Translations under genes and position numbers: made by a program | Notes under the pieces: generated by a model | Database searches by the model: none | What the model saw: the letters and a program-made list of their open reading frames with translations, nothing else | What the model was told of the DNA's origin: nothing | Shown: piece after piece, positions 1-64,000 of the stretch | Position numbering within the stretch: the stretch's first letter is position 1 | Layout: every line of letters starts with the position of its first letter | Assembly (NCBI GenBank): GCA_044344255.1 | Contig: JBIJDH010000025.1 | Location: 31,889 to 95,888 of the forward strand | Source: Myxococcota bacterium | GTDB lineage: Bacteria > Myxococcota_A > UBA796 > UBA2385 | Length of the DNA: 64,000 nt | Direction of reading: 5' to 3'

Positions 1-577
<577 letters not shown>

Positions 578-675
578 TCACACAGACGTCCAATCGAGCT
601 GGGCCTGTCCGCCCAGGCCGCGGGGGCGTGACGCCACGGGGGTCTGTGGCGGTCCGCTGTGATAGGGTCCCGCGA

Positions 676-2166
676 ATGTCGAACCCGCCCCCGTCCGCTG
701 AGCCCAGTGAAGCCGTAAAGTCCACCATCCGGGCTTATGGCGAACGGGTGGAGCAGTTTCTCGAGTACTGTGTCACCTACCAGCGACACGATCCGGATGT
801 CTTCCTTTGGAACGCGCGTCGGATCGCCGAGGCGAGCTGCAAGATCGTGCTCCTCGCCGTCACTGGTCGGGTAGACCCGAACCCTGAGGCCAAGCTCGAG
901 AGCCTGATCTCGGAGGCCAGGGCCAAGGGCGGGCTGGACGACGTCGAATTCACCGCGCTCAAGAACATCCAGGGGAGCTCCAACCACGGGGTTCACGTCC
1001 GGACGCACGATCGGGAGAAGTACCTCAAGCTCGTGGGCTTCGTGAAGCAGCCCCTCGCAGACCTCGTGAGTTGGCTCTACACGCGCAGCCCGGCGCATCT
1101 CTGGCTCACGCGGCCCGACAACCTCGACGAGCAGATCGCGCGGCTGGTCGCCGGCGGACGCAGCGAGCGCGCTCCGCTCGATGAGCTGCGACACCAGGAC
1201 GCCGAGCTCACGCGGCTCCGCGCCGAGGCCCACCGGCTGTCCCGCGAGCGAGACGCGCTCACCGGCGAGCGAGACCGGCTCGCCGACCTCCTCCAAGCGG
1301 CGCGAAACACCCTCAAGGACGCCGAGAGCCTGTGGATCGCCGAGCGGCGCGGCCTCGAGCACCGCATGCAGGAGTTGGCCGCCCTCCCCGCGCGGAGCCA
1401 GCGTCACTCCGCCCTCCTCGGCCTCGGCGGGCTGGGGCTGGGGCTGGGCCTCGCCTCCTGTGTGGGCCTCGGGCTCTTTGGCTTCGCCGATCTCGGGATG
1501 AGCGGCGGCCTCGCGGGGGCCTCTGCGGAGATCGCCGTGCACCCCCCAGGCGCGGCGCCGGCCGCGGTCGTCGGGGAGGCCCCCCTCCGCTGCCCCTCCG
1601 GGATGGTGCTCATCCCCGCGGTCACCCTCCAGCTCGGGCAGCCGGTGGGCGGTCGCACGAAGTGGCCTCGGGCGAGCCCCGAGTCGCTCGACCCCATCGC
1701 GGTCGAGGCCTTCTGTTTCGACGTCGACCCGCTCCGCTGGTTTGAAGTGCCCGAGCCCGTGGCTGGAGGGGTGCGCGCCTCCCGCTGCGCGAAGGCAGCC
1801 GGTGAGGTGCAGCCCGTCGGTTGGGCCGGCTGTCACAGCCGCGCACAGGCGGAGGAGGTCTGCGGGAAGCGCGAGCCCGTGGCCCGCCTCCCGAGCATCG
1901 CCGAGTGGGAGGCCGTCGCGCGCGCGGAGGCCGCGGTGAACATCCCCAAGGGGCGGTTCTGGGAGTGGGCGCAGGATGAGTTCCCGCCGCACATCTTCAA
2001 CCGGCGCGGCGCGGCGGAGCGCGACCAGGGCATGTTTCGCCAGCCTCTGCCGACGCAGAGCGCGGCGCTGTCCCCTGTGGGAAATGTCCTGTACTCCTGG
2101 AACCAGCACGACGTGGACGACGGCGTCAATGTCCTCGGCTTCCGCTGCGCCTTCACCGCGCGGTAG
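676..2166 (+). CDS. membrane protein: DUF4145-like domain + coiled coil + TM segment + C-terminal FGE/SUMF1-type domain
   Basis: Frame of track ORF 433..2166. The first 81 codons are Arg/Pro/Gly junk, so I placed the start at ATG 676 (MSNPPPSAEPSE). NARRIAEASCKIVL...LKNIQGSSNHGVH is DUF4145-like. RLRAEAHRLSRERDALTGERDRLADLL is coiled coil. LLGLGGLGLGLGLASCVGLGLFGF is a TM segment. RLPSIAEWEAVAR / RFWEWAQDEF / LGFRCAF are FGE-sulfatase domain signatures. Confidence 0.7.
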   Translation: MSNPPPSAEPSEAVKSTIRAYGERVEQFLEYCVTYQRHDPDVFLWNARRIAEASCKIVLLAVTGRVDPNPEAKLESLISEARAKGGLDDVEFTALKNIQGSSNHGVHVRTHDREKYLKLVGFVKQPLADLVSWLYTRSPAHLWLTRPDNLDEQIARLVAGGRSERAPLDELRHQDAELTRLRAEAHRLSRERDALTGERDRLADLLQAARNTLKDAESLWIAERRGLEHRMQELAALPARSQRHSALLGLGGLGLGLGLASCVGLGLFGFADLGMSGGLAGASAEIAVHPPGAAPAAVVGEAPLRCPSGMVLIPAVTLQLGQPVGGRTKWPRASPESLDPIAVEAFCFDVDPLRWFEVPEPVAGGVRASRCAKAAGEVQPVGWAGCHSRAQAEEVCGKREPVARLPSIAEWEAVARAEAAVNIPKGRFWEWAQDEFPPHIFNRRGAAERDQGMFRQPLPTQSAALSPVGNVLYSWNQHDVDDGVNVLGFRCAFTAR

Positions 2167-2167
2167 G

Positions 2168-2218
2168 CCCCCGGTTTGGGGGACTCGCCCCATCCCCGTG
2201 GCCTCCGGGGCCCTTTTT
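2168..2218 (+). terminator. possible intrinsic terminator after the FGE-domain gene
   Basis: Two small GC hairpins directly after the stop at 2166: ccccc-ggttt-ggggg (2168-2182) and ggcc-tccgg-ggcc (2200-2212). The second is followed by cTTTTT (2213-2218), and T5 runs are rare in this sequence. The stems are short, so this is weak. Confidence 0.3.
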
Positions 2219-2232
2219 GGTAGACTGTGCCG

Positions 2233-3798
2233 ATGTTCGCGTGCGCGCCCGCAACTGGCCTCTTGTCCCGCTCCTGGGGCTGCTCACTCGGCTTCGTGCT
2301 CGTCGGCTGCGTCGCCAACGCCGACGTGGCGCCCCCCTCCTCGGAGGGCCCGCCGCAGGCAGGCTCGGCGGGGCCGGCGGCCCTCGGGCTCCGGGGTGTG
2401 GTGGTGGTCAGCCTCGACACGGTCCGCGCTGACGCGGTCGAGCCCGGAGGGGCCCCGGCCGGCCGCAGCCCCACCCTCGCCGCGCTGGCGGCGGAGTCGG
2501 TGATCTTCGAGCGCGCATATGCCCCCTCGAACGAGACGCTGTTCTCCCACGCCTCCCTGTTCACCGGCCGCTGGCCGAGCCACATCGCGCCCGTCACCTA
2601 CGATCTGCGCATCCCCGACGGCATGCCCACGCTCGCCGGCTCACTCCTGGCACAGGGCTGGTCGACCGGGGCCTTCGTCGGCTCGGGCCAGCTCGCCCGT
2701 GTCTTCGGCCTGGATGACGGCTTCGGCACCTACGTGGAGGGTGGGCAATTCGGCTCGCTTCAGGAGACCGCGCCCCTGGCCCTCCGGTGGATCGATGCGG
2801 CCTCGAAGGAGCCTGGTCGCTTTTTAGCCTTTATCCATGGTTATGACGCACACACGCCCTATCTGAAGCCGGGCCCCTTCTCCCGCTCGGCCACCCCCGG
2901 CTACGACGGCCCCTTGCTGCGGCTGATGGGCCTCCCCCGCATCTGGGAGCTCGCGTATGACGGCGCGCTGTTTCCCGCGCTCGATCCCGAGATGGAACGA
3001 AATGGCTCGGGGATGTCCTTCCTCGGGCGAGAGGCCCTGCGCCAGCTCCAGCGGGCCGCGGCTGACCCCGCCGCCCCCCGCGTGAAGATGTCGCCGGAAG
3101 ACCGCGCCTTCGCCTTGGGCCTCTACCAGACAGGCGTGCTCTATGCCGACCTCTGGCTCGGCGTCATCACCGATGAGCTCGAGCGGATGGGCCTCCTCGA
3201 CCAGGTGCTGCTGGTGGTGGTCTCCGATCATGGTGAGGGCCTCTTCGATCATGGGGTCTTCACCCATCGCATGGAGCTGCGGGACTCCGTGGGGCGGGTG
3301 GTCACCCTCCTTCGTTTCCCGCACGCCGCCTCCGCAGGCCTCCGCGTCTCGACGCCGATCTCGCTCACCGATCTGACCCCCACCCTCCTCGGTGCGGTGG
3401 GCGCGCCGATCCCCGCCGGCCTCGACGGCGAGGACGTGCTCCCCTGCGTCCGTGGTCCCTGCTCCGTCGGCCACCTCCCCTACAGTGAGGGGGCCCTCGA
3501 GATGGTCTCGATCACCGACGGACGGTATCGGCTCCTGGTCGATGGGGTGGCGGCCGCCGATCCCCGCCTCGACCAGTGGCTCCAGGCCCCGCTCTCGGCC
3601 AGTCCGGTCGGGGAACTGCGGGGGGGCGCGGGCGCAGGGGAGGGCCCACCGCCGATCCGTGCCTCCCTGTACGATGAGGGCTCGAGCGGCGGACCGGACC
3701 TGGCGGGGGATCCGGTCCACGCCCCTCGGCTCGAGGCCCTCCGTGCGGCGATGGCGGCGGCGCGCGGGTCCGCGGCAGCCGGTGCGGTCGCTCCATGA
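2233..3798 (+). CDS. sulfatase-family (alkaline-phosphatase superfamily) lipoprotein, Thr-type nucleophile
   Basis: Lipobox LGFVLVGC. VVVVSLDTVRAD is the metal-binding Asp region. APSNETLFSHASLFTGRWP has Thr where sulfatases have Cys/Ser. VVVSDHGEGLFDHG and LTDLTPTLLGAVGAP are also present. GTG 2227 is an alternative start. The stop overlaps the next start (ATGA at 3795-3798). Confidence 0.85.
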   Translation: MFACAPATGLLSRSWGCSLGFVLVGCVANADVAPPSSEGPPQAGSAGPAALGLRGVVVVSLDTVRADAVEPGGAPAGRSPTLAALAAESVIFERAYAPSNETLFSHASLFTGRWPSHIAPVTYDLRIPDGMPTLAGSLLAQGWSTGAFVGSGQLARVFGLDDGFGTYVEGGQFGSLQETAPLALRWIDAASKEPGRFLAFIHGYDAHTPYLKPGPFSRSATPGYDGPLLRLMGLPRIWELAYDGALFPALDPEMERNGSGMSFLGREALRQLQRAAADPAAPRVKMSPEDRAFALGLYQTGVLYADLWLGVITDELERMGLLDQVLLVVVSDHGEGLFDHGVFTHRMELRDSVGRVVTLLRFPHAASAGLRVSTPISLTDLTPTLLGAVGAPIPAGLDGEDVLPCVRGPCSVGHLPYSEGALEMVSITDGRYRLLVDGVAAADPRLDQWLQAPLSASPVGELRGGAGAGEGPPPIRASLYDEGSSGGPDLAGDPVHAPRLEALRAAMAAARGSAAAGAVAP

Positions 3799-4238
3799 GT
3801 CGCCGACCCGGGTGGCTCGCCGCCCTCCATCTGGCGCTCGTGGCCGGCTGTGCGTCGCCGCCGCCGCTCCAGCACCCCGCGGTCACGACGGCGATGATGC
3901 GCCGCTTCGACCTCGACGGCTCGGGGATGATCGAGGCCGGTGAATGGTCCGCCCTGGCCCTCCCCGGTGTGGAGCCGGGCCCCTGGGACGCCGATGGAGA
4001 CGGTGAGATTAGCCCTGCTGAGCTGGAGCGGGGCCTGCTGCTGGTCGACCCGCGGAAGGACCGCGAGGTGCAGCTTCGGGCCCTCGAGCAGGGCCTCGTC
4101 ACCGACCCGCTGGTGATCGACGGCCAGCGGATCGGCGGCGCAGGGCCGCGGGGGCCGGGCCCGGGCCCAGGGCCGCGGGTTCGGCGTGCCCCCGGGCGAG
4201 GCCCGCCGCCCGGGCCCGGCGGCGGGGCGGCGCCATGA
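3795..4238 (+). CDS. lipoprotein with two canonical EF-hand Ca-binding loops and a Pro/Gly-rich tail
   Basis: Lipobox LALVAGC. EF loops DLDGSGMIEAGE and DADGDGEISPAE fit D-x-D-x-[DS]-G-x-I-x-x-x-E. Tail is GPRGPGPGPGPRVRRAPGRGPPPGPGGG. ATGA overlaps at both ends (3795-3798 and 4235-4238). Confidence 0.75.
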   Translation: MSRRPGWLAALHLALVAGCASPPPLQHPAVTTAMMRRFDLDGSGMIEAGEWSALALPGVEPGPWDADGDGEISPAELERGLLLVDPRKDREVQLRALEQGLVTDPLVIDGQRIGGAGPRGPGPGPGPRVRRAPGRGPPPGPGGGAAP

Positions 4239-5248
4239 GGGTCGGGTGGGCCCTCCCCCTCGGCCTCGCCTGCGCGTGCTCGCCTGCGCAGCCACCGCTG
4301 GCCTATGGCGAGGCGCCCAGGGTCTCGATCCGCATGGTGGACGGGCTGTCCGCCGTCGACCTCCCTGGGGCGATCCCGATGTGGAGCGCGACCGACGAGC
4401 CCGTCGCCGGCCGGGTGTCCCTGCTGGTCGGCGCGCTGCCGGGGGAGCCGGTAACCGGCTCCCGCACCTTGCCGGTCATCGCCGGTCTCTATGGGCTGCG
4501 ACCGGTGGCGCGTGTCACCCCGGGCTTCGTCCCCCCCGGGCACCCACTGAGAGGGGACTTCGCCGAATGGGTCGACGCCGAGCCGCAGGCCTTGATCGAG
4601 GCCGCAGCCGAGGCGGAGGCCGACGCCCTCGCCCTCGCAGGAGGCGCTGCCTTGCTGGTCACCGAGGCCCCCGACCTCGCCGCGGCGCTCGAGGCCGAGG
4701 CAGCGCTCGACGCCGCCCTCACCGAGCGGGGCCTGTCCCGCCGCACCCTGCGGGTGGTGCTGGGCGTGCCTACGGGTTCGCCGGCCGCACCGGGCGGCCT
4801 GTCTGGCACCCTCGCCCTCCGCCTGCTCGGGGCCGAGGGCGAACCCCTCGACGCTCCCTTCGCCTGCGCCATTGATCTCCTCCCCACCTTGCTCGCCGCC
4901 GTCGGCGCGGTCCCTCCCTCCGACGCTCAGGGCCGGGACCTGCGCGCCGAACCTCGGCGACCGGAAGAGGCCTGCGTGCAGCATGGCGCCGATGGGAGCC
5001 TCGGCGCCTCGAGCCCGCTCGGTCACCTCTCTGTCCCGGCCGGCGTCGCGCTCGAGGGTCCGCTCCCCGGCGTCGCGCAGGTCTGGGGCGCGGACGGCGC
5101 CCAGCTCCCCGCGGGCGGGGGCGCGACCGGCGCCGCGCTCTGGGCCGCGCTGGTGCAGCATGAGCAGCGCGCGCGGGCGCAGACGGCCGGGGGCAGGGTC
5201 GGAGAGGAGCGGCTGCGCGGAGTGCTCCGTGCCAACGGGTATTGGTGA
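4235..5248 (+). CDS. degenerate sulfatase-like lipoprotein (probable pseudo-enzyme)
   Basis: Lipobox LGLACAC. The C-terminal block FACAIDLLPTLLAAVGAVPPSDAQGRDL matches the conserved block of the other sulfatase-like ORFs here (LTDLTPTLLGAVGAP, LADIVPTVLSLVGEP). No N-terminal Asp/Thr metal-nucleophile motifs are recognisable. It ends LRANGYW, like the GY[WV] C-termini at 41043 and 62952. Confidence 0.6.
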   Translation: MRVGWALPLGLACACSPAQPPLAYGEAPRVSIRMVDGLSAVDLPGAIPMWSATDEPVAGRVSLLVGALPGEPVTGSRTLPVIAGLYGLRPVARVTPGFVPPGHPLRGDFAEWVDAEPQALIEAAAEAEADALALAGGAALLVTEAPDLAAALEAEAALDAALTERGLSRRTLRVVLGVPTGSPAAPGGLSGTLALRLLGAEGEPLDAPFACAIDLLPTLLAAVGAVPPSDAQGRDLRAEPRRPEEACVQHGADGSLGASSPLGHLSVPAGVALEGPLPGVAQVWGADGAQLPAGGGATGAALWAALVQHEQRARAQTAGGRVGEERLRGVLRANGYW

Positions 5249-5435
5249 AGGCACGTCCACAGCGTGGACAGAGCGAGGAGGGATCGGATACGTCGGCCGA
5301 GAGGGAGGACGTCTGAATGGAAATTCGGAGGGTGTGCGACGAGTCGAGTCCCACGCGGTCTGTGCGGATAGCCCCGAGGGGGCAGGGCCACCCCTGGCGC
5401 GTCATCGGTGCCGGCGCGCCGTCGGAGCGCAGGTC

Positions 5436-6233
5436 GTGACAGACCTCAACGAGATCGTCTCCGCCCTCCGCCAGCAGCCCCCACCCTCGGAGGCGTGGGG
5501 CGCCGTCGCCCCTGCCATCGAGCGGCTCAGTCGCCGCGTCCTCGGTCACCTCGCCGACAAGCGCCCCGACGTCTTCGAGGAGGTCGTCGAGGGGGTCATC
5601 GAGAAGGCGCAGACGCGGCTCCTCATGGGCGTGGGCCTCGGCGAACAGCCGAGGGCCTTCGTGGCCCAGATGCTCCGCCACGCGGCGGCCGACGCGCAGC
5701 GCCGCAGGACCGCCTTTGGCGGCGCCCGCCAGCGGATGTCCGATCACGAGGCGGAGCAGCGGGCGGTCGAGCAGTCCCCGACCGGTCACCGCTTCCCGAG
5801 CCCCGACGAGGGGCTGCGCCAGCGCGAGCTGTTGGTGGCGGTCGAGGCGGTGCTCGAGCAGGCCCTCGCGCAGCGACAGCCCCGGTATCGCTCCGATCTG
5901 CAAGACGCGTGGGACTTCGCCCACCGCCGCGCCGTCGAAGGGCGCTCGATCCGCGCGCAGGTGGAGGCCGAGCGCCCCGAGCTCGACGCCGACGGCCTCC
6001 GCAAGGAGACCGAGCGTCGCACGCGAGCCGGGCAGCGCCTGCGAGACCTCCTGCTGGAGGTGGCCGAGGGCCCAGCGTCGATCGGCGGGGGCGGCGTGCA
6101 GGAGGCGGATGCGGGTGAGCTCCTCCTCGAATACCTGCGCCGCTTGGCTGGCTGTCCGGGCGGCGGGGAGCGCGGCGTCTCGGACCTGGACCCCGTCGAA
6201 CCCGGGGGCGAACCGCCGGAGGACGAATCATGA
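5436..6233 (+). CDS. hypothetical protein, weakly sigma-70/ECF-like
   Basis: 3' part of track ORF 4872..6233; the 5' part overlaps gene 4235..5248 out of frame. GTG 5436 has ggagcg about 9 nt upstream. AIERLSRRVLGHLADKRPDVFEEVVEGVIEKA...FVAQMLRHAAADAQRRR resembles sigma region 2. GLRKETERRTRAGQRLRDLLLEV resembles the end of region 4. Similarity was judged by eye only. Confidence 0.5.
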   Translation: MTDLNEIVSALRQQPPPSEAWGAVAPAIERLSRRVLGHLADKRPDVFEEVVEGVIEKAQTRLLMGVGLGEQPRAFVAQMLRHAAADAQRRRTAFGGARQRMSDHEAEQRAVEQSPTGHRFPSPDEGLRQRELLVAVEAVLEQALAQRQPRYRSDLQDAWDFAHRRAVEGRSIRAQVEAERPELDADGLRKETERRTRAGQRLRDLLLEVAEGPASIGGGGVQEADAGELLLEYLRRLAGCPGGGERGVSDLDPVEPGGEPPEDES

Positions 6234-7270
6234 GCCGCTCCCTCGAACAGCACCTCCGCGACGAGCTGTCGCTCCCGGAGGGGTCTCCGCTGTCCATCCG
6301 CCTGCTCGAGGCGGCTCCCGCCTCTTTGGCGCCGTCGGTGGCCCACGCGCTCCAGCTCCGCGAGCCCCCTCAATCCAGCCTGGCCCGTGGGCTCGATCCC
6401 GCCGCGGTCACCGCCATCCTCGAGGGTGCGCTCCCCTTTGGCCTCGGCCGCTTTGACGAGGCCCCCGACGTCTTCGTGATCCTCCCGACCGAGCTCCATC
6501 GGGTGCGGCGGGCCGACTGGGCCGAGGCGCTCCCCGGGGAGGGCGGCGCGGCCTTGGTGGCCCTCGACAGCCAGCGCGGCCCGATCCGGATCGCGCTCTC
6601 GGCCGGGCGGGCCGTGGTCCTCGACCATGGCGCCGTCTACGAGCTCTCCTTCGCCGATCCGAGCCTCAGCGTGTCGGAGGTTGTCAAGGGGTGTGGCGCC
6701 CTGTGGTCCGTTGAGCCCTGGCTCTGGGAGCGGCTGGTCGCGCTCGAGCAGGGCGCTGACGCCACCGCCTCCCTCGCGGCGGCGGGGGCGCTGCTCCGCC
6801 TCTGGCGGCCGGTCGGCGTCGAAGCGCGGGCGGAGGCCCGGCGGCTGTTACACAGCGGGCGCCTCCCGCCGCCGCTGGCCGCCGCGCAGGCCTGGCTCCG
6901 CGCGCTCCCCGCGGAGCGGCTGAGCGCCACCTCGCGGAGCGCGGCGCGTGAGGCCGACCGCCTCATCGAGGCCCTGGCCCGCGGGATCGAGGCCTGTCTC
7001 CGCGCCGAGGTGGGCGCGACGGCCGCAGTTCGGGCCCTGGTGCTCGATCGGGAGGGGCTCGCCGCCCAGCTCACCGCTCTCCGTGTCGCCGGTGTGGAGG
7101 GTGCGGAGGGTGCGGAGGGCTGCGCCGCCGGCCTCGATCGCGCCGCGCTCTCCGCCTTGGAGGTCCTCCACCTCGCCCTCCCCGCTTGGACCGAGGCCGA
7201 ACAGGCGCTGCTCTGGGCCGCGGCCGCCCATGACCCCGCCGCCTGGTGGCCGACCCTGGCGGAGGCCTGA
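6230..7270 (+). CDS. hypothetical protein (no recognisable domain)
   Basis: High-GC3 ORF. ATGA overlap with the upstream gene (6230-6233), and its TGA overlaps the ATG of the downstream gene (TGATG, 7268-7272). Ala/Leu-rich, no signal peptide. Confidence 0.6.
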   Translation: MSRSLEQHLRDELSLPEGSPLSIRLLEAAPASLAPSVAHALQLREPPQSSLARGLDPAAVTAILEGALPFGLGRFDEAPDVFVILPTELHRVRRADWAEALPGEGGAALVALDSQRGPIRIALSAGRAVVLDHGAVYELSFADPSLSVSEVVKGCGALWSVEPWLWERLVALEQGADATASLAAAGALLRLWRPVGVEARAEARRLLHSGRLPPPLAAAQAWLRALPAERLSATSRSAAREADRLIEALARGIEACLRAEVGATAAVRALVLDREGLAAQLTALRVAGVEGAEGAEGCAAGLDRAALSALEVLHLALPAWTEAEQALLWAAAAHDPAAWWPTLAEA

Positions 7271-8994
7271 TGCCCCCGAGCCTGCGCGACCTGCTCGACG
7301 GCCCACCCCAGAGCCCCGGCGTCGAGCAGGGGCGGCTGCGGTCCTCCCTCGGCTGGCCCCTCTGCTGGCCCCCTGAGCCCGAGCTGCAAGCCCGCCTCGT
7401 GGCCCTCCTCGGCGCCGCCCCTGCTCCTCGCGACCTGCCGGGCCCGGCCTTCCTCACCGCCGAGGCGGAGCGGGGCGGGCAGGGCGCGCTCTGGCTCTTC
7501 GAGGGCAGGACGCCCACCCCCCTCGGGGGCGTGGCCGCGCGGGCGGTGCAGGCGGCGGCGGCCTTGGCCCTGCGCGCCCTCCCCGACGCCGCCGATCTGG
7601 ACGCCTTGCTCTCACCCCCCGAGGCGCCGAAGGGAGCAACGCTCGTCGGGCGCACGGCCGGGCTCCCGCCTGCGGTCGTCGAGGGCGACTCCCTCGGGCT
7701 CGCGGCGCTGCTGCACGCAGGCGCCCGGGCCCTCGGCGTCGATGCGCGCCGCGACGTCGCCATCGGCGCGCTCGACGAGCACGGTCGGGTGCTGCGGGTG
7801 GGCGGCCTCGGGCCCAAGCTCGCGGCGCTGCGCGGTGTCGCCGTCGGGCTCGCCCGCGTCTGGGTCTCGGTAGAGCAGGCCGCCGAGGTGGAGGGGGCGC
7901 TGCCTCCGGGGGTGCAGCTCATCGCGGTGGCCACCTCGGAGGGGGCGATGCAGGTGCTGGGCGCGATGGCCCCCCACCCGAGCCGGCCGAGCGGGGCTGA
8001 GCGCGACCAGGTCGGCGCCCTGTTCGGCCCGCTGATGCGGGCGGCTGTGCAGGTGACGAGCTGGACGGCGGTGGAGCGGGTCGCGAGGCGCTGGGCGGCG
8101 CAGGTGGACGAGCCCCACCTTGGCTGGCAGCTCGACTGGATCGCCGCCACCGCGGGGCGTCACGCGGGGCACCACCCGGAGCGCTTCCCGAGCCCAAGCC
8201 CCCCCGTGGGGGAGCTCGCGGACCCCGTCCGCGCCCTCTTGCTCAGCCAGTGCATTCAGCACGTGGCCGACGGGGGAGAGGGCGACGCCGATCTGCTGCT
8301 GGCGGAGCTCCCCGGAGACGCCGCCCTGCGCGGCGTCGAGTGGCGACAGGCGACGGGCGCGGCCGCCCGACTGGCGCTGTCCCTCGGTCGCCTCGAAGCG
8401 GCGGTGCGGTGGGCCCGGGAGGCGACGCAGGCCTGGATCGAGGCCGAGGCCCGCTCTGGTGCCTCCTTCGCCCTCTGCGCCTGGCTCATCGCCGCGGGAG
8501 CCCTGGGCGAGCCCGGTGCCATTCACTCGGCTCGGCGGGTGGCGACCACCCTCCGGCGCTCCTTCGAGCCCGCTCCCCAGCACTTCGTCGACCTCGCCGC
8601 CGCCCGCGCCCTGCTGCCGATCGACCCCGCGCGGGCCGCCGACGCGCTCCGCGACCTCTCTGGGCGCCTCCAGGCCGCGCCCGACTACCTCCACGGCTCC
8701 TGCGGCCGGGCCTGGGCGGCCGCGGCGCTCGCCCACGGTGATCGGGGCGAGGCGGCGCGCCTCCTCGGGGAGCTCCGGGCCTCCGCGGCGGAGCCCGGCC
8801 GCTCGGCAGACCTCGCCTTTTACCGGGACATGGCCGAGCTCGACCGTGCGCTCGAGGGGGGGCTGCCATGGGAGACAGCGCTCGAGGCCCTGCGCGGCCA
8901 CCCGCGGCAGCTCGGCGCCGTCGCCCGCCGCATGCTCCCGCCCGACGCCAGTGCCCCCGCCCTCACGCGCGCGCTCAAGGCCTTCCCGTATTAG
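7270..8994 (+). CDS. Lon (S16)-like Ser-Lys protease domain without ATPase, fused to a C-terminal helical-repeat (TPR-like) region
   Basis: Start at ATG 7270 inside track ORF 7246..8994. VVEGDSLGLAALLHAGARALGVDARRDVAIGALDEHGRVLRVGGLGPKLAALRG aligns by eye to the Lon proteolytic core (GPSAG...AMTGE..G.V..IGG..EK..AA). Candidate Ser141 is at 7690-7692 and Lys183 at 7816-7818. No Walker A motif. The C-terminal ~300 aa is Ala/Leu-rich helical repeat. Confidence 0.65.
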   Translation: MPPSLRDLLDGPPQSPGVEQGRLRSSLGWPLCWPPEPELQARLVALLGAAPAPRDLPGPAFLTAEAERGGQGALWLFEGRTPTPLGGVAARAVQAAAALALRALPDAADLDALLSPPEAPKGATLVGRTAGLPPAVVEGDSLGLAALLHAGARALGVDARRDVAIGALDEHGRVLRVGGLGPKLAALRGVAVGLARVWVSVEQAAEVEGALPPGVQLIAVATSEGAMQVLGAMAPHPSRPSGAERDQVGALFGPLMRAAVQVTSWTAVERVARRWAAQVDEPHLGWQLDWIAATAGRHAGHHPERFPSPSPPVGELADPVRALLLSQCIQHVADGGEGDADLLLAELPGDAALRGVEWRQATGAAARLALSLGRLEAAVRWAREATQAWIEAEARSGASFALCAWLIAAGALGEPGAIHSARRVATTLRRSFEPAPQHFVDLAAARALLPIDPARAADALRDLSGRLQAAPDYLHGSCGRAWAAAALAHGDRGEAARLLGELRASAAEPGRSADLAFYRDMAELDRALEGGLPWETALEALRGHPRQLGAVARRMLPPDASAPALTRALKAFPY

Positions 8995-9048
8995 GCCTTC
9001 TCCGCGTGCGACCCCGAGGTCCGCATCCCCACGGGAGCCCTGTCTGGT

Positions 9049-9177
9049 CCCGAGCAGCCGGCCAGCCCGGATGAGGGCGTCTACGGCGCGGATCCGGCCC
9101 CGAACACCACTTACTCTTATCGAGTGGGCGGGCCCGAGGCGTGGTCGGAGGTCTATACCTTCACCACTCCAGGGGTG
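9049..9177 (+). pseudogene. relic of a purple-acid-phosphatase-type N-terminal (Fn3-like) domain; no start codon
   Basis: Intergenic frame reads ...PEQPASPDEGVYGADPAPNTTYSYRVGGPEAWSEVYTFTTPGV. The P-N-T-x-Y-x-Y-R-V-G...W-S-x-V-Y-x-F-T-T-P pattern is typical of the N-terminal domain of PAP-like metallophosphoesterases. There is no ATG/GTG and no catalytic domain follows. Confidence 0.3.
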
Positions 9178-9211
9178 ACGGGCAGCACGAGCCCCATGCG
9201 CGGGCAAGCCC

Positions 9212-11119
9212 CTATCGGGGCGCCCCCGTCTCCCCGAAGACCCGCCGGGTGAAGGGGTTGAGGAGCTTGCCCGTGGGGTCCTGCTGGCGGCGGAGCGCCT
9301 GAAAGCGGGTGTATCGGTCACCGTAGACCGCGAGCATCTGATCGGCCATGTAGTTGGTCTTCTTGCCGAGGTGAGGCTGACCGCCGTATCGGAGGAAGAT
9401 CTCGTCGGCCTCTGCGTAGACCTCGGCGTCGAACTGGGAGAGCGGAGTGGCGAGCTCGATGTACGCGGTGGGCCGACCCACCCCGGGCCCGAGCAGCGCC
9501 GCCGACTGGTCGGGGGTGAAGCGCAGCTCGACGATCGAGAAGAAGCGGCGACGGGAGAGCATGTCGATGATGTCCTTCGTACAGGCCCGCCACACCTCGA
9601 AGGGGAGCCCGTACTCGATCTCGTCGTGCCGATAGAAGAGCCGGCGCCCGAAGCCCATGCTGCCGGGCATGACGAGGCGGTGGTCGGGGGCGAGCGTGTC
9701 GGAGGCGAAGCCGTCCTCGTCGAGGCTCGCCAGCACCTCGGCCACGCCGGGCAGGGCGGCGCTGATCGCGAAGTCTGTGAGCTCCGCGCGCGCCTTCTGC
9801 TTCTGCCAGTCGGGGGTCAGGGGCTCGGTCGTGCGGTTCCAGCGGTGCATGCGCACGCTGTCGCAGCGCTCGCCGCCGCCCACGTAGTAGAAGCTCAGGT
9901 GCTCGTTGTGGGCGAGCAGCGCCTCCATCTCGGCCTCGACTTGCGCCCGGTCGACCATGGCGGTGCTCTTGGCGATGTGGAAGGCCGGGACGAGCTGGAG
10001 CTCCACCTCCGCGATGATCCCCATGGTGCCGAGCGCGCCGAAGGCCGCGTGGAAGATGGGGTCGCCGGGGCGATGTGTGCGGGCCACGCCGGCGGCGTCA
10101 ATGATCCGCAGGGACAGGACCTGCTCGGAGAGGAAGCCGTGGTCGCGGCCGGAGCCGTGCAGATCGGTGCAGATGAGGCCGGCGATGCTCTGGGCGTCGG
10201 TGGAGCCGAGCACCGGGAGGCCGAGGCCCGCGGCCCACAGGGCGGTGTTGAGGTCGCGGAGGCGAATGCCCGCCTGGACCCGCGCGGTCCTCGCCGCTCG
10301 GTCGATCGACAGGACCGCGTCGTAGGCGTCCAGCGAGATGAGGGTGTCGGGGGAGAGCGGTGAGTCGTTGAAGGTGTGTCCGCCGCCCACGACCCGCAGC
10401 GCCTGAGACTGGCCCACCACCTGACAGAGCTCGGCCTCAGACTGGGGACGCAGGTAGGAGTTCGGTTGGACCGAGTAGTTGTTCGTCCAGTTCCGCCAGA
10501 CACCGTCCGCGAAGTGCCCCTCGTGATCGGCGGCGCCGGTCGCGAGATACAGCCCGCCCTGTGCGAGATCGAAGAGGTGCGTGCCCATCCGTTCGGCGGC
10601 CCGACTGAGGAGGCCCCGGATCCCCGTGCGCTCCCGGTGATAGGCCCCGAGGGCCTCCGCGAGCCCTTCGAGGCCATTTCCGTGCAGCGCGCGGAGGCAG
10701 AAGGACTCGGACCAGCGGCGATCGACATGGCCGAGGGCGTCGATGCGGCGGCTGAGGGCGGCGAGCTGCTCCTCGCGGAGGAGGCCTTGCTCGCTGCGGC
10801 CGCTGTCGGTGATGATCGCGGCGCGCACAAACGCTCGGGGGAGCGTCAGATCGCCGTCGGCGGCGGCGCGGAAGGCCGCCACCAGGGCCTCGACCGTCGC
10901 CGACTGAGCGACCGTGGGCATCGGCGTCCAGGGTCGGCGAGCGGTGCTCTCGAGCCACCAGCGCAGATCGGTCGCCTCGAGTGAGTCGGCGGCGCCGGTC
11001 GCGGCCTTCACGGCGAGGTGGTCAAGGGGCCAGGCGCCCAAGCGAAGGTCGACCGCGGCCCGCTCGTCTGGGGTGAGCTCAAGGTAAGCGGGGTGGTCCT
11101 GGATACGTCCCTGGCTCAT
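9212..11119 (-). CDS. FAD-linked oxidase of the D-arabinono-1,4-lactone / L-gulonolactone oxidase family with an extra ~190-aa N-terminal domain
   Basis: Start at ATG 11119 (MSQGRIQDHPAY) within track ORF 9212..12043; the upstream part is antisense to the DJ-1 gene. ALRVVGGGHTFND is the FAD PCMH domain. LGSTDAQSIAGLICTDLHGSG is present. C-terminal ALO domain shows IVELRFTPDQSA and GGQPHLGKK. Confidence 0.85.
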   Translation of the reverse strand: MSQGRIQDHPAYLELTPDERAAVDLRLGAWPLDHLAVKAATGAADSLEATDLRWWLESTARRPWTPMPTVAQSATVEALVAAFRAAADGDLTLPRAFVRAAIITDSGRSEQGLLREEQLAALSRRIDALGHVDRRWSESFCLRALHGNGLEGLAEALGAYHRERTGIRGLLSRAAERMGTHLFDLAQGGLYLATGAADHEGHFADGVWRNWTNNYSVQPNSYLRPQSEAELCQVVGQSQALRVVGGGHTFNDSPLSPDTLISLDAYDAVLSIDRAARTARVQAGIRLRDLNTALWAAGLGLPVLGSTDAQSIAGLICTDLHGSGRDHGFLSEQVLSLRIIDAAGVARTHRPGDPIFHAAFGALGTMGIIAEVELQLVPAFHIAKSTAMVDRAQVEAEMEALLAHNEHLSFYYVGGGERCDSVRMHRWNRTTEPLTPDWQKQKARAELTDFAISAALPGVAEVLASLDEDGFASDTLAPDHRLVMPGSMGFGRRLFYRHDEIEYGLPFEVWRACTKDIIDMLSRRRFFSIVELRFTPDQSAALLGPGVGRPTAYIELATPLSQFDAEVYAEADEIFLRYGGQPHLGKKTNYMADQMLAVYGDRYTRFQALRRQQDPTGKLLNPFTRRVFGETGAPR

Positions 11120-11131
11120 CAATCGGCCTCC

Positions 11132-12016
11132 ATGATCTCCTCTCTCTTGCACGATCTCCCGCCTTGTGCCATCCTCACTGGCCGGAGAGAAGATTTGGAG
11201 ATCTGCTTCCCGCTCCCCACGCGCGACTTCGATCCTACCGAAACCGCGATCCCTTGGCGGACGCTTGTCGACGCGGGGCACCGGATCCTCTTCGCCACCC
11301 CCGACGGTCAGCCTGCGCAGGCCGACGAGCGCGTGCTGACGGGGCGAGGCTTCGCGATCTGGCAGCCCTTCTTGCGGGCGGGCGCCCACGCCCAGGAGGT
11401 CTACCGGGAGATGGCGGCGAGCCCGGCCTTCCAGCGCCCGATCTCCTATGCGGAGCTCGACCTGCGCTCGCCGGACGGCCTCGTGTTGACGGGCGGCCAC
11501 GCCCCCGAGATGAAGGCCTACTTGGAGGCGGAGCCCGTGCAGCGCCTCGTGCTGCGCATGATGCGGGCGCGCCGCCCGGTGGGCGCCCTCTGTCATGGCG
11601 TGCTCGTGTTGGCTCGCACGAGAGACCCCGCCACGGGCCGCTCCGTGCTCCACGGGCGGAAGGTCACCTCTCTCAATCGTGTGCAGGAGCTCCTCGCCTG
11701 GGGCATGACGGGCCTCTGGCTCGGGTCCTATTACCGGACCTACCCAGAGACGGTGGAGGCGGAGGTGCGGCTCGTGCTGGCCTCCCCGAATGACTACCTC
11801 TCCGGGCCCTTCTCGGTGCTGCGGGAGGGCCCGCGGAAGCTCGGCGTCGGCTTCGTGGTGCGGGACGGGAACCTCCTCACCGCGCGGTTTTATGGGGACG
11901 CCTATCGTTTCGGCCAGGCCTTCCTGTCGATGCTGGAGGAGGGGCCGGGGCCGGGGCCGGGGCCGGGCCCGGGGGCGGACGGGGAGGGGGAGGGGCCTCC
12001 ACCGGGGCCGGCTTGA
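11132..12016 (+). CDS. DJ-1/PfpI (class I glutamine-amidotransferase-like) family protein with (GP)n tail
   Basis: DFDPTETAIPWRTLVDAGHRILFATPDG, LVLTGGHAP, nucleophile elbow GALCHGVLVLA. ATG 11132 leaves only 12 bp to the divergent gene. In-frame TTG 11195 (MEICFPLPTRDFDPTE) is a plausible true start. Confidence 0.8.
   Translation: MISSLLHDLPPCAILTGRREDLEICFPLPTRDFDPTETAIPWRTLVDAGHRILFATPDGQPAQADERVLTGRGFAIWQPFLRAGAHAQEVYREMAASPAFQRPISYAELDLRSPDGLVLTGGHAPEMKAYLEAEPVQRLVLRMMRARRPVGALCHGVLVLARTRDPATGRSVLHGRKVTSLNRVQELLAWGMTGLWLGSYYRTYPETVEAEVRLVLASPNDYLSGPFSVLREGPRKLGVGFVVRDGNLLTARFYGDAYRFGQAFLSMLEEGPGPGPGPGPGADGEGEGPPPGPA
11941..11964 (+). repeat. (GGGGCC)4 hexanucleotide microsatellite in the 3' end of the DJ-1/PfpI gene
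   Basis: Four perfect ggggcc units at 11941-11964, followed by gggcccggggg. Encodes GPGPGPGP. Confidence 0.9.
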
Positions 12017-12070
12017 CGGTGTTACGGTGGGGGGCCAGGCCATCGCCGGCTGGGTGAGGGAGCGGTCTCT

Positions 12071-13366
12071 TTGTTGACGGAATTGTTGTTTATCCTCGGG
12101 CTGGTGCTCCTCAACGGGGTCTTCTCGGGGGCAGAGATCGCCGTCCTCTCGATGCGGCGCACCCGGCTGAATGAGCTCGCGGAGGACGGGAGCCGCGCCG
12201 CCGCGGCGGTCCTCAGCCTCCGGGCTGACCCTGAGAGCTTCCTCGCCACCGTGCAGATCGGCATCACGGTGGTCGGCTCTACCGCGGCGGCCTTCGGCGG
12301 CGCCTCGCTCGCCGACGAGATCGCCCCCTTGCTGGCTCGGGTGCCCGTGCTGGCGCCCTACGCCGATCGCATCGCGCTCGGAATTGTCGTGGGGATGGTC
12401 TCCTTCCTCTCGCTCGTGGTGGGCGAGCTGGTGCCGAAGTCACTCGCCCTGCGGGCGGGGGAGTCTTACGCGCTCCTCGTGGGCCGTCCGCTGAGCAGCC
12501 TCGCCTGGGCCGCGCAGCCGATCGTCAAGCTGCTCACTGGCTCCTCGAACCTCGTGCTCCGCCTGTTCGGAGACCGCACCACCTTCACCGAGACCCGCCT
12601 CTCGCGCGAGGAGGTGCAGCAGATCGTCGAGGAGGCCACCACCGTCGGCTCCCTCAACGCGCAGGCTGGCGAGATCGCGGCGCGGGCCATTGACTTTGGC
12701 ACCCTCGACGTCCACTCCGTGATGGTGCCGCAGCCGCGAATGGTCGTCCTCTCGAAGGAGGCCACCGCCGCCGAGGTGGCCGCCGTGGCGCTGCGCTCCG
12801 GTCACTCCCGCCTGCCGGTGTACGACGAGCGCCCCGACAACGTGGTGGGCTTCATCAACGTCCGCCGCTACCTCGCCGAGCAGGCCCTCCGGCCGGGCGC
12901 GCTGTTGTCGGAGTTTGTGCACCCCATCCCGCTCGTGCCCGACACCACCTCCGCGCCAGCCCTTCTCCGCCGCCTGCAAGAAGAGCGCTCGCACCTCGCG
13001 CTCGTCATCGACGAACAGGGCACCATCGTCGGACTCGTGACGATGGAGGACCTCCTTGAGGAGATGGTGGGCGACATCCTGAGCGAGAATGACCGCCCCA
13101 GCGCCCGCATCGTCGCCGAGTCGGAGCGCTCCTGGATCATCCCGGCGGAGCTCGCCCTGCATACGGTCAATCGGGAGCTGGGCTTCGAGCTCCCCGACGG
13201 CTCCTACTCGACGGTCGCCGGCCTCTGCCTGAGCCTCGCCGGCAAGATCCCCTCGGTAGGGGAGCGCTTCGAGGGCCCCGACGGGCTCGCCTTCGAGGTC
13301 CTCGAGGCCACCCACCGCGCGATCAAGCGGGTGCGCCTCACCCGAGACCGGCCGATCGAGGACTGA
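12071..13366 (+). CDS. CNNM/HlyC-CorC family transporter (DUF21 TM domain + CBS pair + CorC_HlyC)
   Basis: LNGVFSGAEIAVLS and GELVPKSLAL mark DUF21. A CBS pair region follows (VMVPQPRMVVL...SRLPVYDE...). HLALVIDEQGTIVGLVTMEDLLEEMVGDI is present, followed by the C-terminal CorC domain. TTG start. Confidence 0.9.
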   Translation: MLTELLFILGLVLLNGVFSGAEIAVLSMRRTRLNELAEDGSRAAAAVLSLRADPESFLATVQIGITVVGSTAAAFGGASLADEIAPLLARVPVLAPYADRIALGIVVGMVSFLSLVVGELVPKSLALRAGESYALLVGRPLSSLAWAAQPIVKLLTGSSNLVLRLFGDRTTFTETRLSREEVQQIVEEATTVGSLNAQAGEIAARAIDFGTLDVHSVMVPQPRMVVLSKEATAAEVAAVALRSGHSRLPVYDERPDNVVGFINVRRYLAEQALRPGALLSEFVHPIPLVPDTTSAPALLRRLQEERSHLALVIDEQGTIVGLVTMEDLLEEMVGDILSENDRPSARIVAESERSWIIPAELALHTVNRELGFELPDGSYSTVAGLCLSLAGKIPSVGERFEGPDGLAFEVLEATHRAIKRVRLTRDRPIED

Positions 13367-13374
13367 ACCGAAGG

Positions 13375-14163
13375 TCAGGGCGTGGCGCCCGCCTCCCAGC
13401 CGCAGCCCACCGCGAAGACGTCTTCGCCCTGCGCCGCATAGGCTTCGTTCCAGTAGCCCCAGAAGTCCTGGGTGCGCGCCGCGAAGTCGGCGACCTCTGG
13501 GTCATCGGCCGCGGCGGCGGTCATCGCCTCACCGGTGGGGTCGATTTGACCCGTCGAGTTTCCGAGGCCGGGGACGCGGGTAGACAGGCGGTGCACGTCT
13601 TCCCCTTCGCCCCAGGTGTCGTCGGGATCGGCCATCGGCACGAGGCCCGGCTGATCGGACCAGGCCTCGACGAAGGTGATCTCACCTTGGTCGTTGAAGG
13701 TGAACTCCTCGTAGATCGGGCAGGCCTGCCCCGAGTAGTCGAAGTTCACCCGGCAGCGGGTGAAGGGCTGCTCGTCGAAGACGCGGCAGTCCCGCTCGGG
13801 CACGGTGGTGTCGGGGATGGCGACCAGCACGACGGCATCGACCGCCTCGGTGAGGTCACGGCCATAGCCGGTCAGGAGGAGCCAAGGCGGCCACTCCCAG
13901 CGGGCCACGAGCTCGGCGTAGGTGGGGCGGCTCGAGGCATCGGCGCTGGCGTCGAGGCTGTCGAAGTACCGCTCACCCTGTTCCTGGTACCAGGCCTCGG
14001 GCTGGGTGCGCTCGAGGCAGGTGGAGAGGGCGTCTTCGCCGCAGGCGGGGATCGGCGCTCCCGCTGTCTTGTCACAGCCGGAGAGGGCCGCCGCCAGGAG
14101 CGGGACGAAGCGAGCGCCGGGGGGCAGACAGGGGAGCGCTGGGGGGCGCGACGAACGGCTCAT
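13375..14163 (-). CDS. hypothetical lipoprotein
   Basis: Lipobox LAAALSGC, high-GC3 ORF. Its ATG overlaps the stop of the upstream exonuclease gene (ATGA, 14160-14163). No recognisable domain. Confidence 0.65.
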   Translation of the reverse strand: MSRSSRPPALPCLPPGARFVPLLAAALSGCDKTAGAPIPACGEDALSTCLERTQPEAWYQEQGERYFDSLDASADASSRPTYAELVARWEWPPWLLLTGYGRDLTEAVDAVVLVAIPDTTVPERDCRVFDEQPFTRCRVNFDYSGQACPIYEEFTFNDQGEITFVEAWSDQPGLVPMADPDDTWGEGEDVHRLSTRVPGLGNSTGQIDPTGEAMTAAAADDPEVADFAARTQDFWGYWNEAYAAQGEDVFAVGCGWEAGATP

Positions 14164-14768
14164 GGTCGCTCCGAAGGGGGGAAGGGATCAGGGGGCCGCG
14201 GGGCGCCGCGCGGGAGGGCGACGGCGAAGAGCCGCAGCGTGTTGGCCGCGTCCACGCCGGCGTCGTGGGCCGGCTGCTCGGGGTGGATCCCGTGGGCGGC
14301 GAGGGCGGCCTCCAGGGAGCGGCGACGGGTGCCCCCGTGGAGGACGTGGAGGAGCTGAGCGAGATCGAGGTTGGGCCCGAAGGGGCTCTCGCCGGAGTGG
14401 CGGGCGGCGTGCTCGGCGAGCCGGGGGACGTCGTCTCCCCAACAGACGGTGAGGCGCCGCGCGGGGGCCCAGGCCTTGCGGAGGGTAGACAGGACCTCGC
14501 GCAGGGGCCGCCCCCGGGACTGCAGGGTGGCCGCGTCGAGGCCGGTGAGCGCGGTGCAGAACGCGCTCACGCTGCGGTCGGGGGTCAGGCGGGGCGGGCG
14601 GACGAGCCAGGTCTCCCTGCGGGAGAGCTGGCCGTCGGCGAGGCGCAGCTCGGCCATCCCGATCGAGATGATCTCTCGCGCCTCTCCCTCGGGTGTGGGA
14701 CCGTCCCAGCACGTGAGCTCGAGGTCCATCCCATAGACACAGTCAGTGCGGAGCTCGGCGCCGGCCAC
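14160..14768 (-). CDS. DEDDh-type 3'-5' exonuclease (ERI-1/KapD-like)
   Basis: Exo I is GMDLELTCWDG. Exo III is PAHDAGVDAANTLRLF (H-x4-D). Size is about 200 aa. Confidence 0.8.
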   Translation of the reverse strand: MAGAELRTDCVYGMDLELTCWDGPTPEGEAREIISIGMAELRLADGQLSRRETWLVRPPRLTPDRSVSAFCTALTGLDAATLQSRGRPLREVLSTLRKAWAPARRLTVCWGDDVPRLAEHAARHSGESPFGPNLDLAQLLHVLHGGTRRRSLEAALAAHGIHPEQPAHDAGVDAANTLRLFAVALPRGAPRPPDPFPPSERP

Positions 14769-14878
14769 GGTCAGTCCTCCCGGTCCGCCACCCTACCAGA
14801 GCGCCGGCTCGTCGGGGGAGCCGCCCCCCGTCGAGCCGCGACCTGCTACCATGACCGCCTCGCATCAGGATCCGCGCC

Positions 14879-17554
14879 ATGTCTGACGCCTCGCCCGCCG
14901 CTCCCCACTCGCCGGCAGCACCCGCTCCCGCGCTCCACCCGCTCCGCTTCAGCCTCAACGGGCAGCCGGTGCAGCTCATGGTGGACCCCAAGCGCTCCAC
15001 CCTCGACGTCCTCCGCGAAGACCTCGGCGTCACCACGCTCAAGCCGGGCTGCTCTCCCCAAGGGGTCTGCGGCTGCTGTGTCGCCCTCGTCAACGGCAAG
15101 CCCCGGGTGACCTGCACGCTCGCCTGCAAGACGCTGGAGGGCAAGGAGGTCACGACCCAAGACGGCATCCCCGAAGACGAGCTCCAGCTCTACGCCGACG
15201 CCTTCGCCCGCGCCGGGGGCACGCAGTGCGGCTACTGCACGCCCGGCATCGTGATGCAGACCAAGGCCCTGCTCGACCGCGACCCTGACCCCGATGACGC
15301 CGCCATCAAGAGCGCGCTGGCGATGCACATCTGCCGCTGCACGGGCTGGGTGAAGATCCACGACAGCATCCACCTCGCCGCGAAGATGCGGCAGGGGGTG
15401 GCGCGCCTCGGCCTGGTGGCCGACGGCGTCGGGAACGGCTGGCGACAGGGAGACATCCGCGCCGCTGCGATCGGCCGGCGGCCGTACATCGACGACATGA
15501 CCCGCCCGGGAATGCTCCACGGCGCCCTCGTCTGGACCCCCCACGCCCGCTGCCGCGTGAGCCGGATCGACAGCCGCGCCGCGGAGGCTCTGCCCGGCGT
15601 GGTGCGAGTGTGTACGGCCGCCGACCTCCCCGGAGACCGCAAGGTGGGCCTCATCTTCCGCGACTGGCCGGTGCTCGTGGCCGTGGGCGAGGAGACCCGC
15701 TGCGTGGTCGACATCCTCGCCGTCGTCGTCGCCGAGACGCCGGCCCAGGCGCGGGCCGCCGCGGCGGCGGTCGTCGTCGAGGCCGAGGCCCTCGAGGCCG
15801 TCACCGACGTCGCGGTCGCCTTCGAAGACCCGAAGAACCTCCTCGCCACCGCGAAGGTGAAGAAGGGCAGCGTCGAGGGGGCCTGGGAGCGCTGCGCCCT
15901 CGTCGTGGAGGAGCACTTCCGCACCCAGGTCATCGACCAGGCCTTCCTCGAGCCCGAGGCCAGCCTCGCCATCCCCGACGGAGACGGCGGCTTCACGGTC
16001 TACTCCTGTGGGCAGGGCGTCTTCGATGACCAGAAGCAGCTCTGTCAGCTCTATGGGCTGCCGCCCGAGAAGCTTCGCATCGTGCTCGTCCCCACGGGCG
16101 GGGCGTTTGGCGCCAAGGAAGACCTCAACGTCCAGCCGCACGCGATCCTGGCCGCCAAGCTGACGAACCGCCCGGTCAAGATCGCCCTCGACATGGCCGA
16201 GTCCACTCGGTACCACCCGAAGCGCCACCCGCTCCGCCTCGACTACAAGGTGGGCTTTGACGCCGAGGGCCGCCTGGTGGCGGTCCGGGCGCGCATCCTC
16301 GGCGACACCGGGGGCTACGCCAGCGTGGGTGACAAGGTGCTGGAGCGGGCCGCCGGTCACTCCTGCGGGCCCTATCGGGTGCCGAACGTCGACGTCGAGG
16401 CCTATACGGTCTATACGAACAACCCGGTCTATGGCGCCATGCGCGGCTTCGGGGTCAATCAGTCGGCCTTCGCGCTCGAGGGCTGCCTCGACCGCGCCGC
16501 GGAGCGCCTCGGCCTCGATCCCCTCGAGCTCCGCGCCCGCAACCTGCTCCGCCCGGGAGACCGCTTCGCCACCGGGCAGGTGATGAACGAGGGCTGCGGC
16601 ATCGTCGAGACCCTCGAGGCCATTCGCCCCCACTACGAGCGGGCCAAGGCCGAGGGCAAGCACGTCGGTGTGGCCTGTGGCCTCAAGAACACGGGCATGG
16701 GCAACGGGCTGAAGGAGGTGGGCCGGGTGGAGCTGCTCATCCGCTCCGCCTCGGAGATCCGCCTCTACACGGGCTTCACGGAGATGGGACAGGGGCATGA
16801 CACGGTCATGGCCCAGATGGCGGCCGAGGCCACGGGCCTCCCGGCGGCCCTGTTCACCGTCGAGTGCTCCACCCGGGTCATGGTCGAAGGTGGGATGACC
16901 ACCGCCTCGCGCGCCACTTACCTCGGCGGCAACGCCGTCCGAAACGCCGCCGAGTCACTCACGGCGGCGCTCCAGGCGGTGGGCGGCGAGCTCGACAAGC
17001 TGGTCGGACAGCGCTTCCACGGGGAGTGGTGGGCCCCGCTCACCCACAAGCCTGGCTACGACCAGGACGTCCTTGCCCCCGTCACGCACTACGCCTTCGG
17101 CTTCGCCACCCAGCTCGCCATCGTCGACGCCGAGGGCCGCCTCGAGGAGATCGTGGCCGCCCACGACGTCGGTCGCGCGATCAACCGCGTCTCCTGCGAG
17201 GGGCAGATCGAGGGCGGCGTGCACATGGGCATCGGCTATGCCCTCTCCGAGGAGCTGGTCATCGACGAGCGGGGCTGGCCGGACATGAAGTATGGCAAGC
17301 TCGGCATCCTCAAGGCCAAGCAGATGCCCAAGGTCACGACGATCCTCGTCGAGAAGGCCGATCCCCACGGCCCCTGGGGCGCCAAGGGCGTGGGCGAGAT
17401 CGGCCTCGTGCCCACGGCGCCGGCGATCGCGGCGGCCATCCACAGCTTCGACGGGGAGTGGCGCACCCGCCTGCCGATGCGAGACACCGCGGCGGCGAGG
17501 GCGATGGGGGTGCGCGGCTCCAAGGCGGCGAAGGCCGCCGCCGAGCCCGTGTAG
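14879..17554 (+). CDS. molybdopterin-dependent aldehyde oxidoreductase, Mop type (2x[2Fe-2S] fused to MoCo domains, no FAD domain)
   Basis: GCSPQGVCGCCVALVNG and QCGYCTPGIVMQ...ICRCTGW are the two 2Fe-2S motifs. GGAFGAKED, YGAMRGFGVNQ and GQGHDTVMAQ are xanthine-dehydrogenase-family Mo-binding motifs. GAKGVGEIGLVP is present. The 891-aa length matches Desulfovibrio-type Mop. Confidence 0.9.
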   Translation: MSDASPAAPHSPAAPAPALHPLRFSLNGQPVQLMVDPKRSTLDVLREDLGVTTLKPGCSPQGVCGCCVALVNGKPRVTCTLACKTLEGKEVTTQDGIPEDELQLYADAFARAGGTQCGYCTPGIVMQTKALLDRDPDPDDAAIKSALAMHICRCTGWVKIHDSIHLAAKMRQGVARLGLVADGVGNGWRQGDIRAAAIGRRPYIDDMTRPGMLHGALVWTPHARCRVSRIDSRAAEALPGVVRVCTAADLPGDRKVGLIFRDWPVLVAVGEETRCVVDILAVVVAETPAQARAAAAAVVVEAEALEAVTDVAVAFEDPKNLLATAKVKKGSVEGAWERCALVVEEHFRTQVIDQAFLEPEASLAIPDGDGGFTVYSCGQGVFDDQKQLCQLYGLPPEKLRIVLVPTGGAFGAKEDLNVQPHAILAAKLTNRPVKIALDMAESTRYHPKRHPLRLDYKVGFDAEGRLVAVRARILGDTGGYASVGDKVLERAAGHSCGPYRVPNVDVEAYTVYTNNPVYGAMRGFGVNQSAFALEGCLDRAAERLGLDPLELRARNLLRPGDRFATGQVMNEGCGIVETLEAIRPHYERAKAEGKHVGVACGLKNTGMGNGLKEVGRVELLIRSASEIRLYTGFTEMGQGHDTVMAQMAAEATGLPAALFTVECSTRVMVEGGMTTASRATYLGGNAVRNAAESLTAALQAVGGELDKLVGQRFHGEWWAPLTHKPGYDQDVLAPVTHYAFGFATQLAIVDAEGRLEEIVAAHDVGRAINRVSCEGQIEGGVHMGIGYALSEELVIDERGWPDMKYGKLGILKAKQMPKVTTILVEKADPHGPWGAKGVGEIGLVPTAPAIAAAIHSFDGEWRTRLPMRDTAAARAMGVRGSKAAKAAAEPV

Positions 17555-17573
17555 CCCGCGGGCGGGTGCTATC

Positions 17574-19895
17574 ATGGCCGCTCGGAGACGCGCCGCCATG
17601 CACCGCTGGTCCAACCCCTCGACAACCTGGGCTCCCGCCCTGTCCCTCCTCCTTACGCTCGCCTCCTGCGCGGGCGGCAAGGGCACGGAGCCCGAGGCCA
17701 CCGATGAGGGCGGCGAGCCCACCTTCATCGACGATGACCGGGATGGCTTCGGCGCCGAGGAGGACTGTAACGACACCGACTCCGCGGTCCACTCGGGCGC
17801 CGCCGAGCTCTGCGACGGCATCGACAACAACTGCGACGGCGTGGTCGACGAGGGCGTCACCACCCTCTGGTACGCCGACGAAGACGGCGATGGCTTCGGC
17901 GACGTCGAGGCTGCGGAGGAGGCCTGCAGCATGCCCGAGGGCGCGGTCACCAACGCCTCGGACTGCGACGACGGCGACGAGAGCGTCTATCCCGGGGCCT
18001 TCGAGATCTGCGACGGGCTCGACAACGACTGTGACGGCGAGGCCGACGACGGCGAGCGCGCCACCTGGTACGCCGACGCCGACGGGGACGGCTGGGGCGA
18101 CGCCGGCTCCAGCGTCGAGTCCTGTGACGAGCCCGAGGGCTACGTCCTGGACGACGGGGACTGCAACGACGCCTCCGCCGAGGCCTACCCGGGGCACGTC
18201 GAGGTCTGTGACGAGATCGACAACGACTGCGACACCGTCGTCGACGAGGAGGTCACGCTCACCTGGTATGAGGACCGAGACGGTGATGACTGGGGCGTGC
18301 TCGACTCCACCACCGAGGCCTGCGCGCGGCCCACGGGCTACGCCGAGGAAGCGGGTGACTGCGACGATGATGACCCCGCGTATCACCCGTACGCCGACGA
18401 GAGCGACTGCACCGATCCCCACGACTACAACTGTGATGGGAGCGTCGGCTACGCCGATGACGACGCCGACGGCTGGGCCGCCTGCGTGGAGTGTGACGAC
18501 GACGACGCCCTCGTCAACCCGGACGCCCTCGAGATCTGCAACACCATCGACGACGACTGTGACGCCCTCATCGATGACGCCGATCCCGACGCTGACCTCA
18601 GCACCGGCAGCGCCTGGTACGGAGACGCCGACCGCGATGGCTTCGGCCTCGCCACCGACGCGCTCATTCAGTGTGAGGCGCCCACTGGCTATGTCTCCGA
18701 TGATAACGACTGCGATGACGACGACAGCTTCGTCAACCCCGACGCCGTCGAGGTCTGTAACGGCTACGACGACGACTGCGACGCCCTCGTGGACGACGCC
18801 GACAGCGACGTCGATCTGAGCACTGGCTCCACCTGGTACCGCGACAGCGACGGCGATGGGTATGGCGCGCTCGGCCTCACGGCGGTGACCTGCGACGAGC
18901 CCTCTGGCTACACGAGCTCGTCCACCGACTGCGACGACACGAGCGCGGCCGTGCGCCCCGGCGCCACGGAGGTCTGTAACGGGATCGACGATGACTGCGA
19001 CGGGCTGACCGACGACGCCGACGCTGGCCTCGACCTCAGCACCGGCCTCACCTGGTACCGAGATGTCGATGGGGACGGCTTCGGCGACGCCGCCAGCAGC
19101 AAACGATCCTGCCTCCAGCCTACGGGCTACGTCTCTACCGCGACCGACTGCAACGACGCCTCCTCGGCCATCCGGCCCACGGCGACCGAGCTCTGCGACA
19201 GCGTCGACAACGACTGCGACGGCCTCATCGATGACGCCGACTCCAGCCTCAGCGCCGCCTCCACCACCACCTGGTACGTCGACAGCGACGGCGACGGCTA
19301 CGGGGCCAGCAGCGGCACCCGCAACACCTGCACCAAGCCAACCGGCTACTCGGCGGTGAGCACCGACTGCGCCGACTCCGTGGTGACCATCCACCCCGGA
19401 GCCATCGAGCTCTGCGACGCGCTCGACAATGACTGTGACATCGCCATCGACGAGGGCATGGTCGACACAGACGGCGACGGCACCTGCGACAGCCTCGACA
19501 CCGAGTCCTGCGACGGCCGCGACAACGACGGCGACGGCTCCTCGGACGAGGGGCTCACCTGCACCTACAAGCTCGTGCAGAGCGACCTGTCGAGCGGCCT
19601 CTGCGTGGACGATGACCTCTACGTGAATCAGAACGGCTCCCGTATCTACACGGACACCTCCTGGGGCGCCCAGTGTGGGCACACCGTCACCTTCAACGCC
19701 ACCCCCGGGGACAGCCTCGCGATGTGGGCGGTGGACTCCGTGGGCGGCTGTCGAAACATGAGCGACGTCTACATCGTGCTCGTCGCCACGGGCGCCGGGC
19801 AGAAGCTCGCGACCGGCTACACGAACACCTGCGGGCACGGGGCCTCGTCGTCGGCCTTCTGGAGCGCGACCGTCTCCGTGCCGGGCGCATTCTGA
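17574..19895 (+). CDS. lipoprotein with ~10 tandem Cys/Asp-rich 'putative metal-binding motif' (MopE-like) modules and a C-terminal beta-rich domain
   Basis: Start at ATG 17574 in track ORF 17292..19895. Lipobox LTLASC. Repeated W-Y-x-D-x-D-G-D-G-[FYW]-G ... D-C-[DN]-D ... P-G-A-x-E-x-C-D-G-x-D-N-D-C-D-G units. Confidence 0.85.
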   Translation: MAARRRAAMHRWSNPSTTWAPALSLLLTLASCAGGKGTEPEATDEGGEPTFIDDDRDGFGAEEDCNDTDSAVHSGAAELCDGIDNNCDGVVDEGVTTLWYADEDGDGFGDVEAAEEACSMPEGAVTNASDCDDGDESVYPGAFEICDGLDNDCDGEADDGERATWYADADGDGWGDAGSSVESCDEPEGYVLDDGDCNDASAEAYPGHVEVCDEIDNDCDTVVDEEVTLTWYEDRDGDDWGVLDSTTEACARPTGYAEEAGDCDDDDPAYHPYADESDCTDPHDYNCDGSVGYADDDADGWAACVECDDDDALVNPDALEICNTIDDDCDALIDDADPDADLSTGSAWYGDADRDGFGLATDALIQCEAPTGYVSDDNDCDDDDSFVNPDAVEVCNGYDDDCDALVDDADSDVDLSTGSTWYRDSDGDGYGALGLTAVTCDEPSGYTSSSTDCDDTSAAVRPGATEVCNGIDDDCDGLTDDADAGLDLSTGLTWYRDVDGDGFGDAASSKRSCLQPTGYVSTATDCNDASSAIRPTATELCDSVDNDCDGLIDDADSSLSAASTTTWYVDSDGDGYGASSGTRNTCTKPTGYSAVSTDCADSVVTIHPGAIELCDALDNDCDIAIDEGMVDTDGDGTCDSLDTESCDGRDNDGDGSSDEGLTCTYKLVQSDLSSGLCVDDDLYVNQNGSRIYTDTSWGAQCGHTVTFNATPGDSLAMWAVDSVGGCRNMSDVYIVLVATGAGQKLATGYTNTCGHGASSSAFWSATVSVPGAF

Positions 19896-19898
19896 GCG

Positions 19899-21959
19899 AT
19901 GCGACACGCGGCCATCTGGCTCACGCTTTGCGGCCTCTCCGGCTGCGGCGGAGCGGCGACCGACAAGGGCGGCGCCGGTTCGGACGACGGGTCGAGCGAC
20001 GGGTCGGACGGCGGGGCGGACAGCGGCGCGCCGGGGGACAGCGGCGCGCCGGACCCCTCGGCCTGCGAGGACGTGAGCCGTCCGCCCCTCTCGCCCTCGA
20101 CCTGGGTGGAGGGCGGTGACATCCCGGGCGGTGGGGTCTGGAGCATCGTCCAGGGGCCGGGGGGTGTGCCCCTCTACGCGGGCTCTCACAACTCCGGCCT
20201 CTGGTCGTCCGTCGACGGGGGAGAGACCTGGCTCAGGGGCCTCGTCCGCAGCACCCACACCCTCGCCGAGCTCGCCCTGTCGCCCGACGACCCCTCGCGG
20301 GTCTATCGCTCCTCCGGCGGCGTCCTCGAGCGCAGCGACGACGGCGGCCTGTCCTGGACGGTCCTCCCGCTCGGGGGCGTCAGCGAGACCGCCGCCGAGG
20401 AGGTCTATGCGCTCGCGGTGGCGCCTTATGACGCTCGGCGGGTCTATGGGGTGCTGAGCACGGGCGGGGCCTACCGGTCCACCGACGCCGGAGACTCTTT
20501 TGAGCTCCAGGGCGCGCTGCCGGTGCTGGTCGACGTCGGAGCGGGCGACCCCTTCCTCAACCACGACTGGCACCTGCTCCCCGACGTTGAGGCCGGAGGT
20601 CGGGTCCTCTTCGCCGACGGCGACATGGTGCAGGTGTCCGACGACGGGATGGTGAGCTGGGGCTGGACGCTCGTGGGCACGGTCGGCCTCGGTGGCCGCT
20701 CCCTCCGCCGCGATCCGCTCGACCCTGACCACATCCTCATCGGGGCCGAGGATGGGCTCTACGAGTCCTTCGATGAGGGCGACACCTGGGCGCGCCGCGA
20801 TGAGCTCGGCCCCGCCTTGCAGATGGGCGCCTGGGCGGAGGACGGCAGCTGGCTCGCGTACGCCTCTGCGGACACGCTCTACGTCTCGACCGACTCCGGT
20901 GCGACCTGGGTGGCGCGCGCCCTGGACTGGCCCATGGTGGAGGCGCTCGCGATCGTCGGCGATCGGTTGATCCTGTCCTGGAATGACGGCCTCGTCTCCT
21001 CCGACGACGGGGGCCTCACCTGGTCGGACGACGACGAGGGGCTCACCGATCCCGGCATGGCGGTCCTCGCGCCGCACCCGGTCTGCGCGAACCGCCTGTT
21101 CGCCGCCAGCCGCTGCTCGGGCGGGGTGTATCGTTCAGACGACTACGGCTCGACCTGGAGCCACGTGGAGGCCTACTTCCACTACGTGATGGGCCTTCAC
21201 TTTGACCCTCAGGACCCGGAGACCGTCTGGGCGATCTCCGACGACAGTCTGCTGGTCTCTCGTGACGGCGGCAGCTCCTGGAGCCAGGCGGTGCGGAAGT
21301 ACCACTTCCACGGCTTCGCCGTCCACCCCGATGACTCAGACACGCTGCTGCTCGGCAGCGTCGGCAGCGGCGAGTGGGCAGACGACACGATGCGGGTCTA
21401 CCGAACGGAGGACGGCGGCGAGTCCTGGACGGACGCGAGCGCCGGGTTGCCGACCTCGGAGGCCTCCGCCCATACGCTGCTCTACTGGCCCGACAACCCG
21501 GAAGTGGTGCTGCTCGGCACCTACAAGGGGGAGGATCCTTCACACTTCTCCGGGTTCGGCGTCGGGTTGTTCCGCTCCGAGGACGGCGGTCAGAGCTGGA
21601 CCGAGAGCCCCCTGCCGGCGGTGGACGTCGCCTGGCTCTCTCCCTGTCCCGGCGGCGTGGTGGCCACCACCGAGGATGGGCTCTATCGCTCGCGCGACGA
21701 GGGGCGGAGCTGGGAGCGCCTCCTGGGGCCGGAGGGGCTGCTCCTCTCGGCCGACTTCGCGGGGGAGCTCGGCCTCACGCTCGGGCAGGACGGGCGGGTG
21801 TGGCGCAGCGATGATGGGGGAGACACCTGGGCCCGCTTCGACATCGGGCTCACCTCGAACCCGACCTCCTTCCTGGCCTCGATCGCCATCTCGGCCGATG
21901 GTGAGACCGCCTGGGTCACGGTCTTCGACGACGGGGTCTATCGGATCGCCCTGGAGTGA
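19899..21959 (+). CDS. BNR/sortilin-type beta-propeller lipoprotein (Ycf48/GH74-like repeats)
   Basis: Lipobox LCGLSGC, followed by an Asp/Ser/Gly linker. Multiple S-x-D-x-G-x-[TS]-W repeats (SVDGGETW, SDDGGLSW, STDSGATW, SDDGGLTW, SDDYGSTW, SRDGGSSW, TEDGGESW, SEDGGQSW, SRDEGRSW, SDDGGDTW). Confidence 0.8.
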   Translation: MRHAAIWLTLCGLSGCGGAATDKGGAGSDDGSSDGSDGGADSGAPGDSGAPDPSACEDVSRPPLSPSTWVEGGDIPGGGVWSIVQGPGGVPLYAGSHNSGLWSSVDGGETWLRGLVRSTHTLAELALSPDDPSRVYRSSGGVLERSDDGGLSWTVLPLGGVSETAAEEVYALAVAPYDARRVYGVLSTGGAYRSTDAGDSFELQGALPVLVDVGAGDPFLNHDWHLLPDVEAGGRVLFADGDMVQVSDDGMVSWGWTLVGTVGLGGRSLRRDPLDPDHILIGAEDGLYESFDEGDTWARRDELGPALQMGAWAEDGSWLAYASADTLYVSTDSGATWVARALDWPMVEALAIVGDRLILSWNDGLVSSDDGGLTWSDDDEGLTDPGMAVLAPHPVCANRLFAASRCSGGVYRSDDYGSTWSHVEAYFHYVMGLHFDPQDPETVWAISDDSLLVSRDGGSSWSQAVRKYHFHGFAVHPDDSDTLLLGSVGSGEWADDTMRVYRTEDGGESWTDASAGLPTSEASAHTLLYWPDNPEVVLLGTYKGEDPSHFSGFGVGLFRSEDGGQSWTESPLPAVDVAWLSPCPGGVVATTEDGLYRSRDEGRSWERLLGPEGLLLSADFAGELGLTLGQDGRVWRSDDGGDTWARFDIGLTSNPTSFLASIAISADGETAWVTVFDDGVYRIALE

Positions 21960-21991
21960 CCGTCGAAGTGGGCCGGCCCGTCGCTCGGGCC

Positions 21992-23500
21992 TCAGGGGGT
22001 GTGGAGGTCGAGGAGGTAGACCCGCCCCGCGTAGAGGCCCCCGCTGTTGTTCCAGCGGGCGCCTACGGCGAGGCGGTCGAGGCCGAAGAGGCTGATCGCG
22101 CTCGCGAGGTTGTCGGCGTCGGCCTCCGCGTCGAGGGTGGCGGAGGCGGCGTCGACGGTGAGGGTCCCCGGAGACCAGGGGCCCTCCCAGAGATAGGCGG
22201 CGCCGCCCTCGTAGCGGCGTCGATCGCTGGAGGGGGCGCCGATGAGGAGCTCGAGCTCGCCGTCCCCGTCGAGGTCGATCGGGGCGTGCAGGCTGGCGCC
22301 GAAGAGGTCGCCGGTGGCCTCTCCCACGAAGGTGGTGCGGGCGAGCTGGTCGATGCGACCCTCGAGGAGGGGGCCGGAGAGGAGGTAGACCCGGCCCGCC
22401 TCTTGGCCGTCCGCGGAGACGAGCAGGTCGTCGTAGCCGTCGTGATCGAGGTCTCCGGGCTCGGTGATCGGGGTCCCGGCGTAGCTGCCCATCGCCGGGC
22501 CGTGGAGGCGGACGTCGGCGTCGGCGACCCCGCCGGGGCCCGGGGCGAGCGGGCCCTCCCAGACGAAGACCCCGCCCGTGTTGGGGCCCAGCTCGACGTC
22601 GCCGCTCGCCCCGAGGGCGAGGTCGGTGAGGCCATCCCCGCTCCAGTCCGACCGCCCGGCGAGGGACTGGCCGATCGCGTCCCCCGAGCCATAGGCCCCG
22701 TGCGGGGGGGGCGCGGCGGCGGGAGGGGCGGCCCCGGTGAGCGCCGCGGTTGAGCCGCCGGAGAGGGCGGCCCAGGCGCTCGTGATCGAGCGGGCGCCGG
22801 CCTCGACCGGCCCCGCGACGAGGTAGGCGCGGCCCCCGCCGGCCCCCCCGTTGTCATTGCCGGGCGCCCCGAAGAGGAGGTCGCCCTGGCCGTCGCCGGT
22901 GAGGTCGCCGGTGGGGGCGAGGGCGGCGCCGAGGTAGTCGCCCGCGTCCTCGCCCGTCCAGGTGGCGAAGCTGTCGGCCAGCGGGGTGTCCGGCGCCCCT
23001 GCCGGGACGGGCCCGCTCACGAGGTAGACCTTCCCGCTGTTACCGCCCGCCTCCCGGTTGGCGATGGCGCCGATGAGCAGGTCATCGTAGGCGTCGCCGC
23101 TGCGGTCGTCGGTGCCGGCGGTGGCGTAGCCGGCGTAGTCGTACTCCACCTCCCCCTGAAGGGTGCCGAGGGGCCCGAGGTCCGCCCCGGACCAGAGGGT
23201 GGCTCGGTTGCCGAGGGGGCCCGAGACGACAAGATCGGTGAGGCCGTCGCCGTCGAGGTCAGCCCCCCCGTCGAGGCAGCCGCCGGCGCTGTCACCGTCC
23301 GTCCCGTCGAGCACGGCGAAGGGCTCGAGGTTCTGGCCCGGCGTCGGCCCGCCGCTGTCGTCCCCCTCGCCGCCTTCGCCGCCGCCCTCGCCGCCGGGCT
23401 TGCCCGAGAGCCCGGACTCCCCGTCGCAGGCGCCGAGCAGGAGGGGCAGGAGGGGCAGGAGGGGCAGGCGGCGGCGACGTCGGGCGGGGAGGGGGCGCAT
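21992..23500 (-). CDS. FG-GAP (integrin-alpha-like) repeat lipoprotein
   Basis: Lipobox LLLGAC. Repeated D-x-D-G-D-G-x-x-D-L blocks (DLDGDGLTDLVV, DLTGDGQGDLLFGAP, DWSGDGLTDLALGA, DLDHDGYDDLLVSA, DLDGDGELELLIGAP) alternating with G-x-x-Y-L-[VL] strands. Confidence 0.8.
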   Translation of the reverse strand: MRPLPARRRRRLPLLPLLPLLLGACDGESGLSGKPGGEGGGEGGEGDDSGGPTPGQNLEPFAVLDGTDGDSAGGCLDGGADLDGDGLTDLVVSGPLGNRATLWSGADLGPLGTLQGEVEYDYAGYATAGTDDRSGDAYDDLLIGAIANREAGGNSGKVYLVSGPVPAGAPDTPLADSFATWTGEDAGDYLGAALAPTGDLTGDGQGDLLFGAPGNDNGGAGGGRAYLVAGPVEAGARSITSAWAALSGGSTAALTGAAPPAAAPPPHGAYGSGDAIGQSLAGRSDWSGDGLTDLALGASGDVELGPNTGGVFVWEGPLAPGPGGVADADVRLHGPAMGSYAGTPITEPGDLDHDGYDDLLVSADGQEAGRVYLLSGPLLEGRIDQLARTTFVGEATGDLFGASLHAPIDLDGDGELELLIGAPSSDRRRYEGGAAYLWEGPWSPGTLTVDAASATLDAEADADNLASAISLFGLDRLAVGARWNNSGGLYAGRVYLLDLHTP

Positions 23501-23582
23501 CGCCGTCCCTTAACGGGGGAGGCGCGCACGCCGCCCGTTCGCGGGGTCGCCGCTGCCCCGGGCGGGGATAGGGCCCTGGGTC

Positions 23583-25094
23583 ATGAGCACAGACTGCGAC
23601 GTCCTGGTGATCGGCGCGGGCATGGGCGGCCTCGGCGCGGCGCTGTCCCTGGCCGAGGCGGGCGTGCGGGTCTCCCTGTCGGAGGCCCTCGCCTACCCCG
23701 GCGGTTGCGCCTCCACCTTTCAACGACGGGGCTACCGCTTCGAGGCCGGGGCCACCCTGTCTTCGGGCTTGGGCGCAGATCAGCTCTTTGGCCGGTGGAT
23801 CGATCGGTATCAGCTCCCGGTGCGGGTCGAGTGGATGGACCCCCTCGTCGAGCTGCGAACGCCAGACCTTCGGCTGCCCGTGCTCCGCGATCGCGCCGCG
23901 TTCCAGGCCTCGCTGGCTGCGCTGCCGGGGGCGCCGGTCGAGGCGCTGCGCTCGTTCTTCGCCGATCAGCGGGCCGTCGCCGACACCCTCTGGCAGCTCT
24001 TCGACGATCCGGCGCTGCTCCCGCCCCTCTCGGCGGAGAGCCTCCTCCAGCACCTGCGCCGCCTCCCTCGGTACCTGCCCCTGCTCGGCCTCGTCGGCCG
24101 CCCGCTCTCGGCGGTGCTGGCGCGGTACGGCCTCGACCGCTGGCCCCCGCTGCGCAGCTACCTCGAGGGCCTGTGTCAGATCACGGTGCAGTGCGGGGTG
24201 GACGAGGCCGAGGCGCCCTTCGCGATGGCGGCGATGGACTACTACTGGCGCGGGACCGGGCATATCTGTGGGGGGATCGGCGCGTTGGCGGTGGGGTTGG
24301 TCGCCGCGCTCCGGGGCCTCGGGGCGGATGTCCGAATGGCCGACCGGGTGACCGCGCTGCGGTGGTCGGGCGACCACTGGCGCGTCCAGAGCCGCTCGGG
24401 CGAGCGGCGGGCGCGGCGGGTGGTGGCCAACCTCCTGCCCGGAGATCTCGGCCGGCTGCTCGCTCCGGAGGGCCCGGGCGAAAGCGCGGCGTCCCCTTGG
24501 CCGTGGGCGTCGTCGCTCTCGGAGCGGCAAGCCTCGGTCTCCCGAGGCTGGGGTGCGGTGATGCTCTATCGGGTGGTCCGCGCCCCGCCCGGCTCGGCCC
24601 ACCACCTCGACCTCTGTCTCGACCCTCAGGCGCCGTGGACGGAGGGAAATCACGTCTTCGTCTCGCTCTCCGGGGCTGAAGATGCCCGCGGGGAGCGCCC
24701 CGGTGAGCGGGTCCTCACGGCCTCCACCCACGTCGCCCTCGAGCGCCTCCGCGAGACCGATGCGGCTCCTGAGGTGGAGCGGATCCAGGCCGCGATGCGC
24801 CGCACGGTCCGGGAGCTGGCGCCGGAGCTCGAGGAGGTGGCCTTCGAGATGACGGCCTCTCCCCGCACCTTCGCGCGCTTCACTCGGCGCGCGGAGGGCG
24901 CCGTGGGGGGGGTGCCCCGTCGGGCGGGCCTCGCCGCGTACGCCCAGCTCGGGCCGGTCTCACCCCGTCCGGGGCTCTGGCTGGTGGGCGACTCGGTCTT
25001 CCCCGGCCAGAGCACCTTCGCCACCGCGGTCGGCGGCACGAGGGTGGCCGCCGCGATCCTCCGAGCCGGGTTTGGCGGAGCGGGAGCGGGATGA
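23583..25094 (+). CDS. FAD-dependent oxidoreductase, phytoene desaturase (CrtI/CrtD) family
   Basis: N-terminal Rossmann motif DVLVIGAGMGGLGAALSLAEAG. GGCASTF is present. C-terminal LWLVGDSVFPGQS is typical of the CrtI family. Confidence 0.85.
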   Translation: MSTDCDVLVIGAGMGGLGAALSLAEAGVRVSLSEALAYPGGCASTFQRRGYRFEAGATLSSGLGADQLFGRWIDRYQLPVRVEWMDPLVELRTPDLRLPVLRDRAAFQASLAALPGAPVEALRSFFADQRAVADTLWQLFDDPALLPPLSAESLLQHLRRLPRYLPLLGLVGRPLSAVLARYGLDRWPPLRSYLEGLCQITVQCGVDEAEAPFAMAAMDYYWRGTGHICGGIGALAVGLVAALRGLGADVRMADRVTALRWSGDHWRVQSRSGERRARRVVANLLPGDLGRLLAPEGPGESAASPWPWASSLSERQASVSRGWGAVMLYRVVRAPPGSAHHLDLCLDPQAPWTEGNHVFVSLSGAEDARGERPGERVLTASTHVALERLRETDAAPEVERIQAAMRRTVRELAPELEEVAFEMTASPRTFARFTRRAEGAVGGVPRRAGLAAYAQLGPVSPRPGLWLVGDSVFPGQSTFATAVGGTRVAAAILRAGFGGAGAG

Positions 25095-25168
25095 ACGACC
25101 GCGTTGGGGCGACGCTCCGGTCGATGGTGCCGCGGACTTCGGGTAGAGTGCGGGGGAACGAGGTCGCC

Positions 25169-27310
25169 ATGTCTCCCCGCGCGCGTCGCCTGCACCTGCT
25201 CCTCGCGATCGCCCTCGGGTCTAGCGGCCTCGCGGGATGCATTGAGAACGGGCTCAGCCCCAAGTTCTTCCCGAACGCGCCCGCCGACACCGCCACCTCG
25301 AGCACCGACAGCGGCATCCCCACCGACACCGCCCTCACGGCGGACTGCCCCGAGGGCGACGGCCTCGCGACCTCGGTGTCCTTCGATGAGAGCTGCCAGC
25401 ATGAGGCGGTCAGCGGGCCCTTGGAGGCGGTGGTCGAGTGGTCCTTCGACGTCTTCGGAAACTACGGGGAGTACAACGAGCTGCTCGGCACCCCGGTGGT
25501 CGGGCAGCTCTCAGATGACAACCTCGACGGCTTCATCGACGAGCAGGACATCCCCGACATCGTCTTCGTGGCCGATGATCACGGCACCCACAACCATCGG
25601 AAGGGCATCCTCCGCGTCATTCAGGGGGACGGGCTGAATTATGGCTCGGCCATCGCCGAGGCCGTCTCCGATGGCTGGCAGGTCTATCCCTATCGGTACT
25701 CGAACACCGCGATTGGAGACATCGACAACGACGGTGTGACCGAGATCGTCATCATCTCGCAGGTCATCGCCGACACCGGCGGCGGAGATGGCGGCGGGGA
25801 CGGCGGCGGCGGGGGCAGCGACACCGCTCCCCCGGCCGACGGCGGCGGAGACGGCGGCCCGCCCGGGGGCGGAGACACCGGCGGCTCCACCGACAACCCG
25901 GTCGGCCCGCCGCCCCCCTTGGACGAGGGGCTCACGTGTCGGCTCTCGGCCTGGAACGCGTCGGGGGAGCTCGAGTGGCTCGCAGACGCCGTCGAGCTCA
26001 CCTGCTCGGGCCACGCCCCCTCGATCGCTGATCTGGACGGGGACGGCGCGGTGGAGGTGGTGGTCGGCCCCTACATCTTTGACGGCGCCACCGGGGCGAT
26101 CGAGGCCCAGGGCGCCGAGGGGCAGGGCTTCTACCCCTCCAACCTCGAGACGGGCATGCACTCCGTGGTGGCTGACCTCGACATGGACGGCGCCCAGGAG
26201 GTCATCGCCGGGCCCACCCGCTACGACGCGACCGGGGCCGTGATCTGCACGGCCGCCGGAGTAGACGACGGCTTCGTGGCGGTCGCCGACTTTGACCTCG
26301 ATGGGGCGGGCGAGTGGGTGGTCACCGCGAACGGCCAGGTGACCGTGATGGACACCGACTGCTCGGTGATGGCCGTCTGGGCCCTGTCCGGCGGGGGGAA
26401 CGGCGGGCCGCCCACGGTCGCAGACTTCGACGCCGATCTCGCCCCCGAGATCGGCATCGCCGACGCCGGCGCCTACGCCGTCTATGAGCCCAGCGGCGCG
26501 CTCCTGTGGTCGATGCCGGTCACCGACGCCTCCTCGCACACGACCGGCTCCTCCGTGTTCGACTTCGAGGGCGACGGCTACCCCGAGGTGGTCTACGCCG
26601 ACGAGACGCGGCTCTGGGTGTTCGCTGGCGGCACCGGTGAGGTGCGGCTGGAGGACGATCGCCACGCCAGCCGCACGCTCCACGAGTACCCCACCATCGT
26701 CGACGTCGATCGCGACGGCTCCTCGGAGATCGTGGTGCCCAACGGCGGCGGTCACCAGGACGAGGGCCTGACCGGCCTCTACATCCTCGGGCCTGCGTTC
26801 GGCTCCTGGAACATGAGTCGACAGGTCTGGAACCAGCATGCGTACAGCATCACCAACATCAACGAAGACTTGAGCGTCCCTGCGCACCCGGTCAGCAACT
26901 GGCCCACCCACAACAATTTCCGCAGCGGCGATCTCACCCCGCCCTCTGGCAGCGCGCAGCCGGACGCCGTCCCCCTCGCCGAGGTCTGCGTCGAGAGCTG
27001 CGGCGCGGGCACCTTCCTGGTCAACCTCCGCCTCGGCAACTCCGGCGCCGGCGGTCTGCGGGGGGAGCTGCCGGTCTCGATCTACAACGAGCGCGCCGAC
27101 GGGCTGCGCACGTTGATCACCACGGTCTGGACGACCGACTCGGCCGACAAGGGGCACGTGACCTCGCTCGTCACGGTCGAGATCGACGTCGCCTCCGTCC
27201 CCGACGGCACGCTCGTCTTTGTCGCCGACGACTTCGAGGGGCAGAGCTGGGTGTCGGAGTGCCGAGAGGACAACAACGAGCAGCGGGTCGAGGGCGTCGT
27301 CTGCCCCTGA
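25169..27310 (+). CDS. FG-GAP/VCBS repeat lipoprotein with low-complexity Gly/Asp/Pro insert
   Basis: Start at ATG 25169 (MSPRARRLHLLLAIALGSSGLAGC) in track ORF 25091..27310. Repeats include GDIDNDGVTEIV, ADLDGDGAVEVV, ADLDMDGAQEVI, ADFDLDGAGEWV, ADFDADLAPEIG, FDFEGDGYPEVV, VDVDRDGSSEIV. Confidence 0.8.
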   Translation: MSPRARRLHLLLAIALGSSGLAGCIENGLSPKFFPNAPADTATSSTDSGIPTDTALTADCPEGDGLATSVSFDESCQHEAVSGPLEAVVEWSFDVFGNYGEYNELLGTPVVGQLSDDNLDGFIDEQDIPDIVFVADDHGTHNHRKGILRVIQGDGLNYGSAIAEAVSDGWQVYPYRYSNTAIGDIDNDGVTEIVIISQVIADTGGGDGGGDGGGGGSDTAPPADGGGDGGPPGGGDTGGSTDNPVGPPPPLDEGLTCRLSAWNASGELEWLADAVELTCSGHAPSIADLDGDGAVEVVVGPYIFDGATGAIEAQGAEGQGFYPSNLETGMHSVVADLDMDGAQEVIAGPTRYDATGAVICTAAGVDDGFVAVADFDLDGAGEWVVTANGQVTVMDTDCSVMAVWALSGGGNGGPPTVADFDADLAPEIGIADAGAYAVYEPSGALLWSMPVTDASSHTTGSSVFDFEGDGYPEVVYADETRLWVFAGGTGEVRLEDDRHASRTLHEYPTIVDVDRDGSSEIVVPNGGGHQDEGLTGLYILGPAFGSWNMSRQVWNQHAYSITNINEDLSVPAHPVSNWPTHNNFRSGDLTPPSGSAQPDAVPLAEVCVESCGAGTFLVNLRLGNSGAGGLRGELPVSIYNERADGLRTLITTVWTTDSADKGHVTSLVTVEIDVASVPDGTLVFVADDFEGQSWVSECREDNNEQRVEGVVCP

Positions 27311-27342
27311 GGGGCGGGCCTCTCGACTACCCTCAACTACCC

Positions 27343-28449
27343 TCAGCCACCCTCGGCGCGGCGGGCGAGGTCGGCCTCGACCATCGCGTCCCGGAAGAAG
27401 CGCCCGAACTCCAAGAGCAGCGTCAAGGTCTCGATCATCTCCAGCCCGAAGGTGCCGTCTCGGAGCACCTGGACCCTGCCCCCCTCGATGCGGGTCCCGG
27501 GCCAGCGCCGATACAAGGCCGTGAGCCGCTTCACCACCTCGGGCTCGGCGAAGAGCTGATTGACGAATTCTGCGTCCTTACAGTCCACGGCCAGGGAGTC
27601 GCCGATCTGGGCGTCGGTGGGGTTGGCGCCGGCGGCGCCCAGCACGTCGAGGCGCTGGAGGACCCGCAGCGAGGCCGCGGCGCGCACCGGCAGCGAGACT
27701 TGGACGCGGCTCTGGGCGCTCCGCCCCGCGCCGGGAGGGGACTCGATCACGAGCACCTTGAGGCCGTCCACGGCGCCCTGGATGCAGCGCGTGCCGGTCG
27801 CGGTGGCGCCGGAGTAGCCGAGGGCGAAGCGGCTGGCCGTGGCACGCCAGGGGCGATCCCCGCTCTCGCTGATCGCCGCGGCGAGCACCCCGCCGATCTC
27901 GAGGAGGTCGCCGAGCTCGGCGCCGACGATGCCGCGCCGCTCGAGCTCCACCGCCCGATCGGTCACGCGGAGGTAGTCCGAGCGCTGGAGGCCGAGGAGC
28001 AGGGCCGCGGAGACCGCCGGGTCGTTGACCACCTGGAGGGTGCGGGTCCGCTCCTGGCCGCGCACGCGGATGGCTCGATCGAGGGGCTCGGACCCGAGCG
28101 GGATCTCGTCGGGGAGCGCGCCCATGGCCGCGCCGCGCAGCAGCCGTCGGGGCAGGATCTCGAGGCCGGCCGGAGCCCCGCCGCTGAGCTCCATCCGCAG
28201 CACCGTCGACAGGCGCAGCGGGAGGCCCACCCGGCTGGTTCCTAAGGCGATGGAGACGGGCACGCCGTGGTACAGCCCGCGGAGGGTGGAGCGATAGGGG
28301 TCGGGATCTTCTTGGAAGGTGAGCTTGTAGCGGGCGGCGAGCTGACCCCATTGGGCGATGCGCGTGCGGGCCGCCCCTTGCACGAAGCGGTTGCCGACCC
28401 CGAGGAGGACGACCATCGACAGGAGCGCGAGGGCGAGGCCGGCCGTCAC
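27343..28449 (-). CDS. hypothetical N-terminally membrane-anchored protein with apparent two-fold internal repeat
   Basis: N-terminal TM LALALLSMVVLLGV. High GC3. The two halves look related by eye (…IPLGSEPLDRAIRVRG…VNDPAVSAALL…VELERRG versus …AQIGDSLAVDCKD…FAEPEVVKRLT…VQVLRDG). Confidence 0.6.
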   Translation of the reverse strand: MTAGLALALLSMVVLLGVGNRFVQGAARTRIAQWGQLAARYKLTFQEDPDPYRSTLRGLYHGVPVSIALGTSRVGLPLRLSTVLRMELSGGAPAGLEILPRRLLRGAAMGALPDEIPLGSEPLDRAIRVRGQERTRTLQVVNDPAVSAALLLGLQRSDYLRVTDRAVELERRGIVGAELGDLLEIGGVLAAAISESGDRPWRATASRFALGYSGATATGTRCIQGAVDGLKVLVIESPPGAGRSAQSRVQVSLPVRAAASLRVLQRLDVLGAAGANPTDAQIGDSLAVDCKDAEFVNQLFAEPEVVKRLTALYRRWPGTRIEGGRVQVLRDGTFGLEMIETLTLLLEFGRFFRDAMVEADLARRAEGG

Positions 28450-28470
28450 GGGGTGCCCGTGCTCGAAGAG

Positions 28471-29970
28471 TCAGTATTCATCGATATTTGCGTCCATCCA
28501 CTCAAGCCGCGCGCCCGCCCATTCGCGCACCCGGCTATCCTCTTCGGCGTAGCTCGCCACCGGGTAGAGGTACCCGCCGAATTGGATGGTGCCGATGGGC
28601 CAGAGGTCGAAGTTCTCGTCGATCGCGGCCTCGGTCATCGTGGCCTGGTAGCCGTCGATGCGGGCGTTGATCTCTGCCTCGTCGAAGGGGCCGCCGCGGA
28701 GCTCGGCCCAGCGCTCGGCGAGGCGGACGGTGAAGGCGGGGTCGGCGACCATCGTGGCGACCCACGCGGGCCGATAGGCGACCCAGGAGGCGGGGTTCTC
28801 GTTGTCGTTGTAGCTGGGCTGACCGAGAGAGAGATCGAGGTCCCACGGCGTGAAGTGGAGCTTCCCGTCCGCCGCCTTCCAGGCGTGGACCGAGAGGAAC
28901 CAGGCGTCGTTGTTCTTGGTGAGCTCCTCGATGAGGACCAGGTTGACGAGGCTGTCGAGGTCGACGTAGGTCCAGATGCCCGTCTCGGCGTTGTAGGGGT
29001 CCGCGCTCTCCAGGGCGCCGTAGAGGCCCGTGAAGAAATTCACCACCTCCGCCCGGGCCTCGGTGCTGAGCGACTCCTGGCTGGGGGAGACCACCCGCCA
29101 GCCGCCGGTGCCGAGGCGATTTGGATAGACAAAGTCGCTGTCGTGGAGCTTGACGACGAAGGCGCGGCCGCTGTCGCCGTCGAGGTCGATCGCGACGCGG
29201 TCGTCGTCGGCCTTGACCCGCTCGACGAGGGCGTAGAGGCCCAGGACCCCGCCGTCCAAGGTCAGGCGGCAGTAGACCGACTGGGGCGCATAGTCGTCGG
29301 GTGACATGAGCTGGAAGAGGTCGTAGCCGAGCTTGTTTCGGAACAGCGCGCGATCGAAGTACATCCCATTCAACACCCAGTCGCTCTCGGCGCCCATCCC
29401 GAAGAGGTTGTGCGCGGAGGGCGCCCCCACCTCGTCCCTCAGCTCGACCGAGTATTGGGGCTTGGGCGCGCCGAAGGAGGAGCGCCCCCGCATCTCCATC
29501 CCGGCGGTCCCGTCAAAGAGCACGGCGCCGCCATCGCTCTCGGCGGCGGTCACCCGGAGCGCGCAGTCGAGCTTGGGCTCGTCGGGGATGGACGAAGGGC
29601 AGGTGACCACCACCTCGCAGAGGGCGGGATCTCCGTCATTGAGGGGGTCCTCGGCCCCGCCGAGGGCCTCAACGGGCGCGTCTTCGGGGCCCCCGCCGTC
29701 GGTGCCGTCGGTGCCGTCGGTGCCGTCGGTGCCGTCGGTGCCGTCGGTGCCGTCGCTGCCCTCCGCGCCGCCGGAGTCTGCGGTGGGCACCCTACCCTGC
29801 GCACCGATCACGCCCTCCGAGCAGCCGAGGAGGAGGCCGAGCGCAGTGAAGAGGACCGTGAAGAGGACCGTGGGGAGGACCGTGGGGAGGACCGTGAGGC
29901 GGAGCGGGAAGCGCCGCGCGCCCGATAGGGGGGGGGTGCGGAGGTCCGGTGCGGCGCGGGGCGTGGGCAT
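28471..29970 (-). CDS. CotH kinase-family lipoprotein
   Basis: Lipobox LLLGC. FRNKLGYDLFQ, YCRLTLDGGVLGLYALVERV, ELTKNNDAWF and HFTPWDLDLSLGQ are CotH-family motifs. There is a (DGT)6 linker and a tandemly repeated signal-peptide core, TVLPTVLPTVLFTVLF. Confidence 0.85.
   Translation of the reverse strand: MPTPRAAPDLRTPPLSGARRFPLRLTVLPTVLPTVLFTVLFTALGLLLGCSEGVIGAQGRVPTADSGGAEGSDGTDGTDGTDGTDGTDGTDGGGPEDAPVEALGGAEDPLNDGDPALCEVVVTCPSSIPDEPKLDCALRVTAAESDGGAVLFDGTAGMEMRGRSSFGAPKPQYSVELRDEVGAPSAHNLFGMGAESDWVLNGMYFDRALFRNKLGYDLFQLMSPDDYAPQSVYCRLTLDGGVLGLYALVERVKADDDRVAIDLDGDSGRAFVVKLHDSDFVYPNRLGTGGWRVVSPSQESLSTEARAEVVNFFTGLYGALESADPYNAETGIWTYVDLDSLVNLVLIEELTKNNDAWFLSVHAWKAADGKLHFTPWDLDLSLGQPSYNDNENPASWVAYRPAWVATMVADPAFTVRLAERWAELRGGPFDEAEINARIDGYQATMTEAAIDENFDLWPIGTIQFGGYLYPVASYAEEDSRVREWAGARLEWMDANIDEY
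29695..29754. repeat. 9-bp tandem repeat (ggtgccgtc) x ~6.5 inside the CotH gene
   Basis: Six perfect copies at 29701-29754 plus a partial copy at 29695-29700. Encodes (DGT)6 on the minus strand. Confidence 0.9.
29846..29893. repeat. 12-bp tandem repeat x4 inside the CotH signal-peptide coding region
   Basis: gtgaagaggacc x2 then gtggggaggacc x2. Encodes TVLP/TVLF units of the hydrophobic core. Confidence 0.85.
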
Positions 29971-30013
29971 CGTCGGAGTCTACGCCCGGCCCCTGGGCCT
30001 CCGCTACCGGCGC

Positions 30014-30634
30014 TCAGGCTTTCTCGGCCAGGGCCCAGACCACGACGGGGTAGTTGGGCTCGTTCACGAGCGAGCCGCCGAAGCCTCGACGGGCCCATTG
30101 ATCGAGGTTGGCCCGGACACAGGCGCGGTTGCCCCAGGAGCCGGTCACGATGCGATCGATCGGGAAGCCGGCCTCGGCGAGGAAGTGGCGGAGCCCGATC
30201 TCGGTCCACCGGGAGCAGTCGGTGGGGTTGGCGTGGACCCGGATGAGGAAGGGGGTGGCGATGAGGAAGCGGCCGCCGGGGCGGAGGCCGTCGAGCACGG
30301 TCCGCGCGGCCCGGTAGGGCCAGAGAAGGTGCTCCCAGACTTGATCGGCGATGATGAGGTCGACCGGCGCGGGGATGGGGTCCCGGCAGACGTCGAAGTC
30401 CGGGTACTGCAGCGAGCGGTAGGAGCGGAAGCCCGTGTCCTTGTAGCGGCTGCCCGAGATCTCGAGGCAGTCCCGTCGGCTCGGATCGAGCCCGGCGATG
30501 AGCTTGTCCATCTCCTCGTACATGACGACCCGGGCCCACGGGCTGTCGTCGTAGCCGATGCCACCGAGGGCGCGGCGGAGCAGGGCCCGGCGAGCCGGGC
30601 TGAGGAGCGAGCGGGCGAGGCGACGGGCGGACAT
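30014..30634 (-). CDS. class I SAM-dependent methyltransferase
   Basis: CLEISGS is motif I. VDLIIADQVWEHL and LRPGGRFLIATPF are present. About 206 aa. Confidence 0.8.
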   Translation of the reverse strand: MSARRLARSLLSPARRALLRRALGGIGYDDSPWARVVMYEEMDKLIAGLDPSRRDCLEISGSRYKDTGFRSYRSLQYPDFDVCRDPIPAPVDLIIADQVWEHLLWPYRAARTVLDGLRPGGRFLIATPFLIRVHANPTDCSRWTEIGLRHFLAEAGFPIDRIVTGSWGNRACVRANLDQWARRGFGGSLVNEPNYPVVVWALAEKA

Positions 30635-30738
30635 CCCTCGCCCTTATTCTTCTGCGGCCCGCCCCGCCGCCGCGGAGTCGTGCTGACCACCCCCGGGCGG
30701 GCGCAGGTTGAGATAGACAGTCCGCCCTCGGAGCGCTC

Positions 30739-31236
30739 ATGCCCTTCTCCACCGCCGACATCCGCGTCCTACAGACCTCCCCGCTCCTCCAGGGCATGAC
30801 CCCCGAAGAGGTGAACCGCTTCTCCGACTACCTCACCGAGCAGACCTTCCAGAAGGGTCAGGTGATCATCTGGGAGAAGAGCGCCCATCGCACCATGCAC
30901 CTGCTCGTGGAGGGGCGCGCGGTGGTGACCAAGGTGGTCCGAGGAGAGGTGGAGAGCGTGCTCGCCACCCTCGAGCCGGGCGCCCACTTCGGCGAGCTTA
31001 CCCTGATCGACGGGAAGCCGGCGGCGGGCAACGTCACCGCAGAGCTCCGCTGCCGGGTCTACTCGATGGACCGCGATCAGCTCCGGCGGATGTTGTCCAA
31101 CGAGAGCCCCCTGTTCGGGAAGCTCTCCTGGGCCCTGCTGCGCGATCTCGCGGGGAAGCTTCGGGACACCAACCGAAAGGTCCAGGAGGCCGTGGCCTGG
31201 GGCCTCGACGCCGCCTCGCTCGATCCCGCCGAGTGA
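30739..31236 (+). CDS. cyclic-nucleotide-binding domain protein (stand-alone)
   Basis: The region from VIIWEKSAHRTMHLLVEGRAVV to HFGELTLIDGKPAAGNVTAE fits the cNMP-binding beta-barrel with the FGE...A phosphate-binding cassette. 165 aa, no effector domain. Confidence 0.85.
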   Translation: MPFSTADIRVLQTSPLLQGMTPEEVNRFSDYLTEQTFQKGQVIIWEKSAHRTMHLLVEGRAVVTKVVRGEVESVLATLEPGAHFGELTLIDGKPAAGNVTAELRCRVYSMDRDQLRRMLSNESPLFGKLSWALLRDLAGKLRDTNRKVQEAVAWGLDAASLDPAE

Positions 31237-31361
31237 GCGGTCGGTTACCCGCTCCAGGGCGCTGAAGCCCGAGCGGGCGGCGGGGGTCTCGGTTTGGGGT
31301 GTCCAATCGCCCCGGCTCCGGCTATCCGTGGTCGGGCAGCGGCGGTGGGGTTCAACTGGGT

Positions 31362-32192
31362 ATGCGGGCTTCGTGGCGGGGCGGGTCGTTCATGTCTTCG
31401 AGTCTCTCGTTCTCCTCCTTCCGGTGGGCCTCGTTCGCCGGCGGGGCGCTCTGCCTCTGGGCGAGCGCCTGCGGCGGCTCCGACGCGGAGCGGGCGGAGG
31501 CGCCGAGCCCCTCGACCCCCGAGCTCGAGGAGGTCGCGGCCGGCTCGGCCGGCGTCCCCCTCGAGGAGGTGCCCCCTGCGCGCGCCGGCCGTCGCAGCCG
31601 GCCCCCCGAGGCCGGCGTGGTCTCGGCCTACCCGGAGGAGGATCGGCCGATCAGCGCGGAGCTTCAGCGGGTGCGCTACCTCGTGGAGGAGGGGCAGTGT
31701 GACGAGGCTCGGGCGCGGCTCGAGCCCATCCTCGTCGGCCCCGAGGGACAGACCGCGGACCCTCTGTATTGGCGCGGCCGCTGCGCCGCCTCCGAGGAGC
31801 GGTGGGGCGACGCCGTCCGCGACCTCAAGGCGGCGACCGAGATCGATCCCGCCTTCGTGGGCGCGCTCCAGCACCTCTCCGACGCCTACGTCATGCAGCG
31901 GGACTGCCGCTCGGCCCTGCCCTACCTCGACCGCCTCGTCGAGCTGCGGCCCGAGGACGGCGTCGCCTACTACAATCGCGGGCATTGCCGGTACTACCTG
32001 AAGGACGCCGAGGGCTCGATCGCCGACGCCCACCGAGGCTGTGAGCTCGGCCACACCCCCTCCTGCAACCTGCTCCCCCGCCTCGAGCGCCGGTTGAGCT
32101 GGCAGAACGGCCTCCGCGAGCGCGGCGGGGAAGAGGAGCGCGCCCCCAATGAGGAGGTGCCGGCCGTTGAGCGGAGCAACGAGGGGGGTTAA
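31362..32192 (+). CDS. TPR-repeat lipoprotein
   Basis: Start at ATG 31362 in track ORF 31299..32192 (ATG 31392 also possible). Lipobox LWASAC. TPR-like helices (WGDAVRDLKAATEIDPAFVGALQHLSDAYVMQRDCRSALPYLDRLVELRPEDGVAYYNRGHCRY). Confidence 0.7.
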   Translation: MRASWRGGSFMSSSLSFSSFRWASFAGGALCLWASACGGSDAERAEAPSPSTPELEEVAAGSAGVPLEEVPPARAGRRSRPPEAGVVSAYPEEDRPISAELQRVRYLVEEGQCDEARARLEPILVGPEGQTADPLYWRGRCAASEERWGDAVRDLKAATEIDPAFVGALQHLSDAYVMQRDCRSALPYLDRLVELRPEDGVAYYNRGHCRYYLKDAEGSIADAHRGCELGHTPSCNLLPRLERRLSWQNGLRERGGEEERAPNEEVPAVERSNEGG

Positions 32193-32302
32193 GGCGGGCC
32201 GCCGCTGGGGCCCCTCTGCGGGACCCCTCCCTTCGTTATTTGCTCTTCGTTCTTCGTTATCTGTTTATGTCTCTCTCTTTACGCATTACTGTCCAAGTCG
32301 CC

Positions 32303-32307
32303 AGGAG
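32303..32307 (+). promoter_or_regulatory. Shine-Dalgarno of valS
   Basis: aggag lies 5 nt upstream of ATG 32313. Confidence 0.5.
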
Positions 32308-32312
32308 CCCCC

Positions 32313-34868
32313 ATGAGCGGGACCGCTGAATCCCCCCCTTCCCGCATCGCCGAGCTTCCCCCGCAGTATGACGTGGTGGAGGTCGAGAAGCGCTGGCAGA
32401 AGTTCTGGGAGGAAGAAGAGATCTACGCCTTCGATGCGGACGGCACGGGCCCGATCTTCAGCGTCGACACGCCGCCGCCCTACGTCAGCGCCGCCCACCT
32501 CCACGTCGGCCACGCGATGAGCTACTCGCAGGCCGAGTTCATCATCCGCTACCAGCGGATGCAGGGCAAGCGCATCTTTTACCCGATGGGCTTCGACGAC
32601 AACGGCCTCCCCACCGAGCGCTTCGTCGAGAAGACGTACAACATCAACAAGAAGCAGACCACCCGCGACGCCTTCCGCAAGCTCTGCCTCGAGGAGACCG
32701 CGAAGGGCGCCACCGTCTACGAGGAGCTCTGGCGCTCGCTCGGCCTCAGCGTCGACTGGCGGCAGCGCTACTCGACCATCGATGAGCACTGCCGCCGCAC
32801 CGCGCAGGCGAGCTTCATCGACCTCTTGAAGAAGGGTCGTGTCTATCGGTCCGAGGAGCCCGTCCTCTGGGACACCCACTTCGAGACCGCCCTCGCCCAG
32901 GCTGACCTCGACACCCTCGCCCGCAAGGGCAAGATCCACGACGTCCAGTTCAAGGCGGCCGACGGGCAGCCCCTCGTCATCTCGACCACCCGCCCCGAGC
33001 TCATCCCGGCCTGCGTGGGCCTCTACTGCCACCCCGACGACGCGCGCTACGCCGCCCTCCGCGGCGGCACGGCCATCGTGCCCCTCTACGGGCACGAGGT
33101 GCCCATCCTCACCGATGAGGACGTCGATCCCGCCTTCGGCACCGGCCTGATGATGGTCTGCACCTTCGGCGACGGCGAAGACGTCAAGCGCTGGAAGCGG
33201 GACGGCCTCGCGCTCCGCCTCGTGATCGGCCGCGACGGCCGGATGCTCGAGTCGGCCGGCAAGTACGTGGGCAAGACGGTGGACGAGGCCCGCAAGTGGA
33301 TCGTCAAGGACCTCACCCAGGACGGCGCCCTCCTCCAGAGCCGCGACATCGACCAGAACGTGAGCATCTCCGACCGCTCCGAGGTGCCGGTCGAGTTCAT
33401 GACCGCGCCCCACTGGTTCATCCGCGTCCTCGACATGAAGGACGAGCTCAAGGCCCGCTCGGCGCAGCTCGAGTGGCACCCCGAGTGGATGAAGGTGCGC
33501 CTCGACCACTGGATCGAGGGCCTCAAGTACGACTGGAACATCACCCGCCAGCGCTTCTACGGCGTGCCTTTCCCGGTCTGGTACTGCGAGGGCTGCGGTG
33601 AGGTCGTGCTGGCCGACGCCGCCTCGTTGCCGGTCGATCCCCTCGAAGACCCTTGCCCCGTCGCCGCCTGCCCCGCCTGCGGCGGCTCGGCCTTCAAGGG
33701 TGAGCCCGACGTGATGGACACCTGGATGACCTCCTCGCTCACGCCGCTCGTCAACGGCAACTGGGTGGGCAGCCCGGGGCGGCAGGGCTCGATGGAGCTC
33801 TACCCGATGTCGGTGCGCGTCCAGGCCTTCGAGATCATCCGCACCTGGCTCTTCTACACGGTGGTCAAGTCGCACATCCACATGGACGGCATCCCCTGGA
33901 AGACGGTGATGATCTCCGGCTGGGGCCTCAACGAGCAGGGCAAGAAGATCAGCAAGCGGGACCTCGAGAAGTCCACCGACGCCACCGGCTACAACCGCTA
34001 CGAACCCTCGCAGGTCATCGCCAAGTACGGCGCCGACAGCCTCCGGTACTGGGCGACGAGCGCGATGCTCGGCCAGGACCTTCGTTACAACGAGAACGAG
34101 GTCAAGCTCGGGCGCAAGCTGCTCGTCAAGCTGTGGAACGCGAGCCGCCTGCTCCTCATGTACCTCGACGTGGCCGACCTCTCCGACGACATGCCCCTCG
34201 CGGAGCGCTCGATCACCGACCGCTGGATCTGGCACCACCTCAACACCACCCTCGACACCGCCACCCGGTCGCTCGAGGCCTGTGAGTTCGCCACCGCCCG
34301 CGAGGCGACCGACCGCTTCTTCTGGCACCACTTCTGCGACAACTACCTCGAGATGGTGAAGGACCGCTTCTGGTCGCAGGACGTCTACACCGACGCCGAG
34401 CGGCGCAGCGCTCGAGTGACGCTGGCGCAGGTCTATCGGCGACTGCTCGGGATGTACGCCATCTTCATCCCGCACATCACCGAGGAGCTCTACCACCGCA
34501 CCTTCCAATCGGTGGAGGGGGCGAAGAGCCTGCACCGCACGGCCTGGCCCACGGTAGACGCCGCCGCCCTCAGCCCGGCCCCCGAGGGTGAGCTCGTGCT
34601 CGGCCTCCTCGCCGGTGTGCGCCAGCAGCGGAGCGCGCTGCGCATGCGCAACAGCCAGCGCATCCAGGTGCTCACGCTGGAGGTGAGCCCCGAGCGGGAG
34701 GCCGAGGTGCGGGCCGTGGAGCGCGACCTCCGGGCCGCCGTGCGCGCCTACCACATCGTCTACGGGCCGGCCGAGCACGAGAGCGGCGTCACCGGCGTGC
34801 GCCTCACGGTCGAGCCGGCGCCGATGGAGGAGCTGCTGGACGCTGGCGCCGCCCAGGCCGCGCCCTGA
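32313..34868 (+). CDS. valS: valine--tRNA ligase (short, archaeal/actinobacterial-like type)
   Basis: Class Ia aaRS. HIGH is AAHLHVGHA and KMSKS is KKISKRD. FYPMGFDDNGLPTERFVEK is present. Editing-domain markers are TTRPELIPACVGLYCHPDDARY and GTGLMMVCTFGD. Length is 851 aa. Val versus Ile/Leu was called from the TTRPE/VCTFGD context by memory. Confidence 0.85.
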   Translation: MSGTAESPPSRIAELPPQYDVVEVEKRWQKFWEEEEIYAFDADGTGPIFSVDTPPPYVSAAHLHVGHAMSYSQAEFIIRYQRMQGKRIFYPMGFDDNGLPTERFVEKTYNINKKQTTRDAFRKLCLEETAKGATVYEELWRSLGLSVDWRQRYSTIDEHCRRTAQASFIDLLKKGRVYRSEEPVLWDTHFETALAQADLDTLARKGKIHDVQFKAADGQPLVISTTRPELIPACVGLYCHPDDARYAALRGGTAIVPLYGHEVPILTDEDVDPAFGTGLMMVCTFGDGEDVKRWKRDGLALRLVIGRDGRMLESAGKYVGKTVDEARKWIVKDLTQDGALLQSRDIDQNVSISDRSEVPVEFMTAPHWFIRVLDMKDELKARSAQLEWHPEWMKVRLDHWIEGLKYDWNITRQRFYGVPFPVWYCEGCGEVVLADAASLPVDPLEDPCPVAACPACGGSAFKGEPDVMDTWMTSSLTPLVNGNWVGSPGRQGSMELYPMSVRVQAFEIIRTWLFYTVVKSHIHMDGIPWKTVMISGWGLNEQGKKISKRDLEKSTDATGYNRYEPSQVIAKYGADSLRYWATSAMLGQDLRYNENEVKLGRKLLVKLWNASRLLLMYLDVADLSDDMPLAERSITDRWIWHHLNTTLDTATRSLEACEFATAREATDRFFWHHFCDNYLEMVKDRFWSQDVYTDAERRSARVTLAQVYRRLLGMYAIFIPHITEELYHRTFQSVEGAKSLHRTAWPTVDAAALSPAPEGELVLGLLAGVRQQRSALRMRNSQRIQVLTLEVSPEREAEVRAVERDLRAAVRAYHIVYGPAEHESGVTGVRLTVEPAPMEELLDAGAAQAAP

Positions 34869-34886
34869 GTCCGTCCTCGCGCTGAG

Positions 34887-35921
34887 TCAGTCTTCGATGT
34901 AGGCGGGGTCCTCGATGGCCTCCGAGGTGCAGCCCTCGGCGGCGCCGAGGGGGTTGCAGCGCGAGGGCGTACCGCCGGGGATCTCGACGACGTAGCCGGT
35001 CCCCGGCTGGGGCTCCGGCCAGTCGGTGGTCACGAAGTTCGCCCCGCTGGCCAGCGCGAGGTCTCGGCCGGCCTCCCCCTCTCCGTCGGCCATCGTGCGC
35101 ACGAGGTGCCCGGCGGCGTGGGCGGCGGAGATGGCCTCGGCGCCGCCGACCGCGTCGTTGATCGAGTGCACCGCCGCGAAGGGGAGGCTGAGGTCGCCAA
35201 ACGCGTCCGGGAAGAGGGCCCGCCCGGCGCTGGTGCTCAGGCCGTCGGTGTAGACCTCGCGGTACTCCTCGTGGTCATGCAGTACGAAGAGGGCCTGCCC
35301 GCGCAGCTCCCCGAGGGTGGGCCAGCCGTAGGCGAGCAGCCCCTCGCGGACGCTGGTGGTGTCTCGCTGCAGGTCATCGGGGGTGAGCAGGCGGTCCTCG
35401 GGCCAGACGCTGCGGAGGTCTTCGTCCATCTGCGTGAGGAAGTCGGGCCCCCAGTCAGGGTTCCAGACGTCCTTCGGCTCCACGAGGGTCACGAGCAGGT
35501 GGTGGGCCGGGTTCGAGTCCGACCAGTCCTTCATCACCTGCAAGCAGTCGATGAAGCGGGCGCAGGTGGTGCCCTCGTCGAGGAGGGGCAGGTGATAGAC
35601 CGGGAGCGGGTCGCCGGGCACCGCAGGGGGGTGCAGGTCGAGCTCGAACTGGCGGACGCCCAGCAGGCCGAGCTGCTCGTCGAGGGGGCGGTGAGTGTAG
35701 TCCCAGTCCTCGAGGACGTTGTCGGGCATCTCGACGTGGTAGCTGTTGTGCGTGCCGAGGGCCTGGAGGTCTGTCGGGCGGAGCGTGTCGTCGAGCGGAT
35801 AGGAAAATGAGTCGCCTGCGTCCTTGGGCTTCCCGTCGCCCCCTCCCTCCGCGCAGGCCGCGAGGGAGAGCAGGAGAACGAGGCCCTGCCGAAGCGGAGG
35901 CGGGAGCCTCCGGGCGCTCAT
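34887..35921 (-). CDS. phosphatidylinositol-specific phospholipase C-like (PI-PLC X-domain) lipoprotein
   Basis: Start at ATG 35921 (MSARRLPPP) in track ORF 34887..36311. Lipobox LLSLAAC. LQALGTHNSYHVEM and VRQFELDLH are PI-PLC-type catalytic motifs. Its ATG overlaps the upstream stop (35918-35921). Confidence 0.75.
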   Translation of the reverse strand: MSARRLPPPLRQGLVLLLSLAACAEGGGDGKPKDAGDSFSYPLDDTLRPTDLQALGTHNSYHVEMPDNVLEDWDYTHRPLDEQLGLLGVRQFELDLHPPAVPGDPLPVYHLPLLDEGTTCARFIDCLQVMKDWSDSNPAHHLLVTLVEPKDVWNPDWGPDFLTQMDEDLRSVWPEDRLLTPDDLQRDTTSVREGLLAYGWPTLGELRGQALFVLHDHEEYREVYTDGLSTSAGRALFPDAFGDLSLPFAAVHSINDAVGGAEAISAAHAAGHLVRTMADGEGEAGRDLALASGANFVTTDWPEPQPGTGYVVEIPGGTPSRCNPLGAAEGCTSEAIEDPAYIED

Positions 35922-36430
35922 CGCGAGAGCTCCCAGGCCACCGTGTACCCGCCGCCGGCGGCCGTGTCGGTGCCGACGGTGCCCCACTCGGGCGGCGGCG
36001 CGGCGGACTCGGACCGCAGCGTGACGTGATTGACGGTCCAATCGACGATGTCGTAGGTGTAGGCCCCGAGCAGCACGGTGAACTCCTCGCCGTCGGTCGC
36101 GTAGGCCTCGATGAAGTCGCTCTGCGGCCCGCTGTCGGTGGGGACCTCCCAGGGGCCGGTGGGCGGCGTGGGCACGAGGGCGCCGCCTTCCCAGGCGCAG
36201 CGCAGCATCACGTAGGCCTTGCTGTCCTTGTGAAACTCGATGGTGCCGACGTCGTCGATGAGGTCGGCCTCGCCGCCGGCGGGCCCCACCTCGAGTGAGA
36301 GGATGTCCCAATAGCCGAGGAGGACAGGGTCGCGCTTGCAGCCGATCAGCAGGGGCAGCGCGAGGAGCGCGGCGAGCGGGCGTGTTGCGGGACTCAGCAT
36401 GTCAGGACACAGCATGTCAGGAAACAGCAT
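35918..36430 (-). CDS. hypothetical lipoprotein
   Basis: Lipobox LPLLIGC. There are three alternative in-frame ATGs (36430, 36415, 36400) created by a 15-bp triplication. Translationally coupled on both sides. Confidence 0.6.
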   Translation of the reverse strand: MLFPDMLCPDMLSPATRPLAALLALPLLIGCKRDPVLLGYWDILSLEVGPAGGEADLIDDVGTIEFHKDSKAYVMLRCAWEGGALVPTPPTGPWEVPTDSGPQSDFIEAYATDGEEFTVLLGAYTYDIVDWTVNHVTLRSESAAPPPEWGTVGTDTAAGGGYTVAWELSR

Positions 36431-36440
36431 GTCAGGACTC
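36396..36440. repeat. 15-bp tandem repeat x3 spanning a stop/start junction
   Basis: Plus strand: agcatgtcaggaCAc / agcatgtcaggaAAc / agcatgtcaggaCTc at 36396-36410, 36411-36425 and 36426-36440. On the minus strand each unit reads CCTGACATGCT (TGA then ATG). Confidence 0.9.
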
Positions 36441-37787
36441 CATGCCGATCGAGCTGATGGCGAGCTTCAACGAGAGCGCGTTGGTCGCGAAGGGGAAGAG
36501 GGCGAGCTGCTCGGGATCGTTGAACAGGGCCTGGAAGGTGAAGGGCATCGCCCGGTACTCCACTCGCAGCGCGGCGAAGCGCCCCCCCGCCACGCCGAGG
36601 GTGTACCGCGGCGGCAGAGAGACCACCCCGGCCTTGAAGAGAAAGCCCGTAGGGGCCACCCGCTTGCCCCCGCCGCCGCCCTTCAGGCTGCCGCGGTCGC
36701 GGTAGAAGTCCTCGCTGTGGAAGCCGAGGTGCCCCTCGAAGAGGCCGCCCGCCTCCCCGAGGGCTACGGTGGCGTCCACCTCGCCGTGCCCGGCGATGCC
36801 CCGCTGGAGGGCGTGGACGGTGCGGAGCCGGTCGCCCTCGTCTTGTGTCAGGGCGGAGCCCTCGGGCGCGGCGCCGGCCACGGGCAGGTCGCGGAAGAAG
36901 AGGCTGGTCATCCCCACCTTGTCGGCCGTCTTCCCGGCGCCGAAGCGGCGCACGGAGAAGTCCTGCACGCCGGCGCGCACGTAGTCGAATGGGTGGGCCT
37001 TGGCGCCGGCCACCTGCTCCTTGGCGCTGGCCGACAGGGTGCCGAACAGGCCCACCACCCGCTCGTCCACCGAGCCATAGACGCCGCGGGCGCCCGTGTA
37101 GCCGGCCCGGGCCCCGATGTAGGGGCTGTCGACCCAGGCGCCGCCGATCCAGTCGACCGTGTAGCTGGCCACGCCGTCGCCGCGGGAGGTGTTGCCGATG
37201 AGCGGGGCGAAGGCCACGGGATAGAAGTTGATGAGCTGCGTGGGCACCACCCAGATCCGCTGGCCGAGCACGCTCTGGGTGACGCTGGCCGAGTAGAAGG
37301 CCCCCACCGAGCGGAGGCCGAAGCCGAAGACCACGTTGGTGGCGTAGAGGTCGAGGGGCTGGTCATAGACCCGCTCCTTTCTCTTCCACCGCGCCTCGGG
37401 GTCCAAGCCGTAGGAGCCCTCCCCCTCGGGGCGGGGGTCGTCACAGAAGGCGGGCACGCGGGCCGCCCCGAAGGTCCAGTTGGCCTCGGCGGAGACGAAG
37501 CCGTAGCCCTCATTCTTGGACCAGCTCGTGGGCGCGCTCTCCGAGACCTGCTTGGCGGCGCGCTCGGCGAAGGCGGCGGCGCCGTAGGTGCTCACGTTGG
37601 TCTTGCGCGCCGCCTGGGCGTTGGCGAAGCCCGCCGAGCCGGCGATCGGGTAGTTGAATTCGCAGCTGAGCGGCCGAGCGGCGGCGACCGGGGAAGCGGA
37701 GAGACCGATGAGGCCGAGGGCGGCGCCGAGCAGCGTCGCCGCGAGGGAGCGGCGAATTGGATGGGTGCGTGTGGAGCCGGCGCTCAT
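36432..37787 (-). CDS. secreted beta-rich protein, possible outer-membrane beta-barrel (unknown family)
   Basis: Start at ATG 37787 in track ORF 36432..38048. Sec signal is RRSLAATLLGAALGLIGLSASPVAAA. Alternating hydrophobic, Gly/Tyr/Phe-rich sequence. No family motif recognised. Confidence 0.6.
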   Translation of the reverse strand: MSAGSTRTHPIRRSLAATLLGAALGLIGLSASPVAAARPLSCEFNYPIAGSAGFANAQAARKTNVSTYGAAAFAERAAKQVSESAPTSWSKNEGYGFVSAEANWTFGAARVPAFCDDPRPEGEGSYGLDPEARWKRKERVYDQPLDLYATNVVFGFGLRSVGAFYSASVTQSVLGQRIWVVPTQLINFYPVAFAPLIGNTSRGDGVASYTVDWIGGAWVDSPYIGARAGYTGARGVYGSVDERVVGLFGTLSASAKEQVAGAKAHPFDYVRAGVQDFSVRRFGAGKTADKVGMTSLFFRDLPVAGAAPEGSALTQDEGDRLRTVHALQRGIAGHGEVDATVALGEAGGLFEGHLGFHSEDFYRDRGSLKGGGGGKRVAPTGFLFKAGVVSLPPRYTLGVAGGRFAALRVEYRAMPFTFQALFNDPEQLALFPFATNALSLKLAISSIGMES

Positions 37788-38188
37788 CCGGAGTCCCGGC
37801 TGCCCGAGGGCGAGGTGAGGTAGAGGCACATGTCGGAGACGGCGAGCCAGGCGTCGAGGTCGTCGCCGTACTCCTCGACCAGCGCGCAGGGGATGTTCCG
37901 CAGCGCCAGCGGGCAGGCGTAGACGTCTTGCGGCGCCACGAGGGCGGCGGTGTCCTCCCCGAGCGGCTCGACGGGGACCTCCTCGCAGGTGTAGTCCTCG
38001 AAGAAGCGCTCGTAGCGCGCCTCGGCGAGGTCGGTGTCGCCGGTGCACTCCTGAGTGCGGCCGGCGATGGCCGACCCCACCTCGAGGCAGAGCTGATCTT
38101 CAGGAAGCGACCGGATACAGCCGCCGGAGAGCAGCCCGGCGAGGAGGGCGGCGAGGCCCGAGGGGCCGGCGCGGCTCGGCGCGGTCAT
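37784..38188 (-). CDS. small Cys-rich lipoprotein
   Basis: Start at ATG 38188 (MTAPSRAGPSGLAALLAGLLSGGC) in track ORF 37784..38695. Seven further Cys residues. ATGA overlaps at 37784-37787 and 38185-38188. Confidence 0.6.
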   Translation of the reverse strand: MTAPSRAGPSGLAALLAGLLSGGCIRSLPEDQLCLEVGSAIAGRTQECTGDTDLAEARYERFFEDYTCEEVPVEPLGEDTAALVAPQDVYACPLALRNIPCALVEEYGDDLDAWLAVSDMCLYLTSPSGSRDSG

Positions 38189-38595
38189 GGGACCTCCTCG
38201 GTCCAAGGCTGTCCGTCGTTGTCGGGGACGCGGAACCAGCCGAGGAGCGCGCCAGCGGCGTCCCGATAGGCATAGACCGCCCCCGGGTTCGACGGCGCGG
38301 CGAAGCTGCTCCCCCCCTGGATGGTGCCGAGGCCCATCTCTTCGCAGGTCTCCGTGATCAGGCTGAGCTCCACCGTCACGCTGGCGAAGACGGTCAGCTC
38401 GACCGGCATCGCGCCGAGCAGGACCGTGCAGGGCAGCTCGCTCTCTCCGGTCAGGCCGTCGAGGGGGCCCCCGTTTCGGGTCTGCGCGACCGGGTAGTAC
38501 GAGGGGTAGCCGCAGCCGCTTGCCAGGATGCAGCCGAGGACGGCCGCCGGCCATGCAGGGGAACGACGGTGACCGGCGCGGAGGAGCGGGAGCAT
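38185..38595 (-). CDS. small lipoprotein, first gene of the envelope operon
   Basis: Start at ATG 38595 (MLPLLRAGHRRSPAWPAAVLGCILASGC) in track ORF 38185..38691. Confidence 0.6.
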   Translation of the reverse strand: MLPLLRAGHRRSPAWPAAVLGCILASGCGYPSYYPVAQTRNGGPLDGLTGESELPCTVLLGAMPVELTVFASVTVELSLITETCEEMGLGTIQGGSSFAAPSNPGAVYAYRDAAGALLGWFRVPDNDGQPWTEEVP

Positions 38596-38714
38596 GCCCT
38601 GGTTGTGCCCCACGGCGCGGGGAAGCGCAAGCGGCGTCGGAGCATGGCGGGGGACGGGGGCGGACGGGATAGGCGGAGGGGCGCCTCGCACACACCCGAA
38701 CCCCCCGGTCCCGC

Positions 38715-39527
38715 TTGCCCCAACAGACGGCCCCGGCGCCCCCCTCGCCGCCGGCTTCGGCGGAGGCCTCGCCTCGCCGCTGGCTGCGGGTGGGGCTGGC
38801 CTACCTCGCCCTCGTGGCCCTCACCGGGGCGGTCCTGCTGTGGCTCTCCCGGCCGCCGCTGCCGCCGCTGCCCCCTCAGCAGGTCCTGTTTATCGAGGTC
38901 GTGGGGGCGAGCTGGGCGGCGCTGGGGCCGCAGATCGAGGCCGGAGCCCTCCCGGCCCTCGGCCGGCTGGTGGCCGAGGGGGCGGTCGAGACCGCGCTCG
39001 AGCCCCTCGGCGGCGAAGATCGCCTGTCCCGCTCGGCGGCGCTCCGGGCGGGCCGTACGGCCGAGGGCGCGGTGGCGGGGCCGAGCCTGTGGGCGGTGGC
39101 GCGGGCGGCGGGGCTCACGGCCGAGGAGCTCGCAGCCAGGGAGCTCGCAGGGACGGGCATCCCCGCCGTCGACGTCCCCACCCCGCAGCTCCTCGGCCTC
39201 CGCCTCGACCCCGCCGCGGGAGAGGGCTGGCCGGCCCTCGACACGGCGCTCGGCGGCTGGCTCCTCCGCCCCCCGGCCGACACCACCCTCGTGCTGGTGG
39301 GGGACGCGGGCCCCGCCGCGCCGGGCCTGCTCATCCTCTGGGGCCCGGGGGTCAAGCCCGGTCACCTCGAGGGGTTGGAGGCTCAGGACGTCGCCCCCAC
39401 GATCGCCTGGCTCCTCGGCCTGCCCGTGGCCATCGACCTCCCCGGGCGGGTGGTCGACGACGCCTTCCGCGACGAATTCGCCGATCGCCGCGGGCTCTCG
39501 CTCGTCCCCTCCTACCTCACTCCCTGA
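38715..39527 (+). CDS. membrane-anchored degenerate alkaline-phosphatase/sulfatase-like protein
   Basis: TTG start (uncertain). TM is VGLAYLALVALTGAVLLWL. VLFIEVVGASWAAL sits where family members have the xxDxxR metal motif. C-terminal LEAQDVAPTIAWLLGLPVAIDLPGRVV matches the conserved sulfatase-family block. No nucleophile motif. Confidence 0.55.
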   Translation: MPQQTAPAPPSPPASAEASPRRWLRVGLAYLALVALTGAVLLWLSRPPLPPLPPQQVLFIEVVGASWAALGPQIEAGALPALGRLVAEGAVETALEPLGGEDRLSRSAALRAGRTAEGAVAGPSLWAVARAAGLTAEELAARELAGTGIPAVDVPTPQLLGLRLDPAAGEGWPALDTALGGWLLRPPADTTLVLVGDAGPAAPGLLILWGPGVKPGHLEGLEAQDVAPTIAWLLGLPVAIDLPGRVVDDAFRDEFADRRGLSLVPSYLTP

Positions 39528-39585
39528 GGTCCGTCGGGTCCGCCGCGCGTTCGACGGGGCTCCCGCCGTTGGGATAGGGTCGCGG

Positions 39586-41043
39586 ATGCGCGCCGCTCTT
39601 CCCCTTCGGTCGCCTGAGCCCCTCGGCCTCCCCGTTGCGCGGGCGACGAGCTCCCCGCGGGGGTTCGGCTTCGCCCTGGCGCTGATCGCCGGCCTCGGCG
39701 CCATGGCCTGCCACCGCCCGGTGGAGCGGTCGGTTCACCCCGAGAAGCCCGACGTGGTCTTGATCGTCGTCGATACCCTCCGCATGAGCGAGATGAATCA
39801 GTACGGCTACGCGCGGCCCACCGCCGTCGCCCTCGATCGGTTCGCCGCCGAGTCCACCCGCTTCACCCGGGCCTGGGCGCCTGCGCCCTGGACCCTCCCC
39901 AGCACCGCGACGGCCCTCTCCGGTCTCCTGCCGGCCTCCCACAAGGTGAGGCACCTGGGCGACGTGCTGCCGGACGAGGTCACCACCCTCGCGGAGCGCC
40001 TCCAGGCGGCGGGCTGGACCACCGGGGGCTTTTCGCACAACCACCATGTCTCCCCGCTGACCGGCTTCTCCCAGGGCTTTGAGACCTTTGAGGCCTATCA
40101 GGGCAGCGCCCTCGACGCCCCCTTCACCGGCGAGCTGGTGGACATGATGGAGGGCTGGCTCGATGAGAAGGTGGATGAGCGGCTCTTCCTCTACAGCCAC
40201 CCCCTGTCCTGCCATGGCCCCTATGAGGTGCCCTGGACCCGCCGGCGCACCCTGCTCGGCGAGGCCCCGAGCGACGCCTTCGTCTACGGCGAGGCCCCGA
40301 TGAAGCCCATCATGAATGGGCGGCTCAAGAGTCGGGAGCGGGTGAAGAAGCGGCACCTGCAGAGCCACCGTGACCAGTACGACACGGCCATTCGATACAC
40401 CTTGGACGAGGTGGGCCGGCTGCTCGAGGGGCTGCGGGAGTCCGGCGTCTATGACGACGCGCTGATCATCCTCACCGCAGACCACGGCGAGGAGCTCTAT
40501 GACCACCAGGGCTTCGGCCACGGGTACTCCCTCTACGACGAGGTGCTGCGGGTGCCCCTCTTCGTGAAGCTGCCGGGTCAGAAGGAGGGCGCGGTCTCCG
40601 ACGTGACCGCCAGCCTCGCCGACATCGTGCCCACCGTGCTCTCGCTCGTGGGCGAGCCCGTGCCCGAGGGGCTGCCGGGGCGCTCGCTCCTCCCCGCCCT
40701 CGCTGGCGCACCCGACGACCCCGACCGCGTCCTGCTCTTCGACGTCGATTGGCCGAACCGCTGCCAAGGGCGGGGTGTCCTGCGGGGCTCCTGGAAGCTC
40801 ATCACCCTCGACGCCTGCTACGACCAGCCCGCGGACGCTCGGATGTTGTTCAACCTCTCGGAGGACCCTGGTGAGCGCCGCGACCTCGCGAAGGACGCCA
40901 CCCTCCTCGAGGCGCAGCTCCGCGCCGAGCTCCTCCGCGCCGACGAGGAGGCGCGGGCGCTCGGCCTCGCCTTGCCGCCGCCGGCCAACGTCGCTGGCAG
41001 CATGAACACAGAGCTGCTGCGCATGCTCGGCTACGTGCAGTAG
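39586..41043 (+). CDS. sulfatase-family hydrolase/transferase, Thr-type nucleophile, secreted
   Basis: Start at ATG 39586 within track ORF 38569..41043; the upstream third is out of frame with gene 38715..39527. VVLIVVDTLRMSE, APAPWTLPSTATALSGLLP (Thr nucleophile), ILTADHGEELYDHQGFGHG and LADIVPTVLSLVGEP are present. It ends LRMLGYVQ. Confidence 0.85.
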   Translation: MRAALPLRSPEPLGLPVARATSSPRGFGFALALIAGLGAMACHRPVERSVHPEKPDVVLIVVDTLRMSEMNQYGYARPTAVALDRFAAESTRFTRAWAPAPWTLPSTATALSGLLPASHKVRHLGDVLPDEVTTLAERLQAAGWTTGGFSHNHHVSPLTGFSQGFETFEAYQGSALDAPFTGELVDMMEGWLDEKVDERLFLYSHPLSCHGPYEVPWTRRRTLLGEAPSDAFVYGEAPMKPIMNGRLKSRERVKKRHLQSHRDQYDTAIRYTLDEVGRLLEGLRESGVYDDALIILTADHGEELYDHQGFGHGYSLYDEVLRVPLFVKLPGQKEGAVSDVTASLADIVPTVLSLVGEPVPEGLPGRSLLPALAGAPDDPDRVLLFDVDWPNRCQGRGVLRGSWKLITLDACYDQPADARMLFNLSEDPGERRDLAKDATLLEAQLRAELLRADEEARALGLALPPPANVAGSMNTELLRMLGYVQ

Positions 41044-41097
41044 GGGCGGGGGCTACGCTGGCCCTGCGGGGCGGCCCCGTGCTACGTGCCCGCCGCA

Positions 41098-43245
41098 ATG
41101 TCCGAGCCCCTCGATCCGACCGCTGTCGCGCCTGCTCCTGCCTCGCTGGGAGGCGCGGCGCTCCCCGACGGCCTCCCCCTCCGGCGCAGCGTCGGCCTCG
41201 GCGTCGCCACGCTGGTGGTCCTGTTCGTCATCGACGCGATCGAGACGTCGGACACCGTGCGTCGGGCGGTCAATCGACTGAACGCTGGACAGACCGCAGA
41301 CGACGCCATGCTCGAGTCTGTGTCCTACTATGTGGTCGGCAACGCTGTCTCCTACCTGCTGATCGGCCTCGTGGCCGGCCTCGTGCTGCACTTCTGGCTG
41401 AGGCTGCTGCGCCCGGCGCGCCCCCTGCGCGCGGCGGTGATCGCGCTGCCCGTCGCGGTGCTGCTCGCGTATGGCCGACAGGCCATCCTGCACCCGGGCC
41501 TCCACGACTGGTTCCTGTTCCTCGACCTCTGGGCCTCCCACGTGCCGCCAGAGGCCATGCTGGCCCTGATGGTGCTGCCCGTCTGTGTCAGCCTCGTGGT
41601 CGGCTATCACCGCTCGGCCGGCCTCGGGGACTGGGGGCGGCGAGTGGCCCCCCTGCTCGCCCTCGCCCTCTCGATCGGCGCCCTCTGGCGGGTGTCTCCA
41701 GCGGACCCTGCGGTGAAGAACGACGGTCCGAACATCCTCGTCTTCAGCTTCGATGCGATGCGGACCGACCACATCCACCATTTTGGATATGAGCGGGACA
41801 TTACCCCCAACCTCGATCGTTTCCTGTCCGAGTCGACGGTCTGGGAGAACGCTTACACCCCGCTGGCCCGCACGCAGCCGGCCTGGACCGCGCTGCTCAC
41901 CGGCACGCTGCCGATCACCAATGAGGTGCGCGACCCCCTGCCCGAGCCCTCGAAGCTCGTGCCGAAGGTGCCGATGCTGCCTCAGGTCTTGAAGGAGCGT
42001 GGCTACCACACCGCCTTCCTGACCGACGACTCCCGCTTCAACTACATGGTCCCTGAGCATGGCTTCGACACCATCGTCCAGCCGCCGCCCCACATCTCCA
42101 ACTTCGCGATCTCGGGCTCCGAGCCGAGCTTCCGCGCCTTTTACGGACTGCTCGACAACCCGCTCGGCTGGTTCCTCGTCCCCGCGGTGCGGATGAACCA
42201 GGCCTTTGGCCGGAGCTACGAGAACAAGCGCTTCAACGAGGCCACCCTGCAGGCCATCGCCGACGCCTCGGCCCACGAGCGCTTCTTCCTGGCGATCCAC
42301 GACTGCAGCCTGCACTCGCCGGCGGATCGGTATTATCCGTACACGCTCCTCTTCGATCAGGCGTCCTATCAGGGCAAGAATCGATTTCGGTACGCCTCGC
42401 TCGGCTCGGCCTCGCTCTTCGATGACATGAACGAGGAGGAGGAGCGCGCCGCCGCCCAGCAGAACATCAACCTCTACGACGCCGGCATGGTGATGATCGA
42501 CGAGACCTTCGCCGGCCTCCGCGCCCAGCTCGAGGACAGCGGTCTCTGGGAGAATTCGATCGTCGTCTTGATGAGCGACCACGGCGAGGACTTCTACGAG
42601 CCCGATCTCCGCTACTCCTTCGTCGGTCCGAACCACGGCTTCCATCCGTGGGGGCGGGCTCAGCACAACGTGGTCCTGGGCATCCACTGGCCGGCCTCGA
42701 TGGCCGCCGCCCACCCGCCCGGCCGCGAGACGCACCTCACCAGCCTGATCGACGTCGTGCCCACCCTCGCCGAGGCGCTGGGCATCCCCTGGAAGGGCGA
42801 CGGGCGCTCGCTCTTCGACCGGAGCGAGCGCGTGCTCTACGTGGAGACGGGCCTGTCCGAGAAGAGCTACTGGAGCAAGGAGCACAAGCGGTACCCCTTC
42901 AAGCACAACTCGGCCTACTTCACGGTGGAGGAGGGCTCCGGGCGGGTCTTCGGGCGCACCGAGTTCGCCTCCGCGGTCATCCGCAACAAGGACCGCTTCG
43001 TGATGGACGAGCGGTACAAGCTCATCTGGTACCCGAACGACTCCGGCACCAGCGTGGAGCTGTTCGACTGGGTGGCCGATCCGAACGACCGCCGAAACGT
43101 CGCCGCGCGCTACCCGGGCCAGGTCGCCAAGCTCTGGGCGGCGCTCCAGCCCCGCCTCGCCCAGGACGGCATCATCGCCCCCGAGCTGCTCCCTTTCGTT
43201 CGGCCGACCACGCCAACTCCGGCGGCCGCGCCCGCCCAGCCCTGA
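41098..43245 (+). CDS. polytopic membrane sulfatase-family protein (LtaS/OpgB/EptA-like architecture), Thr-type nucleophile
   Basis: About 5 N-terminal TM helices (LGVATLVVLFVIDAI, VSYLLIGLVAGLVLHFWL, AAVIALPVAVLLAY, MLALMVLPVCVSLVVGY, VAPLLALALSIGALW). The extracytoplasmic domain follows: ILVFSFDAMRTDH, TPLARTQPAWTALLTG, VLMSDHGEDF, LIDVVPTLAEALGIP. GTG 41086 is an alternative start. Confidence 0.85.
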   Translation: MSEPLDPTAVAPAPASLGGAALPDGLPLRRSVGLGVATLVVLFVIDAIETSDTVRRAVNRLNAGQTADDAMLESVSYYVVGNAVSYLLIGLVAGLVLHFWLRLLRPARPLRAAVIALPVAVLLAYGRQAILHPGLHDWFLFLDLWASHVPPEAMLALMVLPVCVSLVVGYHRSAGLGDWGRRVAPLLALALSIGALWRVSPADPAVKNDGPNILVFSFDAMRTDHIHHFGYERDITPNLDRFLSESTVWENAYTPLARTQPAWTALLTGTLPITNEVRDPLPEPSKLVPKVPMLPQVLKERGYHTAFLTDDSRFNYMVPEHGFDTIVQPPPHISNFAISGSEPSFRAFYGLLDNPLGWFLVPAVRMNQAFGRSYENKRFNEATLQAIADASAHERFFLAIHDCSLHSPADRYYPYTLLFDQASYQGKNRFRYASLGSASLFDDMNEEEERAAAQQNINLYDAGMVMIDETFAGLRAQLEDSGLWENSIVVLMSDHGEDFYEPDLRYSFVGPNHGFHPWGRAQHNVVLGIHWPASMAAAHPPGRETHLTSLIDVVPTLAEALGIPWKGDGRSLFDRSERVLYVETGLSEKSYWSKEHKRYPFKHNSAYFTVEEGSGRVFGRTEFASAVIRNKDRFVMDERYKLIWYPNDSGTSVELFDWVADPNDRRNVAARYPGQVAKLWAALQPRLAQDGIIAPELLPFVRPTTPTPAAAPAQP

Positions 43246-43290
43246 GGCGGCGCGCGCGAGCGGGAGGGTGAGGCCAAAGGCCAGCCGCGC

Positions 43291-44097
43291 TCAGCGGGCG
43301 GCGAGGGCCTGCTCGTCCTGCTGATCGAGGGCGGTGAGCAGCGAGCTGCGGACGCGGTGGGAGAGCTCCTCGACGTCGTCCTTGGTGAGGCCCGCGCAGT
43401 CGATGGGGTCGCCGAAGATCATCTCGACCGTCCCGCGCTTGATCCGCCAGCCGAGGTTCGGGTTTGTGCAGTCCCAGAGGCCCTTCATCGCGAGGGGAAG
43501 GATCTGGCCCTGCGTCTCGATGGCCATGTGGAAGGGGCCCTTCTTGAAGGGGCCGAGCTGGCCGTTGCGGGTGCGGGTGCCCTCGGGCATGACGCCGATG
43601 TTGACGCCGGAGCCCAGGCGCTCGCGCGCGAGGCGATAGGACTCCTTCGCCGAGCTCAGGTTGGCCCGGTCGATCGGGATGTTGCCCCAGGCGTACAAGA
43701 ACCAGTTGTAGACCGGGATCTTGAAGTTCTCCTTCTTCTCGATGGCGACCGAGTATCGGGAGAGCACCGCCTGGGCGATGAAGGGATCGAGGAAGCTGAC
43801 GTGGTTGCAGTACACGAGGTAGCCGCGGGAGGGATCGACCTTGTGACCGTTGACCACCTTGAGCCGCATCCCGAGGAGGCCGAGCCCGAGCTTCATCATG
43901 AAGTTCGTGTAGGGCAGGAAGCGCTGGGGGTTCATCAAGAAGGCCAGCACCACCACCGAGAGCAAGGCGGGGAAGAACACGCTCCAGCCGACGACGAAGC
44001 GGCTGAGGTCATCCACCGTCTCGATCACGCCGTATCGGCGGCGGAGGCCGGTTTGGGTGTTGGCGGGGACCAGCGCTGTGCCCGTGTCGGTTCCCAT
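43291..44097 (-). CDS. plsC: 1-acyl-sn-glycerol-3-phosphate acyltransferase (AGPAT/LPLAT family)
   Basis: Start at ATG 44097 (MGTDTGTALV) in track ORF 43291..44343. N-terminal TM. Block I is YCNHVSFLD (H-x4-D). Block III is VMPEGTRTRNG. Lies 91 bp downstream of the PfaC-like gene on the same strand. Confidence 0.9.
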   Translation of the reverse strand: MGTDTGTALVPANTQTGLRRRYGVIETVDDLSRFVVGWSVFFPALLSVVVLAFLMNPQRFLPYTNFMMKLGLGLLGMRLKVVNGHKVDPSRGYLVYCNHVSFLDPFIAQAVLSRYSVAIEKKENFKIPVYNWFLYAWGNIPIDRANLSSAKESYRLARERLGSGVNIGVMPEGTRTRNGQLGPFKKGPFHMAIETQGQILPLAMKGLWDCTNPNLGWRIKRGTVEMIFGDPIDCAGLTKDDVEELSHRVRSSLLTALDQQDEQALAAR

Positions 44098-44188
44098 CTG
44101 CTCGCTCCTGACGGGGCCACTCGGAGGATGGAGGGCCTCCGGGGGTGTCCCCTTAGAGCTTAGCGGGCAGACGGGCGAGTTCCACGCC

Positions 44189-47100
44189 TCAGCCAAAACG
44201 TGGAAGAGTGGTGACCGAACTGTGACCGGGCCCGAGCGGACCGGGGGCTTGGTAGGCGAGGCCGAGCTCGCTGGCCTCGTAGATGCGCTTGCCGTCGATC
44301 CACAAGGAGGCCCCCCCGCGCACCCAGCCGCGCTCGGCGTCACCGCCGAAGGTGAGGCCGGTCGCGGTGATCACCACGTCGCCGTCGCCGGGCCGCACCT
44401 GCCCCCGGTACCGCCACGAGAGGCTGCCGGGCACGAGCGAATAGCCGCCGGCCGGGGCACCGCAGAGGCCGAAGTGCAGGCGGTGGGCGGCCTCGAGGGC
44501 CTCGAGCATCGCCTCCACGCCGAGCGAGCCCGGCTGGACCGGGTCTTGGAAGAAGTGAGCCTTGAAGTACCAGGACAGTGGGTCAACGGCCTTCTCGGCT
44601 CGCAGCTCCCCCGCCTCGGGCCACCAGCCGGTCACCCGATCGAGCAGGCGGAGCCGGCCGTCGCGGCGGAGCGCCCCCTCGCCGACGGGCGCCGAGGCCG
44701 CGGAGAGGCGCGCGCGCTCGGCGGGAGGGCAGGGGAGGCCCGCCTGGTTGGCCAGGGCCGCGGCCGGGAAGAAGCCGAAGACCGTGCTCATCGAGCCCAC
44801 CGGGTGCGGGCCCACCCGGAGGCTGACCGTGAAGGCGACGAGGATCATCCCGGCGCTGCGGCTCAGCCGTTCGAGGCCGAGCTCGGCCGTGAGGGGGCCC
44901 TGGCCGGGGCGCAGCGTCCGGGAGGGCTCTCCGACGAGGGTGAGCTGCCCGTCGAGGTTTCGGAAGAAGAGCTCCTGCTCGGCGCCCAGGGTGCAGCCGA
45001 CGAAGGTGGCCAGCCAACCGCAGGGCTGGAGGGCCGCCTCGAGCAGGACGGCGAAGGGCATGGCCCCGGAGTCGTCGAGGTACCAGGCGCCTTGGGGTAT
45101 GTCGTACTCGGTGACCGCTCGGATCCCAGCCTGCATCGAGCCGAACTCCCCGTGGATCTCGGTGACGCGGCTGATGAAGTGGTAGGGCGGCCCGGGCAGG
45201 CGGGGCGCACGCTCCGGGCCGTCGAATCGGGCATAACCATGGCCGAAGGCCGCGGAGGGGCGGCCGATGGCGCTGGCGATCAGCGCGTCCTGGTCAAAGC
45301 GGTGGCCGTTCGGTAGGGTCGCGGCCCGCGGGTCGGGGGCGGTGAGGAGGAGCTCGGGCTGGGCGCCGAGCGGCCAGTCGGGCACGAGAGAGAGGCCGAA
45401 GCGCTTGGCGTGAAAGGCCTTGAGCCCGTCTACGGTGCAGAGCAGGTCGGCCCGCACGGTGGGCAGGGGGCCGCTGATGAGCTCCTCGATGAAGACCTCG
45501 TAGACGAGCCGCTTCGAGCTGGGGGTCACCTGTCCGCGACAGCGCATCGGCACGGTCTCGCCGGTCACCGGCTGGAAGCGCCAGCCGTCTCGCTCGACGG
45601 TGAAGCCGAGGGCCGCCAGCGTGAAGGAGAGGGCCTGGACAGAGCCCTCGAACATGAGCGTCCCCGGCATGCAGGGGTCGCCCTTGAAGTGACCGGCGAA
45701 GTACCAGTCGTCGGGATGGATCTCCGTCTCGGCGCGGAGGTAGCCTCGGCGCCAGGGCCCGCCCGTGGGCTCGAAGGCGGTCACGGCCTCGAGGAAGAGC
45801 ATCTGCCCGCCCTGGATGTTCGGCGTACGGACGTGGGCCTTACAGGGGGCCCAGGCCGGCCCGAAACACTCCCACGGCCGCCCCTCCGCGAAGGCCCGCA
45901 GGGCCTCGGGGCCGTAACGAGCGGGGGCGCCGGTGATCGCGGGCGGGTCGAGGCGGGCGTCCGGCGCGGCGACCGCGGTGGCGGGGTCCCAGAGGATGCC
46001 GGCGGAGGCCGCGAGCTCCTCGGTGGTGAAGAAGCCGGCCTGTCCACCGCGCACCCGGATGCGGGGGACACCGTTCACGGTGCAGTCGTAGTGAAAGAAG
46101 AACAGTCGCACGTCGCCCTGCCGCGCGTGCCCATCGACATGGATCTCGTAGCGGAGCGTCTCTCCGGGGGAGGGGAGGTCTCCGAGGATCGTCATATCGC
46201 AGCCGAGCAGGCGATAGACCCGCTCCCCTCTATTTAGCAGATCGCAGCCGAGGTAGGAGATGAGCAGCAGGTCAGCCTGCCCGGACTCGATGAGGATGCC
46301 GGTGGGCATGCGGCCTTGGTGGAGGTACCAGGAGTCTGCGCGCACGTCCGTCTCTGTCCAGACCACCCCGCGGCCCATCGAGGCCGGCTCGGCGACGAGA
46401 TCGGTGACCCGATCGGCGAGAAGGAGGGGAGGCTCGGGCATCCGGCACTGGCGAGGGTAAGCGTCCTGCTCGGCGAAGCGGGGGCCGAAGACGGTGGAGA
46501 TCTGCCCCCCTGCGTGCACCGCGAGGGCGGCGCGGTCCATCGTGAAGGCCGCCCCGCGCTCTCCCGTCGGGGCCACCGGCGGAGGGACCGGCAGCGCCGC
46601 AGGGGCCTGCTCCTCCGCGACGCCCATCGCGGCCAGGAGCCGCGCCTGGCCCCGGGCCTGCTGCTCGAGGAACTGGCGGTGGAGCGCCGACTGACCGCTC
46701 AGGTAGTCGAGGTGCACGCGGTGCACCCGCTCGAGCATCTCCACCGCACCGGCGAGGAGGGGCGCGACCGGGGCGGCCTCCGGTTCGGCGAAGGTCGGCG
46801 CTTGCGCGGCGGGGGCGGCCTCCGGCTCGGCGAGGTCGACTCCCTCCAGGAGGGGAGGGAGGCGGGGCGCGGGGGGCATCGCCGCCGCTCCCGTGGGGGG
46901 AGGAGCCCAGGCGGGGAGGGGCCGCTCGGCGGGCTCGGCCGCGGTCGGGGCCGGGTAGCGCGGGGCGGTCGGGTGGGCGGGGTAGGCGCGGGTGGGGCCG
47001 GGCAAAACGGCGGGCCGGGGGCTGAGCAGCGTGAGGAGCCGCTCCCACGACACCTCGACCCCGGCGGCGAGCAGCGCCCCGGCGGCCTCGACGAGGGCCT

Positions 47101-50100
47101 CGACAGGGTGGGCCTTGCGGTCGAGGCTGAGGGCGAGGTGGGGCTGGTCGCCGAGCAGCTCGTCGATCCACCGGCTGCAGGAGCCGCCCGGGCCGAGCTC
47201 GACGAAGACGCGGACCCCGTCCTGCCAGGCCTGGCGCATCGAGGCCCGCAGGTCGACCGGGCCCGTGGCCTGGGCCCAGAGCTGCTCGATGGCGTCGAGG
47301 CTGTGCGGATCGTAGGGAGCGGGGCGGGCGCCGCCGTAGACCCGGGGGCCGACCGCCTGGGGTTCGGCCTCGGCGGCCCAGGCGTGGACCCGACGCCAGT
47401 CGGCCTCAGCGCCCTTCGCCTCACCGACATGCGCCACGACGGGGTAGTCGAGGTTGTTGCAGCGGCTGCGGTCGAAGCGCGCCGCCACGCGGCGGAGGGC
47501 TGCGGCCTCCCCGGCCACGACCACGTCCTGGTCAGTGTTGTAGACGGTGATGCGGGCGCGAGCCCCCTCGGGTGCGAGCGCGGCCTCCACTTCGGCCACC
47601 GGGGCCCGGAGGTTCCAGACCGCCCAGTCCACCGAGGAGAGGCCCCAGGCCTCGGCCACCGCTCGACAGGCGCCGCCGAGCTGCTCGGTGAACAGGTGGG
47701 ACCGCTCCGCCGCCGCGAGGCTCGGCCCCCAGTCGGCGGGCTGGCGGGCACAGATCAAGGCCGCGGTCTCGCCCGAGGAGTAGCCGAGCAGGGCGTCCGG
47801 CTCGAGGCCGAGGGCGCGCTGGGCGAGCGCGGTCCACATCGCCGAGAGCGCGAGGCTGCCGGTGAGCTTCTGGCGGGTGTCGAGCCCGTCCAGGCCCCAG
47901 CCCTCGGCGAGGACCGCGGCCCACGGCGCCTCGCCGCTCGCCCCGGAGAGCTCGGCGAGGGCAGGGGCGTCTTGCAGCAGGGCTCGGCCCATGTTCGGGT
48001 AGGCGGCGGCGGCCCCGGAGTAGACGAAGGCGAGCGAGCCGCCGAGGGGGGAGGCCGAGACCGACACGCCGGGCCCCCCCGGCCGCCCGAGGGGCAGGGC
48101 TTGACGGGCGTGCGCGAGGCGGCGCGCGAAGCTGGGGCCATCGGCCGCGGCGATCACGATCCGGGCGGGGCCCTCGCCGCCGGGGGGGCCGGCGAGGCGC
48201 TCGATGGCCTGCTCGACGGTGTCCCCGGCCCAGCGCCCCAGGATGGGGGCGGGGCGGGTGCCGTGGACGGCGCCGGGCAGGGCGCGGAGGCTCACCCGGC
48301 CGGGGCGGGCGTCTGTGGGCGGCGCGTCCACCCCGGCCCGTCGCTCCAGCCCGAGGGGCCAGGGCGCCCCGCCCGGAAGGCGGCGGTGGTGCAAGCAGAG
48401 GGCGGCGCTGGCCACGTCGAAGAGTGCGGCGGCGGCGTGCGGCCGGCCGAGGCGGGAGGCGGTGTGGAGGGTCACCTCCCCGGCGGGGGAGGCCTCCTCC
48501 GGCCCTGCGAGGCGGAGGGCGGCGTAAGGAGCGGCGAGGGCGGGATCGTCGCGGCGGCGGAGCAGGAGGGCCACCGCGCCGTCCGAGGCCTCCGACGAAG
48601 GCAGGCCCATGGCCTCGAGGGCGAGCTTGTGGAGCGGCTCGTCGGAGAGGTCGACCGCGGCGACGAGGGCGGCGTCGATCTCCCCCGCCTCGAGCGCGCG
48701 GAGGGCCAGCTCCAGGGCCCGCAGCCCGGAGCCCTCCTCGGCGGAGACCGTGAAGCTGGGGCCGGCGAGGTCGTGCTGGAAGGAGAGGCGGTTCGCCACG
48801 AGGTTCGGCATCGTGCCGAGCACCCCAGCGGCGGGCAGCGGCGGGGCGAAGCTGTCCTGGGCCTGCTGGATGGCCTCGGGCTCGGCCCCCCAGGCGCGGG
48901 CGAGCGAGGGGAGGCGCCAGCGGGCCCCCCAGCGGGCGACCTCGGGATCGGCCCCCATGCCCACATAGACGCCGGTGCGCTCGCGGGGGAGCCGACCCAC
49001 TTCGGCGAGGGCCTCGGCGCCAGCCGCCAAGACGAGGGTGTGCTGGGCGAGGGCGAGCTCGAGGTCGCGCGGGGGGAAGCGTGTGTCGTGGAGGGGGAGG
49101 GCGACCGTGCGGAGCCCGGGGAGGGGGCCGGGCGAGGCCGCGAAGAGCCGCTCGGTGAGGGCGGCGCGGTCGGCCCCGAAGCTGCCCGCGGCGCCCAGAC
49201 CGACGACGCAGGCCTCGGCCCGCGCCGCCCCGCCTCGGCCCTCGCCGCCTCGCCCCGCGTGCTCGGGGGTGGGGCCTTCGGACCGGTCGCCCGACAGGCC
49301 AGGGGCCTCGAGGAGGAGGTGGGCGTTGTTGCCCCCGAAGCCGAAGGCCGAGATCGCGGCGCGCCGGGGGCCATCCCAGGCCTCGGCGGCGTGGAGGAGG
49401 CGGAAGGGGCCGTCGGCGAGGGCGGGGTTCGGGGCCTCGGCGTGCAGCGTCGGGGGGCGGATCCCGGCCCGCAGGGCCTCCGTGACCTTGATCACCGCGG
49501 CGATGCCGGCGACCGTCACGAGGTGGCCAAGGTTCCCCTTGAGCGAGCCGATCGGCACGTCGTGGAGCCCGGCGTAGAGGCTGCCCATGCTCCGGAGCTC
49601 GGTGCCGTCCCCCACGGGGGTGCCGGTGGCGTGGCACTCGACCAGCCCGATGTCGGCCGGGCTGAGCCCCGCCGCCGCGTAGGCCGCCTGGAGCGCGCGC
49701 CGCTGGCCCTCCTCGGAGGGGGAGAGCATCCCGCCGCCGCGCCCGTCGTTGGAGAGGCCCACCCCGCGGATGACCGCGTGGATGCGGTCCCCGTCGCGGA
49801 GCGCGTCGGCCTCGCGCTTGAGCACGAGCGCCGCGCAGCCCTCGGCCGGCACGAGCCCGTCGGCCTCCTTGTGGAAGGGGCGGCTCCGGCCGCTGCGGGA
49901 GAGGGCCTGGAGGGCCGCGAAGCCCATGTGGATGAAGAGGTCGTCGGCGCGGTTGACCGCCGCGGCGATCATCACGTCGGCTTCGTGGTCTTGGAGGCGC
50001 TCGGCCGCGAGCTTGATCGCGTAGAGCCCGCTCGCGCAGGCGGCGTCGATCGCGGTGCCGCCCTGGCCGAGGCCGAGGGCCTGCGCGGCGAGGCGGGCGG

Positions 50101-50629
50101 GCAGGCCGGACATGAAGCGGTTGCGGCGGTCGACCGGCGTGAGGCCAGCCCGGCGGAGCTCGACCTCGGGCAGGCCGGCCGCGCGGAGCCACTCCCACTC
50201 GGCCATCCGTGCCATCCCGGTGGTCGGGAAGGACAGGTTGCCGAGCACGAGGCCGGTCCGCGGCCCACCCGGGGTGCCCGCGTCCTCGAGCGCCTGACGA
50301 GAGACCTGGAGCACCCAGTGGAACAGAGGGTCGAGCCCGTCGAAGGTCTCGGCGGGCAGCGCGTAGCCGTGGGCTTCGAAGGCGAAGTCGGTGACGTAGC
50401 CGCCCCGATCGCTCCAGGTGTGATCGGGGCTCGGCTTGGTCGAGAGCACCTGGGCGCGGGGCAGCCCCCAGCGGCCCGCAGGCGCCCGCCCGAGGAGATC
50501 TTCGCCCGCCACCACCGCGCGCCAGAGCGCCTCGGGGCTCGCGGCCCCGGGTAGCAGGCAGGCCTGTCCGACGATGGCGATGGGCGCGAAGGGGCGCGCG
50601 AGCGGGAGGGGGTCAGCGGGGCGGAGCAT
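44189..50629 (-). CDS. pfaC: PUFA-synthase-type polyketide/fatty-acid megasynthase subunit, PfaC/Pfa3-like (KS-CLF-AT-DH'-DH-DH'-DH)
   Basis: Start at ATG 50629 (MLRPADPLPLARPFAPIAIVGQ) in track ORF 44189..50911; 2146 aa. KS: IDAACASG (Cys198), ECHATGT, KGNLGH. CLF: FTVSAEEGSG (no Cys). AT: LLGYSSGE (Ser951). Two FabA-type DH: DWYFAGHFKGDPCMPG and SWYFKAHFFQDPVQPG, each preceded by a hotdog pseudo-domain. Confidence 0.9.
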   Translation of the reverse strand: MLRPADPLPLARPFAPIAIVGQACLLPGAASPEALWRAVVAGEDLLGRAPAGRWGLPRAQVLSTKPSPDHTWSDRGGYVTDFAFEAHGYALPAETFDGLDPLFHWVLQVSRQALEDAGTPGGPRTGLVLGNLSFPTTGMARMAEWEWLRAAGLPEVELRRAGLTPVDRRNRFMSGLPARLAAQALGLGQGGTAIDAACASGLYAIKLAAERLQDHEADVMIAAAVNRADDLFIHMGFAALQALSRSGRSRPFHKEADGLVPAEGCAALVLKREADALRDGDRIHAVIRGVGLSNDGRGGGMLSPSEEGQRRALQAAYAAAGLSPADIGLVECHATGTPVGDGTELRSMGSLYAGLHDVPIGSLKGNLGHLVTVAGIAAVIKVTEALRAGIRPPTLHAEAPNPALADGPFRLLHAAEAWDGPRRAAISAFGFGGNNAHLLLEAPGLSGDRSEGPTPEHAGRGGEGRGGAARAEACVVGLGAAGSFGADRAALTERLFAASPGPLPGLRTVALPLHDTRFPPRDLELALAQHTLVLAAGAEALAEVGRLPRERTGVYVGMGADPEVARWGARWRLPSLARAWGAEPEAIQQAQDSFAPPLPAAGVLGTMPNLVANRLSFQHDLAGPSFTVSAEEGSGLRALELALRALEAGEIDAALVAAVDLSDEPLHKLALEAMGLPSSEASDGAVALLLRRRDDPALAAPYAALRLAGPEEASPAGEVTLHTASRLGRPHAAAALFDVASAALCLHHRRLPGGAPWPLGLERRAGVDAPPTDARPGRVSLRALPGAVHGTRPAPILGRWAGDTVEQAIERLAGPPGGEGPARIVIAAADGPSFARRLAHARQALPLGRPGGPGVSVSASPLGGSLAFVYSGAAAAYPNMGRALLQDAPALAELSGASGEAPWAAVLAEGWGLDGLDTRQKLTGSLALSAMWTALAQRALGLEPDALLGYSSGETAALICARQPADWGPSLAAAERSHLFTEQLGGACRAVAEAWGLSSVDWAVWNLRAPVAEVEAALAPEGARARITVYNTDQDVVVAGEAAALRRVAARFDRSRCNNLDYPVVAHVGEAKGAEADWRRVHAWAAEAEPQAVGPRVYGGARPAPYDPHSLDAIEQLWAQATGPVDLRASMRQAWQDGVRVFVELGPGGSCSRWIDELLGDQPHLALSLDRKAHPVEALVEAAGALLAAGVEVSWERLLTLLSPRPAVLPGPTRAYPAHPTAPRYPAPTAAEPAERPLPAWAPPPTGAAAMPPAPRLPPLLEGVDLAEPEAAPAAQAPTFAEPEAAPVAPLLAGAVEMLERVHRVHLDYLSGQSALHRQFLEQQARGQARLLAAMGVAEEQAPAALPVPPPVAPTGERGAAFTMDRAALAVHAGGQISTVFGPRFAEQDAYPRQCRMPEPPLLLADRVTDLVAEPASMGRGVVWTETDVRADSWYLHQGRMPTGILIESGQADLLLISYLGCDLLNRGERVYRLLGCDMTILGDLPSPGETLRYEIHVDGHARQGDVRLFFFHYDCTVNGVPRIRVRGGQAGFFTTEELAASAGILWDPATAVAAPDARLDPPAITGAPARYGPEALRAFAEGRPWECFGPAWAPCKAHVRTPNIQGGQMLFLEAVTAFEPTGGPWRRGYLRAETEIHPDDWYFAGHFKGDPCMPGTLMFEGSVQALSFTLAALGFTVERDGWRFQPVTGETVPMRCRGQVTPSSKRLVYEVFIEELISGPLPTVRADLLCTVDGLKAFHAKRFGLSLVPDWPLGAQPELLLTAPDPRAATLPNGHRFDQDALIASAIGRPSAAFGHGYARFDGPERAPRLPGPPYHFISRVTEIHGEFGSMQAGIRAVTEYDIPQGAWYLDDSGAMPFAVLLEAALQPCGWLATFVGCTLGAEQELFFRNLDGQLTLVGEPSRTLRPGQGPLTAELGLERLSRSAGMILVAFTVSLRVGPHPVGSMSTVFGFFPAAALANQAGLPCPPAERARLSAASAPVGEGALRRDGRLRLLDRVTGWWPEAGELRAEKAVDPLSWYFKAHFFQDPVQPGSLGVEAMLEALEAAHRLHFGLCGAPAGGYSLVPGSLSWRYRGQVRPGDGDVVITATGLTFGGDAERGWVRGGASLWIDGKRIYEASELGLAYQAPGPLGPGHSSVTTLPRFG

Positions 50630-50657
50630 GGGCCGCCGCCTATCCCGAGCCGGCCGG

Positions 50658-50712
50658 GGTCGTCTCGGCCGGAGGTCTCGGCCGGAGGTCTCGGCAGAAG
50701 GTCTCGGCGGGG
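50658..50712. repeat. 13-bp tandem repeat x4 (GGTCTCGGCnGrr) in the divergent intergenic region upstream of the PfaC-like gene
   Basis: ggtcgtctcggccgga (50658-50673, with a 3-nt insertion), ggtctcggccgga (50674-50686), ggtctcggcagaa (50687-50699), ggtctcggcgggg (50700-50712). Lies between ATG 50629 (minus) and GTG 50775 (plus). Confidence 0.8.
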
Positions 50713-50774
50713 GAGGGCAGCGCCGGGCCGCCGCGGGCGCTACGCTGTCACCGAGGTGCCGGTTGCCCCGCCTG

Positions 50775-52355
50775 GTGATCGAGTCGTCGTCCTGTGGCCC
50801 CGGTCTCGGCGCCCCGCTCACCCGCTGGGCTCGCCTCGGCGGCGCCCTCGCCGTGGGGCTCGTGGGCTGCGGCGAGGCAGGCCCCGACTGTGTGCTCCCC
50901 GCATCGACCACCGCCGACGACAGCGCGGAGGGCGAGGGCGCTGAAGACGGCTGGATCTCCGCTGGCCCGGTCTCTCCCTGCGCCGATCCCGCGCCGACCG
51001 CCGCTTACGCCGACCGCGCGGCCGAGTGGGGGCTCGTCGGCACCGTCGATCCCGACACCCTCCACCTCGACGGCGGCGGGGCCGCCGTGGCCGACTTCGA
51101 CGGCGACGGCGCTGTTGACCTCGTGCTCGCCAACCGCGACCGCGACCCGCTGCTCCTCCGATGGACCGGCGCCGGCTTCGCCGCCGAGCCGCTCGCCGGG
51201 GGCGCGAACGGCACCTCCACCGCGGCGATGCCCCTCGACGGGGATGGCGACGGCGACCTCGACCTCGTGGTGACCGCCACCGCCGAGCTGCTCTGGTACC
51301 AGAACGAGGGGGGCACCCTCGTGCTCGATCCGGGTCGAGTGAGCGGCCTGCCCCCCGACGCCTTGCCCGGCCTCGCCCCCGCCGATCCAGACGGCGACGG
51401 CGACGTCGACCTCCTGGTCGCGGTGTATCAGGCGACCAGCACCCTCCGCGGAGATCGCCTCCTCGTCAACGACGGCGAGGGCCGCTACACCGCCGCCGAG
51501 CTCTTTGCCGGTGGTGAGGGCGGGGCCACCTTCCAGCCCCTCTGGCTCGACGCCGACGGAGACGGCGACAGCGACGCCTACTTCGTCAATGACCGCGGCC
51601 CGACCTCCGGTGGCAACGCCCTGTTCCACAACGAGGGGGGCGCCTTCGTCGACCGCAGCGTCGGCTGCGGCTGTGCGCCGACGGTGGGCGGCATGGGGGG
51701 CGACGTGGGGGACGTCAACGGGGACGGCGCGGTCGACCTCTTCCTCGCCAACTCGGACGCCTGCGCCCTGCTCCTCAACATGGGGGAGGGGACCTTCTTC
51801 GACGCCGCCGTCGCCCGCGGCGCTGCCCAGTCGGTCACCCCCGGCGACCCCGACATGGTCTGGGGCGCCGCGCTCTTCGATCGCGACAATGACGGTGACC
51901 TCGACCTCTTCGCCGCCCACGGAGACCTCTACGACCCCGCCGACCCCGCCTCCACCCTCATCGACGTGCCCGACGCCCTCCTCGATCAAGGACAGGACGG
52001 CACCTTCCACGACGTCGCCCCCGCCCTCGGCCTCGACGCCCTCGACTCGAGCCGCGCCGTCGTGCCCTGGGACTGGAACGAAGATGGTCTGCTCGACCTG
52101 CTGGTCACCGGCATCCACACCGACCCTCACCTCTGGGTGAGCGAGGCCTGCACGGCCAACGCCTGGGTCGAGCTCGACCTCGTGGGGCGGCGGTCGAACC
52201 GCTACGGTCTCGGCGCGAAGGTGGAGCTCACCGCGGGGGGCCGCACCCTCACCGCCTGGTCGCGCGCCTCGGCCGGCGTCTTCGCCGGCCGCGACCCGCG
52301 CATCCACCTCGGCCTCGGCGACGCGACGCGCATCGAGCACCTCCGCGTCACCTAG
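50775..52355 (+). CDS. FG-GAP/VCBS repeat + ASPIC/UnbV (CRTAC1-like) lipoprotein
   Basis: 3' part of track ORF 50436..52355. There is no in-frame ATG; I chose GTG 50775 (TTG 50763 also possible). Lipobox LAVGLVGC. Repeats: ADFDGDGAVDLVLAN, PLDGDGDGDLDLVV, ADPDGDGDVDLLV, LDADGDGDSDAYF, GDVNGDGAVDLFLAN, FDRDNDGDLDLF. C-terminal RRSNRYGLGAKVELTAGGRTL...GLGDA is the ASPIC/UnbV motif. Confidence 0.8.
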   Translation: MIESSSCGPGLGAPLTRWARLGGALAVGLVGCGEAGPDCVLPASTTADDSAEGEGAEDGWISAGPVSPCADPAPTAAYADRAAEWGLVGTVDPDTLHLDGGGAAVADFDGDGAVDLVLANRDRDPLLLRWTGAGFAAEPLAGGANGTSTAAMPLDGDGDGDLDLVVTATAELLWYQNEGGTLVLDPGRVSGLPPDALPGLAPADPDGDGDVDLLVAVYQATSTLRGDRLLVNDGEGRYTAAELFAGGEGGATFQPLWLDADGDGDSDAYFVNDRGPTSGGNALFHNEGGAFVDRSVGCGCAPTVGGMGGDVGDVNGDGAVDLFLANSDACALLLNMGEGTFFDAAVARGAAQSVTPGDPDMVWGAALFDRDNDGDLDLFAAHGDLYDPADPASTLIDVPDALLDQGQDGTFHDVAPALGLDALDSSRAVVPWDWNEDGLLDLLVTGIHTDPHLWVSEACTANAWVELDLVGRRSNRYGLGAKVELTAGGRTLTAWSRASAGVFAGRDPRIHLGLGDATRIEHLRVT

Positions 52356-52434
52356 CCCTCGGGGCGGGTCACGGAGGCGGAGCTCGACATGGAGCCGCGG
52401 CGAAGGCTGATCCTCACTGAGCCCGATTGAGTCC

Positions 52435-52480
52435 GAGGTCCACTATGCCCCCCCCTATTTTCCGCACGCCCTCCACCATG
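52435..52480 (+). repeat. copy A of a ~47-bp dispersed direct repeat at a small-gene 5' end
   Basis: gaggtccactatgcccccccctattttccgcacgccctccaccatg. About 89% identical to 53323-53369 (4 substitutions and 1 indel). Contains the only TATTTT-type AT patch in the neighbourhood. Confidence 0.8.
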
Positions 52481-52930
52481 CGCCCCCTCCCACTTCCCAT
52501 CGTGCTGCTCGCTCTTGTGTCGTGCGGACAACCGGCGCGGCGGGACAAGACCCCCGATGGGGAGAACCCGCCGGACCACTCGGCTGCGGGGAGCGACGGC
52601 TCGGCCGATGTTGGCGACACCGGCGACACCGGAGCGGGCGAGGCCGAGGACACGAGCGGGATCGACAGCTGCGACTGGCCGGATATCGGTATCTGCTTCG
52701 AATTCGTGGACTATGACGACACGGAGGGCTGGTGTGAGGCGATCGGCGCGATGTATGGGGTTTCGGTGCGGTATCTTCCTGACCCCTGCGCCACGGACTG
52801 GGTCGGCGCCTGTGCCCTGCCGGCGGAGGGTGACTTGCCGGTCGAGTCTATCGCCTATTATTACCCTCCTGGCTTCGATCCGGCGAGCGCAGAGGCGACC
52901 TGTATGAGCGCCGGGGGTGCGCCGATCTGA
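52478..52930 (+). CDS. small Cys-rich lipoprotein
   Basis: Start at ATG 52478 (MRPLPLPIVLLALVSCG) in track ORF 52427..52930. Acidic linker, then 6 Cys (CDWPDIGICFEF...WCEA...PCATDWVGACAL...TCMS). Confidence 0.6.
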   Translation: MRPLPLPIVLLALVSCGQPARRDKTPDGENPPDHSAAGSDGSADVGDTGDTGAGEAEDTSGIDSCDWPDIGICFEFVDYDDTEGWCEAIGAMYGVSVRYLPDPCATDWVGACALPAEGDLPVESIAYYYPPGFDPASAEATCMSAGGAPI

Positions 52931-52960
52931 TTTGCCCGGTGCCTGCGTGAAGGGGCAGCC

Positions 52961-53306
52961 ATGGATGCTGTAGTCCCGATGCGCTCCCTCGTTGACGAGG
53001 GCCTCACGGTGCGCCCTCTGTGGGGCGATCCATCGATCGTCTCGGAGCCATTCGCTGTTTCGCTCCGCCCTGCCCAGTCCGATTACCTGGTCGTCGGCTT
53101 ACCTGGTCCTCGGCGAGGGTCACCCGCTCTACTCCCTCGTCATCGGCGCCAATGGTTGCGTGGTCTCGGCGAGCGGGAAGGAGAGCGACTTCCCGGTCAA
53201 CACTGTGCCCTCCTGTGGGAGCGCTCGGCGGATGCGGGTGCAGGTTCTACCACCCAAAGGGGCCTTCGGGATCCTCGATTGGCCCTTCACCTTCGTCCCG
53301 GGGTAG
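52961..53306 (+). pseudogene. small cytoplasmic protein gene disrupted by a 16-bp tandem duplication (+1 frameshift)
   Basis: ATG 52961 has gaagggg upstream. Frame 2 reads MDAVVPMRSLVDEGLTVRPLWGDPSIVSEPFAVSLRPAQSDYLVVG up to 53098. After the duplicated ttacctggtcStcggc (53083-53098 / 53099-53114), the high-GC3 frame switches to that of ORF 52992..53306 (…YLVLGEGHPLYSLVIGANGCVVSASGKESDFPVNTVP…WPFTFVPG*). Removing one copy restores a 110-codon (109-aa) ORF. Confidence 0.5.
53083..53114. repeat. 16-bp tandem duplication (1 mismatch)
   Basis: ttacctggtcGtcggc (53083-53098) followed by ttacctggtcCtcggc (53099-53114). Confidence 0.9.
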
Positions 53307-53322
53307 AGGTGCTGCCGAGCTT

Positions 53323-53369
53323 GAGGTCCACCATGCCCCGCCCCTATTTTCCGCACACCCTCCACGATG
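53323..53369 (+). repeat. copy B of the ~47-bp dispersed direct repeat
   Basis: gaggtccaccatgccccgcccctattttccgcacaccctccacgatg. TTGAGG (53321-53326) then N18 then TATTTT (53345-53350) could be read as a sigma-70-like -35/-10 pair. Confidence 0.8.
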
Positions 53370-53587
53370 TGACCCACGCGGTCGACGGCGGTCTCGGCCT
53401 CGTCGTGGGTGACATGCCCGACGGCTCCATCTGGGTGCTCAAACGAAACCGGAAGGAGCCCGGCTACGTCCTCACCCACTTCCAGGATGCGCAGCGCAGC
53501 GCCGTCCTCTCCACCGAGGTGTTCGGCGAGCGGCGAAGCGCGGTGAACGCGATGGCGGCCGCGATCGGGCTCGACGAGCGCCTCTGA
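53333..53587 (+). CDS. small hypothetical protein (84 aa, or 72 aa from GTG 53369)
   Basis: High-GC3 3' segment of track ORF 52961..53587: (MPRPYFPHTLHD)VTHAVDGGLGLVVGDMPDGSIWVLKRNRKEPGYVLTHFQDAQRSAVLSTEVFGERRSAVNAMAAAIGLDERL. No signal peptide, no recognised domain. Confidence 0.5.
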   Translation: MPRPYFPHTLHDVTHAVDGGLGLVVGDMPDGSIWVLKRNRKEPGYVLTHFQDAQRSAVLSTEVFGERRSAVNAMAAAIGLDERL

Positions 53588-53678
53588 ACCTCGGACCCCA
53601 CGCGGTTCGTTGGTTGAGCCGAGACTTCAGCCCGGCGAGGTGAGGAGTGAAACCGGCTCACCCTGGTCGATGAGCGTC

Positions 53679-54635
53679 TCAGCCCTCCCAGAGGAAGCCG
53701 TCGCTCGACTCGACCACCTGACAGGCGGCCGTCACGCTGAAGGGCGTGAAGACGATGGCCATGTTGCACATCTCGTCGGTGGCGCTGGTGCCGTAATTCA
53801 CCGTCTCTTCGGACTCGTTGACCCAGGTGCAGGAGAACTCGAAGCCCTGGCCGGCCGGCACGAACATCCCCGGGTTGTACTGCTCGATCTTGGGATCGTG
53901 CCAGTCCTCGTTCGTATAGAAGACCTCGCCGGTGGTCGTGCCGTCAAAGGGGGCGATGGTGAACCGCGTGGCCCGGGCGTGGGCGTGAGAGGCGAGGAAT
54001 TGGACCTCGACGTCCTCGTTCATCACGCAGCGGGTCCACTCGGTGGCCTCGCTCGCGGGCGGGAGCACGATGTGCTCGTCGCGGACGCTGCCGCCCCAGA
54101 TGCCGTCCACCACCTCGTCATCGGGGATCGTATAGGCGTTGAGATAGGAGTAGAGCGGCACGTCCTCGCTCGTCGGGTTGACGTAGTGGACCTCTTGCAT
54201 GACCTGGATGCCGGCCGGGAGCTGCGCCGCCACTCCATCGGGCAGGGCGAGGGTGCCCTCGGCGTCGCCCTGGTTGCCGAACATCATCACCATGTCCTGC
54301 ATGATGGAGGAGTCGGCGTAGAGGTCTTCGCAGTCGTAGGTGCCGGGCGCGATCGGCGTCTCGGCGAAGGCCGTGGTGGAGAGGGTCATGTGGTGGGTGC
54401 CGGCGTTCTGCAGGTACTCCACAGAGTTGACGGAGGCGGTGGCCGTGGTGGGCAGGTCATAGACCGAGCAGAGCCAGGTCTCGGCGTTGGCGGGCGCCAG
54501 GCCGAACATCGACACCTGGAATCCTGCGCCCGCCTCTGGGGGCGTGAGGGTGGGGACGTCAGCCTCGGAGCCCTCGCCGGGCTCGGCCTTCTGGCTGTCG
54601 CTGCAGGAGAGGGCGCTGAGGACGAGGAGGATCAT
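53679..54635 (-). CDS. copper type II ascorbate-dependent monooxygenase-like (PHM/DBH-like) secreted or lipoprotein
   Basis: Start at ATG 54635 (MILLVLSALSCSD) in track ORF 53679..55061. H81-H82 (GTHHMTL), H150 (QEVHYVN), H217-x-H219 (ASHAHAR), M289 (TDEMCNM). This is the full CuH/CuM ligand set with PHM-like spacing. Confidence 0.75.
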   Translation of the reverse strand: MILLVLSALSCSDSQKAEPGEGSEADVPTLTPPEAGAGFQVSMFGLAPANAETWLCSVYDLPTTATASVNSVEYLQNAGTHHMTLSTTAFAETPIAPGTYDCEDLYADSSIMQDMVMMFGNQGDAEGTLALPDGVAAQLPAGIQVMQEVHYVNPTSEDVPLYSYLNAYTIPDDEVVDGIWGGSVRDEHIVLPPASEATEWTRCVMNEDVEVQFLASHAHARATRFTIAPFDGTTTGEVFYTNEDWHDPKIEQYNPGMFVPAGQGFEFSCTWVNESEETVNYGTSATDEMCNMAIVFTPFSVTAACQVVESSDGFLWEG

Positions 54636-54747
54636 CGGGACTCCGATCGGCGGGGATGGGGCGGTGCGCGGCCCTGGGAGGGTACCACGCCCCTTCGGTC
54701 GAGCCAGCCTCGACCCCACCGCGCTCGACCTGTGGGATACTCGGCCG

Positions 54748-55911
54748 ATGCTGCCCCACCCCGCCTGTACCCTCCGCGCCGACCTCCCCGGCCGGTCCCC
54801 TTCGGCCTTCGGTTTGTGCTGCCTCGCTCTCGCGGTCGCCTGCAGCGGCGGGTCGGAAGGAGAGAGCGACAAGGGCGCAGGTGACCCGGGCGGAGACAGC
54901 GGGGGCGCCGGCCCGGCCGCCAATTGCACGCCCGTCGCCCCGACGGTCGATCTCGCCGATGGGCTCGCCGGCCACCGCGAGGACAGCGTCACCCACACGC
55001 CGGCCTGGGCCGAGACGCGCACGGTCCCGCTCCACATCTGGTACCCCACCCAGGCCACCACGGGGGAGGCGGTGAACTACCTCGACTTCATGCCCGATCC
55101 CGACAGCCTGGGCGGCGCCTCGGTCGACCTGCCCGCTGACGGCTGCAAGCTCCCCCTCGTGCTCTATTCGCATGGGTACCAGGGCTGGGCCGGCAACGAG
55201 ACCGACGTGCTGCGCCAGTTCGTGCGCAACGGCTGGATCGCCGCCGCCCCTGACCACACCGGCAACACGCTCACGGGCAACGTCGAGCCCGTGCCAGTGG
55301 GCTTCGACCTCACCCGTGTGGCCGACCTCCAGCGGGTGATCGACCACCTCGCCGACCTCCCCGAGGGCGACCCCCTCCGCGGGCGGATCGACACCGACCA
55401 CGTGCTCGTCCTCGGGCACAGCTACGGCGGCCAGACGGCCTGGCTCCTCGCCGAGCCGGACTTCGATCCGGCCCTCGTCGACGCCGAGTGCGCGGGGACG
55501 GAAGGGGGCTGCACCGAGGCCGAGCGCGCGGCCTTCGAGAGCCCCGTCTCCGAGCCGCGGGTGGTGTCGGTCGCCCCCCTCGACGGCGCGGCCAACTCCC
55601 TCGTCTCGGCGAGCGGATGGGCGCGTCGCACCAAGCCCGTGCTCTTCATGAGCCGGGAGAGCGACGACGCCGCCGAAGCCTATGCGCGGGCGGCGGGGGA
55701 GGGGGTCATCTGGATGATGCTCTCGGGCTCCTGCCATGAGTCCTTCACCAGCACCCCGGTGGCCTGTGACCTCTCCAAGGAGGTCAGCCTGCCGATCGTG
55801 AGCGAGTGGCTGCTCGCCTGGGGGGCGACGACGGTGCAGGGGCAGAGCGGCTACGCGGACCTGCTCGCCGGGGACCGCCTCGTCTCCGAGCTCACCGTGG
55901 TCACCCCCTGA
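54748..55911 (+). CDS. alpha/beta-hydrolase lipoprotein (PAF-acetylhydrolase/chlorophyllase-like lipase/esterase)
   Basis: Start at ATG 54748 in track ORF 54487..55911. Lipobox LALAVAC. PLVLYSHGYQGW...GWIAAAPDHTGN is present. Nucleophile elbow is VLGHSYGGQ. Confidence 0.8.
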   Translation: MLPHPACTLRADLPGRSPSAFGLCCLALAVACSGGSEGESDKGAGDPGGDSGGAGPAANCTPVAPTVDLADGLAGHREDSVTHTPAWAETRTVPLHIWYPTQATTGEAVNYLDFMPDPDSLGGASVDLPADGCKLPLVLYSHGYQGWAGNETDVLRQFVRNGWIAAAPDHTGNTLTGNVEPVPVGFDLTRVADLQRVIDHLADLPEGDPLRGRIDTDHVLVLGHSYGGQTAWLLAEPDFDPALVDAECAGTEGGCTEAERAAFESPVSEPRVVSVAPLDGAANSLVSASGWARRTKPVLFMSRESDDAAEAYARAAGEGVIWMMLSGSCHESFTSTPVACDLSKEVSLPIVSEWLLAWGATTVQGQSGYADLLAGDRLVSELTVVTP

Positions 55912-57212
55912 GCCGCCACCTCCGCCAGGGGCCGCCGGGCGCGGGGCGGGGAGCGCTGGGCGGGGCGCTCCTCGCCCTCTCCGTGGCGTGGGCGAGGCCC
56001 GCCGCCGCCACCTGCGAGGCCGCGCGCAGCGAAGAGCCGCAGCGGGCCTTCCTCCTCACGACCTACCGCGGCGAAGGGGCCGAGACGGCGAGCGGCCACA
56101 GCGCCCTCTGGATCTCCGGCGGGGGCCTGCCGAACGGGGTGGTCTTCAACTGGGGGGCCTACGACGGCTCGCAGCCGACCTGGTGGTGGCACTTCGTGAA
56201 GGGAGACCTTGACTTCTGGGCGGCGGACGAGCCCATCAGTAAGGTCTACAAGCGATCGAAGGCCCGGAACCGGAAGATCCTCGCCCAGCGGCTCGACGTG
56301 CCCTCGGGCGACCTCGCCCGCCTCACCCGCGAGCTCGCCCACCTCTCGCTCCCGGAGAACCGGCACTATCGTTACGACTGGTTCACGGCGAGCTGCGCCA
56401 CGAAGACCCGCGACGCGATTGACCGCCTGCTCGGCGGGGCGCTGCAGGCGGCCACGCAGGGTGAGGCCGAGAACACGCGCCGCGACGACATGCTCCGCCA
56501 CATGGACATTTATTATCCGGCCTGGTTCGGATTGAATTTCCTGTTGTCGGGCTATCACGACCGGCCCATCTCTCGCTGGGACGCGATGTTCGATCCGGAG
56601 CACCTCGTGGAGGAGGTCGCGGCGCTGCAGGTGCAGCGCTCGGGCGGGCTCGGCCCCCTCGTCTCCGAGACCTGCACGCTGCGCGAGTCGGACTGGCCGG
56701 CCACCCCGGCCAAGCCGCCCGATCGGCGCCTGGCCCTCTGGGCGGCGGGGGCGGGCGTCGGGGGGCTGCTCTACGGCCTCGGCCGGGCCGGTCAGCGGGT
56801 GGCGGCGCTGCGCTGGGTCGTCGGCGGGCTGGTCGCGGCCTGGGGCCTCCTCGCCGGTGGGCTCGGGCTCGCCGTCCTGGTGATCTGGCTGAGCACCACG
56901 CTCCCCGGCCTCGGCCCCACCGAGGCCTGGTTCCAGGCGAGCCCGCTCACCTTCGGCCTCGTGCCGGCTGGGCTCGCCTTCGCCAGACACGGCGTCGCCG
57001 CGCCGGCCTGGGCAGGGAGGATCGCGCGGGCCCTGCTGGGGCTCGGGCTCCTCGGGCTGGCCCTCGACCCCTTGCCCTTCTTCGAGCAGGAGAACTTCGA
57101 CCTCATCGGCCTGCTCCTCCTCCCGCTGGTCGGGATCGCCGCGCTCTTCGGGCCCTGGGGGCGCGCCGCCGCCGCCGCGACGGCGGTGGCCGGTGAGGCC
57201 CCCGCTCGGTAA
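55908..57212 (+). CDS. DUF4105 (Lnb N-terminal periplasmic domain-like) protein with C-terminal TM helices
   Basis: 3' part of track ORF 55806..57212. SGHSALWISG...VVFNWGAYD, RHYRYDWFTASCATKTRD and a C-terminal Gly/Leu-rich multi-TM region. There is no in-frame ATG/GTG after the upstream stop. The only candidate is CTG 55908, overlapping TGA 55909-55911, so the start is uncertain. Confidence 0.65.
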   Translation: MSRHLRQGPPGAGRGALGGALLALSVAWARPAAATCEAARSEEPQRAFLLTTYRGEGAETASGHSALWISGGGLPNGVVFNWGAYDGSQPTWWWHFVKGDLDFWAADEPISKVYKRSKARNRKILAQRLDVPSGDLARLTRELAHLSLPENRHYRYDWFTASCATKTRDAIDRLLGGALQAATQGEAENTRRDDMLRHMDIYYPAWFGLNFLLSGYHDRPISRWDAMFDPEHLVEEVAALQVQRSGGLGPLVSETCTLRESDWPATPAKPPDRRLALWAAGAGVGGLLYGLGRAGQRVAALRWVVGGLVAAWGLLAGGLGLAVLVIWLSTTLPGLGPTEAWFQASPLTFGLVPAGLAFARHGVAAPAWAGRIARALLGLGLLGLALDPLPFFEQENFDLIGLLLLPLVGIAALFGPWGRAAAAATAVAGEAPAR

Positions 57213-57239
57213 GCTCCGGGTCTCCCTTCGTGAGCTGCC

Positions 57240-58160
57240 TTGCCCCGCCTCCCCCTCCCGCTGTTGCCCCTGCTCATCGCCTGCGCTTCGGCCGAGGGCG
57301 TGGGGGAGCCGCGACCGTCCCTCGCTGAGCCGCTCGTGGCGGTCACTCCCGCAGCCCCGGCGGTCGCGCCAGCCGCTCCGGCGGTGGTGCCTGCGGCCCC
57401 GGTGTTGGTGCCAGCGGCCCCAGCGGTCGAGCCTGCGGCCCCGGTCGCCGCGCCGCCGCCCGCGCCGGTCGCCGCTGCCGTGAGCGCGGGAAAGTGGGTC
57501 CGCCCGACCGAGGCCTCGGTCCCCAACATCGCGCCCGGCGCCGCGACGGCCGGCCTCCCCCCGGTCACGCGCCCGGGCCTCAATCCTGCCATCCTCGACC
57601 TCGTGCAGCACTACCCCCTCGGCGCCGCCAACCCTTACGACTGGAAGCGGGGGATGAACACCGACGGGGTGAGCCGCGACCTCCTCTGGCGCGGGGTGCC
57701 GCTCGCCCTCGCCGCGGGGGACGCGGGCGTTCACTGCTCGGGCATCACCTGGGAGGTCTACATCCAGGCCCTCCGCGACGCCGCCGGAGAGGGCGCCGGC
57801 CCGAGCGCCGAAGAGCTGCTGGCGGTGAAGGAGACCTGGTACATCCGCACCCCCGACGAGACGGGCCCGGTCGGCGCCTTGGCGGGCCATGGCCTCGGCG
57901 CGCTGGTGCCCGACGTCGCCTCGCTCCGCCCCGGTGACATCGTCCAGTTCTGGCGGAACAGCGGGAAGGGGCACAGCGCCGTCTTCATCGAGCACCGGCG
58001 CAACCGCGACGGGTCGATCCGCGGCCTCGTCTACTGGAGCGCCCAGGGCTCGTCAGGGGGCATCGGTCGCCGCATTGTCTCTTTCGGTGAGGACGTCAAT
58101 CAGGTCACCCGCCTCTACGCGGTGCGCGCCACCGCCCCGGCCGCCGCTCCCGCGGGGTAG
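57240..58160 (+). CDS. lipoprotein with Pro/Ala-repeat linker and putative papain-fold (NlpC/P60-like) Cys/His domain
   Basis: TTG start. Lipobox LPLLIACAS. Linker is (PAAPAV)-type repeats. GVHCSGITWEVYIQAL (candidate Cys) and PGDIVQFWRNSGKGHSAVFIE (candidate His) sit in NlpC/P60-like order. Confidence 0.6.
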   Translation: MPRLPLPLLPLLIACASAEGVGEPRPSLAEPLVAVTPAAPAVAPAAPAVVPAAPVLVPAAPAVEPAAPVAAPPPAPVAAAVSAGKWVRPTEASVPNIAPGAATAGLPPVTRPGLNPAILDLVQHYPLGAANPYDWKRGMNTDGVSRDLLWRGVPLALAAGDAGVHCSGITWEVYIQALRDAAGEGAGPSAEELLAVKETWYIRTPDETGPVGALAGHGLGALVPDVASLRPGDIVQFWRNSGKGHSAVFIEHRRNRDGSIRGLVYWSAQGSSGGIGRRIVSFGEDVNQVTRLYAVRATAPAAAPAG

Positions 58161-58189
58161 TCTGCCGGCCTCCGCTCCGAGGCCGCCTG

Positions 58190-61100
58190 ATGCTCCTGCT
58201 CACCCTGCTCCTCCCGCTCCCTGTCGCCCTCTCGAGCGAGCCCGCCCCGGCCTCGCCCTCCAAAGAGGAGAAGTCGGAGAAGGAGGAGCCCAAGTGGGAC
58301 ATCTCGGCGGCGCACGGGCCGGTGCACACCGCCCGCATCGACGTCACCGAGGGCACCTGGATGAGCCTCTCGGCGCACGACGACACGCTCGTCTTCGACC
58401 TCCTCGGCGATCTCTGGACGCTACCCCTGTCCGGCGGAGAGGCCCGGCGCTTGAGCTCGGGCCCCGCCTGGGACTCCGAGCCTCGCTGGAGCCCCGATGG
58501 GCAGTGGATCGCCTTCGTCTCCGACCGCGACGGCAACGAGCAGCTCTGGCGCATGAAGGCCGACGGCAGCGAGGCCGCCCAGGTCACCCACGAGGAGGAG
58601 GCCCGGGTGACCGACCCCGTCTGGGACCCCGCCGGGGACTACCTCATCGGCCGGCGGCGCACCGTCGACACGCGCAGCATCGGCGTCACCGAGCTCTGGC
58701 AGTACCACCTCGACGGCGGCAAGGGCTTCGCGCTCACGAGCCTGGACGAGCACCCCCACGCCGGCGAGGTCACCACGGACGGCCGTTACCTCTGGTACTC
58801 CGATCGCCACGGTCGCTTCGAGTACGGCGGCAACCCGGTCGCCGGCCTGTGGGACGTCTGGCGCCTCGACCGACAGACGGGCCAGGACCTCCCGGTGATC
58901 AGCGGCGCCGGCAGCGCCTTCCGCCCCACCCGCTCGCCGGACGGCAGCCGCTTCGCCTTCGTGTCGCGGGACCGCACGAAGACCCTCCTCGAGCTCTTTG
59001 ACCCCGCCACCGGCCGGCGGACGGTGCTCGCCGACTGGCTCAGCCACGATCAGGCCGAGGGCTTCGCGCTCCACGGGGTCTATCCGAGCATGGCCTGGGT
59101 CGACGGCGGCCAGGCCATCGCGCTCTGGGCGGGGGGCAAGCTCTGGAAGGTGGGCCTCGACGGCAAACGGACGGAGATCCCCTTTCACGCGGCGGGCGAC
59201 TGGACCTTCCACGACGTGCCGCGCCCGGTCCTGTCCACCGCGGACACGGTGCAATCCAAGGTCATCCGCTGGCCGGTGTGGAACCAGAAGGGGGCCCTGG
59301 CCTTCTCTTCTTTCGGTCAGCTCTGGCTGCGGGAGCCCGGGGGGGCCGTCTCCCGCCTCTCCCCGGGCACCGGCTACTCCCCCGCCTGGAGCCCCGACGG
59401 GAGCGCGCTCGCCTGGACCTCTTGGAGGGACTGCGCGGGCGACGGCCGGCCCTGCGGCGGGGCGCTGCACATCACCCGCGGCAAGAAGACCGAGACCCTG
59501 CCCCTCCAGGGCCAGCTCGTGGCGCCGGCCTGGAACGAGGATGGCACCGAGCTCGTCGTGCTCCGGGGGGTGGGCGGCGGCACCAGCCCCGACCTCGGCG
59601 CCGAGCCCTGGTTCGAGCTCGTGCACCTGAAGAAGGAGAAGAAGGGCTGGACGAGCCGGGTGGTGACCTCGATGGTCAATCGCGGCAGCGCCAGCCGAGC
59701 CCCCCACCTCGCGTTGCGGGACGGCCGAGTGTGGTTCCTCGAGGACATGCCGGTGGAGGGGCGGAAGCCGGCGGAGGCCGGGCTCTCCTCGGTCGCCCTC
59801 GATGGCAAGGACAAGCGCACCCACCTCATCTTCAGCGCCGCCACGGAGCTCGTGCCCTCGCCCGACTGGCGGCGGGTGGCCTACAAGGAGGGCCACCAGG
59901 TGCGTGTCACCGCGCTGCCCACCGGGCCCGCGCCGGTGCGGGTGGGCGACGGCGCGCTGCCGAGCCGGGTGTACACAGACGTCGTGGGCGACTGGCTCTC
60001 CTGGACGCCCGACGGCCGCGCTCTGTCCTGGATCTCCGGCGCCACGGTCTATCGCCTCCCCATCCCCGACCTGAAGGAGCCCGCAGATCCGAAGGTGCTG
60101 CCCAAGGCCGAGGCCCTGACCCTCGACGTCTCCCTCCCTCGTGCCCGCCCGGCGGGGGTCACCGCGCTGACGCACGCGCGCGTGATCTCGATGAAGGGCG
60201 ATGAGGTGATCGAGGACGCCACGATCGTGGTGAAGGGGGACCGCATCGAGTCGGTCGTGAAGGGCGGCCCCGCGCCCGCCGGGGCCACCGTGATCGACGG
60301 CACCGGCAAGACCGTCATCCCCGGCCTCATCGACGTGCACGCACACCTGCACTACACCGCCGGCGACATCTTCCCCGAGCAGGAGTGGCGCTACCTCACC
60401 GCGCTCGACTTCGGCGTCACGACGGTGCACGACCCCTCCGCCTCCACCGACCTTGTCTTCACCCAGGCCGAGCGGGTGGCCGCCGGGCTCGAGCGGGGGC
60501 CGCGGGTCTATTCTACCGGCTACATCCTCTACGGCGCCCTCGACGGACAAGGCGCGCCCACGCCCGATCGCGAGGCGGCGCTCCACGCGGTGCAACGCCA
60601 GAAGATCTCGGGTGCGCGCTCGGTGAAGGTCTATCAGCAGAGCCGCCGCGATCAGCGCCAGTGGTACATCGAGGCCTGCGTGAAGGAGGGGATGGTCTGC
60701 GCGGCCGAGGGCGGCGGCGACCTCTTCATGAACCTCAACATGGTGGCCGACGGCATGACCGCCATCGAGCACGCCCTGCCGGTGGCCCCGCTCTACGCCG
60801 ACGTGCGGGCCTTCATGACCGCGAGCCGCAGCCCGGCGACGGGCGCCCTCGGGAGCGCCTACACGCCGACCTTGCTCGTCGCGTATGGCGGCGCCGAAGG
60901 GGAGCATTATTTCTATCAGCACGGCAACCCCCTCAACGACGCCCGTCTGCTGCGGCATCACCCCCGCCGGGAGCTCGACGCGCGCACCTGGCGGCTGCCC
61001 ACCTTCAATCAGGATGACGACTGGAATTTTCAGGAGGTCGCCCGACAGGCGGCCAAGATGAAGCGGGACGGCCTGCTCGTGACCCTCGGGGCCCACGGTC

Positions 61101-61348
61101 AGCTCCAGGGCCTCGGCGCCCACTGGGAGCTCTGGGCCTTGGCCGGGCCGGGCGCGATGACCCCGCTGGAGGCGCTGCGCTCCGCCACCCTCGACGGCGC
61201 GCGCTACCTGGGCCTCGACGCGGAGCTCGGCAGCATCGAGGCGGGCAAATTCGCTGACTTCATCGTGCTCAACGCCAACCCCCTCGACGACATCCGCAAC
61301 AGCACGAACATCGAGCTGGTGGTCAAGAACGGGGAGGCGTGGCGCTGA
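58190..61348 (+). CDS. periplasmic TolB-like beta-propeller region fused to a C-terminal amidohydrolase-superfamily domain
   Basis: Signal peptide is MLLLTLLLPLPVALSS. WSPDG-type propeller repeats (RWSPDGQWIAFVSDRDG, TRSPDGSRFAFVS, AWSPDGSALAW, SWTPDGRALSW). Amidohydrolase motifs are IPGLIDVHAHLHY, MTAIEHA and AGKFADFIVLNANPLDDI. Confidence 0.85.
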   Translation: MLLLTLLLPLPVALSSEPAPASPSKEEKSEKEEPKWDISAAHGPVHTARIDVTEGTWMSLSAHDDTLVFDLLGDLWTLPLSGGEARRLSSGPAWDSEPRWSPDGQWIAFVSDRDGNEQLWRMKADGSEAAQVTHEEEARVTDPVWDPAGDYLIGRRRTVDTRSIGVTELWQYHLDGGKGFALTSLDEHPHAGEVTTDGRYLWYSDRHGRFEYGGNPVAGLWDVWRLDRQTGQDLPVISGAGSAFRPTRSPDGSRFAFVSRDRTKTLLELFDPATGRRTVLADWLSHDQAEGFALHGVYPSMAWVDGGQAIALWAGGKLWKVGLDGKRTEIPFHAAGDWTFHDVPRPVLSTADTVQSKVIRWPVWNQKGALAFSSFGQLWLREPGGAVSRLSPGTGYSPAWSPDGSALAWTSWRDCAGDGRPCGGALHITRGKKTETLPLQGQLVAPAWNEDGTELVVLRGVGGGTSPDLGAEPWFELVHLKKEKKGWTSRVVTSMVNRGSASRAPHLALRDGRVWFLEDMPVEGRKPAEAGLSSVALDGKDKRTHLIFSAATELVPSPDWRRVAYKEGHQVRVTALPTGPAPVRVGDGALPSRVYTDVVGDWLSWTPDGRALSWISGATVYRLPIPDLKEPADPKVLPKAEALTLDVSLPRARPAGVTALTHARVISMKGDEVIEDATIVVKGDRIESVVKGGPAPAGATVIDGTGKTVIPGLIDVHAHLHYTAGDIFPEQEWRYLTALDFGVTTVHDPSASTDLVFTQAERVAAGLERGPRVYSTGYILYGALDGQGAPTPDREAALHAVQRQKISGARSVKVYQQSRRDQRQWYIEACVKEGMVCAAEGGGDLFMNLNMVADGMTAIEHALPVAPLYADVRAFMTASRSPATGALGSAYTPTLLVAYGGAEGEHYFYQHGNPLNDARLLRHHPRRELDARTWRLPTFNQDDDWNFQEVARQAAKMKRDGLLVTLGAHGQLQGLGAHWELWALAGPGAMTPLEALRSATLDGARYLGLDAELGSIEAGKFADFIVLNANPLDDIRNSTNIELVVKNGEAWR

Positions 61349-61431
61349 GGCGCCTGAGTACGGCCTGGCGCCCCCAGGTGAGGTGACGGTGCGAGTTGAC
61401 GGCGGGGGGCGGAGTCTGGGAAGCTCCGCCG

Positions 61432-62952
61432 ATGCGAATCCAGCCCGCCATCGGCCTCGCGCTCGGGTGCGCCGGGCTCCTCGTCGCGATCCTCGTCGGC
61501 GCCGCTCCTTCGGGTGCTCCGGCTGATCCGGTGGGTCCGCCGTCGATCGTGCTCATCTCTATCGACACCCTGCGGGCCGACCGCCTCGGGGCCTTTGGGG
61601 CGGCGGGCGGCCTCAGCCCGAACCTCGACGCCTTCGCCGCGGAGGCCACCGTCTTCACGCAGACCTACAGCCAGGCCGTGCAGACGGCGCCCTCCCACAC
61701 GAGCCTGTTCACGAGCCGCTACCCGAGCGAGCAGGTGGGCTCCGATCGCCAGCCCTACGTGCCGCCGGGCATGCCGCTGCTCGCCGAGGTGCTGCAGCTC
61801 TATGGCTACCACACCGGCGCCTTCGTCGGCGGGGCCGATCTCTCGCTCTATCGAGCCCTCAACATCGGCTTCGACGCCTACGAGACCTCCATCGACTTCG
61901 GCTCGCTCTGGCACACGAGCCCGCTCGCGCTCCAGTGGCTCGACGCCCTCCCCGACGACGACGCGCCCTTCTTCTTGTTCGTCCACGGCTACGACACCCA
62001 CTCCCGCTACCTCAAGCCCACCCCCTTCGGCTACGCGCACGCCGACCGCTCCTTTGAGGGGCCCGGCCAGCGCGCCGTACGCACCACCACCGAGCGCATC
62101 ATCGACGGGGTGCTCTATCGGGACTTCGCCCCGCTGCTGTGGTCCTACGAGATGTTCTTGCGGCCGCGGCTCCCCGAGAACCGGGAGCAGACGAAGAAGA
62201 TGGCCTTGGCGATGACGGACGATCCCGATCCGCTGAGCGCCGAGGACGCCGCGGTCATCGCCGGGGTCTACGACGGGGCGGTCGGCTACGCCGACACGAT
62301 GTTCGGCCTCCTCATGGCCTCCCTGCAAGATCGCGGGGTGCTCGACGAGGCCTATGTGATCGTGCTCTCTGACCACGGCGAGCAGCTCGGAGAGCGCGGC
62401 ATCTATGGGCACTGCTGTGAGACGAATGACGAAGAGACCCATGTCCCCTTGATGATCCGCGCGCCGCGCGGGGAGGGCGCCGGGCGACGGGTGGACGGCT
62501 TCGTGGAGCTGGTGGACGTGATGCCCACCGTGCTCGAGCTCGCCCAGGCCCGAGAGCCCGCCACGATGCGCGGTCGGTCCCTCACCGCCGCCCTGCGTGG
62601 GGAGCCCTTCGTCGGGCGGCCCTACGCCTTCACCGAGGGCACCGAGACGATGCGGGTGGTGTCGATGCGGGCCCCAGAGGTCCGCCTCTCCTACGTGGGC
62701 CTGTCGGCGACCTCGGCCCTGCTCCCCGACCTCATCGCCGCGGCCCCCTTGGAGAGCCGAGGCTTCCAGCTCGACGGCGCTGGTGCGGGGGGCGTCCCGG
62801 CGGCAAGACAGGCCGAGCTGCGCGGGGCGCTGGTCGACTGGCTGCGGGGGCTCTCCCCGCCGCCCATTCAGGGCAAGGGCAAGAAGAAGGCGATGCCGAG
62901 CGAGCTCAAGCAGGCGCTCAAGGAGCATGGTTATTGGGACCTGCCCGAATGA
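61432..62952 (+). CDS. sulfatase-family lipoprotein or secreted protein, Thr-type nucleophile; paralogue of 2233..3798
   Basis: Start at ATG 61432 (MRIQPAIGLALGC) in track ORF 61396..62952. IVLISIDTLRADR, QAVQTAPSHTSLFTSRYP, FLFVHGYDTHSRYLKPTPF (compare FIHGYDAHTPYLKPGPF at 2233..3798), VIVLSDHGEQLGERG and LVDVMPTVLELA are present. It ends LKEHGYWDLPE. The stop overlaps the next ATG (62949-62952). Confidence 0.85.
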   Translation: MRIQPAIGLALGCAGLLVAILVGAAPSGAPADPVGPPSIVLISIDTLRADRLGAFGAAGGLSPNLDAFAAEATVFTQTYSQAVQTAPSHTSLFTSRYPSEQVGSDRQPYVPPGMPLLAEVLQLYGYHTGAFVGGADLSLYRALNIGFDAYETSIDFGSLWHTSPLALQWLDALPDDDAPFFLFVHGYDTHSRYLKPTPFGYAHADRSFEGPGQRAVRTTTERIIDGVLYRDFAPLLWSYEMFLRPRLPENREQTKKMALAMTDDPDPLSAEDAAVIAGVYDGAVGYADTMFGLLMASLQDRGVLDEAYVIVLSDHGEQLGERGIYGHCCETNDEETHVPLMIRAPRGEGAGRRVDGFVELVDVMPTVLELAQAREPATMRGRSLTAALRGEPFVGRPYAFTEGTETMRVVSMRAPEVRLSYVGLSATSALLPDLIAAAPLESRGFQLDGAGAGGVPAARQAELRGALVDWLRGLSPPPIQGKGKKKAMPSELKQALKEHGYWDLPE

Positions 62953-63998
62953 TCGCCGCTCGCCCCTGCGGTGCCCGCACGTGGCCCTTGCCGCTGCTCC
63001 TGCTGCTCGTCGCCTGCGGGCCCACCGGCCCCTGGACCCGCGAGCGGGCCCTCCGACCGGTCCACGACCGGCTGGACGCCGACAAGGACGGGCGGGTGAG
63101 CGCTGCGGAGTACGACGAGGTGGCCTTCTACGCCCCCTCCTTCCCCGAGGCGGACGGCGACGGTGACGGCGCGCTCTCGGTCGAGGAGATCGACGCGCTC
63201 GCCCTGTCTCAAGACCCGAGCACCTTCTTTGATCCGCGCACGATGCTCGGCCCACCGGGGCTCCCCCCGCCGCCCGGGGGACGCGAAGGGAAGGCGGGCG
63301 GCCCTGCGCGCGGTCGGGGCGGCGGTCCGGGCGGCGGTCCGGGCGGCGGTCCGGGCGGCGGGCCGGACTCGGCGCCAGGCGGCGGGCCCGTTCGGGGGCC
63401 CGGTGGACCCCAGGGTTCGAACAAGGACGACGCGGTCATCGGGATCCCCGCCGACTGGGCCCCAGCCACCGAGACCCGGCTCCCAGACGACCCGGAGCGC
63501 GCGGCGCAGGGTCCGAAGGATGAGGCCGCGGCGCAGGATCCGAAGGATGAGGCCGCGGCGCAGGATCCGAAGGATGAGGCCGCGGCGCAGGATCCGGGGC
63601 CGCGGGGCAAGGCCGGCGGGCGACGGGGCGGTGCCCGAGGTGGTGGTGGGGCCGGGGGGCCCCAGGATGGCGGCCCCAAGCACCTCGGCGGGCCCTCGAT
63701 GGGCGGTCCCTCGGACCGCTTTCGCCCGCCCCCTTCGCTCCTCGTGCTGGAGATCCTGCTCGCCGAGCTGCGGGCCAAGGACCCCTCCGTCCCGCTCCCT
63801 GACAAGGCGCGGGTGGAGCTCATCGGCCGCAGCGGGCGCCTCGACTCCATCGCCGCGCGCGAGCTGCTGGCCGAGCTCCAGGTGTCCTACACGAAGGTCG
63901 GGCTCGAATTCCCTGCGGGGCTCCAGAGCCCCCCCGACGGCGCCACCCCCACCGCGCCGCTCGGCGGATCGACGGCCCCCGTGAACAGCGCCCCGTGA
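62949..63998 (+). CDS. lipoprotein with two EF-hand loops, Gly/Pro-rich region and AAQDPKDEA tandem repeats; analogue of 3795..4238
   Basis: Start at ATG 62949 (MIAARPCGARTWPLPLLLLLVACG) in track ORF 62934..63998. EF loops are DADKDGRVSAAE and DGDGDGALSVEE. (GGGP)n is present. A 27-bp x3.5 repeat is present. The C-terminal ~90 aa is ordered-looking. Confidence 0.7.
   Translation: MIAARPCGARTWPLPLLLLLVACGPTGPWTRERALRPVHDRLDADKDGRVSAAEYDEVAFYAPSFPEADGDGDGALSVEEIDALALSQDPSTFFDPRTMLGPPGLPPPPGGREGKAGGPARGRGGGPGGGPGGGPGGGPDSAPGGGPVRGPGGPQGSNKDDAVIGIPADWAPATETRLPDDPERAAQGPKDEAAAQDPKDEAAAQDPKDEAAAQDPGPRGKAGGRRGGARGGGGAGGPQDGGPKHLGGPSMGGPSDRFRPPPSLLVLEILLAELRAKDPSVPLPDKARVELIGRSGRLDSIAARELLAELQVSYTKVGLEFPAGLQSPPDGATPTAPLGGSTAPVNSAP
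63501..63596. repeat. 27-bp tandem repeat x ~3.5 (gcggcgcaggRtccgaaggatgaggcc)
   Basis: Copies at 63501-63527, 63528-63554 and 63555-63581, with a partial copy at 63582-63596. Encodes AAQ[GD]PKDEA units. Confidence 0.9.
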
Positions 63999-64000
63999 CG

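Follow-up and report, generated by a model that had tools for sequence, protein, structure and literature searches.

The DNA analysed here, a window of 64,000 nucleotides whose coordinates are used throughout, carries a gene of the Pfa3/PfaC type that stands without the pfa1 and pfa2 genes that adjoin it in related loci and is followed directly by a gene for a small acyltransferase. The locus raises the question of how a single subunit of a PUFA-synthase-like system might act in this organism, and whether the acyltransferase is, as an earlier note on this DNA had it, the AGPAT domain of the megasynthase split off as a separate gene.

The open reading frame (44189..50629, reverse strand) comprises 2146 codons counted from ATG, and an identical 2146-aa product is annotated in the MAG record GCA_041443045.1, which was traced through the ASPIC, acyltransferase and sulfatase neighbours, a protein-database search with the Pfa3-like sequence not having returned the product itself. 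Scans with Pfam and NCBIfam models recover the N- and C-terminal ketoacyl-synt domains, a second ketoacyl-synt stretch, a weak AT and two FabA stretches, giving the order KS-CLF-AT-(Pro/Ala linker)-DH'-DH-DH'-DH. The ketosynthase (residues 16 through 444; 49298..50584, reverse strand; PF00109 and PF02801) has the motifs of an active enzyme, DAACASG (C198), ECHATGT (H333) and KGNLGH (H369). In the chain-length-factor domain (residues ~473 through 760; 48350..49213, reverse strand), which corresponds to the second ketoacyl-synt stretch, SAEEGSG replaces the active-site Cys motif, and the same column is Cys-less in an alignment of 120 homologues. The AT domain (residues ~864 through 1168; 47126..48040, reverse strand) was assigned with TIGR03131 (MdcH-type, 51 bits) and the PfaB family model (39 bits), Acyl_transf_1 scoring below its cut-off at 17.6 bits; it contains GYSSGE (S951, kept in 114 of the 120 homologues) and H1067 (kept in all 120). 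This domain is conserved across the Pfa3 family.

Two dehydratase cores complete the protein. The first, FabA-like dehydratase/isomerase core (residues 1608 through 1741; 45407..45808, reverse strand; PF07977 and TIGR01749) has the motif GHFKGDPCMPG; across the alignment H1647 is invariant and the acidic residue at E1661 is conserved as Glu or Asp. The second, FabA/FabZ-like core (residues 1995 through 2083; 44381..44647, reverse strand; PF07977 and FabZ models) has AHFFQDPVQPG, with H2025 invariant and E2039 present in 115/120 homologues. The protein ends ~60 residues past the second core, and no part of it matches a profile of the fused AGPAT domain. Every motif that had been claimed for the KS, CLF, AT and both DHs is found at its residue, and the catalytic residues match those of the 120 homologues; the description of an intact Pfa3/PfaC-type subunit, with a Cys-His-His KS, a Cys-less CLF and two FabA-like DHs bearing His/acidic pairs, is thus upheld. 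The best match of known structure is 6riw_A (residues 17 through 664, E = 4.5e-110), which extends through the KS into the CLF and which we take to be a PUFA-synthase KS-CLF didomain representing marine PfaC. Marine PfaC is not known to contain an internal AT, this activity being supplied by a separate PfaB, and is encoded within pfaABCD operons.

Homologues of Pfa3 align over 98 to 99% of the query at 46 to 51% identity, including a collinear, full-length protein from Sorangium, and the N-terminal 257 residues, within the KS, are 59 to 63% identical to Pfa3 N termini vs. ~30% to the KS of Pfa2. The Pfa3 proteins of Aetherobacter, Minicystis and Sorangium share the KS-CLF-AT-DH-DH order, the FabA-like DHs and the catalytic residues; the Sorangium protein P0106 and the synthetic Pfa3 construct P0119 are 48 to 54% identical to the protein described here. 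Myxobacterial Pfa3 differs in being ~2900 aa long, with a C-terminal AGPAT domain and in some cases a DH4, and in being encoded directly after pfa1-pfa2 (PMC8436480, PMC6731297), whereas the present protein ends after its second FabA-like DH, lacks an AGPAT domain and has no pfa1 or pfa2 nearby. The top-scoring relatives (49 to 51% identity) are unfused Pfa3-like proteins of ~2070 to 2140 aa (e.g., P0001-P0003 and P0099) with the same length and domain set, from uncultured Pseudomonadota and Myxococcota, actinomycetes and Hyphomonadaceae. Their genes differ from this one in their surroundings: pfa1 and pfa2 lie upstream in every case, in some loci together with a FabH-like gene or a PPTase, and an acyltransferase of the type seen here adjoins none of them.

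The acyltransferase gene (43291..44097, reverse strand; 268 aa) follows after a spacer of exactly 91 bp (44098..44188), as noted earlier. The two genes are probably co-transcribed, since they lie on the same strand, 91 bp apart, and no terminator-like or promoter-like site was found in the spacer. The product is predicted to be a stand-alone PlsC-type lysophospholipid/1-acylglycerol-3-phosphate acyltransferase: it matches PF01553 (E = 4e-29, 101 bits), scores 102.2 bits with TIGR00530, just under the cut-off of 102.95, and matches 5kym_A, named as a 1-acyl-sn-glycerol-3-phosphate acyltransferase, with E = 5e-18. With PlsC (5kym) it shares NHxxxxD, here NHVSFLD (HX4D), as well as PEGTR and a hydrophobic N-terminal segment. 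It also gives a weak match to the model for the Aas acyl-ACP-phospholipid acyltransferase. Pfam scans of the flanking ORFs bear out the neighbours that had been described: a divergent ASPIC/FG-GAP lipoprotein gene (50763-52355, forward strand), separated from the Pfa3 start by a divergent intergenic region of 133 bp (50630..50762), and a convergent sulfatase gene (41098-43245, forward strand). The ASPIC gene start, TTG at 50763, was set by exact match to a 530-aa product. Nothing connects these neighbours (sulfatases, ASPIC) with lipid synthesis.

The absence of an ACP, KR, ER or PPTase gene from the window, also claimed earlier, withstood three tests. Pfam scans of all large ORFs revealed none of them; the 64 kb, translated in six frames, gave no tblastn match to Pfa1 or Pfa2 from relatives, nor any pfa2 remnant upstream; and a Pfa2-ACP profile and E. 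coli AcpP, searched against ORFs of at least 40 aa, gave nothing better than E ~1, while the same ACP search matched 58 ORFs in related loci as a control. The gene lists for the 9 kb to the left and the 6 kb to the right of the window, where the contig ends, are likewise free of ACP, KR, ER and PPTase genes, so that the stretch covered spans about -9.3 to +69.8 kb relative to the window (~80 kb of contig). A search of JGI metagenomes with a GC-biased pattern for the ACP motif G[IV]DSIK[RQK][VI]EI gave at least 120 matches, and among the 82 listed none came from the eight metagenomes that contain this organism. The separation of pfa3 from pfa1 and pfa2 is both real and exceptional: pfa2 abuts pfa3 in each of ~60 bacterial relatives with upstream sequence, pfa1 also lies upstream of pfa2 wherever the flank reaches far enough, and no relative has the two unlinked. 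The Pfa3 family is thus known only within a three-protein system, and the literature searched contains no account of a bacterial pfaC/pfa3 that is orphan or unlinked. Published descriptions (PMC8436480, PMC6731297) bear out the organisation given earlier for myxobacterial systems, pfa1-pfa2-pfa3 with the AGPAT as part of Pfa3, and place the PPTase elsewhere; since PPTase genes are unlinked there too (PMC8436480), a missing PPTase, one of the absences listed in the earlier note, carries no weight.

We consider it somewhat probable (roughly 0.55) that the product is a working Pfa3/PfaC-type subunit, part of an iterative PUFA-synthase-like ("secondary lipid") synthase whose Pfa1 and Pfa2 partners are unlinked. 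From what is known of the family, the KS-CLF pair would elongate acyl chains and the two FabA-like dehydratase/isomerase domains would set cis double bonds. Lacking a carrier, a ketoreductase and an enoyl reductase, the protein must act on chains held by an ACP in trans. This ACP would most likely come from a Pfa2-type protein (KS-AT-ACPn-KR-DH) that, like the Pfa1-type ER accompanying it, is encoded at an unlinked locus; such partners, assumed rather than found on the ~80 kb of contig, would parallel the PPTase that is already unlinked in described myxobacteria. The PlsC-type acyltransferase next to it, acquired separately from the AGPAT domain that forms part of Pfa3 in other lineages, may transfer the product to a lysophospholipid. 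As a precedent, the PUFA synthases of thraustochytrids have subunits whose genes are unlinked; they differ in being eukaryotic and in having all three subunits in the genome. Standing against partners in trans are their absence from the ~80 kb of contig covered, the lack of any unlinked pair among the ~60 bacterial relatives and the length of the protein's branch, which could mean a changed role.

The alternative that survives best, though we regard it as unlikely, is that the protein is a true orphan: a fused FabB/FabD/FabA-like module working on AcpP-bound intermediates, with the cell's FabG and FabI performing the reductions, so that cis double bonds are introduced and retained and the PlsC-type neighbour moves acyl-ACP to lysophosphatidate. 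The lack of a dedicated carrier or reductase within ~80 kb fits this reading, as does purifying selection despite separation from the usual partners: between two strains 99% identical, dN/dS is 0.21 over 1584 codons (51 synonymous and 30 nonsynonymous changes) and 0.07 in the first DH region. Precedent comes from KS and FabA-like DH domains dissected out of thraustochytrid PUFA synthases, whose complementation of the E. coli mutants fabB(Ts) and fabA(Ts) shows that they can use type II acyl-ACPs (PMC6599236, PMC9667614); the ordinary stand-alone PlsC type of the acyltransferase, with its weak Aas-model match, is also consistent with it. However, no natural example is known, the relatives examined are all linked to pfa1/pfa2, and the absence of Pfa2 holds for ~80 kb of contig only. 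The still fuller scenario, in which the organism is without any Pfa2 or Pfa1 and the Pfa3-like protein has been repurposed for the anaerobic synthesis of unsaturated acyl-ACPs with AcpP, FabG and FabI, the PlsC-type neighbour passing them into phospholipid, is doubtful; if true, it would amount to a naturally occurring cross between type I PUFA-synthase parts and a type II FAS.

Divergence of the protein can be read either way. In a neighbor-joining (NJ) tree it is the most divergent of 121 sequences, with a terminal branch of 0.40 (median, 0.12), which favours the true orphan and could reflect a changed role rather than a deep lineage alone. Against this, the ValRS of the same organism is also very divergent (next best match, 69% identity), and the long Pfa3 branch may simply reflect lineage depth. 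The named ValRS matches, at 58 to 61% identity, are scattered over Haliangium, Myxococcales, Bryobacteraceae, Azospirillaceae and Acidimicrobiia; for this reason we withhold a firm taxonomic placement, but the source is a deep uncultured lineage. Among GTDB species representatives, which do not include this genome, the best relatives are 36 to 59% identical. The NJ sisters, P0038 and P0099, were rejected as true kin, being probably long-branch neighbours; the P0099 locus is a canonical PPTase-pfa1-pfa2-pfa3 cluster.

It is improbable that the gene is a functionless remnant, recently stranded when a rearrangement severed pfa3 from a pfa1-pfa2 pair since lost, with the gene not yet decayed and the acyltransferase an unrelated housekeeping neighbour. 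Such a history would suit an arrangement confined to one population, an acyltransferase type otherwise unassociated with pfa genes, and neighbouring sulfatase and ASPIC genes foreign to lipid synthesis. Yet the reading frame, 6.4 kb long in a genome of 72% GC, is unbroken, no catalytic residue has been lost, tblastn detects no pfa2 fragments upstream, and the dN/dS values given above, low overall and lower still in the first DH region, show a gene under purifying selection rather than a relic in decay.

The acyltransferase itself does not derive from Pfa3, as far as its relationships can tell. BLASTP against the 120 Pfa3 homologues gave nothing better than E ~1, and the protein scores 3 bits with the fused-AGPAT profile, with which true fused or split copies score 68 to 460 bits. 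Its nearest relatives are stand-alone PlsC-like proteins of 235 to 255 aa (~40% identity) in non-pfa contexts. One relative sits in a desaturase/CMAS cluster. On sequence grounds the protein is related to the Pfa3-fused AGPAT at the family level only, belonging to a different PF01553 subfamily; since its nearest relatives stand alone and it has no match to the Pfa3 AGPAT, it was acquired independently and is no fission product. The proposal that this is the split-off, formerly C-terminal AGPAT of Pfa3 is therefore very improbable and contradicted by the BLASTP and profile scores, even though the gene occupies the place, just downstream and on the same strand, that a fused domain would take, and three other loci (L031, L040 and L071) do have a fused-type AGPAT as an ORF of its own. 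Nor is a fused acyltransferase the rule, being present in 25 and lacking in 39 of the 64 evaluable GTDB loci. No acyltransferase of the present type was found beside other pfa loci, and since its adjacency to Pfa3 is confined to one population, conservation lends no support to a functional link.

An assembly artefact, in which part of a Pfa3 gene became fused to unrelated sequence in a chimeric contig and a neighbouring pfa1-pfa2 pair was thereby lost from view, is just as hard to credit: short-read contigs from several samples do break at the same bases within the Pfa3-like gene, and bases 48945-49014 are spanned by long contigs only, but the junction of the Pfa3 N terminus with the ASPIC gene recurs at 100% identity in six independent contigs (Logan and JGI samples), that of the Pfa3 C terminus with the acyltransferase and sulfatase genes in four other independent contigs, the N-terminal 257 residues are of Pfa3 rather than Pfa2 type, and two distinct long contigs bear these genes (101,647 and 116,476 bp; gene table inspected for the former). 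Because the junctions recur across independent metagenome assemblies, the arrangement is not an artefact.

An AGPAT domain is integrated in the Pfa3 of terrestrial myxobacterial systems, and the fused acyltransferase in 25/64 relatives indicates that the Pfa3 family often couples to phospholipid acylation (PMC6731297). That a PlsC-type acyltransferase was recruited independently next to a Pfa3 lacking the fused domain hints that this coupling of PUFA-type synthases arose more than once. PUFA-type synthases are treated as obligate three-protein machines with contiguous genes, a description that all ~60 relatives examined fit. A Pfa3 that is conserved and under selection, yet encoded away from the proteins that provide carrier and reductase, can be read in two ways. 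Either bacteria can encode and regulate the subunits independently of one another, in which case cluster-based genome-mining tools would miss or mis-score such systems, or a PfaC-type module works with the carrier of a type II FAS, which would be a new way of making unsaturated lipids and a part of use in engineering.

The Pfa3/PfaC-type gene (window 44189-50629, minus strand) is an ORF of 2146 codons, counted from the ATG, in a window of ~72% G+C. All motifs quoted in an earlier note, written from the sequence alone, were found in the translated ORF with the residue numbers stated there. Pfam and NCBIfam define two ketoacyl-synt stretches, the first with N and C domains (residues 16-397) and the second being the CLF, together with two FabA stretches; the AT is matched only weakly, with 51 bits for the MdcH-type model, 39 bits for the PfaB family, and 17.6 bits in Pfam, where this is under the cut-off. 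The top solved-structure match is 6riw_A (residues 17-664, E 4.5e-110), which we take to be the KS-CLF didomain of a PUFA synthase. Comparison with 120 homologues shows the family consensus at the catalytic positions of the KS (C198/H333/H369), the AT (S951/H1067), and both DH domains (H1647/E1661 and H2025/E2039).

In the window, Pfam scans of all large ORFs detected no ACP, KR, NMO-type ER, or PPTase. With Pfa1 and Pfa2 from the nearest relatives as tblastn queries, the only window matches were the KS- and AT-coding portions of pfa3 itself. Neither a profile of 95 Pfa2 ACP domains (positive control: 58 ORFs matched in related loci) nor E. coli AcpP matched any window ORF of at least 40 aa better than E ~1. 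Exact matches of neighboring proteins assign the window to a 101,647-bp contig of MAG GCA_041443045.1 and JGI metagenome 3300059473. Its gene lists show no pfa genes in the 9 kb before the window's left edge (nuo genes, DHODH, PFOR) or the ~6 kb from its right edge to the contig end (hypothetical gene, GT4, DUF1858, radical-SAM/hemerythrin protein, aminotransferase). These searches uphold the reported lack of partner genes, and the description of Pfa3 as an orphan is borne out for about 80 kb. The missing PPTase, previously listed as a sign of the orphan state, carries no weight, since the PPTase is also unlinked in the described myxobacterial systems; their organization, with AGPAT fused to Pfa3 and pfa1 and pfa2 adjacent, had been described correctly in the note (PMC8436480, PMC6731297).

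The orphan state is exceptional within the family. The top-scoring database relatives of Pfa3 (2070-2090 aa) are only 49-51% identical and are located in FabH-like/pfa1/pfa2/pfa3 clusters. A GTDB scan returned 80 loci with 36-59% identity to Pfa3; pfa2 directly adjoins pfa3 in every locus with upstream sequence, and pfa1 precedes pfa2 wherever the flank is long enough. The database homologue P0099 belongs to a PPTase-pfa1-pfa2-pfa3 cluster; for a second, P0072, the gene that stops 3 nt ahead of pfa3 is cut (818 aa) and is probably likewise pfa2. Whereas the pfa3 of the window is separate from pfa2, this was the case in 0 of about 60 relatives examined, and in the literature searched no bacterial pfaC/pfa3 was described as unlinked. 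Three lipid genes (MFS-cNMP-patatin protein, CDP-alcohol phosphatidyltransferase, weak PF01553 acyltransferase; locus L102, 16407-21479) converge on the 3' end of the canonical P0099 cluster, and a patatin/cNMP gene lies near P0072 (L228).

Because it has no carrier and neither reductase, the Pfa3 protein cannot function alone. The best-supported reading (probability about 0.55) is that it is a functional subunit relying on Pfa2 and Pfa1 from genes at other sites. A more novel but less likely reading has it cooperate with type II FAS; this is biochemically plausible, as KS and FabA-like DH domains dissected from PUFA synthases complement fabB(Ts) and fabA(Ts) of E. coli, respectively (PMC6599236, PMC9667614). 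A stranded remnant, left behind without function, is unlikely given the intact catalytic residues and the substitution pattern: in one strain pair (window versus a 99%-identical strain; 1584 codons), 51 of 81 substitutions are synonymous and 30 non-synonymous, with an overall dN/dS of 0.21 and a value of 0.07 for the first DH region. The Pfa3 gene is under purifying selection, not decaying.

The junctions on both sides of the gene are real. Identical 2146-aa and 268-aa products are called in MAG GCA_041443045.1 / JGI metagenome 3300059473; the junction between the Pfa3 N terminus and the divergent ASPIC gene recurs at 100% nucleotide identity in six independent contigs (Logan SRR27425442 and SRR27428891, and four JGI metagenomes), and the Pfa3 C terminus, acyltransferase, and sulfatase occur together in four others (98.4-99.1% identity). 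The N-terminal 257 residues are of Pfa3 type (59-63% identity to Pfa3 N termini, ~30% to Pfa2 KS), which excludes a KS-mediated Pfa2/Pfa3 chimera; with both junctions recurring as well, an assembly artefact is very improbable. Within the gene (48944-49857), the ends of short-read contigs coincide to the base across samples: 48944 is the first base of three Logan contigs and 49857 the last base of two, JGI contigs terminate at 49080 and 49015, and bases 48945-49014 are spanned by long contigs only. These shared break points suggest that a segment of the KS/CLF region is repeated or varies between strains. Public metagenomes contain at least two populations of the source organism, 98.4-99.1% and 100% identical to the window (33294-48944 aligned with contigs L085-L088; 49015-59854 with L096-L101).

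The source is a deep uncultured lineage, possibly of Myxococcota. The next best match of the window ValRS has 69% identity, and named matches (58-61%) include Haliangium, Myxococcales, Bryobacteraceae, Azospirillaceae, and Acidimicrobiia. Pfa3 is the most divergent of 121 aligned sequences (mean distance 0.73 versus a median of 0.57; terminal branch 0.40 versus 0.12). Four sulfatase genes in 64 kb and a JGI-named formylglycine-generating enzyme, the latter without a Pfam match in this analysis (together 676-2163, 2233-3795, about 39750-41040, 41098-43245, and 61432-62952), suggest a sulfated-polymer-degrading lifestyle. The ASPIC/FG-GAP lipoprotein gene (50763-52355, plus strand; lipobox LVGC), divergent from Pfa3, encodes a C-terminal domain that looks truncated, as the match to the 68-position UnbV_ASPIC profile ends at position 49. 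The gene at 17289-19892 (plus strand) encodes a large protein containing eight putative metal-binding repeats of the MopE type; locus L004 has a similar MopE-repeat protein of 1804 aa close to its pfa cluster.

The neighboring 268-aa acyltransferase (43291-44097, minus strand; PF01553, NHVSFLD and PEGTR motifs) starts 91 bp past the Pfa3 stop and matches the solved acyltransferase 5kym_A (E 5e-18). Among 64 evaluable GTDB loci, Pfa3 has a fused AGPAT in 25, is unfused with no flank acyltransferase detected in 37, and is accompanied by a separate fused-type ORF in 2. Separate fused-type ORFs in L031 (20005-21102), L040 (4997-6385, minus, opposite strand), and L071 (18711-21179; AGPAT and DH4 together in the ORF list) may be true fissions or frameshift/assembly effects. 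For the window, the claim that the AGPAT was split off from Pfa3 is rejected and gene fission is highly improbable: the acyltransferase scores 3 bits on the fused-AGPAT profile (genuine copies, 68-460 bits), BLASTP against the 120 Pfa3 homologues gave nothing better than E ~1, and its nearest relatives are stand-alone proteins (235-255 aa, ~40% identity). Two of these come after an MFS transporter gene. Another, P0126 (39% identical), is clustered with three FA_desaturase genes, two CMAS-type methyltransferase genes, a Lipid_desat gene, and a 4HBT thioesterase gene (L091, 3847-13340), in what looks like a lipid-tailoring island. Sequence comparison thus indicates that the window acyltransferase was gained independently of the Pfa3-fused AGPAT. 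If Pfa3 is a functional subunit, it would act with Pfa2 and Pfa1 supplied from another locus, and the co-oriented PlsC-type enzyme might off-load the product onto a lysophospholipid.
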